Part shown: piece after piece, positions 1 to 64,000 of the stretch
How the letters are laid out: each line of letters starts with the position of its first letter
How positions within the stretch are numbered: position 1 is the stretch's first letter
Position numbers and translations under genes: made by a program
DNA from: Heptranchias perlo
Taxonomy: Eukaryota
NCBI RefSeq assembly: GCF_035084215.1
Contig: NC_090339.1
Span: 12,152,001 to 12,216,000, forward strand
DNA: 64,000 nt
Direction: 5' to 3'
Notes under the pieces: model-generated
What the model saw: only the letters and a program-made list of their open reading frames with translations
Database searches by the model: none
What the model was told of the DNA's origin: nothing

Positions 1-190
1 AGACCGTGGGATCCTTCACCACGTGTGGCTATTGAGGTAGAGACTAAAACTTAATTTAAAAGGGAATGGGATATATATTTGAAAAGGAGAAATATAAAAT
101 GATCTAGGGGGAAATGGGGTTACAGGGGAGAGCGTCAGCACTCGGAGTTGAATGGCCTCCTCCTGTGCTGTAATTTCTATAATTCTACGA
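1..190 (+). mobile_element. CR1 LINE 3' tail fragment
   Basis: Ends GAATGGCCTCCTCCTGTGCTGTAATTTCTATAATTCTA, like the other CR1 tails in the window. Confidence 0.75.
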
Positions 191-2025
191 AAACTCTCCT
201 TTTATTGAGACTGGACCAGGGAGTAGTTTAGAAATGTTGGCGTTGAGCTGAGTTTAGGACGATGTGCCCCGTGAGAAGCCCCCCAAACACCGAGCCCACT
301 GCCCTTTGTGCGATCTCTCGGTTTGGTTCAGGTTGGTCTGTACCGGCCAGTTTTGACGTGTGAAGTCCAAGTACAGAGCGGCTCTGACTGAGGCTCCCAG
401 TTCAGAGTTGTCACCTTCACACACAACTGGAGTCCAAACCAGAGTCCAAGGAGATACTGAGAGAGAGAGAGATCGGGTCTATTAAAACTGCCATTGACTG
501 GGGAGCCTGATTGCACCTTGTGCAGTGCAGGAGGATTCTGGCTTTGGTTTCAGGGTGAATATAAGTAGATTATAGGATCACTACTAGTTACAGGTAGGAT
601 ATCGGGGCATTACACTTAGTCTACATGTAACTGGTAGCAATATCAGTGAGTTATTGTATTGCTGTTAGTTATGAGGGGAATCTGAATGTTACCAGTAATA
701 CTTAGTATATACTTTTTTATAAGGTAAATGCAATAATATTTTTGAAGACACGTGATTAAGCATCACATAGTCAGATGTCATGTGGTCAGAACATTACATC
801 ATTAAACCTCTCGGAATGCCTCCAACCAGAGTTGGCCACCCTACGCATCATGGTTAACCCACTCGCTCGTTATTCACCTTTTCTCCTTAAATGGACGGCC
901 AATAGTAGTTGTAAATTATATCTTGCTGCCTGTATCTTTATTAATTTCCCTCTGCTTTTATATTCATTAACACTCCACCCAGCTTAGTAGGCCTATCTTG
1001 CCTTCTTAGCTCCATCTTCTGGTAGCAGCTATGTTTCTGTGATGACAATAGTGTCAATAGTTATTCTAGCTGCGTGTACCTGCAATTACAGTAGTTTATT
1101 CTTAATACTATTTTCATTACTATAAAGCAGTTAAACTGATCCTGAAATAGCATTTTTTTCCTTATTTTAATTTTTTGCACTTGTCTCTATGCCATAAGCA
1201 TGTGCTTCCTTCCACCACTTGGTCAACACTGAACATTTGCTTTTCTCTGTTTTTAGAATAGTATCTGAGACCCTCCCTAATCTACTTTGCCTCAATCCCA
1301 CTTACCATTTTGCATCAACACCTTGGTTCCCTATCTGGTCGTTTGGAGACCTTGCTTCCTGAAGATAGAGAACACTCAGACAATGATAGGGGTGGGAGGG
1401 TTGGAAATGATGGTGATAGTGGAGGAAACACAGTGCGAGGGAAGGGGAAACAAAATAAGCAATGAGGCAATGAAAATCAGAGAACAGGAAATAAATGGAA
1501 AGCTAAAAATGATTTAAAAAGTAGAAATAAAAAGCTTAATCGAAAAATAAGTATAAAAAGAAACCAGCGTTGGAGAAAAGTAACCAGATAGAGGAAGAAT
1601 AGGACGGAGAGAGGAATATATTTTTTGGGTTAAAGGTTTTTTTACCTTACAAAAAGAGAATAATTGGATCTGAGAAACACCAGCAGCACTCGGTATGGGC
1701 AGCGTGTGTCCCAATATGTTTCATGTGCCAGTTAGTGTTCAGTGTGAAACTTGGGGAGATATTTTCACCCCTTCGGGCATGGGGGGCCCCTGACAAACAC
1801 ACCATATCTTTTTTGGTGTACGGTTCAGCCAAGCATGTACTTATATCAGGTCATCACATGATAAAGGGAAAACAAAGTGCTGCTTGAGAATGGGTGTTGG
1901 CTCTAACACACACATATTTAGCACTGACGTGGAGAGAATTAGCTACAAAAACCACATGATTCATTCAAGGAAGTTCATTAATTGACTAGAAAGTGTAGGA
2001 GGGAGTCGCAAACACCTGCACTAAA

Positions 2026-2907
2026 ATGAAGGACAGACTGGAGGAGCTAATGAAAACTTCAAAGGAGAATTTTGTGGAAAATGTGTTTGATGGAATTGAT
2101 AACCCAGCGTTTGAAGGAGCAGGGTCCAGCGAATTTGACACATTTTTTAATGATGTTACAGCCACTTCCTCAAACCTCAACAAACTGGAAAAGCTAGTTT
2201 ACGATATTCGAAAGCAGCACGCGAAGGTGCTTTGTAGTACTGCAGAAGACAGTATATGCAAGGAAAAGAAATGTCTGAAAGATGCCAAGTGCGAATTGAC
2301 TCACGAGGCCAAGGTTATTCAGTCACAGCTGGATGGGATGAAAACCATACTTTCTCAGAAAAGGAACGACGGGCGGCTGTCAGTTGAATACAGGATTCGC
2401 CAGTGCCAGTTTAACGCGCTGGTAACACGCTATCGGGAGATTCTAACTTTCCACTACACCAAGGAGATTGATTACGTCGGCAGGTTGAGGCAGCAAATTG
2501 TTCGTCAGACTCAGCTGGCGGGCTTGCAACTCCAGGACGAGGTTGTTGACCGTTTGGTGGAGAATCCTGCAGCCCCACAAATTGTTGGCCAGGATCTGGA
2601 GATCCTCAAAGCTAAGGAGCACCTGGCTCTCTCCCATGAGCGCCACAAGCAGCTACTGGCCCTTGAATCTCAGATAGCCGAGCTTCACAGAGTCTTCCTG
2701 CACTTTGCGGTGCTGGTGACTGAGCAGCAAGAGGTTATAAACAGCATTGAGTATAACGTACTGCAAACGGTTGATTATATTTCGCCGTCTTCAGAACATA
2801 TTAAAAAAGCAGTAAAGTATCAGAAGAAATCCCGAGCTACTGCTGCAGCAGCAGCAATACTAAGCCTGTGCGCCTGTGCACCATGCATTGCAAAGGTGGC
2901 TTCTTAA
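2026..2907 (+). CDS. Single-coding-exon syntaxin (Qa-SNARE, plasma-membrane group), STX11/STX19-like architecture, divergent; 293 aa
   Basis: Intact ORF starting MKDRLEEL (syntaxin N-peptide), helical Habc region, SNARE motif ERHKQLLALESQIAELHRVFLHFAVLVTEQQEVINSIEYNVLQTVDY with 0-layer Q, then KKAVKYQKKSR and a Cys-rich end (LCACAPC) without a full TM helix. Kozak-like AAAATGA. Orthology not resolvable by eye. Confidence 0.93.
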   Translation: MKDRLEELMKTSKENFVENVFDGIDNPAFEGAGSSEFDTFFNDVTATSSNLNKLEKLVYDIRKQHAKVLCSTAEDSICKEKKCLKDAKCELTHEAKVIQSQLDGMKTILSQKRNDGRLSVEYRIRQCQFNALVTRYREILTFHYTKEIDYVGRLRQQIVRQTQLAGLQLQDEVVDRLVENPAAPQIVGQDLEILKAKEHLALSHERHKQLLALESQIAELHRVFLHFAVLVTEQQEVINSIEYNVLQTVDYISPSSEHIKKAVKYQKKSRATAAAAAILSLCACAPCIAKVAS

Positions 2908-3200
2908 AAACAATCGCACAGCTCATAGCTTTTCAAGCTGTGGTCTTGGGACTTAGTGAGTCCTCGAGGAGATACCCCAGCCCCACTTCGAGGACTTTTG
3001 GATTGCAGTATGTCTGTCGTCAGATTTCTGTACTTTTATGCATTCATTGACTTGCCAGCACATTATTTCTGTTGCTATATATACTAAGGACAAAAAAGTA
3101 TTTCTGCAATGATGGCACTGTTTTCCTTTTGGGCACCTGGATCTGTGTTAATATTTTCAGGAAATGCTGGAGGTATGTTAATGCTTCCAGAGGGAGCCTG

Positions 3201-3300
3201 GGAGTGTGTCAGTATTTATCCAGGTTCCCCGGGGAGTGAGTCAATATTAATCTAGGTTCCCCGGGGAGTGCGTCAATATTTGCAGGAGTGTGCTAATATT
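3201..3300. repeat. Short tandem repeat, ~30-bp unit, 2-3 copies
   Basis: AGGTTCCCCGGGGAGTG(A/C)GTCAATATT occurs twice with degenerate flanking copies. Confidence 0.75.
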
Positions 3301-3642
3301 AAGCTGGGGATTCCTCCAAGATAGAAACATTTGAAAAGTACCAATGCAGTTGACAAAAGACAATGTGTTGTTACCTTTGCACAATGTCCATGGGATCTTT
3401 TTATAACGTTGATGGTTTCCTGGAGTTAAATGAGTTTTAATTCTATTTTGAAGGTGATTTCTGTACATTTCGGGAGTTTGCCCTTCAAGTTTATAATAAG
3501 GCAGTGTCCCTAGGAGGGTGTCAAAAGCTATGGTGAAAACCATGGCAGTTAACTGTCCTAAACCCTGCCATTCTTCTGCACTGATAGACCACTTGTTTTC
3601 CCATGTACTAATACACACTTTCTCTGAAGCTCTGCAAAGTTG

Positions 3643-3830
3643 TTTTTTTTTAAAATTATTCTTGGGATATGGCTGATGCTGACAAGGCAAGCATTTGTTG
3701 CTCTTGAAAAGGTGGTGGTGGGCCTTCTTCATTTCATGTGATGAAAATGCTCCCGCAGTGCTGTTAGATGGCGAGGTCCAGGATTTTGACCCAGTGACAA
3801 TGAAGGATTGGGGATATATGTCAAAGCGGG
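3643..3830 (-). mobile_element. Degenerate 3' end of CR1-group LINE family B
   Basis: Similar to reverse complement of 6300-6500 (CCAGGATTTTGACCCAG...). A similar fragment lies at ~33935-34110. Confidence 0.7.
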
Positions 3831-5460
3831 GTGAAAAGAATTAAAAACTGAAGCTGTTCAAATACTCATCTGCCATACCATTGCCAGTGCAATACCTATC
3901 TATAATATATTTAAAATTTTGCATCTGCACACACCTCATGTCAATTTTTTTCCATTATAAAATGTGGACAAAGGAATTTATAATGAAAATTACTTTTGTA
4001 AACTTGTCATTGGAGGCGCTGCTGTGCCACATTTACCAGGAGGAGTATAATTACAACGTACCAAGTTTACATAGGCAGTGACCATTACAAATGTGGACAT
4101 AGGAATATATAATGGAAATATAAAAATAAGCATAGAAATGCGTGACTTTAAAAGGGGGGGCTGAATTATATCTGGGTGCGCTGGTCCAATTTATCCAACT
4201 CGCTTCACTTGAACACTACACCTGGTCTTGACTCTATGTGCGTTAATACCATTAGTTTTGAACATTTTTTTTTCCTATTGCAATTTTTCAGAGCTGTTGA
4301 GATGCCAGTACCAGCAAATGCAGTCAACATTGCTTTAGTAACAGTGCAGATAGGAGTAGAAATTCTTGGGGCAGTCGATGCTCTCTGCCTTCACTAACTG
4401 TATGTTCACTACAGCCACTGTTTATAGCGATAAGAAAGCACAATCTGAAAGTGAATTGTGTTTCCCTGACCATCTGCCGAGCCACCAACCAAAAATTTTC
4501 CTAAAAAGCTACTTTCTCTTGTACTGTGTACACTGATAAAAGGGGAACCATATTATGACGACCTATCGATTCTGGTTTGCTACTGTGAAAGCTTTATGGT
4601 TTTTGTGGGGGACAGAATGTACAGGATCATGGAATTTGATCGCCCAAATCCCTTTAATGCCATGTAATAAAAACAGAATTTGACTTATTTGGTCACTGTA
4701 GACCAAAGACTGTGAGAATACAAATGGAGGAATGTGATCCCAAAACATGAGGAAAACTCCTAGAATCCCTTGAAATATAATTTGACCTATTCTGTCACCA
4801 TAAATCAATGGCCTTGAGTATAACTCTATAATCTAACAATGGGCATGAGCTGCTTAAACAGATATGCAACTAAAGATGCTTTTGTCTGTATGTCACTACA
4901 TGATTCTTCAGTGTTGGGTTTTGCAGAGCAGATGTATTTGTAACGTGCAGCAGTTGGATGCTGTGATGGGGAGGATTGTAGATTTGTATGGAGGTGTAAG
5001 CTAGATAGGCTGAATGGCCTCCCTCGTCTGCACTTTGTGATCCTATTTGCTCCCTTCTTTATGGCACCAGAAGTGGTAGATCTAGTGTTATTAAGAAATG
5101 GACACTGATGATAAGAGTATAATGCCTGAGATGTCACCTCCCATTGCTTTATGCGAACTTCTTTGCATCAACCACAGTTCACTGAACAAAAACAATTATG
5201 GTAAATTTTGAGTGGTCTCCCGGCGAGACCTCATGCATATCAGACAATCACAGAACACACTGACCCTGACCTTCCGTCCATTGATTTCAAAGGTTGGGAA
5301 CAGCGAGTGGAGCTCCCCCACCCCCCCCAACATAATTATTCGATATGCGTTGGCATTGCAGGGCCTTGTAAAAATGATGAGACTTGCGCCATGGAGTAGC
5401 ACAAGCCTCTATTGCCCTCGGCATAGACCTAGGGGCAGACGTGGCACAGAGAATAAAATC

Positions 5461-6506
5461 TCTGTTGGAGGCCAATCATCTCAGCCCCAGGGCATTGCTG
5501 CAGGAGTTCCTCAGGGCAGTGTCCTAGGCCCAACCATCTTCAGCTGCTTCATCAATGACCTTCCCTCCATCATAAGGTCAGAAATGGGGATGTTCGCTGA
5601 TGACTGCACAGTGTTCAGTTCCATTCGCAACCCCTCAGATAATGAAGCAGTCCGAGCCTGCATGCAGCAAGACCTGGACAACATCCAGGCTTGGGCTGAT
5701 AAGTGGCAAGTAACATTCGCGCCAGATAAGTGCCAGGCAATGACCATCTCCAACAAGAGAGAGTCTAACCACCTCCCCTTGACATTCAATGGCATTACCA
5801 TCGCCGAATCCCCCACCATCAACATCCTGGGGGTCACCATTGACCAGAAACTTAACTGGACCAGCCATATAAATACTGTGGCTACGAGAGCAGGTCAGAG
5901 GCTGGGTATTCTGCGGCGAGTGACTCACCTCCTGACTCCCCAAAGCCTTTCCACCATCTACAAGGCACAAGTCAGGAGTGTGATGGAATACTCTCCACTT
6001 GCCTGGATGAGTGCAGCTCCAACAACACTCAAGAAGCTCGACACCATCCAAGATAAAGCAGCCCGCTTGATTGGCACCCCATCCACCACCCTAAACATTC
6101 ACTCCCTTCACCACCGGCGCACTGTGGCTGCAGTGTGCACCATCCACAGGATGCACTGCAGCAACTCGCCAAGGCTTCTTCGACAGCACCTCCCAAACCC
6201 ACGACCTCTACCACCTAGAAGGACAAGGGCAGCAGGCGCATGGGAACAACACCACCTGCACGTTTCCCTCCAAGTCACACACCATCCCGACTTGGAAATA
6301 TATCGCCGTTCCTTCATTGTCGCTGGGTCAAAATCCTGGAACTCCCTTCCTAACAGCACTGTGGGAGAACCGTCACCACACGGACTGCAGCGGTTCAAGA
6401 AGGCGGCTCACCACCACCTTCTCGAGGGCAATTAGGGATGGGCAATAAATGCCGGCCTTGCCAGTGACGCCCACATCCCGTGAACGAATAAAAAAAAGTA
6501 AAAAAA
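5461..6506 (+). mobile_element. CR1-group LINE family B, 5'-truncated, young
   Basis: RT motifs GVPQGSVLGP and FADD in an open frame to 6435, short 3' UTR, poly(A), TSD AATAAAATC at 5452-5460 and 6507-6515. Confidence 0.93.
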
Positions 6507-7088
6507 AATAAAATCAACCTTTTCTACTCCCTCAGCATTGTGCTTTCACCTGCAACACTAGTGCAAGGAAACACAGTATTACGTCACTAGAGCAATGTAC
6601 AAGTTATACTTATGATTTAACTTAATAAAAACGCATGCATACTCCTGACCCATTGGCTTTTGTGACATTTCACTGGTACTTTTCCCAGTCCTACCAATGT
6701 GGGAGAATATAAACTTTTAAAATGATTAACGTGCCATGGGAGGCTATTTCTGTCTATTGTTACAGAGTAATTTCAATAATTACTAACAGTTACCAAAACC
6801 TTGCAACTATACAGATTAAAACATTATTGGGGAAAGGGGATCTAAAATGCTACTAATAGTTGAGTACAATAAAAATTTCATAATCATGTTTCAAATATGT
6901 GATCTGGCCTGTCTTGTGTAGGAGGTTATGTTCTGACACATCACCTTTAAAGACTTTATGAATAAAGGACCACATTTTATTAATGCAAGTCATTTAAAAA
7001 AAAGTGGAATCTAAGCTCCTATGTTGCGTGATACAACTGAACAACTCTTTGAGTTCAGTTTAGTGGAGGGACTGCAATCAGACAAGAA

Positions 7089-8059
7089 TATAGACAAGCT
7101 GGGTGAGTGGGCGGAGATTTGGCAGATGCAATATAATATTGGAAAATGTGAGGTTATGCACTTTGGCAGGAAAAATCAGAGAGCAAGTTATTTTCTTAAT
7201 GGCGAGAGACTGGAAAGTACTGCAGTACAAAGGGATCTGGGGGTCCTAGTGCAAGAAAATCAAAAAGTTGGTATGCAGGTGCAGCAGGTGATCAAGAAAG
7301 CCAACGGAATGTTGGCTTTTATTGCTAGGGGGATAGAATATAAAAACAGGGAGGTATTGCTGCAGTTATATAGGGTATTGGTGAGACCGCACCTGGAATA
7401 CTGCATACAGTTTTGGTCTCCATACTTAAGAAAAGACATACTTGCTCTCGAGGCAGTACAAAGAAGGTTCACTCGGTTAATCCCGGGGATGAGGGGGCGG
7501 ACATATGAGGAGAGGTTGAGTAGATTGGGACTCTACTCATTGGAGTTCAGAAGAATGAGAGGCGATCTTATTGAAACATATAAGATTGTGAAGGGGCTTG
7601 ATCGGGTGGATGCAGTAAGGATGTTCCCAAAGATGGGTGAAACTAGAACTAGGGGGCATAATCTTAGAATAAGGGGCTGCTCTTTCAAAACTGAGATGAG
7701 GAGAAACTTCTTCACTCAGAGGGTGGTAGGTCTGTGGAATTTGCTGCCCCAGGAAGCTGTGGAAGCTACATCATTAAATAAATTTAAAACAGAAATAGAC
7801 AGTTTCCTAGAAGTAAAGGGAATTAGGGGTTATGGGGAGCGGGCAGGAAATTGGACATGAAGCTGAGTTCGGATCGGTCAATGCCCTGTGGGTGGCGGAG
7901 AGGGCCCAGGGGCTGTGTGGCCGGGTCCTGCTCCTACTTCTTGTGTTCTTTAGATTTGTGGTTGGGATCAGATCAGCCATGATCTTATTGAATGGCGGAG
8001 CAGGCTCGAGGGGCCGATTGGCCTACTCCTGCTCCAATTTCTTATGTTCTTATGTTCTT
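7089..8059 (+). mobile_element. CR1 LINE family A, 5'-truncated, young
   Basis: RT C-terminus (LVRPHLEYC, RGDLIETYKI), 3' (TTCTTATG)n tail, probable TSD AAGAA. Nearly identical to 56389-56957. Confidence 0.93.
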
Positions 8060-8365
8060 AAGAAGGCATTTGAGACTTTGTTAATCCAGGTTATTTGACA
8101 CATTGAAAATACTTGGCCAGATGGAAATGGATGGATAGTGGTCCTCATGTAATTTAAAAACCTGCAGTGTGCTTTTCAGGGTGGTAGAAAGATGGACATT
8201 GAGCAGAAGAGGAAAAGGAAACAGAAAGTTAGGGGGAAGGGGAAGACATGATCGAAGGAAATGCTTTTGAAATTAGGAAGGCAGGTGATAAGGTGAGAGG
8301 TATCAGGGCTCGAGAGAGAGAGAGAGCAGGGTGAAGTGGTTGAAAGAATGGTGAAAGAAAAGAAT

Positions 8366-8678
8366 AAGAAAGAACTTGCATTTATATAGCACCTTTCACA
8401 ACCTCAGGACCTCCCAAAGAGCTTTAGAGCCAATAGGTACATTTGAAGTGTAGGCACTGTTGTAATGTAGGAAACACGGCAGACAATTTGCGCACAGCAA
8501 GCTCCCACAAACAGCAATGTGATAATGACCAGATAATTTGTTTTAGTGCTGTTGGTTGAGGGATAAATATTGGCCAGGTTACCAGGGAACGCTCCCCTGC
8601 TCTTCTTCAAATAGTGCCACGGGATCTTTTACGTCCACCTGAGGGGGCAGACAGGGCCTCGATTTAATGTCTCATCTG
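8366..8678 (-). mobile_element. Deu-domain SINE (SacSINE1-like), 3' part
   Basis: Reverse complement matches 34940-35235 (TAAAAGATCCC.TGGCACTATT ... GCTATATAAATGCAAGT). Confidence 0.8.
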
Positions 8679-8799
8679 TTTGATGCAAATGAGTGGCTCG
8701 CTAGGCCACTAAACAGGGCAGTTAAGAGTCGACCACGTTGGTGTGGTACTGGAGTCACACACAAGTCAGACAGGGTAAGGATGGTAAGTTTCCTTCTCT

Positions 8800-9270
8800 G
8801 AAGGACATTAGCAAACCTGAAGGAGTGGGAAAGTAGTTATAATCTGGTGTTTGAGGAGCAGAGAGTATATGCAGGGATGTATAGCAGGAGGAGATCGCTG
8901 AGGTAGGGTGTGGCAAGGCCAAGGAGGGTCTTGAAAAATAAATGAGGATCTTAAAATCAATTCATTTGGGCTCAGGGAGTGAGTGGAGTTCAATAATGGT
9001 GAGGGTAATGGGTGCGTGGGACCTTTTATGGGAGAAGACATGGGCCACAGCATTCTGAATCCGTTAGAGCTTATAGAGGGTGGAGGCCAGCAGGAAAAGC
9101 ATTGGAGAAGTCTAGCTCTGAGGTGGTGATGGTATGGATTAGGGTTATGGCAGCAGTGCTTGAGGTAGGAGCTGAGGTGAGCAGTGTTTTGGAGTTGGAA
9201 GAAAGCAATCCTGGCAGCTGAGCAGACATGGGGAGGGAAATTCTGCTCAGGGTTGATCAGGATATGAAGA
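8800..9270 (-). mobile_element. Old L2 LINE fragment
   Basis: Degenerate similarity to reverse complement of 36150-36550. Confidence 0.55.
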
Positions 9271-9424
9271 ACACTAAAGAAATGTATTACTTGTGTATAC
9301 TGCACATGGAGTTAACCACTGCCTGCATATTGTAAAAACTAATTTAACCTGGAGGTTATATCCAGTTTAAATCTTCTAATATATTGCACCCTCGCAGCCT
9401 TTATAATCTGCTTTTGACTGATTT

Positions 9425-10402
9425 AGAATCATAAGTTACAGCACAGAAGGAGGCTATTCAGCCCATCGAGTCCGTGCCGGTTCTATCCAAGAGCAATGCA
9501 GCTAGTCCCACTCCCCTGTCCTATCCCCGTAGACCAGCAATTTTTTTCCTTTCAAGTACTTATCCAGTTCCCTTCTGAAAGCCATGAATGAATCTGCCTC
9601 CACCACCCCCTCGGCAGTGCATTCCAGATCCTAACCACTCGCTGTGTAAAAAGGTTTTTCCTCATATCACCTTTGGCTCTTTTGCGAATCACCTTAAATC
9701 TATGTTCTCTGATTCTTGACCCTTCCGCCAATGGGAACAGTTTCTCTCTATCCTGTCTAGACTCTTCATGATTTTAAATACCTCTATCAAATCTCCCCTC
9801 AACCTTGTCTGTTCCAAGGAGAACAACCCCAGCTTCTCCAGTCTATCCCCGTAACTAAAGTCCTTCATCCCTGGAATCATTCTAGTAAATCTTTTCTGTA
9901 CCCTCTCCAAGGCCTTCACATCTTTCCTAAAGTGCAATGCCCAGAACTGGACACAATTCTCCAGCTGTGGACAAACCAGTGTTTTATAAAGGTTAATCAT
10001 GACTTCCTTGCTTTTGTAATCTATGCCTCTACTTATAACGCCCAGGATCCCGTATGCTTTTTTAACCGCTTTCTCAACCTGCCCTGTCACTTTCAACGAT
10101 TTGTGCACATACACCCGCAGGTCCTTCTGTTCCTGCACCCTCTTTAGAATTGTGCCCTCTAGTTTATATTGACTCTTCTCATTCTTCCTTCCAAAATGGA
10201 TCACTTTGCATTTTTCTGTGTTAAATTTCATCTGCCACGTGTCCGCCCATTCCACCAGCCTGTCTATATCCTCTTGAAATCTTTTACTATCCTCCTCACT
10301 GTTCACTACACTTTCAAGTTGTGTGTCATCTGCAAGTTTTGAAATTGTGCTCTGTACACCCAAATCCAAGTCATTAATATATATCAAGAAAAGCAGTGGT
10401 CC
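9425..10402 (-). mobile_element. CR1 LINE 3' fragment
   Basis: ORF 9689-10387 has IYINDL, ADDT, RGDLIEVFKI. CR1 tail near 9425-9480. Confidence 0.9.
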
Positions 10403-10529
10403 TGCTTGACTTGCAGTTATAAATTTATGAAGAGGATCTAATGTAAAATTCAGCTGAAGCTTCTTAACATGGATTTGATAAGTGATTGTTCAGGATGTAT
10501 TCGGACTTTAGATTCTCTGGATTTTTAAA

Positions 10530-10928
10530 AATTTGTTCTCAGGAAGTGGGCATCACTGGCAAGGTTGGCATTTATTGCCCATCCCTAGTTGCCCTGAGAA
10601 GGTAGTGGTGGGACACTTTCTTGAACCACTGATAGCAGTTTGATATGTTTTAGAGGGCATTTAAGAGTCGACCACATTGGTTTAGGATTGGAGTCAAACG
10701 TATACCAGACCGGATAAGGACCTAAGGACATTAGTGAACCATTTGGTTTTTTACAACAATCCAGTGGTCACTATTACTGATACCTTTTTAAAATTTATTT
10801 CCAGATTTTAAACTGAATTCAAATTCTCAAACTGCCATGGTGGGATTTGAACTCACGTTCCCTGGATTATTAGTCCAGGCATCTGGATTACTGGTTCAGT
10901 AACGTCACAACTACACCACTGTACCCCT
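10530..10928 (-). mobile_element. tRNA-derived SINE with family-B LINE 3' tail (second partial copy ~8690-8815)
   Basis: On - strand: head with A-box TGGTGTAGTTG and B-box GTTCAAATCC; 3' end AGGGATGGGCAATAAATGCC...CCCAC shared with LINE 5461-6506. Confidence 0.75.
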
Positions 10929-10992
10929 TCTATCTGAATTCAGCACTTGAAGTAGACCAGTGTGAGTGGAAAAAGCCTCTACTAAATGCATT

Positions 10993-11537
10993 GGGCCGGA
11001 TTTTGCTCTGAAAATAATGGCGAGCCTAACAGCACTCACCGTCATATCAGTGCGTCCGGTACAGCAACTTCTGGCAACCGCGCACGCGCAGTTTAACATG
11101 GAAATCTGGAAATTGCTCTACCAGATGCCTTGCTCCTACGTAAGCTTCATGAGAACTGCAACTCGTTAGCTGACTCACCGTTAAAATGAATACAACATCG
11201 TGAAGTTCCTCTACTGCCCTGATGGAAATAAAGTAATCTCGCCAAGAAAAGGTACGTCAAGTTTTTTTTTAATCTAAGCAAACTTTTAACGGTGTGTTAA
11301 GTCTTAATGGCTGCCAAACAGCCTTCCTGGCACTGAAAATTAACTTTTACAAGTGTGGAGTCTCATTCGTTCAGAATTTAATTGTTGTCGGACATTTTTT
11401 AAAAAAAATAAATTTTTAACCTTTTTCTTTCAGTCTCTTAATATTTCTTACCCTCTATTTTTCTTTCTGTACCTTATTTGACATTGAATTCACCATTCTA
11501 ACTTACGCTTCCTGGTTCTGACTCTGCGCTGCTTATT
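10993..11537. mobile_element. Non-autonomous TIR DNA transposon (Harbinger-type MITE), right end lost
   Basis: Begins ATT|GGGCCGGATTTTGCT. Internally similar to 61210-61981 and 38615-39380 (e.g. GAAAATTAACTTTTACAAG). Confidence 0.65.
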
Positions 11538-12344
11538 AATATGCTTCAATTGGACTTGGGTGTACAGGGCACAATTTCAAAATTTGCAGATGACACAAAA
11601 CTTGGAAGTGTAGTAAAAAGTGAGGAGGATAGTAATAGACTTCAAGAGGACATAGACAGGCTGGTGGAATGGACTGACACATGGCAGATGAAATTTAACA
11701 CAGAGGAGTGTGAAGTGATACATTTTGGCAGGAAGAATGAGGAGAGGCAATGTAAACTAAATAGTACAATTCTAAAGGGAGTGCAGGAACAGAGAGACCT
11801 GGGGGTATATGTGCACAAATCTTTGAAGGTGGCAGGACAGGTTGAGAAAGCGGTTTAAAAAAGCACACGGAATCCTGGGCTTTATAAATAGATGTGGAGA
11901 TGCCGGTGATGGACTGGGGTTGACAATTGTAAACAATTTTACAACACCAAGTTATAGTCCAACAATTTTATTTTTAATTCCACAAGCTTTCGGAGGCTTC
12001 CTCCTTCCTCAGGTGGTGTGGAAATGACATTTTCGAATCCTTCGCATTTTAAAATCACAGAACAATGCCTGGTGATTACTGCCCGTTGCCAAGGCAATCA
12101 CAGAGAGCAGACAGAATGGTGTCACCTAAAAAGGCCACCGAATATACAAACCCCCCCCCAAAAAAAAGAGAGAGAGAGAAGGAAGACAGTCAATGACCCG
12201 TTATATTAAAAACAGATAACATTTGTTCGCTGGTGGGGTTACGTGTAGTGTGACATGAACCCAAGATCCCGGTTGAGGCCGTCCTCATGGGTGCGGAACT
12301 TGGCTATCAATTTCTGCTCGACGATTTTGCGTTGTCATGTGTCG

Positions 12345-12584
12345 ATGCGACAACGGATGAACGGACACCGCGCAACAATCGCCAAACAGGAGGGTTCTCT
12401 CCCTGTCGGGGAACACATCAGCAGTCATGGACATTCAGCCACCGACCTTCGGGTAAGCCTACTCCAAGGCGGCCTTCGAGACACACGACAACGCAAAATC
12501 GTCGAGCAGAAATTGATAGCCAAGTTCCGCACCCATGAGGACGGCCTCAACCGGGATCTTGGGTTCATGTCACACTACACGTAA
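12345..12584 (+). pseudogene. C-terminal fragment of Penelope-type GIY-YIG endonuclease
   Basis: MRQRMNGHR...VGEHISSHGH...EQKLIAKFRTHEDGLNRDLGFMSHYT*: RxRxxxH, HxxxxxH and ExxLI...GLN motifs typical of PLE endonucleases. Confidence 0.85.
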
Positions 12585-12810
12585 CCCCACCAGCGAACAA
12601 ATGTTATCTGTTTTTAATATAACGGGTCATTGACTGTCTTCATTCTCTCTCTCTCTCTCTTTTTTTTGGGGGGGGGTTTGTATATTCGGTGGCCTTTTAG
12701 GTGACACCTTTCTGTCTGCTCACTGTGATTGCCTTGGCAACGGGCAGTAATCACCAGGCATTGTTCTGTGATTTTAAAATGCGAAGGATTCGAAAATGTC
12801 ATTTCCACAC

Positions 12811-12845
12811 CACCTGAGGAAGGAGGAAGCCTCCGAAAGCTTGTG
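12811..12845 (+). ncRNA. Minimal type I hammerhead ribozyme in PLE pseudo-LTR (mirror copy on - strand at 11981-12015)
   Basis: CAC-CTGAGGA-A-GGAGG-AAG-CCTCC-GAAA-GC-TT-GTG: CUGANGA and GAAA cores, 5-bp stem II, stem I CAC/GTG, vestigial palindromic stem III (AAGCTT). Confidence 0.85.
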
Positions 12846-13919
12846 GAATTAAAAATAAAATTGTTGGACTATAACTTGGTGTTGTAAAATTGTTTACAAT
12901 TTATAAATAGAGGCATAGAGTACAAAAGCAAGGAGGTTGTGTTGAACGTTTATAAAACACTGGTTCATCCACAACTCGAGTATTGTGTCCAATTCTTGGC
13001 ACCGCACTTTAAGAAGGATGTGAAGGCCTTAGAGAGGTTGCAAAAAAGATTTACTAGAATGGTTCCAGGGATGAGGGACTTCAGTTACGTGGATAGACTG
13101 GAGAAGCTGGGGTTGTTCTCTTTAGAGCAAAGAAGGTTAAGAGGAGATTTGATAGTGTTCAAAATCATGAAGGATTTAGATAAAGTAAATGGAGAGAAAG
13201 TGTAGAATAGCCACCTTCTGAAGTGTCCCGAAAACTGCACTTTGTCAACAAATAATATTTGTGACATCCGCAACCATATTTGCAATGCATACTTGAACTT
13301 AACGACATTATAGAGTATTCCTTTATTTAAGCAGTATCTAGGAAGTTCATGTGCTAGTTTTCCACGAGAGATCAACAGATTGGTCTCTTAACAATCTAGT
13401 TATTCCTTTTAGCTTTCCAGATGCCCATCTATTTAAAGTTTTGGTTACTTTAATCCAAATAAAACTCAGGCAAAGTTTACTGGTGGTACATGGGGAATAC
13501 CAATGTGATTTATGGTCTGACCAGATTAATACAGTGTCAATGTTTGCTACACTGGCACATCACCGTGGTCAGGGGTGATGTTTGATTTTAATATAAAAAT
13601 CTACAGATCGATCGCTGATTATACCAGTTACTTGGTTAGGTGAGATTGTTTCACAATGCAAATATTCTACTGTAGTGTTTTCATTTAAGCCTAGTAATTG
13701 CTCAGAATATTGTGCAAACACTTAAGCATCCTCATACTAAATTGCGCTGTCTGCTATTTTGATAATGGCCTGTTTATTGTCAATGAGTTGACACATCAGT
13801 TAAAAATAGAAGAGAATAATTTGACAGGAATGTGTTTGGCATTTGTACAATGACATCACTTAACAATAATGCACTCCCCATCACTGCATCAACTATTTGT
13901 TTTTTAAATGATTTCACTA

Positions 13920-14760
13920 CTTTTATCTGCGAGTCCATTCCAAGTGTTGATCATTGAAGTCTGTCCTAAACTTACCTCTTACTGGTTTGAACTTGTGTCC
14001 CCTTGTCCCGCTCTCAAAATTTAATTTGAAGTAATAGCCTGGATTTATCTTTTCCAGTCCCTTAACTACCTTACATGTCTCTATAAGATCACCTCTCAGA
14101 CACTTTTTTTTCCAGGTTGAATAGGCCCAAGTTTCTCCAGCCTTTTCTCAATACTCCAAAAAGGGTCAGCCTCATGGCTTTTCTCTGCATTCCCTTTAGC
14201 AGTTGAGTGTCTCTCTTGTTTCTCAGCGACCAGAACTTGACACGATAATCTGTACAGTTTGATCACGATTTCCTCTACCTCTGCTATTTCAACATCATTC
14301 ATGTCGCTCATTATGTGCAGTACTTTAAACTTGTCAATATTAAATTTCATCTGCCGTTGTCCTGCCTACTCATGTTTTGTCCAACTCTTTATACTAATTT
14401 CAGAGCTTCCTTCTTTTGTTATCTCTGCCACTACGAGTTTAGTGTAATATAAATTAGAAACCGTAGTGGTCCCAACACCATGCCCTGGGGCACCCCGCTT
14501 GGGACTACTGCGTGACGTGTCTCCTCTAACCAGTATCAGATGTTTTATACCCTTCAGCCAATTTCTTACCCTTATCCTACGTTCCCACTGCTTTGAGTTT
14601 AACTAGTAGCCTTTCATGTGTACCTTTTTATCAAATGCCTCTTGGAAGTCTAAGTACACAAGTGTCCTAGGGTTTAGCACAGTCAACTTAGACTGTCATT
14701 TGCTCAAATAGGTCAAGGTGATTGGCCAGACAGGATCTTCTAAAGCTGTGTTGACTGCTA
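13920..14760 (-). mobile_element. Old degenerate CR1 fragment
   Basis: Remnant MKFNIDKFKVLH and a GVPQG-like segment (reverse complement near 14470-14495). Confidence 0.55.
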
Positions 14761-15489
14761 TTTACCAGGTGGTACAGATAATCCGTTGGTATAGAATTAT
14801 TATTAAAATGCTTATGAGTTCTAAATATTTTTGTGTCATTCTAAAGTACTTTCAAAAGGGAATTGGATATATATTTGAAAAGGAAAAATTTGCAGGGCTA
14901 TGGGGAAAGAACAGGTGCAGTGGGGATAATTGGATAGCTTTTACAAGGAGCCGACACAGGCATGATGGGCTGAACGGCCTCCTTCTGTGCTGTAAAATTC
15001 TATGATTCTATTCACCAAAATAACTTTTTTTAAAAATGATCCCTCCCATTCCCTTTAACTAATGGAATGTAGTAATGTGAATCTTCTGTGTATCTTTTAG
15101 TTGTAGCAGAAATCTCAGGCTGACGTCTGAGAGTCTGAGGCCTGTGAACCCAACTCTGCCCACAGGATCACTGAGGGCTTTAAAAATAAATAAATATAAT
15201 AAACTGTCTATGACTATTCCTCAATAATTAAATGGGAGGCTGAATTTCCGAAGTTAGTCTTATTTTCGGGAAGTTCTTTATAATTGTGACATTGTGGTGC
15301 TTTAAATTACCGTGCGACTAGCATAATCTTTTACAATACTTTTCATGCATCAATGAATATTTTATTGGCTTGCCAAGACACATACAGAGGCAACATTTTA
15401 AAAAAAACTGTAACCAGCCGGTCCCAGCCAGGCACAGTTGGGACACTCTGAGTCTTAAGATGCCTGGATGGGGGAGAGAATAAATCAGC

Positions 15490-16030
15490 CAGATAAATTT
15501 GCATTTATATAGCACATCTGACAGAAATATCTCAGTGTTTAACATATGCCGAACTACAAACATACGAACAATGACAGACAGGAAAAGACCCACTGGTCCA
15601 TCTAGCTTGTCCCATACAATCGTGTATCAAAATATATACACTCCCCACCCCATGCCATGTGACAATGTACAGTGACTGATGGTCCATTTTGCACACAGCA
15701 AGATCCCACCAGAGGCATACGAGCAGTTAATCTGTATGGGTGGTGCAGTTGGTTAAGGGAGGAGTGTTGGCCAGGACACCAGGAGAACCTCCTGCTCTTC
15801 TTCTTCAAATGGGACCTTTCAACATCTGCCTGAAACACTGGAATAGTCAGATGAACCTCTGCTTAGTGTCTCAACCAAGGGCAGTATCTCTGAGAACAAG
15901 GCTCTCCTTCAGGGTGGCACTGGAATGTCAGCCTATACCATGTGTTCAATTCTGGAGTGGAGCACGAACCCATAACCACCTTACTCCAAGATGGGAGGGC
16001 TACCAACTGATTTTGCTGACACTGAGATCT
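15490..16030 (-). mobile_element. Degenerate Deu-type SINE with inserted CR1 tail
   Basis: TTGCATTTATATAGCAC tail and CCTGCTCTTCTTC...ATGGGA core in reverse orientation. Confidence 0.55.
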
Positions 16031-16269
16031 TGCTACCGATGCCTGCTGAAAAAGTGGGTATGTGAGAAGGGGAATGGGCTGGCTATGGTGTCCTGCACCC
16101 CCTTATGGAAAATAGTCACCTGAGTGAGGCACCAGAGGGCTGCTGGCACCCATGGAATCTTACCCCAGCAAGAGTCAGTGCCTTCAAGAGACAAGGGAAG
16201 AAAACCTGAGGGGAAGAAACACACAGACAGACTCCTTTGCTTCCTCAAGAATGGCAGCTCAACATTTCT

Positions 16270-19200
16270 GGTTACAGGGTTTTCAGACGAGATAGAGAGG
16301 GGGATAAAAAAGGAGGGGGAGTGGCAATTTTAGTTAAAGAAACAATTACAGCTGTGAGGAGGGATGATATGTTAAAAGGATCATCAAATGAGGCCGTATA
16401 GGTTGGGCTAAGGAACAAAAAAGGGGCAGTAACACTACTGGGAGTGCACTATAGATCCCCAAACAGTCAGAGGGAGATAGAAGAGCAAATATGTAGGCTA
16501 ATTTCTGAGAAGTGCAAAAGCAATAGGGCAGTAATAGTAGGGGATTTCAACTACCCTAATATTAATTGGGATACAAACAGTGTGAAGGGTATAGAGGGCA
16601 CAAAATTCTTAAATTGCATTCAGAAGAACTTTTTTTAGCCAGGATGTAGCAAGCCCAACAAGAGAGGGGGCAGTTCTGGATTTAGTTTTAGGAAATGTAA
16701 GGGGTTTTGTTTCCGGGGCTTATCGTAGGTCAGCCAGTTATGTTTTCCTGAGCTGCCCTGCCCGCTGTGCGGTTTCGAATTGCTTTCCCCTTCCTGATTC
16801 TGAGCTCAGGACTTAGCGAGTGGTAATAAGGACAGACGGACAGACCAGTGGATTGGTGCAAGGAAAACCAATGTTTATTAATAAGAAAACTAAAACTACA
16901 AGGTAAACAGTATTATACACAAGATAAAAGGAATCGCTATGGATGCAATACAGTCTTATACTTAACGGGGTGGAAGAAACGGACACATCGAGGGAAAATT
17001 CTAAAATCACAATTTTAGCAATACCCCTTTAACTCCCACCCTTACACCTAGCTAGGTTGTCTTGTGGCGGCCAAAAAAAAAAAATAATGCTCACCGTGAA
17101 ACAGATGAAAAGGCCTGGCCCCTGTGTCCTGCTGCTGCCTTTGACACGTGGTTGCGATGTTTACTGGACGGCCTTCCTTCTTGGTTGCTAGCAGGCAAGC
17201 AGGACACTGGGCCAAGGCGAAGAGAGAAAGAGAGAGGTTCTGGGATGCCCCCAGTTATACCCTCCCGGTAATGGGCTAATTTCGCGCCTCATCAGTTTGC
17301 TCCATTGTCCATTTTAGGCGTGAAAATGTAAGACAATAGGGTCCCGATCTTGGCCCATTTACATTAATGGCTGGTGCCTGTACTGATCTGTTCCATAACT
17401 GCTTTCCATTGTTCCGAATGTTCCTTGATGGGCTATCTTTTGTCCTGGGATTTCTCCAGCTCGAATTTTGATGTGTAGACCGGCAATGTTGATGGCTTGC
17501 CTCAGGGCGTGAATGCAACTGCATTGTTCAAAGAGAATCCAATTTCAAATGCTGCAGGCCTTTGGCCGTGTGGCTGATCGCAGCCATTTTGAAAGGCCCT
17601 GGATTTTTTAAAACACAGTCACACCAGGGTTTCTTTAATAACTCCAATAAATCTTCGGGGGTGGGGGGGCATGTGAAATTTTGCGAATCCCTTCAGAAAT
17701 TAAGCTGGGCAGGTGGAAGGAGTAGCAGTGGGAGAGCATTTTAATGGTAGTGATCATAATTCAGTTAGTTTTAGCATAGTTATGGAAAAGGACAAAGATA
17801 GAACAGGACTAAAAGTTCTAAATTGGGGGAAGGCCAATTTTACTAAGCTGAGAAGTGATTTAGCAAAAATGGACTGCAAACAACCACTTGAAGATAAATC
17901 AATGTCAAAGCAGTGGGAGGCAGTCAAGAGGAAAATTCAAAGGGTTCAGTGTAAACATGTTCCTACAAAGAAAAAGGGTGGGACTGCCAAATCTAGAGCC
18001 CCCTGGATGTCAAGGAACATACAGGGTAAGATAAGGCAAAAAAGGAAAGCTTATGTCTGACACCGAGAACTCAATACTGCAGAAAGCCTAGAGGAGTATA
18101 GAAAGTGCAGGGGTGAAATTAAGAAGGAAATTAGGAAAGCAAAGAGAGGGCATGAAAAAATATTGGCAAGTAAAATCACAGAAAACCCAAAGATGTTTTA
18201 AAAATACATAAAGAGCAAGACGCTAACTAAGGAAAGAGTAGGGCCTATTAGAGACCAAAAAGGTAACCCATGTGTGGAGGCGGAAAATGTTGGCATGGTT
18301 CTTAATGAATACTTTGCGTCTGTCTTCACAAAAGAGAGGGACAATGCAGAGATTGTAGTTGAGGAGGAATGTGAAATGTTGGATGGGATAAACATAATGA
18401 GAGAGGCAATATTAAGGGGATTTGAAAGTAGTTAAATCACCAGGCCCGGTGAAATGTATCCCAGGCTGTTAAAAGAAGCAAGAGAGGAAATAACGAAGGC
18501 TCTGACCATCATTTTCCAAACTTCACTGGTTACAGGCATGGTGCCAGAGGATTGGAGAACTGCTAATGTTGTACCGCTGTTTAAAAAGGGAGTAATTACA
18601 GGCCAGTCAGTCTAACCTCAGTGGTGGGCAAATTATTGGAATCAATTCTGAGGGATAGGATAAACCGTCACTTAGAAAGGCACGGAGTAATCAAGGACAG
18701 TCAGCGTGGATTTGTTAAAGGAAGGTCTTGACTAACTTGATTGAATTTTTTGAGGCAGTAACAAGGAGGGTTGGTGAGGGTAACGGGTTTGATGTAGTCT
18801 ACATGGATTTTAGCAAGGCTTTTGACAAGGACCCAAATGGCAGACTGGTCAAAAAAGCACAAGCCTATGGGATCCAAGGGAAAGTGGCAAGTTGGATCCA
18901 AAATTGGCTCAGTAGCAGGAAGCAAAGGAGAATGGTCGGGTGTTTTGTGACTAGAAGGCTGTTTCCAGTGGGGTTCCGCAGGGCTCAGTATTAGGTCCCT
19001 TGCTTTTTGTGGTATATATTATGATTTGGACTTAAATGTAGGGGACTTGATTGAGAAGTTTGCAGATGATACAAAAATTGGTCGTATGGTTGATAGTGAG
19101 GAGGAAAGCTGTAGACTGCAGGAAGATATCAATGGACTGGTCAGGTGGGCAGAAAAGTGGCAAATGGAATTCAATCCGGAGAAATGTGAGGGAATGCATT

Positions 19201-19961
19201 TGGAGAGAGCAAACAAGGCAATGGAATACACAATAAATGGGAGTATACTAAGAGGTGTAGAGGAAGTGGGGGACCTTGGAGTGCATGTCCACAGATCCCT
19301 GAAGGTAGCAGGACAGTTAGATAAGTTGGTTAAGAAGGCATATGGAATACATTTTTCTATTAGCCGAGGCATATAATATAACAGCAGGGAAGTTATGCTG
19401 GAACTGTATAAAACATTGATTAGGCCACAGCTTGAGTACTGTGTACAGTCCTGGTCACCACATTACAGGAAGGATGTAATTGCACTAGAGAGGGCACAGA
19501 GGAGATTTACGAGGATGTTGCCAGGATTGGAGAGTTTTAGCTATGAGGGAAGATTGGATAGGCTGGGGTTGTTTTCTTTGGAACAGAGGAGGCTGAGGAG
19601 TGATTTAATTGAGGTGTATAAAATTACGAGAGGTCTAGATAGAGTTTCCCTTAGTAGAGAGGTCAATAACCAGGGGGTATAGATTTAAAGTGATTGGTAG
19701 AAGGATTAGAGGGGAGCTGAGGAGAATTTTTTTCACCCAGACGGTGGTGGGGGTCTGGAACTCACTGCCTGAAAGGGTGGTAGAGGCAGAAACCCTCAAC
19801 TCATTTAAAAAGTACTTGGATGTGCATCTGAAGTACCATAACCTACAAGGATATGGACCAAGTGCTGGAAAGTGGGATTAGACTGTGTGTCTCATTTTCG
19901 GCCGGCGCGGACATGATGGGCCGAATGGCCTCCTTCTGCGCTGTAAATTTTCGATGATTCT
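16270..19961 (+). mobile_element. Decayed CR1 LINE (APE endonuclease + RT) interrupted by a solo LTR
   Basis: YRSPNS, GDFNYP, GSDHN, DFSKAFD, KFADDT fragments with frameshifts; CR1 tail at 19900-19961. Confidence 0.92.
16696..17695 (-). mobile_element. Solo LTR, 1000 bp (Gypsy or ERV1-type)
   Basis: TGTAAGGG...CCCTTCA termini, 4-bp TSD GAAA (16692-16695, 17696-17699), cleanly splits the CR1. Minus-strand TATA-like (~17256-17260) and AATAAA (~16875-16880) suggest orientation. Confidence 0.85.
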
Positions 19962-20165
19962 TGGTCCAGTATTGCCTGTAGTCTTCAATGGGACTGGTGT
20001 GAGATAATAGTTGTATATTTGTCACCTATGAACTAAAATATTATAGCCTAGAAATTAATGTTGGCACTATCAATGGATGAGCATCATGTCATTCTTCTGT
20101 CCATTATTTTAGCAGAGGCGATGAGCTGTTTAGTTTAAATAGGTAACACCTGCATTAAAATAATC

Positions 20166-23100
20166 GATAGAACATAAGAGATAGGAGCAGGAGTAGGCTA
20201 TTCGGCCCCTCGAGCCTGCTCCGCCATTCAATGAGATCATGGCTGATCTGATTTTTACCTCAATTCCACTTTCTCGCCTGTTCCCCATATCCTTTGACTC
20301 CCTTGCTGATTAAAAACTTGTCTAACTCAGCCTTGAATATATTCAATGACTCAGCCTCCACCACTCTTTGGGGCAAAGAATTTCAAATGTTCACAACCCT
20401 CTGAGAGAAGAAATTTCTCCTCATCTCTGTCTTAAACGGGTGACTCCTTATTCTGAGACTATGCCCCCTAGTTCTAGATTCTCCTATGAGGGGAAACATC
20501 CTCTCAGCATTTACCCTGTCAAGCCCCCTCAGAATCTTATATGTTTCAATAAGATCTCCTCTCATTCTTCTAACTCCAGTGAGTATAAGTCCAACCTGCT
20601 CGATCTTTCCTCGTAAGAAAACCCTTCCATACCCGGAATCAACCTAGTGAACCTTCTCTGAACCGCTTCCAATGCAAATATATCCTTCCTTAAATAAGGG
20701 AACCAAAACTGTACGCAGTACTCCAGGTGTGGTCTCACCAGCACTCTGTTCAGTTGTAGCAAGACTTCCCTGCTTTTATACTTCATCCCCCTTGAAATAA
20801 AGGCCAATATTCCATTTGCCTTCCCAATTACCTGCTGCACCTAACTTTTTGTGTTTCATGTATGAGGACCCCCAAATCCCTCTGTACCTCAGCATTCTGT
20901 AGTCTTTCTCCATTCACATAATATTTTGCTTTTTTATTCTTCTTACCAAAGTGGATGAATTCACATTTTTCCACATTATATTCCATCTGCCAATTTTTTG
21001 CCCACTCGCTTAACCTATCTATATCCCTTTGCCGACATTTTGTGTCCTCCTCACAACTTACTTTTCCACCTATCTTTGTATCATCAGCAAATTTGGCCAC
21101 AATACACTCGCATCCTTCATCCAAGTCATCGATATAGATTGTAAATAGTTGAGGCCCCGGCACTGATCCCTGTGGCACCCCACTAGTTACAGATTGCTAT
21201 CCTGAAAATGACCCTTTTATCCTGACTCTGTTTTCTGTTAGCATAGAGAGAGGATTGGCGAACTAATATGTTACCCCCACATCATGAGCTCTTACCTTGT
21301 GCAGTAATCTTTTATGTGGCACCTTATCGAATTACTTTTGGAAATCCAAATGCAATACATCTACTGGTTCCCCTTTATCCACCCTGCTCGTTACTTTCTC
21401 AAAGAATTCTAATAAATTTATCAAACACTATATCCCTTTCATAAAACCATGTTGACTCTCCTTGATTTTATTTTGAGTCTCTAAATGTCCTGCTACTACT
21501 TCCTTAATAATCGATTCTAGCATTTTCCCAATGACCGATGTTAGGCTAACTGGTCTATAGTTTCCTGCTTTCTGTCTCACTCCCTTCTTGAACAGCGGCA
21601 TTACATTTGCGGTTTTCCAATCCACTGGGATCTTTCCAGAATCTAGTGAATTTTGGAAGATTACAACTAAAGCATCCACTATCTCCGTAGCCACTTCTTT
21701 TAAGACCCTCGGATGCAAGCCATCGGGTCCAGGGGACTTGTCAATCTGCAGACCCATTAGTTTGCCTAGTACTTTTTCTCTAGTGATAGTGATTGTTTTT
21801 AGATCCTTCCTCCCCTTTGCCCCTTGATTATCTACTATTATTGGTATGCTTTTAGTGTCTTCTACTGTGAAGAAGACAGATACAAAATATCTGTTCAATT
21901 CCTCTGCCATTTCCTTGTTTTCCATTATTATTTCCCCAGTCTCATCCTCTAAGGGACCTATACTTACTTTAGCTACTCTCTTCCTTTTTATATACTTGTA
22001 AAAGCTCTTACTGTCAGTTTTTATATTTCTTGCTAGTTTACTCTCATAATTTGTTTCCTCCCTCATTTTAAGTCCTCCTTTGTTGGTTTCTAAAGTTTTC
22101 GCATTTTTGGGCTTACCACTAATCTTTGCCACTTTGTATGCCTTTTCTTTTAACTTGATACCATCCTTAACTTCCTTAGTTAGCTATGGTTGGTGCACCC
22201 TTCTCCTGGAGTCTTTCCTCTTAACAGGGATATATTTTTGTTGCAAGTCATAAAATATCTTTTTAAATGTCTGCCACTGCTTATCCACAGTCATACCTTC
22301 TAATCTGTTTCCCCAGTCCACTTTAGCCAACTCTGTCCTCATGCCATTGTAATTGCCCTTATTTAGGTTTAATACAGTTGTTTCAGATCCAAGATCCTCA
22401 CTCTCAAACTGGATGTGAAATTCATCATATTATGATCACTGTTTCCAAAGGGATCCTTTACTTTGAGGTCATTAATTAATCCTGTCTCATTACCCATCAC
22501 CAGATCCAAAATGGCCTGCTCCCTGGTTGGTTCCACAACCTATTGTTCTAAGAAACAATCCCGAATACATTCAATGAACTCATCCTCAGGGCTAATTTTG
22601 CCAATTTGATTTGTCCAATCTATATGAAAGTTAAAATCACCCATGATTATTCCATTACCTTTTTTACAAGCCCCCATTATTTCTTGATTTATATTTTGCC
22701 CTACAGTGTAGCTACTGTTAGGGGGCCTATAGACTACTCCCACCAGTGATTTCTTACCCATGCTAATTCTTACCTCCACCCAAATTGATTCTACATCTTG
22801 AGCTTCTGAGCCAAGATCATTTCTCACTATTGTACTAATTTCATCCTTTATTAACAGAGCTACCCCACCACCTTTACCTTTCTTCCTATCCTTCCGAAAT
22901 GTCAGATACCCCTGAATATTCAGTTCCCAGCCTTGGTCACCTTGCAACCATGTTTCTGTAATGGCCATGAGATCATACCCATTTGTTTCTATTTGTGCCG
23001 TCAATTCATCTATCTTATTACGAATGCTGCACGCATTCAGATAAAGAACCATTAATTTTGTCTTTTTGCCATTTTTTCCTATTCTGACCCCATTTGCTGG

Positions 23101-23382
23101 TGCACTCTTATGTTTGTTCGCGCTGTCCCTCCCTGTCACACTCTGGTTATCGTTACCCCTATCTCTTCCCTGTACTACTTCCTTGTCCTTTCTCTTCAAC
23201 ATTCTAAATTCCCCCCCACCCCCCATTTAGTTTAAAGCCCTATCTACAGCCCTAGTTATTCGATTCGCCAGAACACTGGTCCTTGCATGGTTTAGGTGAA
23301 GCCCGTCCTGATGGAACAGCTCTCTTTTTCCCTAGTACTGGTGCCAGTTCACCATGAATCGAAACCCACTTCTCCCACACCA
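20166..23382 (-). mobile_element. CR1 LINE with whole but disrupted ORF2 and the 3' end of ORF1
   Basis: YLNACSI, ITETWL, GDFN, KSPGPDG, QGSVPGP, FADDT. Upstream, DGLHLN...RAVDRALN* resembles the SGNH-esterase end of CR1 ORF1. Confidence 0.93.
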
Positions 23383-24089
23383 TATAGAGGAATGTCATAG
23401 GAAGTTATTAAGTCTTTGTCTGCTTCTATTACCGAAAGGTAATGTTCAGGTTAATGTGCCTAAAACAAGGCTGTGGAGGAAAATAAGAGGTATAAAATAT
23501 AGCACCAAATAGGAACATTAATTGGTTCTGTTGAGATTTGGGTAAGAAAACTGGGTCTGAATGCCACTTATGCATTATCATTAAATTAACTTTTAATTGA
23601 TTTCCACTGATTAAATTCCTGGAATTTATTTTCCAGTTGTTGAACTAATTAAAAACCAATTTCCTCCTGCAGTTGAGTAAAACAACTCCGATCTCTGACT
23701 GGATTGTTGCCGAGAGTCAGACCCGGAGATGCCTGCAGTTTACAACCGCACCATCAGTAGAGGCACTGCCTGCTGCTCATGTCATGCTGATGTCGTGGAT
23801 ACAATTTGCTTGCCTCTCCAGACCTGAATTTTGGCAAGGAAAGAATCTAAGGCTATGCAATCTGGACTTTTTAAAAAAAAAAGTAGATCTGGACCATCAT
23901 TAGGTGCTGCTCTGTGAATTATATTCTTCATACACCAGTAAATGTCAGTCTTTCATTCCTAGTTAGGTGGGGAGTAAGGGTACCAGTGGACTGACACAGT
24001 CACTGTACTGATAGTCCCCTAAAGACTAAGGTCATCAATCAAAGGCTGATCCAGACATCGAGGCATTCACTTGTATACCCTTGAGTGTA

Positions 24090-24270
24090 GAATGTTGAGG
24101 GGTGATCTGATTGAGTTGTTATAAATGTTAAAAGTATTCAATAAGGTAGATGGGTATCGAGGGATATGGAACTAAGGCGGGTAAATGGAGTTGAGGTGCA
24201 GATCAGCCATGATCTAATTGAATGGCAGAACAGGCCCGAGGGGCAGAATGGCCTACTCCTGTTCTGATGT
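24090..24270 (+). mobile_element. CR1 3' fragment
   Basis: GAGGGGTGATCTGATTGAG ... GAATGGCCTACTCCTGTTC. Confidence 0.7.
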
Positions 24271-25414
24271 AAAAGTAAGATTGCAACTATTCTATTTGAC
24301 ATAATCTCCAACAACAATTATTAGCCCACCACGATAGTGGCAGCTAAGTGGCTGGAGCCACAATAACAAACATGTGGAGGGTGAAATCCCACAGGATTCT
24401 CCTGCAGGAGATCAGTGGGACCCCTTGACTGGTGGTCATTTTTAGCCTTTTGCGCTGTTTCTTCAAACTGAAGTTACCAGTGGGGGTGGAGGGGGTGGTG
24501 GCGGAGGTTAAGTGACGGTCTGATTGTGAGCCCCATAAAAATGGTATCTGTGAACTGTGTAAATAATTGAGTTCTCTTTTAGCTTGACCGTACTTTTATT
24601 CTAATCCCTCAATTATTTTCTTCACTTTTCAAGATTTAAAAAAAAAATCAGGTTTCTATTGATTTTTCTCTGAATTTAGCCGAGTTTTTTGGGTTTGATT
24701 TTTCTCCCTTTTTTAAAAAAAAACACTAAAAACAAAACCTGAAACCTGTCCCAAAATATTGGGTATTTAAATTGGCAATAAAAGCCTGACTCTAATGATT
24801 CCTAATCATCCTGAAAAATGAAGTGAGTTTTGTGCAGTCTTAACTCCTGTAAATGACAATCCTAATATAGGTGTGTTGTATGGTTTTGAGAATTTTTGTT
24901 TTTTTTGTGATTTTTTGCCCTAGTAGTAGGGGAACTATAGTTAGTATCAGTGCCCCTGAGCTGGGGGAGCTGGGGGGAAATCGGCTGAGGTACTCGATCC
25001 TGATAGTTATGTAGTGACTCCTGCTGGAAAGTGTCTGTGCGTCTGATTCCTGGATCTGGAAAGGGATAGGATCAGATGTGTCTCTGCTGCCTCTGGTAGT
25101 TGAATAGCCTCCAGCTTTTTGTTTCAATTTGACTTTGATTTGGAAGATTATGAAGATGCGACATTTATTCAAAACCTGTTGCAATGTAGCATTGTCTAAG
25201 ACGAAGCTCGGGATTTGTTTAGATCAACCAATCTTGAGCCAACCTTGTGTTTCAAAAACTCAAGCCTGTTCAAGGAGCGTCATGCATTGGACTCCTCACA
25301 ATACTTATTAAAATGAACACGCCTTCCCGTGTCAAAAGGACAGAGGATTATTATGATTTCCTCACTCCATGTTCTGCCAATGCTCTTCCCTTACCTTTGG
25401 CTCCACCAAATATA

Positions 25415-25720
25415 GCCTTACTGGCCATTCACATCACCAGACCAATATAAGTGCTCCGACTGCTTGGCCCTCTTCCATGGCCTTGTATGCGCCCGGGTGA
25501 CCCTGGAATGGAATCACGTGAAGTCCACTGGCTCACTTCAAGCCTTTCGCGATCAGTGGGCCCCGCAAGATATATGTTGTTTTATTGATGACTGGAATAA
25601 TATTATCTTCTAACTTGATGCACGTGTTTTTAGTTTGTTAAAACCAGTTATTGTAATGGTCCTCCTCTGAGGGGGCACTTGGGCATTGGAGCACCTGATG
25701 CCACCTCACTGGTTCAAAAT
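25415..25720 (+). mobile_element. Tx1/L1-clade LINE 3' end remnant
   Basis: Translates LAIHITR...DCLALFHGLVCARVTLEWNHVKSTGSLQAFRDQWAPQ, resembling Tx1-type ORF2 C-termini. Recognised from memory, not searched. Confidence 0.55.
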
Positions 25721-25837
25721 AGGCAGATCCACTTGAGTTTGTGTCTAATAACCCAGCAAGAAAATGATGTTTATTTCTGTTTTGGTCCTTGGAAAAAATA
25801 CTGTAAATACATCTCTGCTTATTGCTTTTGCTTTTAG

Positions 25838-26278
25838 GTGTCAGCCGTGGCTCAGTGGGTAGCATGCTTGCCTCTGAAGGGTTGTAGGTTCAAGTCTCAC
25901 TACAGGGACCTGAGCACATTATCTAGGCTGACACTCCCAGTGCAGTACTGAGGGAATGCTGCACTGTCGGAGGTGCTGTCTTTCAGATGAGACACTAAAC
26001 AAAGCCCCCGTCTGCTCCCTCCGGTAGATGTAAAAAGAGTAGGAGAGTTCTCCCCTGTGTCCTGGCCAATATATATCCTTGAACTAACATCACTAAAGCA
26101 GATTATCTGGTCACTATCACATTGCTGTTTGTGGGACCTTGCTGTGCGCAAATTGGCTGCCTTGTTTCCCCACATTACAACAGTGACTACACTTCAAAAG
26201 TACTTCATTGGCTGTGAAGCACTTTGGGACATCCTGAGATCGTGACAGGCTCTATATAAATGCAACTTCATTCTTTTT
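25838..26278 (+). mobile_element. Deu-domain tRNA-derived SINE (SacSINE1-like)
   Basis: A-box TGGCTCAGTGG, B-box GTTCAAGTC, body matching 34782-35240, L2-type tail CTATATAAATGCAA. Confidence 0.85.
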
Positions 26279-27380
26279 TATAGATCTTGGAAATGTGCTT
26301 TGTGGAAAAAAATAGAGAATTAAAAGCTTCTGGCGTAATTGTTACTTAGTCTGCTGTTCATTTCTCCCTCACTGTTCAACAATTGTCTCGGTCTTGGCAG
26401 CCTTTGTCATCTGTTCATTATGAAAGCAAAGCTGAATCTCTTTGAATTGCTGCAGAAATTTGCTCTACTTTGCTCGAGGGAATGTGTGGAATGAGTCATT
26501 CGCATGTGGAATACACTTTGCACGATACGCACCTGAAATAAGATACTGGGAAAGGAAGCCAGGAATGCATTTGAGGCAAACCACAAACCTCAAGCATTAA
26601 GCCAGATGTTGAATGTACAGCGCAATACAAGACAGCTGTTTCCTGATTGATGGCTTTGAAGGGGAAAACAATTGAGTGATTTGGTCATCTGCTGCTGTGA
26701 GGGTTGGTTTGAAACCGGTAGTTGTTCCTACCTGTGCACTAGTTTTGACTGATTTTTGTTTTGCTCCTGATTTATATTTGAGCAAATCGGCATGGTTAGC
26801 TTATTGAGGCAATCTTGTGTAGTGTGACCGTTTCAAGCAGGACCTGATGTAAGTTTCCCATTCACTGCTGACGCACACTAGAAGCAAGACTTCTGCCAAT
26901 ATAAATAAAGCATTGGTTTATTTTGAAAGGTATGGTTGAGTGCCAGTGTTGCCGCTATTCATAAACCGGATAAAGATACCAGGAATTCTTCCAGTTACAG
27001 GGCAATACCTCTACTGGGCGTAGCCATGTAGCTGGGTTTCCCCTGAGTGTTTATTATGTTCATATAAAGCCAAACCTGTCTTATATATTACTCCGGGGGC
27101 CTCCAAAGTATTTAATATGCAGCTCATTTTAGCCACCTTAAGAGTCATTGGTATTAGTGAGATTTCTCAGTAGTTTTCAAACTCACTAGAATCTCCCTTG
27201 TGGGTTGAAACCCCATCTGCACTCTGGAACACCAAGGTTACACATGCCTCAAAACAGAATCTGATACACCAACCTCGGAAAGGTAACCACAAGACTAGTC
27301 GGTGGTTCGTGAAACTGCTCTCCACGACCACACCACCCCCCCACCCCCCAATAATCTTCACCAAGAGCAGCTGTTCTGGA

Positions 27381-27760
27381 TTCACTTCAGTGCAGTACTT
27401 GGGGGAGTGCTGCACTGTTGGAGGTGCTGTCTTTCGGATGAGACGTTAAACCAAGTGTTAAACCAAATGTAAAATCAAGATGAGACGTCTGCCCTCTCAG
27501 CTGGATGTAAGAGATCCCATGGCAGGGGAGTTCACCCTGCGTCCTGGTGAATATTTATTCCTCAACCAACATTAAAAAAACAGGTTATCTGGTCATTATC
27601 TCATTGCAGTTTGTGGGATCTTACTGTGTGCAAATTAGCTGCCATGTTTCTGCACATTACAACAGTGGCCATGCTTCAAAACTACCTTGTTGATTGTGAA
27701 GTGTTTTTGGACATCCTGAGGTCATGAAAGGTGGAAAATAAATGCTAGCACTTTCTTTTA
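27381..27760 (+). mobile_element. Deu-domain SINE, head missing
   Basis: GATGAGACGTTAAACC...GATCCCATGGCA...TCCTGAGGTCATGAAAGG. Confidence 0.75.
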
Positions 27761-29796
27761 GCATATATACTCTCCATGCTACCGCCATTCGTTAAATGAA
27801 GCGGTGTTGAGATCATTTCCTCTGACTGAATTAGTTCTTTAAGACCTTCCATCCTTCAGCAGCATTTTCTACCTCGATGTATCTTGTTGGGTCAGATGTC
27901 AACTCAGTAACGTGCTCTCTTCAGATCCTGAAGGTACTACTATGGATTTATTGGAGAGCACTGGCCCAGTCAATCATTGGCACAAGGCTAGAGGAACTCT
28001 TTTTTTGAGCATGACTGACAATGGACTTTAGCCAATGGGATAAATGATTTCAGATGATTTTAGTGTAATTGTATGCCTTTGCTGATGAATGCAACGCACT
28101 AATGGTGCTTCACCTGCTTAATGGCCCCGCCTGGCCTTGTGACTTGCTGCATCTTCATCTACTTTTGCAGCTCAGTGCTGTGCTCACCCGATGTCCAAAG
28201 TGAGACACTTCTAGCAGGGGTCACTGGATAGAAATGAGGTGTGGGAACCGTGGTCAATTTTCTCTTCTCTAACTTAAGGGGCGCTCAGGCCACATGTAAC
28301 ACCATTACTGACACCGAGGCTAAGTGATTGAACCTGAGATTTTTTTCTGGGCTGTGAGACTCTTAGTGAGCTGATCCAATGGGGAAATATTAAAAATGTG
28401 AAATTGAATTAAAAGTAAAAGTAAAAAGGGAGAGAAAGAAATCTAAGAGCTATAATACTCGAATCCAATGACCCATGTCTGCTGGGAACAGATATTGGGA
28501 AGTTGTGTACTCACAGCCCATGGTTTTTAGTTCACTCTCTTAATTCAAAACCTCTTAACTATCTGATGATTTGATTTTTTTTGTACTAAATTCCCTCTTT
28601 TTCCTGTTATTTATATTGCTAAATTCAAGTTACTGGGTAATTCAATTTTGTCTTTTAGCGTGAAAAAGAACACTGAATTATCAGGAGTAGACTGTATTTA
28701 AATGGGTGGGAAAGTCACACGCCAGGAGCAGTGAAGTGGGAAACCTGCCCTCTGAAATCTATTACCATTTAAATAACGCTACTTAAGGGTACACTAATAC
28801 GGTGATATTTAAAATCTCCCCATTATCAATTCTGCAGGATTTCCACATCTCTGAGGGACAGGAACAGGAATCAATGTAATAGTGCTTTGAATTTTTTTTC
28901 CTGGCAGTGCTGAATTTGATAACAGCACCTTGGAGGCAATGTTCGAGTTCTCTTGCAGCTAAATCACTCAATTACTGTCCATTGATTTGATTTACTTTTC
29001 ATATTTTTTTAATCTACTCGCTCATACTCTCTGTGCTAGATCATTTTCACTCTCTCTCGATTGAGCCTCTTACGCACTCTGTACTGCTTCATTTATTCAT
29101 ACACACACACACACACACACACCTCTCTCTCTTTCCAGCTTTGCTCCTTTATGCTACCTGCGTTTACCTAGCACCTTATTTTGAAATATGTCCAATCAGT
29201 CCACACGCTGAAGAGTAACTTTTGCAACCTCCCCATGCTGTCTCCAGGGGCATCGTTAGTGTAGGTTGGTGGTGGTAAAATCGGCGCCTGGTTTGGAATG
29301 CGGACGATTTTTGCGAGGTGCGATTTGAGCCACATCAAACTTCACACCCCCCACCCTGCTATCTCCTTTTACATATTTAAAAGAGGCCGGAGAGATCCCA
29401 GGGCAGAATTTCCGGATTTGGGCGAGGCTCTGCCAACCGGATTAGCTTCGCCAGTAAAAACCCCGCGCAGAGCTGACGTACCAAGTGAGACCTACTCAGT
29501 AGGTCTACATAAAGCTGGGTCGCAGATAATTTTGGCTTCATGTTCAATGATTTTTTTTTTTTTGGTTTGTTGCCGGGAGCACCAGTGAGGGGCCTGCATG
29601 TTTCACGGTGCTTATATCTTTAGGGCTCCTCGGTGATGTCCTCTCGCATAAACAATCACTTTTGTTGTGCCGTAGCTGTCATTAAAGTGACATACTGCTA
29701 ACAGCAACCTGAACAGCAGAAGGGAGGGTGGGTCCTGGCTCGGTCACCTCCCATGTTCTGGATGGGGAGAACCTGGCGTCAGCAGAACCACATCAA

Positions 29797-30190
29797 GTTA
29801 ATTAGTTCGAAGCTCCTGTGCCTAATGGCACAAGAGGCAACCCATTTCCTCCACTCATGTCTGTCCACAGCAAGATACTTTAACTCCATCGGCATATCAT
29901 GTTGCATTACATCCACCAGATTGTGGTACTCCACAGTTCATCTTTACATTTGTATGTCTCATCTAGTTCCTTGGGTTGTTTTTGTATTTACAGCCATTTT
30001 TGCGTGGACAAGTCGGTATCCTGACTCTCAATCCCCTACCAGGAGGATCGGTGGACGGCCTTTAGTTTGGCTCCTACCTTTCCATGTGTTTGGCTTAGGT
30101 GTCCCCACCAGGAGTTATACTCCCACCAGTATAGCTCTCGGGGTCATAGGAGCTCATAAACCATCTGACCGTGTCGAGGTGCAGCCCCTG
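29797..30190 (-). mobile_element. Internally deleted RTE-clade element (5' UTR joined to 3' end)
   Basis: Minus strand begins GGGGCTGCACCTCGACACGG...ATGACCCCGAGAGCTATACTGG (RTE-like 5' UTR) and ends with ELKYLAVDRHEWRKWVASCAIRH (RTE-like ORF end). Confidence 0.55.
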
Positions 30191-33100
30191 TGATAGGCAC
30201 ACCAAGGCAGGAGGGGAGTGGGGTCATGATATTGAAGCAGGGATAGTGACCGCAAACTGTCATTTGGAATTACTTCCAGTAAGCAATACTTCCTCCCACC
30301 TACCTTTCATTCAAACTGTGATATCCCATACACAGTACACTCCCAGTTCTCAATCTGACCTGCCAGGCAACCCATTGTTCCATGCACTTACAACTGTCGA
30401 CCCACCCTACTCCAAAACAGCACTGAAACCACAAGCACAGCTGAAAAGAAAGTTTATTGGTGTGCCTACACAAAATGACCTTTTCTATTTCCTACCCTCT
30501 CGTGTTTCCCCTTGCTGACTGAAGTAAGCATGTGGCACATTCAAAATTTTCACTGTTGAGGCTTGAATCATCTTTGACCTACAGTTACTGTTGTTATGGA
30601 GGCAAATGGGCAGCCATTCTATGCCAGCAATATCCTTCATGCAACAGGAGATGAGGGATCAGTTTTTCTGTTTTTTGGTTAAGCTAAGACAGTGGGACAT
30701 CTCAAACGGATCTAACGTCCACCCAAACCATTGGAATGAGCAGACAGATCCTTGGTTTATCATGTCATCTTTGACAGTACAGCAGTCCCTCAGTACTGCA
30801 CTGGAGCTTCAGCCTAGATTATGGGGCTCACCCACAGCCTTCTTGGATCGAGGAGATATGCTATCAATTGAACCAAGCCGAAACCTAAATCCTATTTATT
30901 CAGCTGTCCTGCCTTTCTTTATGTCCTCTTCCAGTCGCACTCTGTTTTCCTCTTTACCTTTTTTATTCTTGTCAGCATTCAGATGGTCACATGCCTTACT
31001 AAGATCTGTGAATAAGATTAATAAATAATTGCCAGACTACAGTGCCTTGACTGAAATGAAGCAGCTGTGAGTCCCCACCCTCCTGAAACAGGACCCCTCT
31101 CAATTTCCCACTCTGTGTGAGGAGAAATCCATTAACTCAAGTCATGTCCCAAGACAAATTTGTTTTAAATTAAATGTTTCTCCTTCTAGTTTTGTAATTG
31201 GATACTAACTACTAATTGAAAGCAGTTAACCTTGAATAGTACACACAGGACCAAAGAGAATCAATAATGTAAATTTTTCACATGAAACCGTAAAGCAAAG
31301 CAATTGCTTGTCAATATCCATTTAATTAGCAAATGAGGCACTCCCCCCTCCCCCTCCCAAATCCATCTCGATCACTTTAAAGAAAAGAAACTGATGTACA
31401 GTGTAAAACCCCATGTAAGCATTGGATAATAGGGAGGGAAGGAAGGCGGAGTGTTTACAACTTATTTCAAAACAACTCCAACATAATTTTATTAACAATG
31501 ATATAAGTCACAAGCAGCACTTAACTTTCTCGCACACTATCTCTTTGTGTTCTTGCTCTCTCTATCGCTCTAGTAAATTCTGGAGTGACAGGTTTACAAC
31601 ATGATGCCAACGGTAGATTCATGCACAAGAGTAACTCCTACGTTTTGGATTAAGTTGGTGGCAGGACAGTTACTTAATTGTGACTTTCTCAGGTTGTATA
31701 ACAACAATCCTGTTTGAAGCACTATGAGATGGCTTCAAGAAATAAGGTGATGTATGAATGCCAAGTGTTTATTTTTTCTATGCTGCCAGAGGTTTAAATT
31801 CACCATCACTCTAGCCTATTAAAATAATAGTCAAACGGTGGCATCTCTATGATGAAACCCTAGCGACCTACATCATGTGGAGACAACGTAAAGAATAACA
31901 CAATATCTGTCCAGTTGTCACAGGCAGGAAAAGCACTAAAACAGCCATCATTCATTATGCATGGAGAGCAGGGTGACTAATGGGGCTGTGAACATCTTGT
32001 GATCTGGAGCTAGAATAGGTCCAGCGGCTGACGACATTTGATGAGCAGGTAGCTGAACTGAAAGCACTGAATCGATCCCTGCTCTGGTTTTGTTCTTCGT
32101 TGCACTGCAGTGCAGTTCAGCATGCCTGAGGTACCTAGAACTAGATTGCCAAACGCACTCGGGTGCATTTACACTTAACCTTAGCATCAGTACAAAGCGG
32201 TTTTGATTTGCACTGACATTACAGTTATAGTGTATATGCAACCTGAATCCAGAGTCAGGACCCTACCTGACACCGCAGTGAAGAGGTGTAACACTCTCTG
32301 GGGACGGTTGTCTCAATCCAATTTGTTTCAGAGTCAGTTTGGGCTTTGACACCCGATGTTACAGTGTGTAAGTTTAGCATTGTTGCAAAACCAAAATCAC
32401 TTTGGATCGACACTAAACTTGCAATGTGAATACACTATCGGGGAGCTCCCAAGGGACACTCGTGTAGGAAATGGAAAAATGCACGCTGGTGTGGTAGAAA
32501 TAAAGTCAGGGCTAAAGGCTCTTTGTTAGGACAGAGTAGAGGGAGCTATGTTTCATATATGGCCGTGCTTTTCTGGCCTGCCAGTGTTTGATTATGACTG
32601 CTGGTGATTAAAATGCTTTTTTAAAACTAATTGTCTGTATTGACATCTTTTTCTTTTGAGCACAAAATATCCCTCCTGCGAGATTCAAAACCCCTTTAAC
32701 AAAAGACATTTGAAGGAAAGGGTTAACTGTGCCCCATTTAAACAAAAACATTTGAAAACCTGCAAACACAGTAATGTAGTAAACTGTGTTCTCGCAAATC
32801 CTGTTTTCCCTCAATGCTCTGATGGCATTAGAGAAGTATGAGTTTCAGGATCGAAGACATTGAACTGTGGATAGATATCTAGATTATTAAATAAATAAGC
32901 TGGATGGATGATATTGAGTTGAAAGGGTTGTCAGGCTTTTAAAACACATAGGATTTTGGAAGCACAAGCTTTTCAACCTGGCAGGGTAATGTAAGAGAAG
33001 GCAACAAGGGCATATATCAAAGTCTTCGGATCAGGAAAGCAATGATAGTGTGAAAAGACATGGGCCTCTCATTCCTATCTGGTAATCTGTTCAAAGAATT

Positions 33101-34189
33101 GGGATTTGTAAAACATCAAATAGGATTGCACCAGCAAATGGTCAAATGGTATAAGGATTGGATTTGAAGCCATTGAAAGAATGAAAATTGGAGACACGAG
33201 GACCATTAAGAATGTCTGTGTATAGAAATGAAAGGGGGTTATCGCTACATGAAAGGCCATAAACAGACCTAGTAAAGGGGCCTTTTACATTCCATGGTTC
33301 GAGCACATGGTCTTTTCTACATCAAAGGGTCTCCAGTCACATGATCAAAACCTAAACTGTCAATCATTCAGGTATGTTAATCATTGAGGCATAGCCGCAG
33401 GGAGCGATTGGAGAAAAAGAATGACCCTCCCCCAATCCTACGTCCTATTGGTAAAAACAATATAAAAGGAGACTTTGAGAGAAGAAGTCTCTCCACCACC
33501 CGGCAGTCACAAGGAACGTACATTACAGTTGAACATCACGCGAGAAGAAGAGGACCTCGTGGACTGGAGAGCTGATCAACCTTCAGGCCCGATGAGCAAA
33601 ATCCTTGGTTTAAGGTTATATGTATTTAATGATTTGCCTGATGTGTATGAATTGTTGAGTCATTAAATAATAATGTTGCCAATTATTAAGCATGAAACGG
33701 GATTTTATAGAGGAAAGTCATATGTATGGCTTGATTTTGCTTCATGCTCGTATCAATTATAACGTTAAATAATTATTTTTGATTAACGAAACTACCGTGA
33801 GTAAGGGTGACTTTCTCTGCTTGACTATTTGTCCAGTTCCAAGAATCACAAAAATTAAGGATTGCCCTACACCTCTCAAAAAAAAAGTAACTTTCAAAAT
33901 AACTTTGAACATTTTACTTTCATTTAAAAAAAATCATTCTTGGGATGTGGGCGTCATTGGTCAGTATTTATTGCTGATCCATAGTTGCCCTTGAGTTGGT
34001 GGTGGTGGACCTTCTACTTGAACTTCTTAAGTCCGTGTGGTGAAGGTGCTCCCGCAACTCTGTTAGATAGGGCATTCTACGATTTTGACCCAGCGATGAT
34101 GAAGGATGTTTAATAATATTTATTCTTCCCCGGGACAAACAACAAAATTGCAGTCTCCATGATGCCAAGTGCCACTGACCACATTATCG

Positions 34190-34546
34190 TAAAGAAAGAC
34201 GTGCATTTACAAAGTGCTTTTCATGACCTCAGGAGGTCCCAGAGCACTTTACAGCCAGTCAAGTACTTTTGAAATGTAGGAAACTCGGCAGCCAATTTGC
34301 GCACAGACCCCACAAACAGCAATTTGATAATGATCAGGTAATCTGTTTTAGTGATGTTGGTTGAGGGATACATATTGGCCAGGACACTGGGGTGAACTCC
34401 CCTGCTCTTCTTTGAAATACTGTCATGGGATCTTTTATGCACACCTGAGATGGCAGATGGGGCCTTGACTAAAAGCCTCATCTGACAGTGCAGTACTCCT
34501 TCAGTACTGCACTGAAGTGTCAGCCCAGATTGTGCTCAAGTTTCTG
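34190..34546 (-). mobile_element. Deu-domain SINE
   Basis: Reverse complement of the 34850-35235 family sequence. Confidence 0.8.
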
Positions 34547-34781
34547 GATGATATTATGTAATTAAGGTGCAGCTTGTACTCTGTAGAAATTGAATAATTT
34601 TACTGGTCCTAATAAAAGGTTACACCTGAAACATTGACTCATCTTTCTCCTTTAGATGCTGATTGACCTGTTGAGGTCTGCAGCATTTTCTGGTTTTATT
34701 CTTTGTCATGCAGAGAAGGCCAAGCACAGCCTCAATGTGATTACCTCTGAATCTGTTGTCTTGAAACATAAATATGAACTA

Positions 34782-35240
34782 GGCCGTGGCTCAGTTGATA
34801 GTACTCTTGCCTCTAAGTCAGAAGGTTGTGGGTTCAAATCCCACTCCAGGGACTTGAGCACATAGTCTAGACTGACACTTCAGTGCACTGCTGAGGAAAT
34901 GCTGCACTGTCAAAGGTGTTGTCTTTCCAGATGAGACATTAAACCAAAGCACCATTTGCCCCTGGGTTGGATATAAAAGATCCCATGGCACTATTCGAAG
35001 AAAACTAGGGACATTCTCCCCAGTGTCCTGGCTAATATTTATCCCTCAACCAACATCACTAAAACAGATTATCTGGTCATTATCTCATTGCTGTTTGTGG
35101 GACTTTGCTGTGCGCAAATTAGCTGCCGTGTTTCCTACATTACAACAGTGACTACACTTCAAAAGATCTTCATTGGTTGTAAAGCACTTTGGGACGTCCT
35201 GAGGTCATGAAAGATGCTATATAAATGAAGTCTTTGTTTC
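34782..35240 (+). mobile_element. Full-length Deu-domain tRNA-derived SINE (SacSINE1-like)
   Basis: A-box TGGCTCAGTTG, B-box GGTTCAAATCC, core TAAAAGATCCCATGGCACTATT, tail shared with the L2 end at 36740-36802. Confidence 0.88.
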
Positions 35241-35882
35241 CTTTAGGCCCAGAGTCTTCATCTTTAGTGACAAAATGTACTTTGGTTACAGAAATAATAA
35301 GTAGAATTATACTTTAGTTTGTGCAGGCACATTCTGATATCGGTGAATGATTGTGCCAATCTTCCATTACTCTGAACCAACAACGGACTAATTATTGTGC
35401 CTGAAACTTAATTCTATTTATTACATCAAAGCCACCTCATTGTTGGGGTAGTGACCTGTTTTATACAGTTTGTTGCATCAGTAGGTATTTTGCCATTGTT
35501 TATGGTAGATCCTTCTGAAAACACTGTTGATCCCTGAAGGCAAATATTCAGCTGCTCCTTGTGAAGTGTTAAAGGTTAGCCACTGCGTAATAGGTGTGTT
35601 ATCCGAGTTCAAGATTATCCAATGTACGTAGCAGCTTAAAAAGAAATGAACTTACCGAACAATGGAATCATTTTACCTTCAGTAAATGTGTAACACACTA
35701 AAGCAAAAGAGATATCTTAATTACTGTGTATTCTCAGATGACATGTTAGATTATGCAGTGTTTTTCACAGCCTATGTAATTGTGCATTAGGTTGTGGGAA
35801 CACAGTGGTTTAAAGTTTCAGATCTGTGAGTGTATCTTATTTATGGAATAGCACAGCATGTTGCTAAGAGCAGCTGTACGCA

Positions 35883-36802
35883 GCATGTACGCTGATGACA
35901 CCCAGCTCTACCTCACCACCACCTCTCTCGAAACCTCCACTGTCTCTGATTTGTCACACTGCTTATACGACATCCAGTACTGGATGAGCAGAAATTTCCT
36001 CCAACTAAATATTGGGAAGATTGTCTTTGGTCCCAACCACAAACTCCGTTCCCTAGCCACCGACTCCACCCCTCTCCCTGGTCGCTCTCTGAGGCTGAAC
36101 CAGACTGTTCACAACCTCGGCGTCCTATTTGACCTTTAGATGAGCTTCTGACCACATATCCGCTCCATCACCAAGACCGCCTACTTCCATCTCCGTAACA
36201 TCGCCCGTCTCCGCCCCTGCCTCATCTCATCTGCTGCTGAAACCGTCATCCATGCCTTTGTTACCTCTAGACTTGGTTATTCCAATACTCTCCTGGCAGG
36301 CCTTCCACCCTCCAGAAATTTGAGCTCATCCAGAACTCTGCTGCCCGTATCCTAACTCGCACCAAGTCCTGTTCACCCATCACTGCTGTGCTCGCTGATT
36401 TACATTGGCTCCTGGTCCGGCAATGCCTCGTTTTTAAAATTCTCATCCATGTTTTCAAATCCCTCCGTGGCCTCGCCCCTCCCTATCTCTGTAACCTCCT
36501 CCAGCCCTACAACCCTCCGAGATCTCTGCGCTTCTCCAATTCTGGCCTCATGCGCATCCCTGATTTTCATCGCTGTGCCTTCAACTGCCTAGGCCCTAAG
36601 CTCTGGAATTCCCTCCCTAAACCTCTCTGACTCTCTATCTCTCCTCCTTTAAGATGTGCCTTAAAACTATCTTTTGGCCACCTATCCTAATATCTCCTTA
36701 TGTGGCTCGTTGTCAAATTTTGTTTGATAGTCGCTTCTGTGAAGCGCCTTGGGACGTTTTACTACATTAAAGACGCTATATAAATGCAAGTTGTTGTTGT
36801 TG
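35883..36802 (+). mobile_element. L2 LINE, 5'-truncated
   Basis: MYADDTQLY, WMSRNFLQLN, LADLHWL; 3' GCTATATAAATGCAAG(TTG)n tail. Confidence 0.92.
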
Positions 36803-36980
36803 TAACTGCATAAAAAGGGTTTTGTCAGATAAAACTGCTCTTTTTGCACTCAATATATGAATACACGCTGTTTGCCATCATTGGGACCAGAAACCTAATT
36901 AAAGCTTAAGGTTTTTCTTGCAGGCTTGTGCTGTCACTAATTTACACATACCAATTTCAGACCAGTATTTGTAACGAGTG

Positions 36981-37312
36981 CGCCAAGGCTTCTTCGACAG
37001 CACCTCCCAAACCCGCGACCCCTACCACCTAGAAGGATAAGAGCAGCAGGCGCATGGAACAACACCACCTGCACGTTCCCCTCCAAGTCACACACCATCC
37101 CGACTTGGAAATATATCGCCGTTCCTTCATTGTCGCTGGGTCAAAATCCTGGAACTCCCTTCCTAACAGCACTGTGGGAGAACCGTCACCACACGGACTG
37201 CAGCAGTTCAAGAAGGCGGCTCACCACCACCTTCTCGAGGGCAATTAGGGGTGGGCAATAAATGCCGGCCTTGCCAGCGACGCCCACATCCCGTGAACGA
37301 ATAAAAAAAAAA
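36981..37312 (+). mobile_element. CR1-group LINE family B, 3' end
   Basis: Near-identical to 6168-6497, poly(A) tail. Confidence 0.92.
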
Positions 37313-38614
37313 TTAGATGGGTAAAACTAAGAATTGCAAGTGGCAATCTTAGTGGTTGAAAACTTAGTGCATTCACGTAACATCCATTTGGTTGACTTTT
37401 TTAAAGAGATGTTACCCATTTAAAATAAATGCTTTTGTTAAAATAATGATGGAGGAATGTCGTACGAAAGCTTTAAGCAGTTGTACGCTAATATTGCCAC
37501 GATAATCTGTACTCTACATTTCTTTTGCTCGTATAAAATTTTGGTGATGTGAAGGCCATTTTGTGATTTTTACGGAAATGCCCCAAAACCGGGATGTTGG
37601 TGTGACGATTCTTGTATGTCTGGTCCTCCTCAGGACAGCCTATTTGTCTGTCTGTGATGCAAAGTGGCAAAAACTAAAACTTGCAGGAAAAGCACAACTA
37701 AACTGGTCACCCAACTATCATCCAGCATGAGAGTAGATTGGCAAAACATCTCGAGTGCTGACTGTTGATTTCAGAGCTCATAATAGAAGAGAGAAGAAAG
37801 AACTTTCATTTATATAGTGCCTTTCATGACCTCAGGACATCCCAAAGAACAATAACAGACTGAAGCAAAATGAGGATATACCAAAAAGAATAAATGGAAA
37901 ATGATCATGAGAGATGGTAATAACTGAAACATGTTATATATCAGCATCTTTATTTAACATGCGTTGCTGAAGAGTACTGCATTGGATTAGACTGTGCCAA
38001 TAGGTGGTAGTAACAGACAACCAGGGCAATGTTTAACGCGGTGCTATTTTGTGCAAAATAGTGAACTTTTTGACTGTGATTAGCAAAATGGTCAGACAAG
38101 TTAAATATGGCCTGTCATTTCTGTTTTTTCCAGAAGTCATCTAAGTGACATAGAAAGAAAGCACTTGCCTTTACATAATGCCTTCTCACGCCCTCCGATG
38201 TCTCCAAACACTGTTGGATTTTGCTAGTACTCATTGTCCTCTTACTTTTTACAACAGTTTATTCTTCACTGCCATAAACTGAAATATTGCAACAAAACTA
38301 TTCCATGCTCAGTTACAAATGAAAGACGATTATTTTTTACTCATTGCTAATGCGAAGCACTGATTGTACTTTAATTAGTGATCAAATCTTCCTGTCGTTT
38401 GTGTTTACTGTACATCAAATAAAGATGAAACAGTAAAGAAATCCACCTTCCAGAATGAGGGTGGGAAAAGTACATTTAACTGACCATGAGGCTAGGATTG
38501 GTTGGCTGGGTTATTAATCATTTTATGAGCTATGTTTTGCAATGCTGAGCTCCAGGTGGAACTCAATTATCGGGTGTGACATTTTAACCTCTACGGGGCT
38601 CCACCAAAGACATT

Positions 38615-39380
38615 GGGGTAGAAATTGCTTGTGACAGCGCTCTCCGTTGTTAGTGGCGAAATGGAGGAGTAAGTTCCGCGTATGCACACGCCCATTGAAA
38701 AGCTGGAATCAGGAACTTGCTCCTACTGGTTTTCCGGCGATATGATAGCTTCAGATTAAAGGTATATCGCCGGCTGGAATCAGTGGAAATCATTGAAAAA
38801 GTGCAAATTTGCTCATCTGCCCAGCTGGAAAGCAACTAATATCGCCACCAAAACATGTACGCTTAAAAATACCAAGTCTAAACTAAGTTTTAACAATGCG
38901 GTAAGTCTTAGTGACTGACAAACAACTAAAAATTAACTTTTAAAAATGTGGAATCTCATTACTCCTTGTTACAATAGTTTCTGGTCATTAAAAATAAATT
39001 TTGTTTCAAAATTTAAAAATTAAATATTTTTTACCTTTTCCCTTTTGTCTCTTTTATTTAATTCAATTATTTCTTACCCACTTTTTTTCACTGTCTTTAA
39101 CTGTATTACAATGAATTTAACGTTGTAACTTTCACTTCCTGTTTTAATGTTCCAAGCCTGCAGAGAGAGTTACGCAGCTTGTCAAAAATGCTGTGATCTG
39201 ATCGGTTGAGGGGAGAGATCGATCCTCTTGCTTCTCCCATGGTCCTAGTTTCGCTTGAACTGTCGCTGGGCTCTTCTCCGCTTCCCATTCGAGGGAGTGC
39301 CTGAACAAAATTAGTGGGTCAGTATAAATCTATGGAGTGGCGAGCACAGTTGGTTCGCTGCTCTGAGCAATTTCTGCCCC
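38615..39380. mobile_element. MITE with 15-bp TIRs and 3-bp TSD (PIF/Harbinger-type)
   Basis: GGGGTAGAAATTGCT ... AGCAATTTCTGCCCC, flanked by ATT on both sides. Confidence 0.8.
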
Positions 39381-40647
39381 ATTAAATGGCTCTAACAGCA
39401 GGTCCTGTACATAATTTGCTCTCTTAATATTTCACAACGTGGTTCTGGTTGTGTTCTCAAGCAGTCAGCTCTGCTGATGTGGAAGAACATCAGATCCACA
39501 ACAAAGACACCAGAAAAGCACAACCCAAAATCCTTCGCCAACACTAGCCTGTAGTCCCACTTGACACTGAAAGACCTGCACGTGAATCACGCCCATCATC
39601 ACTGTACCATGTGCTGTTGTCTACTTTAAACAGTCGCCCTGATTGTATGGTAGTTTACACACACATGGTGCCAGAAATTTTATCTCAAGTTTCTTCACTA
39701 ATTGTTACACCACTGTCTACCATTTTCCATTTTTACAATCTTTTCACTGGTTTCTTTAAGTGTTTGCTTTTACGTCACAATTTTTATGACGTTAAGTGAA
39801 GAAAGTCTATTAGGGGGTAGGGGGGAATAAACATATTCTACTTTTGGCACCCAGTGGTCAGCATCAGGCATTTCCAGCTCAGGCTGGTGCAGAGTAAAGC
39901 TCCTTCTCTAATGGCCCAACAGTGCAAGTTGAAGTTGGGTTTAGTTGATCCAGTATTGATCCAATATTTTGATTTCCACCCACTAACCGTCCTTGTGGCC
40001 TCTTTTTAAGTGAGGCTGTTTATTTAATACCAGTTGATGTTGTGGGCAGTTTTGCACTAGAGATCTGCACCTTTGGGAACTGAATCGGGATTGTCCCAAT
40101 TCATTTCAATTAGGACCTATCAGCCATAGAAACTAAACTTTCATCTTATCACTTTGAAGTGGATTTTAGACCCTGTTTTTTTTAGATCATTCAATCCTGT
40201 TTAATGTCTATTTGTTTCTCCCCAATATAATTTTTAAAAACACTTTTATTGGAAGGTTATTGGCAATAGAAACAATAGCATTTTAGAAGTGATGTATTTT
40301 TGTAAATTACGATTTTTTTGTTCGAAAATATTTTATTAAATTTTGAATGTAACGTGTACTATTCTTGGAAAGCTGCACTGTCACAAAAATAACTATTTTG
40401 CTGACGTGCATGGAAGATTTCGAGACACCTTTCGATTAAAATATTTTCTTCCTAGAATGATGGAGATTATAAACACTTAGGCTGGGAAATTCGTCGGGAG
40501 CTGCTCTTGCTCTGCTGGCATTGCTTCGCGGTAACCCTGTTTACGCGCATAAACGGGGTTTCTGTCCCACTTCCGACAAAGTAATGCTAGCTGAGTGAGA
40601 GCAGCTCCAAGAAATCTCTTGTATTTGCAGCATAGATTACTTTCACA

Positions 40648-40908
40648 GTTCATTGCTCCACCACTGATGGCCATGCCTCCAGCTGCCTAGGCCCTAAGCC
40701 CTGGAATTCCCTCCCTAAACTTCTCCACCTCTCTCTCCTCCATTTACGACGCTCCTTAAAACCTACTTCTTTGACCAAGCATTTGGTCTCCTGTTCTAAT
40801 ATCTCCTTATGTGGCTCGGTGTCAAATTTTGTCTGATAACACTCCTGTGAAGTGCCTTGGGATATTTTACTACGTTAAAGGCACTATATAAATGCAAGTT
40901 GTTGTTGT
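40648..40908 (+). mobile_element. L2 3' end
   Basis: Matches 36570-36802 including the (TTG)n tail. Confidence 0.85.
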
Positions 40909-41689
40909 GCGGTCATACCACTAACTCAGGTGCAAGAATTAAACCCTCCTGCCGAATCTTAGCTCGGTATTGGTCCATTTAATTCAACCATAAAACATCA
41001 AAGAACTTAAAGACCAGCTACAGTCAAAATCCTGTCCCCAGGGCAACTTGAGACAAATGTTGTGAAAGTTTATTCAGGTTTCTGCAAAGCTACAGAAGGT
41101 ACATTCAAACAAAAACTTACTGTGTAGTTTATGGTCAGTTATGTGTGTAACTGGCTGCTGCCTTTCAATTAAGCTGATGGTTAGTTAAATCTAACTCACC
41201 CTGACAACCATTCACGGGATATTTAATAGGTTGAACAAATTATTGAGTTGGCTGGAACCTTCAGAGAGAAAGATTAGGCCAGTTAGCTCTTGCGGTTTCA
41301 AAAACTGCAACAATACTGCAAGGTTAGCTACAAAATAATTTATCGTTTTTGATCAAGGATCTATTTAGTATAATATCTATTGTAAATATATAGATGTATC
41401 ATGTTGTTGCTATATGTTCACTTGTTCATCTTTGTTTAGTAAATGCACCTGTTGGTTAAATTCTAAGACAAAGTCTTATGTTGTGACACTACTGCTTGAC
41501 AAAGAATGAAGAATGTTCACGTGAAGGTAAGGGATAGATCCAGTAGCTTAAACAACTTATTGAAAGGTTTTCTGTTCATTATCCTAAGCTCACTATGAAA
41601 AGCCTACCTAAATATTGAGATCAGTGAAGATACTCTGGAGACTGTGAGGAGCATGAGCGAATCCAAAACAGTCAGCATGGTTTTAGCTG

Positions 41690-41830
41690 TGGGAGGTCAT
41701 GCTTAACTAATTTATTGGACTTCTTTGAGGAGATGACAGGCCTAGTAGGTAGGGGAGAGTCAGTGGATGTTACCTACTGGATTTCAGGAAGGCATTTAAT
41801 ACTGTCCCACATAATAGGCTACTACATAAA
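41690..41830 (+). mobile_element. CR1 RT internal fragment
   Basis: GRSCLTNLLDFFEE...DFRKAF-like sequence. Confidence 0.7.
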
Positions 41831-42349
41831 GTCCAAGATTCGCCAATATGAGCAATATAAAACACAAAAGCTGAAACATCTGTAATGGGAGGACATATTG
41901 GGAATTCTGGCCAGGAGATCAGCAGGATTCAGCAGGATTTCCATCTGTGTTTAAGCTACTTTCTACTGCTGTTACAATGGAAACCTGACAGAACTGATGG
42001 GATTCATTTGGATTCGTAGGTTCCAATTTTGCTGCACATTATTGAGCTTTTAATAACACATTAATCATTATTCCCCTACTCCTACCCAACTGTGCCCCTA
42101 TATATATATATAAAAAGGTCAGATGCAAGGTAAACTGATTAAATAGTGAATTTAGTGTTTTTTCTCATTTAATCTATACACTTCCTAATAAGATTTTGAA
42201 GATTCATTTTCTATGTCATTTTAATTCTGATCAGAGATTTCAGTGTAGATTAGGGTCTTTAGTTTTCTCATCAGTGATTTCCATTTAAATGTTTTATCCA
42301 ACTTGGGCCAATACATCAGGTTTAATTTTAAAATAATGAACTAAATCTA

Positions 42350-44255
42350 ATGGCATTAATGAACTCATGGCATTAATGAACTCATGGCATTTCAGATACT
42401 GGGCAGATACATTAATGAACATGACATTGCAGATACTGGGCAGGTACATTAATGCACATGGCATTGATACTGGGTAGGTACATTAATGAACTCATGGCAT
42501 TGCAGATACTGGGCAGGTACATTAATGAACACGACATTGCAGGTACATTAATGAACATGACTTTTTTATATTCGTTCACGGGATGTGGCCTCGCCGGGAT
42601 GGGCAATAAATGCTGGCCTCGCCGGTGAGGCCAGCATTTATTGCCCATCCCTAATTACCCTTGAGAAGGTGGCGGTGAACCGCCTTCTTGAACCGCTGCA
42701 GGTCGTGTGGTGAAGGTTCTCCCACAGTGCTGTTAGGAAGGGAGTTCCAGGATTTTGACCCAGCGACAATGAAGGAACGGCGATATATTTCCAAGTCGGG
42801 GTGGTGTGTGACTTGGAGGGGAACGTGCAGGTGGTGTTGTTCCCATGTATCTGCTGCTCTTGTCCTTCTAGGTGGTAGAGGTCGCGGGTTTGGGAGGTGC
42901 TGTCGAAGAAGCCTTGGCGAGTTGCTGCAGTGCATCCTATGGATGGTACACACTGCAGCCACTGTGCGCTGGTGGTGAAGGGAGTGAATGTTTAGGGTGG
43001 TGGATGGGGTGCCAATCAAGCGGGCTGCTTTGTCCTGGATGGTGTCGAGCTTCTTGAGTGTTGTTGGAGCTGCACTCATCCAGGCAAGTGGAGAGTATTC
43101 CATCACACTCCTGATTTGTGCCTTGTAGATGGAGGAAAAGCTTTGGGGAGTCAGGAAGTGAGTCACTCGCCGCAGAATACCCAGCCTCTGACCTGCTCTT
43201 GTAGCCACAGTATTTATATGGCTGGTCCAGTTAAGTTTCTGGTCAATGGTGACCCCCAGGATGTTGATGGTGGGAGATTCGGCGATGGTAATGCCGTTGA
43301 ATGTCAAGGGGAGGTGGTTAGACTCTCTCTTGTTGGAGATGGTCATTGCCTGGCATTCGTCTGGCACAAATGTTACTTGCCACTTATCAGCCCAAGCCTG
43401 GATGTTGTCCAGGTCTTGTTGCATGTGGGCTCGGACTGCTTCATTATTTGAGGGGTTGCGAAAAGAACTGAACACTGTGCAATCATCAGCGAACATCCCC
43501 ATTTCTGACCTTATGATGGAGGGAAGGTCTTTGATGAAGCTGCTGACGATGGTTGGGCCTAGGACACTGCCCTGAGGAACTCCTGCAGCAATGTCCTGGG
43601 GCTGAGATGATTGGCCTCCAACAATCACTACCATCTTGCTTTGTGCTAGGTATGACTCCAGCCACTGGAGAGTTTTCCCCCTGATTCCCATTGATTTCAA
43701 TTTTACTAAGGCTCCTTGGTCAAATGCTGCCTTGATGTCAAGGGCAGTCACTCTCACCTCACCACTGGAATTCAACTCTTTTGTCCATGTTTGGACCAAG
43801 GTTGTAATGAGGTCTGGAGCCAAGTGGTCCTGGCGGAACCCAAACTGAGCATCGGTGAGCAGGTTATTGGTGAGTAAGTGCCGCTTGATAGCACTGTCGA
43901 CGACACCTTCCATCACTTTGCTGATGATTGAGGGTAGACTGAGGGGACGGTAATTGGCCGGATTGGATTTGTCCTGCTTTTTGTGGTCAGGACATACCTG
44001 GGCAATTTTCCACATAGTCTGGTAGATACTGGGTAGATACATTAATGAACACGACATTGCAGATACTGGGCAGGTACATTAATGAACATGGCATTGCAGA
44101 TACTGGGCAGATACATTAATGAACATGGCATTGCAGATACTGGGCAGGTACATTAATGAACATGACATTGCAGAAACTGGGCGGGTACATTAATGAACAT
44201 GACATTGCAGAAACTGGGCGGGTACATTAATGAACTCATGGCATGCAGATACACT
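42350..44255. repeat. ~37-39 bp minisatellite (CATTAATGAACATGACATTGCAGATACTGGGCAGGTA) split by a LINE
   Basis: Units at 42350-42561 and 44024-44255 with the same consensus and orientation. Confidence 0.9.
42562..44027 (-). mobile_element. CR1-group LINE family B, 5'-truncated
   Basis: NYRPLSL, QFGFR, DIKAAFD, GVPQGSVLGP and FADD in ORF 42651-44057; homologous to 5461-6506. Confidence 0.93.
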
Positions 44256-46849
44256 GGGGAGCTTTTGTTGAGCTCGTGGTCTTGTTTTAGCTCTCCGATT
44301 CTCTGGTGGTAAACCTATTTTACTTGCTTTTGCATTCACGATTGACAAAGCACTTTAAAGTGGAATCTCCAAAATGTGCTTGGAATTACAGTCCGGTTCT
44401 TAATCCTACATAATTCAGACAGAAGATTACAACTTGCCTTTATAAAGTGCCTTTGAAGTAGTACAATGCCTCATAGCACGTCACAGAGGCATAGTCACAA
44501 ATATGAATTTGTCTGGTGTGTTTATTTTAAAAGCTGAAGCTCTTAATCAGTTCTTAAAAAAGAGAACATTCACAAAAATGTACAAAGTCTCAATTCTACA
44601 TTTTTGTTACACTTAAAACATCGAACACATTTAGTTATAAAAATTACACTGTTGGCTTAATCAGAATCTGGGACATATATCTCTTCGTACAAAAGAAATA
44701 AAACATTTGGAAATCATTTGGAAAACTTTAAAGAACTGTAAGTAGCATAGCTCTCCTAATGTTGTAAAGATTTTTTTTAACGTTCTACAATAATGCTGAT
44801 TGATTTTGTTTACATTCACAAAGAACTCTTCTTACACCTTCAATTGAACATGCCTGTCCCTCCATCTGTATATTAGAGAGGAAGATTGTGTAATGCCCCC
44901 ATTTAAAGTTAAATGATCTTTTCCCACTCTTTGTATTTCTCGATATTCCCCAGCTTGAGGAGGGGCACACATGATTTCACTCTATGCCTCTGCCAATGCT
45001 GTTCACAAGGAGGGACATGAACTATGTGTGTGACTTTGGGCAAGCATTAAGCATCCGCCCACCATCTCCTGTGATGGGATAACCAAAACTGGGAACTCAT
45101 CCTGTGGTAAATCATAGACATGAATCAAAGACACATGCCACTGATTCTGCTCTTTATCTTTGGCAGTTGAAATTAGTTTATGTTTGGATTAGAACTAGTT
45201 GAATAGCATCTTCAATGGGTGATGATGATCAAGATCTGTTGATATATCATTACTATTATTGCACTATCCATCGGGTATCATTGTATTCATTATTTCTACT
45301 TATGAATATTGACTATATACCTTAATATTGCATCTTTCCAACTTGGCTTTATAACCTTTTAACATGTCTGTGTTACTGTTACATGCATACAATATTATAA
45401 ATAAGACGTAAAAACAATAAACCAGTAAGCAGAGCGGTGGGCTATGAAGTAAATTTAATTGAATGAGAACTTCATAACCTGAGGCCCATTTCACAAGGAA
45501 TTTAGCAAAAAAAAGGTACCATTATGTGACATGTTATTATGTTCATGCCACATATATTGCTTCATTAAAAATGATCCAGAATATCCATGATCCCGCTCCA
45601 CTGCCATAATTATGGTGGAGTAGGAATTGTGCCCCACCATTAAGAAGAGAGCTTGACTCTGCCTGAGTTGGTGACATCAGAACATTACCATGAATCGGGT
45701 ATATGCTCTCACCAGTACTTGTGCAACTTGGGAACCTGCAGGGTGGAGTTGTAGGGGGAGAAAAATGGGGCACTTGAAAGCCACATGGGGCCAAAATCGG
45801 CAGATTTTCATCGTCGTAGGCTGTTATCTTCTGGAATGTTCCAGGTAGTGGGCCCAGCCTGGAGCACTCCTGTGTAACCTGCTCCATTGAACTAGATGCC
45901 AGTATATTGCCGGCCTCCAGTTGGCTCAGGGTTTATGAGGCAGGAGTATCAGATGATGCCATCCTGCTGGCCCCGCTCTCCTTTTACAATGCCAAGCTTT
46001 GAGGGAGCGGACAGAATCTCCACCCGCAGGAATCTCCCGTGGTCTGATCATTGGTCAGAGACTTTGTATTACCAGGTACCACCCTATTCCCCACTCCGCC
46101 AGTCCCAGAATGCTGGAAGACCACCGCCAAGTTTGCCCAAGGAAATTCAGGGCAATAATTTAAAGAGTTTTCCCCCTGACTTTGAAAAATGCCACCATGT
46201 GCAGTTGGTTTATACACTATAAATCACTCCTTGTATTCCACTAGGAATATGCATGTTTGTTACTGCTTTGATTTGTAAGTGGGGAAAATTATAGTTACAG
46301 CATGGGCCTGCTCAATGGATGACAGCCTCTTCTTGGCCAAATATGGAGCATTATTGATAGTAGTTATGATGTCCCTTACTGAAGGAGAACACTTGGTAGG
46401 AAGTGAACTGTACCCAGGGCCTGGAACAATCCTAGAAGATCAATTGGTAGAAAAATAAGTCCATATAAAATCTTGAATTTTTTTGGAAAAAAATACAAAG
46501 AGAGCACTATAACGCTGCTGGTAAAATGACTAACTATGTTGACTTGGATTCCAGCTGTTTGTTTGTAGTCACTCATTTTTATAGTGTCATGTGGAATCTT
46601 GTAACTAATCCACAAAAGTCATCATGGATCCAACAGCTGGCATAGTTGAGTGGTTGGTGGCAAGCTGAGACTCAGAATGGTGGGCCTTTAGTGGACTGTC
46701 ATAAGAATTAAAATGAAATTTCTCCTACAAAGTAAGATAGTTAAAATGCGCTTTCCCCCTAATTAGATTCTACATCGAAAGTAGTTATACACAGAATTCT
46801 CTCTTAAAATGGGTCTGAAAGGGTCTCTGAATAGATTATTATGATGTTA

Positions 46850-47040
46850 TGATCTGGAATGCAGTGCCTAAAAGGCCGGTGGAAACAGATTCAACAGTAA
46901 CTTACAAAAAGGAATTGGATATATATTTGAAAAGTAAAAATTTGCAAGGCTATGGGGAAAGAACAGGGGAGTGGAACTAATTGGATAGCCAGCTCAGGTA
47001 CGCTGGGCCAATGGCCTCCTTTGCTGTGTGATTCTAATAT
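46850..47040 (+). mobile_element. CR1 3' tail (similar tails at ~14845-15010, ~61075-61190 and reverse ~48272-48430)
   Basis: GGAATTGGATATATATTTGAAA...GGCTATGGGGAAAGA...ATGGCCTCC. Confidence 0.7.
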
Positions 47041-48057
47041 TGGAGAAAAGTTAGTTTGAAATATTGTAAAATCTTGGAACCAATCAATATGTATTGTCTC
47101 CTCATTCAACTGATATTAATATTTTTTTCTGATGCAGCACAAATTTGTAAAGAATCGATTTGGTGTAAATGGTGTCTCTGCTTGACCTGATGCATGATTC
47201 TTTTATACTTAAAAGCAAACAGGGCCACCAATTGTAGTGATCCAAGACTTATTCACATTCGCTTCGTACACTGAAGACAGAAGTTGCCAGTGATGTAAAC
47301 ACTTTAATAGGTGGATAGCTGCAATTTGCACACAACCTGTAAACATGATGCCCTTGATCGTGATAAATCCAGTACTGGAAATAATCTTTTAGAAACTTAT
47401 ATTCAATTTCAAAATGTAATTAAAAAAAAATTGATCAATGGATATGTAAGGCTAGGCACTTTTATAGGTTTTGGAACAAAACGAGCAACATCTGTATTAA
47501 TGTACTTTCTGTGAGGCCTGACATTTATAATGGAAAATATCAGTAATGTGGAAAAGTGGATACTCACTGTAGGTAATTGTTGTCAGTGAGTCATCAAGAT
47601 GTAATATGAATGTGCCAGCATTTTCTAAACTGAAATGGAGGGGCTGAAAGGTGATTAAAGAATGAAGAACTGCCAAGCACTTTAATCATTTCACGATCTT
47701 CCTACTCTGATCTAACGCAAGCTGGGACATTCATTATTGCATCAGTGGATGTCATTTTTTGCTATGGGTTAATAACTTTTTTCTTGCAGAACAAGTTGTT
47801 TGTTTTTCTTACTTTAGTAATGCCTATTAACTTTCCACAAATCCAATTGTTATTTAAGGCAAGCCTGGAATTTTCTCAGTTTGGAAAATCTAGCAACAGT
47901 TCCAGCTGAGTGACTATTTGGTAATCATTTCTATCAGGTACTAAACTACTTGATAGCAGATGTGTCTCTGAAGAGAACAAGAGGCCTTGTTGGAAGCATT
48001 GAAGGGTACGTTCTTGCATTTTTTTTGTTGTTCAAAAGAAGTTAACTAAAATATATA

Positions 48058-48271
48058 GGGGTTAATTTTAAACCCCAAGAACGGGCGGGTGGGAGTTGAA
48101 AATTGTCTTTTTGGGTCACAACCACAAAATTTTTGGACTTCGCATTCCCAGTGGGAAGCCGACGTTAAACCCGAAAATAAAGCCGGGTTGCGGTTGCGAC
48201 CCAAAAAACAACTATTTTCAACTCCCACCCGCCCCCCAACCCACCCATTCTTGGGGTTTAAAATCACCCCC
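48058..48271. mobile_element. 214-bp palindromic MITE, 3-bp TSD ATA
   Basis: GGGGTTAATTTTAAACCCCAAGAA ... TTCTTGGGGTTTAAAATCACCCCC, plus internal IR GGCGGGTGGGAGTTGAAAAT / ATTTTCAACTCCCACCCGCC. Confidence 0.85.
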
Positions 48272-48479
48272 ATAGTATTTACAGCACAGAAACGTCCCAT
48301 TTGACCCAACAGATCTATGCCGGTGTTTATGCTCCACACGGGCCTCCTCCCACCTTGCTTCATCTCACCCTATAACATAACTTCCTTTCTCCCTCATGTA
48401 TTTATCTAGCTTCCCCTTAAATGCATCTATGAATGCATGATACAAATGCAAAATACATATTAAAACAACCAACGTAACT

Positions 48480-48665
48480 ATAAACAGATTATCTGGTCAT
48501 TATCACATTGCTGTTTGTGGGATCTTGCTGTACGCAAATTGGCTGCCGTGTTTCCTACATTACAACAGCGACTACACTTCAAAAAGTACTTCTTTGGCTG
48601 TAAGGCACTTTGGAACGTCCTGAGGTCATGAAAGGTGCGATATAAATGCATGTCCTTTCTTTCTC
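48480..48665 (+). mobile_element. Deu-type SINE 3' part
   Basis: AAACAGATTATCTGGTCATTATCACATTGCTGTTTGTGGGA...TATAAATGCA. Confidence 0.8.
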
Positions 48666-49334
48666 TTCCTTTTTTTCTCTCTCTCTTTCTCTCTTTTTAA
48701 ATATCTTAACACATAGTATGCAGTGAGATAAATGGCCATGGCCTAGATTTTCCAACATGGGAGCTGCACAATTATAAGATGAATTTGACAGCTAATAAAA
48801 TGATGTTTCACACGTGTTGGTGCTGGTGGATATGTCTCATTGCTGGAAGAAACTGTTTGGGTTTGAAGAGTTCTTCTCTTGCTTCTGATTTTTCTAATCT
48901 TTTTTTAACAAAGTTAACAAGAGGTTGACCCAACAGCTCACTGCCAATCTTCTTTTTAAAAAAAACTAGAATTGAAAAAGGCTTCCTTCTCACAGCTGCA
49001 GTCTTGGTAGTGAATGGAAAGGAAGGATGTTGATGTTTGGGCTCCATACGAGCCTCCAACTGCGTGTTTGAGTGGAATTTGGGGGAAAGAAAAATTTCAA
49101 AAAATTGCTGTACTTACATTGTATTGTAAAGTGCCAAATGCCAGCGCTCATGGAAACTGCATCAAACAGATGATCGCTGAGGTGACAGGATCAGTGTGGT
49201 GCATACCCATGTTAGCCAGCTGGCAATGAAACCTAGCATTCAGGGCTAGGGTTATTAATCTTACAGAGTGAACTTCCAGTGTAATATGAGCCTACTAATG
49301 AGAACTCACATATGCGAAGGTGGCAGGATTTATG

Positions 49335-49590
49335 ATCGGGGATGCACAAGAGGCCAGAATTGGAGGAATGCAGAGATCTTGGAGGGTTGTAGGGCTGGAG
49401 GAGGTTACAGAGATAGGAAGGGGTGAGGACATGGAGGGATTTGAAAACAAGAATGAGAATTTTAAAATTGAAGCGTTCCCGGACTGGGAGCCAATGTAGG
49501 TCAGCGAGCACAGGGGTGATGGGTGAATGGGACTTGATGAGAGTTAGGATAGGGGCACCAGAGTTTTGGATGAGCTTAAGTTTATAGAGG
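49335..49590 (-). mobile_element. L2 fragment
   Basis: KLIQNS...ITPVLADLHWLPV...LQPYNPPRSL. Confidence 0.85.
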
Positions 49591-51339
49591 GTGGAAGATG
49601 GAACACTGCCTGCATAAAGCAGTCCAACTGTGCAACTCTCCCAATCCTTAATCATAGTCATACTGTAGCAGGGCACACACCTGCGAATTACAATTGGAAG
49701 TCATTTTGTTGCACTGACCTTTTTAAAGGTATTCTCAACAAAGCCTATTTGCTTGTTCATTCTCATTCCCTCTCTCTCTGTCAGTTTATCTCTCTCTCTA
49801 TCTCTGTCTTGTCTCTCTCTTTCTCACACCCTGGGATGCAGAATGGGCACCTGGGTGTCTCCGTACACTCCTGCATCTCAACACCATTTCTCTGCTTGCA
49901 GGACAAGTAGATTTATAACAGGGGCAAACCCCCACTGAAGGTGATGCCCTACATTTTAGGCTACTGTCAGTCTTCAAAGAGGCCGTGATCAGTATTGAAA
50001 GCAGTGATGGAGTGAGGGAGGATGAAGGTGCAAGCCTCCCCAAAGCTGAGGGCTAGTACCATCCTTAATTGTTTTCCTACTCGTTCTCATACAGGCACAC
50101 ACTCGAGCACAATGCCATGTCACACAATATTGTTCTTTGTAAGCACTGTTTGAAGGGTGTCTTGTAGGCAGCAACCTAACATGTTTCTTTTCTGTTTCTA
50201 TAAGCATTCCTCGCACCCCCCTCCGCTGAGGATCCCAGGGACGTGGAAGAGGCGAGCATATCATAATACCTTGCATCACTCAATCCACCAGAACGCAAGC
50301 ACCAGCTTGTCCTCAAGGGAGAATTACAAAGACAATTTGAGAACCAATTGTTGAGTGAATCATATGCTGGTGGCAGTGCTGGAGCAGGAATCTGCTGGCG
50401 GAGGGCCAGCTCACATTCCTTAGTTACGATGCACAGGGGTTCTGATCTTACACAAGGTTGCATTTTGAATACAATCATCTTCTGGAGTTATTTGGCACAA
50501 CATCCTGCAACAGCTGTTGGGGACTGTTGAAGAGTCCACTTGTGACACTTGTGTAGTTATGTATGACTGCTTATCCAACTGCAGCCCACCATGGAGTGTG
50601 TGGCAACTCGATGGACATTTACATGCACATGGACATATTTTGGGAATCCTCATACAGCAGCTATAGAGGCCTTTGGCTCAAATCAACAACAGACTGTCTT
50701 CAATATGCTGGGGGATTGGAGCGGGAAAGCATTACATGGGGCTTCACTGGTTCATTGTTGCCCAGCTGTCAGTGCTGAGGGAGTGCCCAGCAGCATTGGC
50801 ATGGCTTGAGTTGGCATGTTCCTCAGAATGGTGCCACATCCAAACCATGGAGCTTCCCATCTCAAATGATAGCATATGCACAGAAAGCAGGCGAGAGTAG
50901 GAACACATCACAGCAGTGGACATACCGGAACCAGATGTAGGACTGTCTGAAGATCCAGTACAAGGAGGTGCTGGGCTCCCTTTATCCCAAGAAAGAGACA
51001 CACCCACTTCATTTAGTCCTGTCACTGGGGAGCACCTAGAAGAAGCACAAGAAAAGGTTTAAAAAGACACAAATACACTGTCACCAAAGATGAGCACTGG
51101 AGTAAAACACATCAGGCACACATACCTCACACTTACAAGCAAATACATTAACGTTATACTTAATACTATAATACTTATATTGCCACTTTTCCAAACTATT
51201 TAATACTGATAATGCAGAATAGGGCATCAGAAGACCAACTGGATGTGCATCCGTGGTAGTTGTCTCCTGCAGCAATTCAATGTCGGTGAAGAGATATTTG
51301 CCCACTGCACTTGTGTACAGAACTATTGGCTCCGGCGAA

Positions 51340-51910
51340 TCTATCGTCTGAGAGCTTGGAATACTGTTCTTGCAGGCTGCAGAAGTGTTTCTGTGGTGAC
51401 ATCCTCTGGGTCATTGTCAGTGTCTTCAATTGGCCTGGCTTGTGAATGAACCTCCGCCTGCATCACATCCATGGGTAGGCCTCGAGATGCTAAAGCTGTG
51501 CAGCATGCAAAAATGATCTTGGAGTACTGTAAAATACCTCTAATCTGTCCAGGCACCTAAAGTGCTGTTTCAATAGTTTATTCTATCATCACTTGGTAGG
51601 TGCAAGGGCCTTGTCATTACCTGTGGCTCTTTCAAGGGTATCATTAATGCTTGCAGGGGCTAACCTTGATCTCCTAGGAGCCACACTTCCATCTTTCTTC
51701 AAATAAGTCAGGCACAAGAGGATTGCCTTCTGATAAAAGCATTGTGACTGCTGCCTGGGAAGCAGCAATTCACCTGCATGATTCCATTTGCTGGTTAACT
51801 GTCGCCTGGGCAGTGATGGGCTGGAACCCCTTGAAGTTCATAAGCACCAAGGCATCGTGTGTAGTGCTGACAGAGAGAGGTCATATCAGTTTATGCACAC
51901 ACTTCAACTA
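51340..51910 (-). pseudogene. Decayed Harbinger (HARBI1-like) DDE transposase
   Basis: Minus-strand motifs in the expected order: NFKGFQPITAQ (cf. NRKGFHSINVQ), FPGSSHNAFI (cf. PGSxHDAFI), WLLGDQG*PL, FRCLD..GILQYS..KIIFACC. Stops and frameshifts present. Confidence 0.8.
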
Positions 51911-52661
51911 GAAATGCGCACCTTCTTCAAAACGTGTTCTATGTAGTAATCCAGTAGGTGTTACAGCTATAGAAAATCAGAAGTCTTTTCCAGCATTGAG
52001 TATATAAGTTCCTGGATGGTAAGAACCCACATTAAAGTGCAATGATATGGTACCATGTGACACATACTATTGCAGTGATCATCTGCCCTGAATCGAAGTC
52101 ATAAGCTCTCTCCAAAGATGACGTGATACTAATTCCTAGCACTGGCATTAGTAAAATTAGTGCATTTGAGATGAATTCCTTCTTGTTAATGGAAACTGGG
52201 CCTGCAGCAGCATCAGAGGAATAACAATGAGTCTGCTCAATAATGGAAATGCAATGTTCCAGATCTACCCACATTCCTGTTTAAGTACTGTGCACCAGAT
52301 CAGAATTTCCTGCTCTGCCACTTCCTGATGATGATGATCCCACAACTGCATGTAACAATAATTCCTGGCATTTCTCTTGTGTTTTCTCACCAAATAGTTG
52401 GAATACTATGGAGGTGGGGCTAGTCCACATTTGTAGCTGTAGTAAAGGCCCTGTATTAAAAGTATAGGGCCTGTAGTTTTAACAGAGGGTTGTGGATGGG
52501 TGGTGGAAAAGCCACACTTCCATATTGTTCTTTTGCTTTAATTTTTCAATGATAAAATGAGAGAAAACATTTGCAAATTGCACAGTCAGATAGGGTGTTG
52601 TTAAAGAGACAAAGAGAGGCAGCGAATACAGGATTTTTAAAAAAGGAGAGAATAGGACTCT

Positions 52662-52989
52662 GGGGCAGATTTTCCTGTGATTTGTGCCTGGGGAAACATT
52701 TATTCCTTGGGTGTAAAGTACAGCAAGAAGATATGCAGACCCATGATGTCAGGTATTTTTCTCCCTTCAGGTTGACCCAAGATTTCCAAAGCTCCCCACA
52801 AGGGGGCATCAAGAGTGTCTGCGGCAGGGGCTGGCTTTCGGCCCCAGATATCTGGCAAAGGCCATTGCCAGGGCGGTTAGCCTATACCATGGGCACATTG
52901 GGACCTGAACTTCCAAACTAAGCCTACCTGAATTTGTGTTATTTTGGATGCCCAGGCATGGGAGGGGGAAGGACAGGAAAATCAGCCCC
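52662..52989. mobile_element. MITE with 16-bp TIRs
   Basis: GGGGCAGATTTTCCTG ... CAGGAAAATCAGCCCC (1 mismatch); TSD degenerate (TCT/TAT). Confidence 0.65.
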
Positions 52990-53911
52990 TATATTAGTGG
53001 TATTTGGCCAACCAGAGAGCTTACATAATGGAAGACAGCCACATTTATATTTTTAGCCGAAGCAGCACCTCAAGCTTACCACCAAAAATCTCAAACCTAG
53101 GACTTGTCCAAAGTTGACAGTTCTGGTATTCATACAAGTCTTTAATAAAGAGAAAGTCCTGGGCACTGACTGGATGCTGGAGTTTGGTTGATTTCCTCCT
53201 GAGAGTCTGTTCTCTTATTTAAAGCTGTGCAATCATTCATGAAGAGAATGGTAGCTGCTTAGGCTGCAGAGAATATATGTTCTAGTCTGGTCTGTTGCAG
53301 GCCTGTTCTAAGGCACTGATATGTGAATATTTAGTTGCTTGCTGTGCCCACTATATTCAAAGTGCTTTACTAATTTTCAAATGTAGGTTGCTCCTTTGAA
53401 CAAAAGGTACTTTAATATTTTAATATAGCTCAGGGCCAGTAAATGTTAAAAAAAAGTTGAATTTTGAAGTGAATTAATTATCTTTTCTGTTGACAGTTAG
53501 AAAAAGTAAATGCTAATTGCTTGAAATGGTGGGGCAGAGATTCTAATTGCTAACACCAGAGAGAGAGACAGACAGACAGACAGACAGGTGGACAAAAAGG
53601 CAGACAGTGTCTTTCCTCATTTAACTTTGATTTATTTAAAGCTAACAGCCTATGTGAGAGAAATAGATAAGGAAGGGTAGGAAGGGGATGGGAGAGGAAG
53701 GAAGGGTGGAGAAGAGGAGGAGGGAAGCAGGTTAAGGGCAAGGATGCCTCTGGATCTTCTTACCTGCCTTTAGGGGAGCAAGTGAGAGTTGGGTAGGGGA
53801 ACAGTGAATGGAGGCCTAAGGGTGAAGTGAACTACAGCAGTGTAAGCGGGGGGTAAAAATACAAAGGTTGAATGGTTAGTTCAGAGGGGATGAGGTAAGT
53901 CAGACAATATG

Positions 53912-54194
53912 AGGCGCTAAATCAGGCCGTGTAGCTCCCGTTGTTTTGGCACTACACAGCCTCTCCGACAACCAAGATGGCATCTTGGATGCACACGCAC
54001 GTTTCCTGCGTGACGTGCGCCAGACGCCATCTTGGTATAGGAGTTAGCGCACGCGCAGATAACGAACGCTGGAATCATGTAAAGTAATGAGAAAATAGCT
54101 TCAATCAGTGTGCAACGCTGATTTAAAGTGATAGACACTATTTTGGGACTTAACACTCAACTCAACGCACAGCCTTAACCCCAACCATCTGAAT
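53912..54194. mobile_element. CpG-rich repeat (probable MITE) interrupted by CR1; related inverted fragment at ~60510-60615
   Basis: Internal IR CCAAGATGGC...GCCATCTTGG. The GTGACGTGC.C.AG.ACGCCAT motif recurs in reverse at ~60515-60542. Confidence 0.5.
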
Positions 54195-56957
54195 GTGCTG
54201 TTGGGGAGGGTTTAAACTAAAGTGGCAGGGGGTTGGGAACCTGAGCAGGGAGACAGAGGAAAGCGTAACAGGAAGGGACAGAAGGTATGGAGTAATAGGT
54301 AAAGTGTTAAAAAAGGAAAAAGCAGGAACTAAGCGTCACAAAACAGATTTGAAAGTTCTTTATCTGAATGCACGTAGCATTCATAACAAAATGGACGAGT
54401 TAACGGCACAAATAACTACGTATGGGTATGATCTTGTGGCCATTACAGAAACATGGCTGCAGGGTGACAACGACTGGGAATTAAATATGCCAGGGTATTT
54501 AACAATCAGGAAGGACAGGCAGGAAGGAAGGGGAGGTGGGGTGGCTATGTTAATAAAGAAAGGAATCACTGTAATACAGATAAATGATATTGGGACAAAG
54601 CATCAAGATAATGAAACAGTTTGGGTGGAGATAAGGAATAATAAGGGGAAAAAAACACTCGTGGGCGTAGTATATAGGCCTCCTAATAGTTGCAACTCTG
54701 CTGGAAGAAGTATTAATCAGGAAATAGTCGGGGCATGTAATAAGGGAACAGCTATAATTATGGGGGATTTTAATTATCATATTAACTGGACAAATCAAAT
54801 TGGGCAGAGCAGCCTTGAGGAAGAGTTCATTGAGTGCATCAGGGATGGATTTCTTGAGCAGTATGTAACTGATCCTAAAAGGGGGCAGGCAACCTTGGAC
54901 CTGGTCCTGTGTAATGAGTCAGGATTAATTAATAATGTCCTAGTTAAGGATCCCCTTGGAACGAGCGACCACAACATGGTTGAATTCCATATCCAATTAA
55001 AGGGTGAGAAGGTTGATTCTCAAACAAGCGTACTGAGCTTGAATAAAGGAGACTATGATGGTATGAGAGCCGAATTGATTAAAGTGGACTGGGAAAATAG
55101 ATTAAAGGGTAAGACGGTACATGAGCAGTGGTGTTAATTTAGGGAGTTATTTTACAACTTTCAAAATAAATATATTCCACTGAGGAAAAAAGGGTGTAAA
55201 AGAAATGACAGCCATCCGTGGCTAAGTAAAGAAATCAAGGATAGTATCCGACTAAAAACAAGGACATATAAGGTAGCCAAACTTAGTGGGAGGATAGAAG
55301 ATTGGGAATTCTTCAAAAGACAGCAAAAAGTAACTAAAGGATTGATTAAGAAAGGGAAGTTAGATTATGAAAAGAAATTAGCAAAAAATATAAAAACAGA
55401 TAGCAAGAGTTTCTACAGTTATATAAAAAGAAAAAGGGTGGCTAAGGCAAATGTAGGTCCCTTGGAGGATGAGACCAGGAAATTAATGGTGGGAAACATG
55501 GCGATGGCAAAAATGCTGAACAAATATTTTGTTTCAGTCTTTACAGTAGAGGACACTAAGAATATCCCAACACTGGACAAACAGGGGACTCTACGGGGGG
55601 AGGAGCTAAATACGATTAAAATCACTCAGGAGATGGTACTCAGTAAATTAATGGGACTCAAAGCGGATAAATCCCCTGGACCTGATGGCTTCCATCCTAG
55701 GGTCTTGAGGGAAATGGCAGTAGGGATTGTGGATGCTTTGGTGATAGTTTTCCAAAATTCCCTGGACTCAGGAGAGGTCCCGGCAGATTGGAAAACTGCT
55801 AATGTAACACCGCTATTTAAAAAGGGTAGTAGGCAGAAGGCTGGAAATTATAGGCCAGTTAGCCTAACATCTGTGGTGGGTAAAATTTTGGAGTCTATTA
55901 TTAAGGAGACAGTAATGGAACATTTAGATAAGCATAATTTAATAGGACAAAGTCAGCATGGCTTTATGAAGGGGAAGTCATGTCTGACAAATTTGCTTGA
56001 GTTCTTTGAGGATATAACGTACAGGGTGGATAAAGGCGAACCAGTGGACGTAGTGTATTTAGACTTCCAGAAGGCATTCGACAAGGTGCCACATAAAAGA
56101 TTATTACTTAAGATAAAAAATCACGGGATTGGGGGTAATATTCTGGCATGGGTGGAGGATTGGTTATCTAACAGGAAGCAGAGAGTTGGGATAAATGGTT
56201 CATTTTCGGACTGGCAACCAGTAACCAATGGTGTTCCACAGGGGTCGGTGCTGGGTCCCCAACTCTTTACAATCTATATTAACGATTTGGAGGAGGGGAC
56301 CGAGTGCAACATATCAAAATTTGCAGATGATACAAAGATGGGAGGGAAAGTAGAGAGTGAGGAGGACATAAAAAACCTGCAAGGGGATATAGACAGGCTG
56401 GGTGAGTGGGCGGAGATTTGGCAGATGCAATATAATATTGGAAAATGTGAGGTTATGCACTTTGGCAGGAAAAATCAGAGAGCAAGTTATTTTCTTAATG
56501 GCGAGAGACTGGAAAGTACTGCAGTACAAAGGGATCTGGGGGTCCTAGTGCAAGAAAATCAAAAAGTTGGTATGCAGGTGCAGCAGGTGATCAAGAAAGC
56601 CAACGGAATGTTGGCTTTTATTGCTAGGGGGATAGAATATAAAAACAGGGAGGTATTGCTGCAGTTATATAAGGTATTGGTGAGACCGCACCTGGAATAC
56701 TGCATACAGTTTTGGTGTCCATACTTAAGAAAAGACATACTTGCTCTCGAGGCAGTACAAAGAAGGTTCACTCGGTTAATCCCGGGGATGAGGGGGTGGA
56801 CATATGAGGAGAGGTTGAGTAGATTGGGACTCTACTCATTGGAGTTCAGAAGAATGAGAGGCGATCTTATTGAAACATATAAGATTGTGAAGGGGCTTGA
56901 TCGGGTTGATGCAGTAAGGATGTTCCCAAAGATGGGTGAAACTAGAACTAGGGGGCA
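54195..56957 (+). mobile_element. Young CR1 family A copy: nearly intact ORF2 (APE + RT), 3' end missing
   Basis: ORFs 54193-55137 and 55342-56991 are in the same frame, separated only by one TAA (55135-55137). YLNARS, TETWL, GDFN, SDHN, DFQKAFD, QGSVLGP, FADD. Confidence 0.95.
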
Positions 56958-58477
56958 CGGGGTAATAGCACATCATGCTACCTGTGCCTAAAAATGGCCC
57001 CTATCGAATTTTTCCCCCATTGTCTCTCTTACCTGTCTGTTGTCTTCATGTTATTATTTCTCTCTATGTCTCCCCTTTTCTGCTTCTGCCTGTCTGTGTG
57101 TATCTCTCTTTCTCTCTCCTCTTTTTCTTCTGCTTTTCCCTCCCTGATTATTCTCTTGCTTCTCTCTCTTGTCTCTTTTTATTCTTCTTTCAGTCGGGAG
57201 GCAGTGGGTAGCATGACATGCTTTAGTGGGGAAAGCATCCTGCAGCTATTGGTGCCTGGTTTTGGTGAGGGGGTTATGGGGAGAGAACAGGGTTAGGGTT
57301 AGGGATTGCTGTAGCAGCCAGCTGACACAGACACAATGGACTGCACCGCCTCCTCCTGTACTGTAAATTTTTATGGTTCTAAATGTGGCCCCCAGTAGCT
57401 CCCTTTCCATCTTCTCCTTCAATTACGTATTTCTTCCCACCCATCACGTTCCCTATCCTTTCACCTTCACATTACCCACTTCCCTTCCGACTACCCCCTC
57501 AATCCCATCACTATCTCTACCTCATCCCCTTTGAATCAAATCTACTGTTTGTATTTAATATTGTTCATTTATCCATTTAGAGTTCAATAAATCGGACTAG
57601 CGGTTTATAGTTTAAGTCACGGTCTGTCGAATGTTTATTATTCCATTTACCAAAATCAAGGAAATCGCATGAGAATGTGCAGTACATCCGTAAGTTGGAA
57701 TACTGTGACAAAGGTTCTTTGCTTGACCTCTGGACTCACTACGTTTGCTTAGATATTAGGCATGTAAATGTACAGTCCAGGTTGTAGGAAGCTGGTGCTC
57801 CCTTACAGAATGGTCTGTGCCTCAGAACACAAAGAAAATTTATAGGGTGACATTCTCCGAGACCACAAGGCACTGGCACAAGCTTACACATTGGAAAATC
57901 CTGGACGCTCTGGCCACAATTATCCATCCATTGTGAGTATATATACTCCCCTCCGGGGATTCTTACTCTGTTCCTTTCCCGTGTCAGCTCGGGCCCTGAC
58001 TCCATTTTGTGCTGAAATGTTGGTGCAAGGCAAAGCCACTTTACATTGATGCTACCGTTGTTGTGTAAGTTCACCCGAAGAGTTTGCTGAGAGAAGCTGG
58101 AATAACTATAGACTCCTTTTAAAATGGTCAACCCGATTTGAATGTTTGTGCTGTACAGTAGCTTGCTTGTTGCTTGAGTGTACCACGTTAATTGTGAATA
58201 AATCTGGACCAGTTATTTAGCTCTATAAAGTATCTGATGGTATGATGTTCTCCAGTCTCCTTGGAGAGAAAATATGGTAGACATCCCATGTATTTGGCAG
58301 TAAGCAGTTTACTGTGAGTAAACCTAACCTATGCTAACTTACATGTAGCAGAGAATAAAAATGCTGGTTTCAGTTCATAATGCAAGAGCCTGTTGGTCAA
58401 ACCAGTTACACAAAGGAACAATGCTAGAGGAAAAAACCTGAAGTATAATGTTCTCCTTTTGTCTTGGAAACACTGAC

Positions 58478-58642
58478 CCCTGCTGCTGCCTCGTAGAGTG
58501 GATGTTCTTCATGTGTGACAGCAAGTGTTGGTCGTCCATTCGACTGTAGAGGGCATTAAAGCGAATTCCATTGCTGTCCTTGTCAGACATCCACATACAG
58601 ACGCTTTCCAACAAGAGGTATTGAGGTAAATTTTCATCTTCA
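58478..58642 (-). CDS. Candidate internal coding exon of an unidentified gene
   Basis: Acceptor TTTTCATTCCATTGATTTCAG, 165-nt open frame EDENLPQYLLLESVCMWMSDKDSNGIRFNALYSRMDDQHLLSHMKNIHSTRQQQG, donor GG|GTCAGT, non-repetitive. No homolog recognised. Confidence 0.45.
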
Positions 58643-59832
58643 CTGAAATCAATGGAATGAAAATTATATGGGTTTGATAAGCAAATTCTGCCAGATTACT
58701 GCCCATGCAGTGAAGATGAAAATTTTACCCCATGGCGTTCCAGACCTAGTGAACCAATCAGGAGCTGGAACCCTTGCTGGTTTTCGCTCTACCGAGGACA
58801 TTGAGGCCAAATGTGGCACATCAACTGACTCAGCAAAGGGTGGAATTATGAAGCTGACATCTCCTGGTTGGTAAGGCTTAGTGGCAACCTGGTTGATATC
58901 TTTACCCCCCTCACCACTGGGGAAGCTATGGAAGGCAGTGCTTTTTTATAAACGTCCAGAGATTTATGTCATAAGAAAGCCTGTGATTAGAAACTGCCAT
59001 TCAGCCCATCAATCACTTTTCATCATACGATGTTCAATTTTTAAATCTGTGCGGCTATGGACTCCTTTCCATTTTATCTAAATCTCCTCAGGGAGATGAC
59101 TAATCACAAGTAAAAATTTCTTAAAAAGATAATAAATCTCAGTAAAATTTCTCCCTGCCCACTGAAGGTAATCAATCAAAAGTTACAGGATATCAATTGA
59201 AAATTATAATTTGCATTATTCCAGCCTGACTGGCATCATTCCACAGATGACATGAATGTGGTTCCAACAGGATTGAAACAATATTGTTTGCTAGATTATC
59301 TGATCATCTATGCCCATATGAGAGAGGGGTTTGTCATGTCTTACAGAGGCTGGAGAGAAGGATGCTATAGGCACCCAGGATTGGCAGTAGTACAGAAACT
59401 TCTTGGTCAGACCCCATCTGGGGTACTGCGTTCAGATTTGAGCACCAAACCTCAGGAGTAATCTATTGGCCTTGGAAGGGGTGCAGTACAGATTCACCAG
59501 AATGATGCCAGAGCTTAAAGACTTAAATTATGAAGATAGGTTGCATAAACCTGGCTTATATTCCTTTAAGTTTAGAAGGTTGAGGGGTGATCTGATCGAG
59601 GTGTTTAAAATGATAAAGGGGTTCGATAGGGTAGATACAGAGAAATTATTTCCTCTGGTGGGGGAATCCAGAACAAGGGCCCAATCTTAAAATTTGAACT
59701 TGGCCATTTAGGAGGGAAATCAGGAAGTAATTTTTCACACAAAGGGTAGTGGAAATCTGGAATTTGCTCCCTCAAAAGGCTGTGGATGCTGGGGCAATTG
59801 AAATTTTCAAGACTGAGATGCATATATTTTTG

Positions 59833-60080
59833 TTGTAAACAATTTTACAACACCAAGTTATAGTCCAACAAATTTATTTTAAATTCCACAAGCTTTCGGA
59901 GGCTTCCTCCTTCCTCAGGTGAACGGTGTGGAAATGAAAACATTTCCACACCGTTCACCTGAGGAAGGAGGAAGCCTCCGAAAGCTTGTGGAATTTAAAA
60001 TAAATTTGTTGGACTATAACTTGGTGTTGTAAAATTGTTTACAATTGTCAACCCCAGTCCATCACCGGCATCTCCACATC
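59833..60080. mobile_element. Miniature fold-back PLE insertion (perfect 104-bp arms, 4-nt loop, ~35-nt tail)
   Basis: 59833-59936 is the exact reverse complement of 59941-60044, loop AAAA. Tail TTGTCAACCCCAGTCCATCACCGGCATCTCCACATC. TSD (C)ATATATTTTTGTT at 59821-59834 and 60080-60093. Inserted in a CR1 3' end. Confidence 0.93.
59954..59992 (+). ncRNA. Minimal hammerhead ribozyme (mirror copy on - strand at 59885-59923)
   Basis: TTCAC-CTGAGGA-A-GGAGG-AAG-CCTCC-GAAA-GC-TT-GTGGA. Confidence 0.85.
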
Positions 60081-61209
60081 ATATATTTTTGTTAGGTAAG
60101 GGTGTCAAGGGATATGGAGCTAAGGCAGGTAAATGGAGTTGAGGTACAGATTATCCATGATCTAAGCAGGCCTGAGGGGCTGAATGGCCTACTCCTGTTC
60201 CAGGTCAGAAGCCAGCACCAGAATGCCTGAAGATGTGTGAAGAAAAAAAATCAAGCCATAGATAGAATCCTAGAAAAGGGACGCAATAGATATATTGGGC
60301 AGCCAAATGGAGCTAATAAGTGGAAAAATATCAAGGTAGGTGCTGGAGGAGTGGATGCCTGATGTACAATAGGTCATTAGGAAACCAGACGTGAGCATCA
60401 ACGGCTTAGTGAATAAAACAGGAAAGAAAACTACCTCACATATTGCAATAAAGAACAAAAGTGTAAATACACTGAAACTGAAAGTTGTGCTAAGACAGTT
60501 CCCAGCTCCCTAAGGGAAAATGGCGTCCTGTGCACGTCACACTGGAAGTGTGCATCTCGGACACCATTTTCGGGGCTTAGGTGTCTGCATAGTGCCTACG
60601 GCCCAATTTAGTCCCAAGTGCCTTCTGGACAGGAAGACAAGGGGGATAATACCAGGGAGAGAGGGAACAAAGAAAGAAACATAATTTCCAGTTATAATTC
60701 AACAGCTTAATATCTAATGTCATTAGATGGCTTAACTTCAATGTGAAATCACATTTCTAAATGCACTGCAGTCGTACAACATCACTTGGGTGATAGATGC
60801 AGTAAATGCTCCACATTTACCCTCCTAATGGTCGTCATGATCATCATACAGGACTCGTAATGTATCATTAACTTACTCTAGTCAGCTGCTTTTATTTAAT
60901 AAGATTGTACAAAAGCCAAAAGTAATTCAAATAGACTGTTTTTGTGGTAGTATTAGCTTGATAACATGATGTTTTTCATCCACTTAGCAATCATACAGCC
61001 ATCATTATGGACTGCGTCTCAAATGGCCTATTTTCTGACCTGGTATTTAGAGAACTGAATAGAGAGAGGGAGAAAGTTGCAGGGCTATGGGGAAAGAGCA
61101 TGGGAGTAGGATTAACTATATAGCTCTTCAAAGTGCCGGCACAGGCATGATGAGCCGAATGGCCTCCATCTGTGCTGTACGATTCTATAAGTGTTTGTAA
61201 ATTGTAAAT

Positions 61210-61981
61210 TCCAGAATTTGCTATCAAAATAACGGTGAGGTTAATGGCGATCACCGTTGTGTATGCGCAAATTGCACGGCTACTTCAGGCAAGGGCAGAG
61301 GCGCAGTTACACGTGGAAATCTGGAAGTTTCTATCCGAGATGCGCTGCTCTGCGGTTAGCTTCGCAAAAATAGCATCTCGCTGTCTGCCTCACCATTGAA
61401 ATGCATTGAACGACGCGAAGTTCCTGCATGGTAGATACGAACTAAACTCACCACAGAAAGCTAGGGTTTGTCCATTTCAGTCTAAGTATCCTTTTTAATA
61501 GTATGATAATTGTTAATTACTGCCAAACAACCTCTCTGGCAGTGAAAATTAACTTTTACAAGCATGGAGTTTCCTTCCTTCAGGTTTTAATTGTTGGAGA
61601 TTTAAAAAAAGATTAAATTAACATTTTTTAAAAACTTTTTTCTTTGTTTTTTTTTCTCTTTCTTAATCCAATCTTTCTTTCCCTCTCTTTATTTCTCTTT
61701 CTGTACCTGATCTAACCTTGAATTCACTATTCTGACTTACACTTCCTGGTTCAGAATCTGCGCTGTTCATTTCACAATCCTTCAATCTGATTGGTTAAGG
61801 ACATACACAGTTGCTTGCCCTGTTCGCTCAGATCCCAGATGCCCTGTAGAGGGCGCCGCAACGTTCCCATCACGCACTTCCAGCAACTTGCAGTGCAAAA
61901 TATCATTGCGATTAAACGGGCAGGGGCAAGTCGGACTAATGGCGGGCACTGTTCGTTGACCGGTTACAGCAAATATTGGCC
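61210..61981. mobile_element. Harbinger-type MITE, same family as 10993-11537
   Basis: CCAGAATTTGCT ... AGCAAATATTGGCC|ATT; internal similarity to 11000-11530. Confidence 0.65.
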
Positions 61982-62917
61982 ATTAACTCTTTGCACCAGT
62001 GAACCATCTTCCTGAAAAGCGATTCTTTTCAATGAAGGCTGCTTGGGAGGGGAAAGCAAAGGGATGAGTCGTCCAGGTTGAAATTCTGCCATAACTATTT
62101 TGCCCTCAAAGCACATGTCAATGCTGGTTTGCGAAATGATTTAATAAGGTAATTTTATGATGGCAGAAGAAAATGTGTTGCATTTAAGAAATAACAATGT
62201 ACATACCTTGATGACAAGGTCATTGTGAATTCAACTACTGACAGTGTGCCTGGGGACATTTGTGTTTGCGAAGATGGAGTGAGCCCAGACAAAGGGGTAT
62301 TTAGGAAGAAATCTACTTATGACTTGTACTGTTATATAAGATGCATTGCAGATGTATAGCAACTCCCCCAATCAGTCATTATTGTTTTGCTAAAATGTTT
62401 TACATCTGTTGTAAAATTATAATTCTGGAGCCTCCACTAAATGTTTTTTATGCTAGTTAAAGGGCAGTTGTACTCTCAAAGTAAAGTAATTACTCCCTTA
62501 TGTGTTCCACAGTGTTATGTTTATTATAGATTCCTATCTATGAAAGATAATAGCACAGAAATGGCTGCTGTAGATTTTGTTCTCCACCAGTTATGAATGT
62601 AAATCGAATGCAAACAATATCCTCGACAGACCTTTCGCATTGGTTATGGAAAAGAGAGGAAAGTTATCTAACAATACTTAGAGAAACCGGAATAGCCCTT
62701 CAGCCAATCAAATCTCCCCCTACATTTTTTTATTCGTTCATGGGATGTGGGCATCGCTGGCGATGCCGGCATTTATTGCCCATCCCTAATTGCCCTTGAG
62801 AAGGTGGTGGTGAGCCGCCTTCTTGAACCCTGCAGTCCGTGTGGTGAAGGTTCTCCCACAGTGCTGTTAGGAAGGGAGTTCCAGGATTTTGACCCAGCGA
62901 CGATGAAGGAATATTTC

Positions 62918-63162
62918 AATTGTAAACAATTTTACAACACCAAGTTATAGTCCAGCAATTTTATTTTAAATTCACAAGCTTTCGGAGGCTTCCCCCTTCG
63001 TCAGGTGAACGATGTGAAATATCGATTTTCACATCGTTCACCTGACGAAGGGGGAAGCCTCCGAAAGCTTGTGAATTTAAAATAAAATTGCTGGACTATA
63101 ACTTGGTGTTGTAAAATTGTTTACAATTGTCAACCCCAGTCCATCACCGGCATCTCCACATC
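62918..63162. mobile_element. Miniature fold-back PLE insertion (102-bp arms, 7-nt loop, ~34-nt tail)
   Basis: 62918-63019 is the reverse complement of 63027-63128, loop TATCGAT. Same tail ending CCACATC. TSD AGGAATATTTCAA at 62907-62919 and 63163-63175. Inserted in a family-B LINE. Confidence 0.93.
63037..63075 (+). ncRNA. Minimal hammerhead ribozyme, variant (mirror copy on - strand at 62971-63009)
   Basis: TTCAC-CTGACGA-A-GGGGG-AAG-CCTCC-GAAA-GC-TT-GTGAA. The N of CUGANGA differs, stem II keeps pairing through G-U, stem I is a perfect 5 bp. Confidence 0.87.
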
Positions 63163-64000
63163 AGGAATATTTCAAAGTCAGGGTGGTGTGTGACTTGGAG
63201 GGGAACGTGCAGGTAGTGTTGTTCCCATGTGCATGCTGCCCTTATCCTTCTAGGTGGTAGAGGTCACGGGTTTGGGAGGTGCTGTCGAAGAAGCCTTGGC
63301 GAGTTGCTGCAGTGAATTCTGTGGATGGTGCACACTGCAGCCACAGTGCGCCGGTGGTGAAGGGAATGAATGTTTAGGGTGGTGGTTGGGGTGCCAATCA
63401 AGCGGGCTGCTTTGTCCTGGATGGTATCGAGCTTCTTGAGTGTTGTTGGAGCTGCACTCATCCAGGCAAGTGGAGAGTATTCCATCACACTCCTGACTTG
63501 TGCCTTGTAGATGGTGGAAAGGCTTTGAGGAGTCTGGAGGTTAGTCACTTGCCGCAGAATACCCAGCCTCTGACCTGCTCTTGTAGCCACAGTATTTATA
63601 TGGCTGGTCTGGTCAATGGTGACCTCCAGGATGTTGATGGTGGGGGATCAGCGATGGTAATGCAGTTGAATGTCAAGGGGAGGTCGTTATACTCTCTTTT
63701 GTTGGAGATGGCCATTGCCTGGCACTTGTCTGGCACGAATGTTACTTGCCACTTATGAGCCCAAGCCTAAATGTTGTCCAGGTCTTGCTGCATGCGGGTA
63801 CAGACTGCTTCATTTTCTGAGGGGTTGCGCATGGAACTGAACACTGTGCAATCGTCAGCGATCATCCCCATTTCTGACCTTATGATGGAGGGAAGGTCAT
63901 TGATGAAGCAGCTGAAGATGGTTGGGCCTAGGACACTGCCCTGAGGAACTCCTGCAGCAATGTCCTGGGACTGAGATGATTGGCCTCCAACAGCCACTAC

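What the first reader, a model, noticed from the sequence alone, without database searches (positions are those of the whole stretch)
11881..12911. 1-kb palindromic Penelope insertion records the integration mechanism: two fixed ends ~35 nt apart
Seen: all three PLE insertions end ...TTTACAA(TT) on one side and ...TTTACAATTGTCAACCCCAGTCCATCACCGGCATCTCCACATC on the other. Here the longer sense arm (GIY-YIG fragment) has the short end and the inverted arm has the tail. Within each insertion the two arms share private variants (GGTGGTGTGG here, GGTGAACGGTGTGG in copy 2, GGTGAACGATGTG in copy 3). Junctions show 1-2 nt overlaps with the TSD. Inference: both nicks of a 10-14 nt staggered cut prime reverse transcription at two defined sites on the same RNA species, the two cDNAs are joined head to head, and the template was uncleaved at this hammerhead.
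Basis: partly seen in the sequence, partly recalled or inferred. Interest (0 to 1): 0.7.

Follow-up and report, generated by a model that had tools for sequence, protein, structure and literature searches.

The report
Head-to-head Penelope retroelement insertion
This is a real but typical scar of a Penelope-like jumping gene: two cut-down copies sit head to head with one extra 36-base tail, a layout already described and already traced in the test tube to two copying start points, though this copy's shape is a neat hint that both cut DNA ends started copying.

Summary
11891-12901 is a shark-type, Neptune-like Penelope element (PLE) fragment inside a LINE: inverted arm with a 36-nt tail, longer sense arm with the short end, 12-bp target duplication. 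Two small copies (59833, 62920) have the same two ends (3 of 3, within 2 nt). Arms are identical within each locus over about 100 nt and differ between loci. The layout is the published PLE norm (PMC3846280, PMC8557442). Two reverse-transcription start sites bounding the tail, extension of both nicked strands and an uncleaved-hammerhead template were shown in vitro for a Poseidon element (PMC11167929). What the window adds: in copy 1 neither arm can be a copy of the other, which favours priming at both nicks (1 informative locus); junction overlaps exceed chance (13 nt, P 0.004-0.02); both small palindromes are centred on an initiator-like motif, as if both cDNAs ran off the RNA 5' end. How the cDNAs join, and one RNA versus two, is not shown. 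The scan noted similar PLE palindromes, and ends just upstream of the hammerhead, on other genomes. New member of a known kind.

The parts
11881..11892 (.). left target-site duplication, copy 1 (last 2 nt also fit the tail end)
   Evidence: single in the paralogous LINE at 10015-10075 and in 127 empty-site contigs (table 7)
11891..11926 (-). 36-nt tail, only on the inverted arm; ends at the distal start site
11927..12343 (-). inverted 5'-truncated arm (417 nt): ORF end, 3' UTR, hammerhead, pLTR end
11980..12016 (-). minimal type I hammerhead motif, inverted arm (core starts 12012)
   Evidence: pattern scan; fold
12344..12345 (.). head-to-head junction, 2 nt that fit neither arm in register; both breakpoints lie in an imperfect repeat of the element, giving a 7-bp stem across the joint
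   Evidence: table 7 (continuations at 12343 and 12346); fold
12346..12479 (+). unique spacer, continuous with the short-ended sense arm, absent from the tailed arm
   Evidence: joint 12343/12479
12346..12584 (+). C-terminal part of GIY-YIG endonuclease ORF with stop codon (R, H, E, N catalytic region; GIY and YIG motifs are truncated away)
12480..12899 (+). sense arm, part shared with the inverted arm (420 nt), ending at the short site
12772..12805 (+). weak TATA-like run (12772-12779) and initiator-like motif (A at 12801); position where the arms of copies 2 and 3 begin
   Evidence: motif consensus recalled; inference
12810..12846 (+). minimal type I hammerhead motif, sense arm; expected cut between 12842 and 12843; sequence continues unbroken through it
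12900..12911 (.). right target-site duplication, copy 1 (first 2 nt also fit the element)
59821..60093 (.). copy 2: TSD 59821-59834, short-ended arm 59833-59936 (-), 4-nt A loop, arm 59941-60044 (+), tail 60045-60080, TSD 60080-60093
62907..63175 (.). copy 3: TSD 62907-62919, short-ended arm from 62920 (-), centre 63023/63024 (perfect palindrome but for one extra T), arm to 63126 (+), tail 63127-63162, TSD 63163-63175
11502..13200 (+). host: decayed LINE reverse-transcriptase region interrupted by copy 1
   Evidence: weak RVT_1 match E 0.008, below cut-off; paralog 9784-10380

Best explanation
A Neptune-type PLE protein nicks both strands of an AT-rich target 10-14 nt apart (shown: the duplication; inferred: the nicks). 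Each 3' end primes reverse transcription on sense RNA from one source locus, one at the pLTR end and one 36 nt further on, just before an ATG, helped by 1-3 nt of pairing (shown: fixed ends and overlaps; inferred: priming; shown in vitro for Poseidon). Each cDNA runs towards the RNA 5' end through the intact hammerhead. On a read-through RNA they stop at different places (copy 1); on an RNA that starts at the pLTR promoter both run off about 100 nt upstream and give near-perfect palindromes (copies 2, 3; inferred). The two cDNA 3' ends are then joined with 0-4 filler bases and filled in (inferred; the agent, RT jump or host end joining, is unknown).
For: Fixed ends in 3 of 3 copies; contigs of two other organisms also begin at the tail end, 11892 and 11891 (table 8, X9 record 25, X12 record 9). 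Copy 1: the short-ended arm has 134 nt the tailed arm lacks and the tailed arm has 36 nt the other lacks, so neither is a plain copy of the other. The tail is internal sequence: loose ends of 19 X5 contigs (agreement only 0.44) and one X1 joint both continue the tail with ATG (tables 5c, 7). Overlap at 6 junctions totals 13 nt against null means 4.5-6.3, P 0.004-0.019. Two single X1 contigs join the same LINE site to the short end instead of the tail, so either end can sit at either nick (table 5; sides only 21-23 nt). Arms of copies 2 and 3, and one X1 contig, begin within 2 nt of the initiator-like A (table 5c); such a motif occurs at 1.1% of positions. In vitro: both strands cleaved and extended, two start sites equal the tail, no strand difference, unprocessed RNA dominant (PMC11167929).
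Against: Only 1 of 3 loci is asymmetric and so informative. Shared variants do not separate one RNA, two RNAs of one locus, arm-from-arm copying or conversion. Stems of 7 bp or more across all three joints are what fold-back also leaves. The overlap test has 6 junctions and its reference positions were chosen from the same data. The TATA-like run is weak and no RNA 5' end could be observed (contigs only). PMC11167929 reports start sites without homology to the cut DNA. No genome and no full-length copy could be examined.
Confidence: 0.62

Rival explanations
1. Both nicks prime, but most of the second arm is copied from the first cDNA after it folds back; the second primer makes only a short cDNA that anneals to the fold-back product.
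For: Explains identical private variants directly and hairpin-like centres, including the stem across the copy-1 joint where both breakpoints lie in an imperfect repeat.
Against: The centre of copy 3 is a palindrome with no loop but one extra base, easier to get by end-to-end joining; needs an extra step. Not excluded by any search.
Confidence: 0.17
2. Self-priming on an antisense template makes a hairpin or palindromic intermediate that the endonuclease resolves asymmetrically (tail on one side) and integrates (model of PMC3846280; tail by resolution, PMC8557442).
For: Published reading of head-to-head palindromes; predicts shared variants and lets either arm be the longer; the short end lies at the foot of a 7-bp DNA hairpin.
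Against: Later in vitro work shows target-primed extension of both strands on sense RNA at the two tail ends. It gives no reason for centres to fall on a sense initiator-like motif, nor for excess junction overlap.
Confidence: 0.11
3. The template was cut by the hammerhead and re-ligated into a circle, so the unbroken hammerhead in the DNA does not mean an uncleaved RNA.
For: Proposed for PLE hammerheads in PMC4209133; gives the same DNA sequence across the cut site.
Against: A circle has no end at which copies 2 and 3 would both stop; this minimal motif lacks helix III and should need a dimer to cut; hammerhead mutants insert normally in vitro.
Confidence: 0.06
4. The arms came from unrelated family members and were homogenised later by conversion between inverted repeats, or the palindrome is an assembly artefact.
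For: Inverted repeats can convert (general knowledge). No contig listed spans the 12343/12344 joint itself (tables were cut).
Against: Copy-1 arms share minority alleles (4-nt deletion; 12249/12574) yet keep 3 substitutions and 3 indels; target duplications, empty paralogs and an interrupted host LINE argue against artefact.
Confidence: 0.04

Closest known systems
Insertion unit of endonuclease-positive Penelope-like elements (PMC3846280 passages and Discussion; PMC8557442 passages)
   Same: Adjacent inverted 5'-truncated copy, head-to-head; 30-40 bp tail on one end only; 8-10 bp target duplications there, 10-14 here; hammerhead in the pLTR; palindrome at the inverted joint; TATA/initiator-like motifs noted in pLTRs.
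   Different: Those papers ascribe the inversion to self-priming on an antisense template or the tail to endonuclease resolution; they do not use arm asymmetry, shared variants or centre position as evidence in the passages read.
PAc (Poseidon of Anolis carolinensis) in vitro reaction (PMC11167929, main text read)
   Same: Two RT start sites bounding the tail, AC-rich stem-loop, AT-rich targets, both strands nicked and extended, unprocessed hammerhead RNA as template.
   Different: Here the family has the CX4CxxC linker of Neptune/Nematis, not Poseidon; both start sites lie before the ATG rather than about 110 nt into the ORF (ATG as ORF start is inferred); 1-3 nt overlaps at junctions; the paper does not discuss inverted insertions and leaves later steps open.
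L1 twin priming (recalled, no call)
   Same: Second target nick primes a second cDNA, giving an inversion between target duplications.
   Different: In L1 the second primer anneals far inside the RNA and the two pieces do not overlap; here both start within 36 nt, so the arms duplicate each other.

Membership tests
Endonuclease-positive PLE | C-terminal GIY-YIG endonuclease with R, H, E, N catalytic residues and CCHH motif | tested here: met
   Window fragment has R, H, H, E, N; its 90%-identical relative P0002 has the cysteines between VYL and YIG. Pfam gave no hit on the fragment itself; relative P0028 hits GIY-YIG E 2e-5.
Endonuclease-positive PLE | Single ORF with PLE-type RT (DKG motif) upstream of the endonuclease | tested here: inconclusive
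   RT is truncated away in the window; met in relatives P0002, P0014, P0026 (RVT_1, DKG).
Endonuclease-positive PLE | Hammerhead motif in the pLTR, sense to the ORF | tested here: met
   Core, 5-bp helix II, palindromic 15.2-16.2 pair, helix I in all 3 copies by hand and pattern (the strict scan found 4 of 6 arms, missing copy 3's G-U helix). Rfam gave no hammerhead hit. Cleavage not testable.
Endonuclease-positive PLE | 30-40 bp tail on one end, equal to the sequence after the pLTR | tested here: met
   36 nt, one end in 3 of 3; continued by ATG in contigs (low agreement).
Endonuclease-positive PLE | Inverted 5'-truncated copy and short target duplication | tested here: met
Neptune clade | CX2-5CxxC linker between RT and a C-terminal endonuclease | tested here: met
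   CX4CxxC in relatives P0002, P0003, P0014, P0020 (definition); not present in the truncated window copy.
Neptune clade | RT phylogeny separating Neptune from Nematis | not tested
   No named reference sequences were at hand.
Penelope/Poseidon clade | Absence of the CX2-5CxxC linker | tested here: not met
   Linker present in the closest relatives.

The most novel reading that the evidence does not exclude
PLE inverted repeats are made by obligatory double target priming: a protein dimer starts both cDNAs on one capped, uncleaved RNA 36 nt apart using 1-3 nt of pairing, the short palindromes are two run-off cDNAs joined end to end at the transcription start (with the extra G at the centre of copy 3 copied from the cap), and the canonical inverted-pLTR/pLTR/ORF/pLTR layout is the same reaction on a longer RNA. 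Palindrome centres would then map PLE promoters in any genome, and the antisense self-priming model would be unnecessary.
Probability: 0.35. Interest if true: 0.55.

Novelty: new member of a known kind. Interest (0 to 1): 0.3.

Why it matters
The steps after nicking and first extension are stated as unvalidated in PMC11167929, and the published reading of the inverted repeats is self-priming on antisense RNA. Asymmetric palindromes such as copy 1 give a cheap genomic test between the models (which arm bears the tail; where centres fall), and a very abundant shark family would supply thousands of cases. It also extends the two-start-site picture from Poseidon to a Neptune-type family. As a structure, however, the insertion is ordinary.

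Tried and rejected
No own genome is held, so the genome-wide table was not possible. A 20-nt pLTR pattern in three contig collections gave 1, 2 and 0 matches; the 3 loci match only at the pattern and encode no PLE protein: chance. Protein scans for a full-length relative with DNA found none in genome contigs (37 candidates, 0 confirmed) or viral contigs (1, 0 confirmed). Cluster members of P0002/P0003 (20 listed of 59) were no longer than 697 aa and gave no N-terminus (lengths and names only, sequences not read); an N-terminal search gave 3 of 988 candidates, none from a shark, so the ATG after the tail is not confirmed as the ORF start. Rfam: 7 matches, all hairpin look-alikes below gathering score, no hammerhead. 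RNA folds of the whole pLTR-tail are not more stable than shuffles (z -0.8 to -1.8; hammerhead alone -2.1). Contig depth (table 2) was not used for tail frequency or truncation counts: it is no copy number and copy 1's deletion lowers it. Expression could not be judged (contigs; X5 only guessed RNA). Simple fold-back of a tail-primed cDNA was rejected for copy 1 (spacer belongs to the other arm). Ends at the hammerhead cut site were looked for among listed joints; one deletion with 4-nt ambiguity spans it and was not counted. No conserved nick motif beyond AT richness by eye (3 sites). bioRxiv 10.64898/2026.07.22.740005 passages had no bearing.

Full report
What is there. The interval is an insertion into a decayed LINE. 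It reads: 12-nt duplication (11881-11892), 36-nt tail (11891-11926, minus), inverted arm (11927-12343), 2-nt joint, sense arm (12346-12899), duplication (12900-12911). The sense arm encodes the last 79 residues of an RT-endonuclease protein, 90% identical to a Heptranchias perlo protein; 32 of 72 candidates were relatives, mostly from sharks. Relatives carry the DKG motif, a CX4CxxC linker and a GIY-YIG domain with the internal cysteines, which by the definitions in PMC8557442 (passages) marks a Neptune- or Nematis-type PLE, not Penelope/Poseidon. The family is abundant: 35,949 contigs of one DNA run lay on 630 bases.

The observation. Two more copies lie at 59833-60080 and 62920-63162. All 3 of 3 have one short end and one tailed end, within 2 nt of fixed positions. 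Duplications are 12, 14 and 13 nt with overlaps counted; 0 of 5000 random intervals matched as well. Paralogous host repeats hold the site once for copies 1 and 3; copy 3's duplication carries an 8-nt deletion on both sides that the paralogs lack, so it was duplicated at insertion. Over about 100 shared bases the arms differ at 0 places within each locus and at 3 to 8 between loci; the full copy-1 arms differ by 3 substitutions and 3 indel events in 420 nt. For two of the three substitutions one search shows the left arm as the rare allele, so they look like later changes.

Is the tail internal sequence? In one search, 19 contigs of run X5 continue past the tail end for a median 177 letters, consensus beginning ATG in element sense (agreement 0.44), and one X1 contig joins the tail through six letters beginning ATG to a 3' UTR piece. 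Contigs of two other organisms begin exactly at the tail end, as expected at a branch point. The tables were cut (22 joints, 386 loose ends not shown). So the tail is very likely the stretch between the pLTR end and an ATG; that this ATG opens the ORF was not confirmed.

Mechanism. At both junctions the element's 3' end meets a target strand in primer orientation. In copy 1 the short-ended arm holds 134 nt absent from the tailed arm, and the tailed arm holds 36 nt absent from the other. A cDNA primed at the tail that folded back would put the spacer in the tailed arm; a cDNA primed at the short site could not supply the tail. Both ends therefore needed their own template, unless integration is not target-primed. 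This rests on one locus; copies 2 and 3 are symmetric. Junction overlaps total 13 nt over 6 junctions against 4.5-6.3 expected (P 0.004-0.019 over three target compositions), a modest sign of 1-3 nt pairing; the reference positions came from the same data. Two single contigs join the same LINE position to a short end (sides 21-23 nt), a weak sign that the site is reused and that either end can take either nick.

An addition. The arms of copies 2 and 3 begin at the same place, at an initiator-like motif whose A is 12801 in copy 1, 29 nt downstream of a weak TATA-like run (consensus motifs recalled); one X1 contig also ends there (table 5c). Copy 2 has a 4-nt A loop; copy 3 is a palindrome around C|G with one extra T, the G lying where copy 1 has C. 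I read these as two cDNAs that ran off the RNA 5' end, the G possibly copied from the cap (cap copying recalled; copy 3's source base is unknown). I noted this before the look-up returned a similar note from another genome. No RNA end could be observed.

Hammerhead. A minimal type I motif lies at 12810-12846 and in every arm, with no helix III. The DNA runs unbroken through the expected cut. By PMC4209133 (passages) such motifs need a dimer to cut, and re-ligated circles were proposed there; uncleaved is the simpler reading for copies 2 and 3, undecidable for copy 1.

What is known. PMC3846280 (passages and Discussion) describes the inverted pLTR, a 31-bp tail on one inverted pLTR, 8-10 bp duplications and palindromic joints, and proposes self-priming on an antisense template. 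PMC8557442 (passages) calls the inverted truncated copy and one-sided 30-40 bp tail typical. PMC11167929 (parts 1-2 of 4, covering the main text; passages; two supplement PDFs gave almost no text) shows both strands cleaved and extended, two start sites equal to the tail ends, and unprocessed RNA as the dominant template. In six searches and these readings I found no explicit statement that double priming makes the head-to-head repeat; subscription papers and unseen figures may hold one.

Verdict. Its architecture and three of its four mechanistic claims are published. The remaining value is a testable genomic argument for double priming and for run-off at the transcription start, in a Neptune-type family. 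Best explanation 0.62; interest 0.3.

Noticed in passing
window 59936-59941 and 63020-63026; 12799-12805: Centres of the two small palindromes coincide with an initiator-like motif 13-17 nt upstream of the hammerhead core; possible RNA 5' end.
   Followed up: partly
window 11888-11892 (table 5): Single contigs join this same LINE position to the short end of the PLE: possible insertion hot spot in a high-copy LINE, with free polarity.
   Followed up: partly
window 12340-12358 and 12478-12494: Both copy-1 breakpoints fall in an imperfect direct repeat of the element, so the joint forms a 7-bp stem.
   Followed up: partly
window 12883-12900 and tail: The short end lies at the foot of a 7-bp hairpin; in RNA folds the tail pairs with a segment about 45 nt upstream, enclosing the short site.
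   Followed up: partly
window 62907-62919 and 63163-63175: Copy 3's target has an 8-nt deletion relative to three paralogs, making it more AT-rich; present in both duplicated copies.
   Followed up: yes
window 5462-6500, 37056-37309, 42610-43623, 62721-63993: A young repeat family (93-95% alike) that hosts copy 3; not identified.
   Followed up: no
proteins P0001, P0010, P0016, P0021-P0023, P0030-P0032, P0040: Many shark gene models (XRCC5, septin 5a, FAM204A and others) include pieces of this PLE ORF: exonised fragments or annotation errors.
   Followed up: no
window 12079 joined to 11891 (table 5c): A contig implies a tandem or internally deleted derivative: pLTR, tail, six further bases, then 3' UTR.
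   Followed up: no

What the first reader, a model, noticed from the sequence alone, without database searches (positions are those of the whole stretch)
59833..63162. Two ~245-bp 'ribozyme hairpin' elements: perfect fold-backs made only of a hammerhead plus the Penelope terminus
Seen: 59833-60080 and 62918-63162 are independent insertions (different hosts, different 13-14 bp TSDs) with the same design. Each has perfect 102-104 bp arms, a 4-7 nt loop, a hammerhead in each arm facing outward, a ~35-nt one-sided tail and no coding sequence. Both fold back only ~15-20 nt upstream of the CUGANGA core. Known: PLE pseudo-LTRs carry minimal hammerheads and PLE insertions often have inverted termini. 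Inference: the near-identical size and turn-around point suggest either a structure-determined stop/template switch just past the ribozyme, or a distinct non-autonomous hairpin retroelement class mobilised by the PLE protein. A repeat finder would mis-call these as MITEs.
Basis: partly seen in the sequence, partly recalled or inferred. Interest (0 to 1): 0.85.

Follow-up and report, generated by a model that had tools for sequence, protein, structure and literature searches.

The report
Penelope leader copies joined into hairpins
These 245-bp DNA hairpins are the commonest insertion product of a very abundant Penelope-type jumping gene, not a separate element, and their turning point sits about 30 bases downstream of the element's TATA-like box, so they are likely two back-to-back copies of just the front end of its messenger RNA.

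Summary
In detail: perfect 104/103-nt arms, 4/7-nt loops, 14/13-bp target duplications, a minimal hammerhead in each arm and a one-sided tail. They belong to a Neptune-like Penelope family with at least 28,342 copies and an intact ~900-aa RT/GIY-YIG gene. In 156 insertions picked by their 3' end only, 75 are short hairpins, each with a different centre, grading into inverted insertions up to 3.3 kb. So this is not a separate hairpin element. The turning point is not random either. cDNA ends pile up 0-20 nt upstream of the ribozyme core, and the pile-up moves with an upstream TATA-like box rather than with the ribozyme: about -17 in one subfamily, -10 to -13 in another, both about TATA+29/30. 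The arm equals the predicted 5' UTR and stops at the ATG. Likely mechanism: both staggered target nicks prime reverse transcription at two fixed sites near the start codon, the cDNAs run off the mRNA 5' end, and their ends are joined. The architecture is known. I found no paper linking the truncation point to the transcription start. The start site itself is inferred, not measured.

The parts
59821..59834 (+). element 1, left target-site duplication (14 bp, overlaps the arm by 2 nt)
   Evidence: empty-site spacing in host CR1-like repeat
59833..59936 (-). element 1, inverted arm without the tail (inferred cDNA primed at the inner start site)
   Evidence: fixed outer end across copies
59885..59923 (-). 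minimal type I hammerhead motif in left arm of element 1
59937..59940 (.). element 1 centre; three of the four A's continue the left arm along its template, so the left arm is the longer (about -21 versus -18 from the core)
   Evidence: comparison with natural copy L108
59941..60044 (+). element 1, sense arm = predicted 5' UTR/pLTR from near the inferred start site through the hammerhead
59954..59992 (+). minimal type I hammerhead motif in right arm of element 1 (predicted cut after 59987)
   Evidence: stems I and II fold
60045..60081 (+). element 1, Penelope 'tail', ending just before the ORF's ATG
60080..60093 (+). element 1, right target-site duplication
62907..62919 (+). element 2, left target-site duplication (13 bp)
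62917..63019 (-). element 2, inverted arm without the tail, hammerhead at 62971-63009
63020..63026 (.). element 2 centre: 5 added nt plus AT; the sense arm starts at the A 29 nt after the TATA-like box of its subfamily
63027..63129 (+). element 2, sense arm, hammerhead at 63037-63075
63130..63164 (+). element 2, Penelope tail
63163..63175 (+). element 2, right target-site duplication
11891..12901 (-). third family member: same inverted design, long arms reaching into the GIY-YIG coding end; the tail-less arm is ~140 nt longer than the tail-bearing arm

Best explanation
The hairpins are single insertion events of an abundant Neptune-like Penelope retrotransposon, likely made when both staggered nicks in the target prime reverse transcription on the 5' leader of the element's mRNA and the two short cDNAs, likely running off at the transcription start, are joined end to end. 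Shown: family membership; two fixed outer ends ~35 nt apart, the outer one at the ATG; 12-13-bp duplications; unique centres; a pile-up of inner ends about 29-30 nt after a conserved TATA-like box in subfamilies with different TATA-to-ribozyme spacing. Inferred: that this point is the transcription start; that the protein (a predicted dimer in the Anolis relative) starts internally at two sites; that the centre forms by microhomology or short self-templated synthesis. Long inverted insertions would be the same reaction on read-through or tandem RNA. The hammerhead is a passenger in the leader.
For: At least 28,342 exact copies of the 43-nt end. Intact ORF starting at the tail end, unit 3.07 kb, in tandem (RVT_1 hit). 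Of 88 inverted insertions, 84 have the left end within a 5-nt window and 83 have the right end within 10 nt, matching the two RT start sites that bound the tail in vitro (PMC11167929). Stop rate peaks at -20..0. Genome-wide exact counts, spacing-46 subfamily: ~3,650 at -17, 2,933 at -18, 2,435 at -21, 2,102 at -25, i.e. loss of 20%, 6% and 3.6% per nt. Spacing-40 subfamily: 7,048 at -7, 6,447 at -10, 5,265 at -13, 4,613 at -19, i.e. 2.9%, 6.5% and 2.2% per nt. Modes differ between spacing groups in the sample (Fisher p=0.006, windows chosen after seeing the data). The tail-less arm is the longer in 31 of 75, so it is not simply copied from the tail-bearing cDNA. Zero-loop palindromes occur (4 of 75; a recurrent one). 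Six loci have arms from different haplotypes.
Against: No transcription start was measured; the read tool gave only contigs. No excess of cap-derived G before the inferred +1 (by eye, 9 G, 15 A and 9 T among host-flanked rows). Rank tests on the sample do not separate the TATA frame from the ribozyme frame (p=0.22 and 0.17; the unrestricted test favoured the ribozyme frame, p=0.43 versus 0.0003, though it is skewed by the -4 cut-off). The peak is broad (only 77 of 122 ends lie in -20..0), and local microhomologies shape its modes. The -14 to -17 count in the first subfamily is confounded by a T-run length variant. The two arms are far more alike than independent priming on random RNAs would give (8 shared-variant mismatches against ~159 expected; 28 of 75 pairs within 2 nt against 8.4 expected). 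They must therefore usually come from one RNA or one source locus, or one arm is copied from the other.
Confidence: 0.6

Rival explanations
1. Same priming sites and same run-off point, but the centre forms by snap-back: one cDNA folds on itself and is copied, and the cDNA from the other nick anneals to that copy.
For: Arms share a haplotype at about 93% of loci and their lengths are coupled even away from the peak. Some centres read as 3-6-nt-loop self-priming, and short self-templated additions occur even in simple copies. Self-priming was proposed for rotifer PLEs (PMC3846280).
Against: Zero-loop palindromes cannot form by folding a single strand. Long inverted insertions have unrelated arm lengths joined by 0-6-nt overlaps. 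Some centres hold up to 200 nt of other DNA. It still needs priming at both nicks, so it differs from the best explanation only at the centre; both routes may operate.
Confidence: 0.17
2. The stop is set by RNA structure at or just upstream of the hammerhead.
For: The peak lies within 20 nt of the core in all subfamilies, and the unrestricted rank test did not separate subfamilies in this frame. A small second cluster at +30..+34 (11 of 244 ends) lies at the foot of stem I, beside the predicted cut.
Against: At -13..-19 one subfamily loses 2.2% per nt while the other loses about 20% at -17/-18. The upstream sequence differs between subfamilies, while the TATA-like box and a pyrimidine-purine step at about +29 are kept. 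Ribozyme mutants did not change insertion products in vitro (PMC11167929).
Confidence: 0.12
3. A non-autonomous hairpin element that transposes as a unit.
For: Some centres recur: one 5-nt loop in 8 of the 30 copies most similar to element 2, and one zero-loop centre at several loci.
Against: 75 of 75 centres in the unbiased sample are distinct. The recurrent centres sit on different haplotypes and are explained by 2-4-nt self-complementary ends. The left end is fixed, as in long insertions, not variably truncated. No full survey of flank transduction was made.
Confidence: 0.05
4. Ordinary random 5' truncation, with long palindromes later trimmed at the centre, or an assembly artefact.
For: Long perfect palindromes are unstable (recalled), and symmetric trimming would explain equal arm lengths. 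No contig laid was shown to span either hairpin.
Against: The stop rate falls to 0-0.005 per nt beyond -40 and simple copies end in the same zone. Duplications, a one-sided tail and arm mismatches at 34 of 87 loci are not features of fold-back read artefacts.
Confidence: 0.06

Closest known systems
Endonuclease-bearing Penelope-like elements, Neptune clade, with inverted pLTR and 30-40-bp tail (PMC8557442, PMC3846280, PMC2377424; passages read)
   Same: RT plus C-terminal GIY-YIG ORF, tandem units, inverted 5'-truncated copy, one-sided tail, palindromes at the inverted junction, TATA- and Inr-like motifs in the pLTR.
   Different: Here about half of all insertions are leader-only hairpins of roughly 110-280 bp, and the truncation point tracks the TATA-like box. 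The passages read give no such quantification and propose self-priming on an antisense template or endonuclease resolution for the tail.
Minimal hammerheads of metazoan PLEs (PMC4209133; results and discussion read)
   Same: Type I core, one unpaired base before stem II, palindromic stem III position. That paper already notes pairs of motifs 100-700 bp apart on opposite strands, ascribed to truncated PLEs.
   Different: It does not describe the boundaries, target duplications or origin of those pairs.
Poseidon element of Anolis in vitro (PMC11167929; main results read)
   Same: Internal RT start at two adjacent sites bounding the tail, cleavage and extension of both target strands, predicted dimer, ribozyme not needed for insertion, 5' truncation of the RNA shortens the product.
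   Different: There the start sites lie 111-118 nt into the ORF; here they flank the last ~35 nt of the 5' UTR. That work does not treat inverted or hairpin products.
Non-LTR retrozymes (PMC7229834, listing only; bioRxiv 10.64898/2026.07.22.740005, first fifth read)
   Same: Short non-coding hammerhead-bearing repeats related to PLE pLTRs.
   Different: Retrozymes are head-to-tail tandems with a shared unit. These are head-to-head, with a unique centre per locus.
L1 twin priming and retroviral minus-strand strong-stop DNA (both recalled)
   Same: Both target nicks prime (L1); cDNA primed near the RNA 5' end runs off it (strong-stop).
   Different: L1's second primer lands internally and yields non-overlapping inversions. 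Strong-stop DNA is tRNA-primed and jumps rather than integrating. These are analogies, not memberships.
MITEs (PMC8969392, passage)
   Same: Short, non-coding, inverted repeats, high copy number.
   Different: Asymmetric ends, 12-13-bp duplications, variable length, and a retroelement parent.

Membership tests
EN+ Penelope-like element | single ORF with RT and C-terminal GIY-YIG endonuclease | tested here: met
   ~900-aa ORF in L181, L077, L078 with YIDD and VYL..CxxxC..WYIG motifs read directly. Pfam hits RT only; no GIY-YIG model passed.
EN+ Penelope-like element | partial-tandem/tandem organisation with pLTR | tested here: met
   termini 3.08 kb apart running on into the ORF in L181-L183
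EN+ Penelope-like element | inverted truncated copy plus 30-40-bp one-sided tail | tested here: met
   88 of 156 insertions inverted; ends ~35 nt apart
EN+ Penelope-like element | minimal hammerhead in the pLTR | tested here: met
   motif and fold; cleavage activity not tested
Neptune clade | [quoted passage not shown] | tested here: met
   C-x4-C-x2-C before the nuclease; feature as stated in PMC8557442
Neptune clade | RT phylogeny groups with Neptune | not tested
   no tree built
Non-LTR retrozyme | head-to-tail tandem units each with a hammerhead | tested here: not met
   head-to-head arms
Non-LTR retrozyme | circular RNA intermediate | not testable with these tools
   only contigs available
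Non-autonomous element transposing as a unit (MITE- or SINE-like) | uniform length and shared internal sequence across loci | tested here: not met
   75 distinct centres of 75; spans 111-427 bp, 20 of 75 within 230-260 bp
MITE | symmetric terminal inverted repeats matching a DNA transposon | tested here: not met
   one-sided tail; parent is a retroelement
Run-off copy of a Pol II transcript leader | inner ends fixed relative to the TATA box across subfamilies | tested here: met
   genome-wide counts; sample rank tests not significant
Run-off copy of a Pol II transcript leader | cap-derived extra G at the 5' junction | tested here: inconclusive
   no G excess by eye; end-joining could erase it
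Run-off copy of a Pol II transcript leader | mapped RNA 5' ends at the peak | not testable with these tools
   contigs cannot show starts

The most novel reading that the evidence does not exclude
Penelope elements integrate by priming at both target nicks, at two start sites near the start codon. On an ordinary monomeric mRNA this can copy only the ~140-nt leader, giving 'strong-stop' hairpins as the main product; only read-through transcripts of tandem copies yield gene-length insertions. One rule would then explain the tail, the inverted pLTR, the mass of solo hammerheads in animal genomes and the need for tandems, and genomic hairpin centres would map the element's germ-line transcription start.
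Probability: 0.5. Interest if true: 0.75.

Novelty: new member of a known kind. Interest (0 to 1): 0.5.

Why it matters
How Penelope elements make their tails, inverted repeats and tandems is described as unresolved in the papers read (PMC8557442, PMC2377424, PMC11167929). This family gives thousands of young events in which both priming sites and the stop point can be read off, and it yields predictions testable with the existing in vitro system. Practically, the genome likely holds more than ten thousand near-perfect 100-bp palindromes (about half of at least 28,342 copies), which could be mis-annotated as MITEs or miRNA precursors and may be sources of double-stranded RNA or instability (not tested).

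Tried and rejected
The palindromic query returns hairpins by construction and was used only for centre comparisons. Rfam found no hammerhead model match. A first regex was wrong and found nothing (fixed). A first de-duplication wrongly merged independent insertions at one host-repeat site (fixed). 38 of 200 termini were dropped before counting: 27 belong to a sister family and 11 have very short or rearranged right arms. Six duplicates were also dropped. In one search, three of the 11 shared-variant mismatches come from a mis-paired second terminus in L064 and were discounted. The sister family agrees in direction, with few ends beyond -8, but 7 of its 11 ends at -10..-6 are artefacts of a missing reference, so I do not count it as support. 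Cap-G test: no excess. Read laying: contigs only, swamped by repeats; it neither spans nor contradicts the hairpins, and the 'RNA' run is a guess. Earlier-findings look-ups were empty. A search of the Frangieh supplements held as text found none of my four terms; its figures could not be seen and may bear on inverted products.

Full report
Observation. Both elements are as described. Arms are 104 and 103 nt and fully complementary, loops are AAAA and TATCGAT, and duplications are 14 and 13 bp. A minimal hammerhead scan of the whole window gave four hits, one per arm, and stems I and II fold as expected. Host-repeat paralogues give the empty site for element 1 exactly (29 of 38 paired hits). 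For element 2 they show that the duplicated target includes a locus-specific 8-nt deletion (22 of 32 hits offset accordingly). A third copy at 11891-12901 has ~440-nt arms.

The family. The 43-nt end has 28,342 exact matches in the 3.25-Gb genome. Long copies carry an open RT/GIY-YIG frame (RT by Pfam) with a cysteine motif in the linker, as stated for Neptune. In a tandem copy the ORF's ATG begins four bases after the tail motif, so the sense arm plus tail is the predicted 5' UTR. A TATA-like box lies 38-47 nt upstream of the ribozyme core, depending on subfamily, in all 46 long reference copies listed. In about five of them it deviates by one or two bases.

Unbiased sample. I took termini by 3'-end patterns only (DNA). 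Of 200 termini, 38 lacked the anchoring core and 6 were duplicates, leaving 156. These are 75 short inverted, 13 inverted with a long arm, 34 short without a full inverted arm (20 with a duplication found), and 34 long with no inverted arm in the DNA fetched. Duplications are 12-13 bp in 78 of 108. Short hairpins span 111-427 bp, median 219; 20 of 75 fall in 230-260 bp. All 75 centres differ. Among 61 with tight junctions, 26 overlap by microhomology, 3 are blunt and 32 have added bases. The sample comes from three contigs and favours young copies with exact ends.

Outer ends. In 88 inverted insertions the tail-less end falls within 5 nt in 84, and the tail end within 10 nt in 83, with its mode at the ATG. 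Long inverted insertions start at the same place. This matches the two adjacent RT start sites that bound the tail in the Anolis element, whose protein cuts and extends both strands (PMC11167929, parts 1-2 of 4 read).

Inner ends. The stop rate is 0.028 and 0.041 per nt in the two 10-nt windows upstream of the core, 0.013 in the next two, and 0.007 or less elsewhere. Genome-wide exact counts show about 20% loss at -17/-18 in the spacing-46 subfamily, then 6% and 3.6% per nt. The -17 figure is 2,933 plus 540 scaled by 4/3. In the spacing-40 subfamily the loss is 2.9%, 6.5% and 2.2% per nt over -7..-10, -10..-13 and -13..-19. These figures include mutation. Both peaks fall at about TATA+27..30, at a pyrimidine-purine step, the usual place of a TATA-directed start (recalled). 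Against this: sample rank tests are not significant in either frame for the restricted set and favoured the ribozyme frame in the unrestricted set; the Fisher test on modes (p=0.006) used windows picked after looking; I did not count the first subfamily at -10..-13 genome-wide; and no cap-G excess is visible (by eye).

Relation of the arms. The tail-less arm is longer in 31, shorter in 16 and equal within 2 nt in 28 of 75; 8.4 equal pairs are expected by permutation. Only 2 of 88 mix a long with a short arm. Long pairs have unrelated lengths. Arms share common variants almost always (8 mismatches after discounting a mis-paired entry, against ~159 if drawn from the pool), but six loci, and several more in the selected sets, have arms of different haplotypes. 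So both ends are primed, usually on the same RNA or source and sometimes on two RNAs; later gene conversion could mimic the latter. The centre forms by end-joining, by snap-back, or by both.

Comparison with what is known. Inverted truncated copies and the tail are standard for PLEs (PMC8557442, passages; PMC8969392, passages; PMC2377424, passages). Junction palindromes, TATA/Inr motifs in pLTRs and a self-priming model are in PMC3846280 (passages). Opposite-strand hammerhead pairs 100-700 bp apart are in PMC4209133 (parts 1-2 of 4). PMC5753468 (passages) says nothing on hairpins. The retrozyme preprint (part 1 of 5) concerns tandems. Nine searches showed no paper that ties PLE truncation to the transcription start or proposes twin priming for PLEs; I judged most hits by listing only. 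Subscription papers and Repbase/Dfam entries were not searchable, and I recall, unverified, that Dfam describes some old vertebrate repeats as Penelope-derived hairpins.

Verdict. Real, Penelope-derived, and not a new element class. Its value is as a large natural data set that points to a specific, testable integration mechanism. Interest 0.5.

Noticed in passing
sample-wide (e.g. L034, L041, L204, L234, L239): A minor cluster of inner ends at +30..+34 from the core (11 of 244), just past the predicted hammerhead cut (+29) and at the foot of stem I. It could mark self-cleaved templates, an RT pause or an AATT microhomology.
   Followed up: partly
L193, L196, L216, L257 and others: A sister PLE family, and at least one further subfamily, share the tail and show the same hairpin architecture with TATA-to-core spacing of 36-42.
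   Followed up: partly
L136, L139, L049, L088, L090: Hairpins whose two arms carry different common subfamily variants at up to three positions.
   Followed up: partly
L091, L099, L158: Hairpin centres with 100-200 nt of other DNA between the arms; in L091 it looks like a CR1-type repeat.
   Followed up: no
L153, L159, L167, L171, L247: Independent insertions with different 5' structures at the same position of a host repeat, suggesting a target hot spot. Another AT-rich target recurs at L084, L085, L110, L055 and window 11891.
   Followed up: no
L182, L047/L048, window pattern list (C1:145417004/145418423): Some inverted structures carry the tail on both ends.
   Followed up: no
window 1999-2907 (+): 302-aa open frame that looks like a syntaxin (resemblance recalled, not searched).
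   Followed up: no
window 5212-6435, 7015-7860, 9689-10489, 21428-23226, 42651-44078, 54193-56991: Several LINE-type RT and endonuclease fragments; two such repeat families host the two hairpins.
   Followed up: no
window 58628-58725: An 18-nt perfect inverted repeat with a 62-nt spacer, unrelated to the Penelope arm.
   Followed up: no
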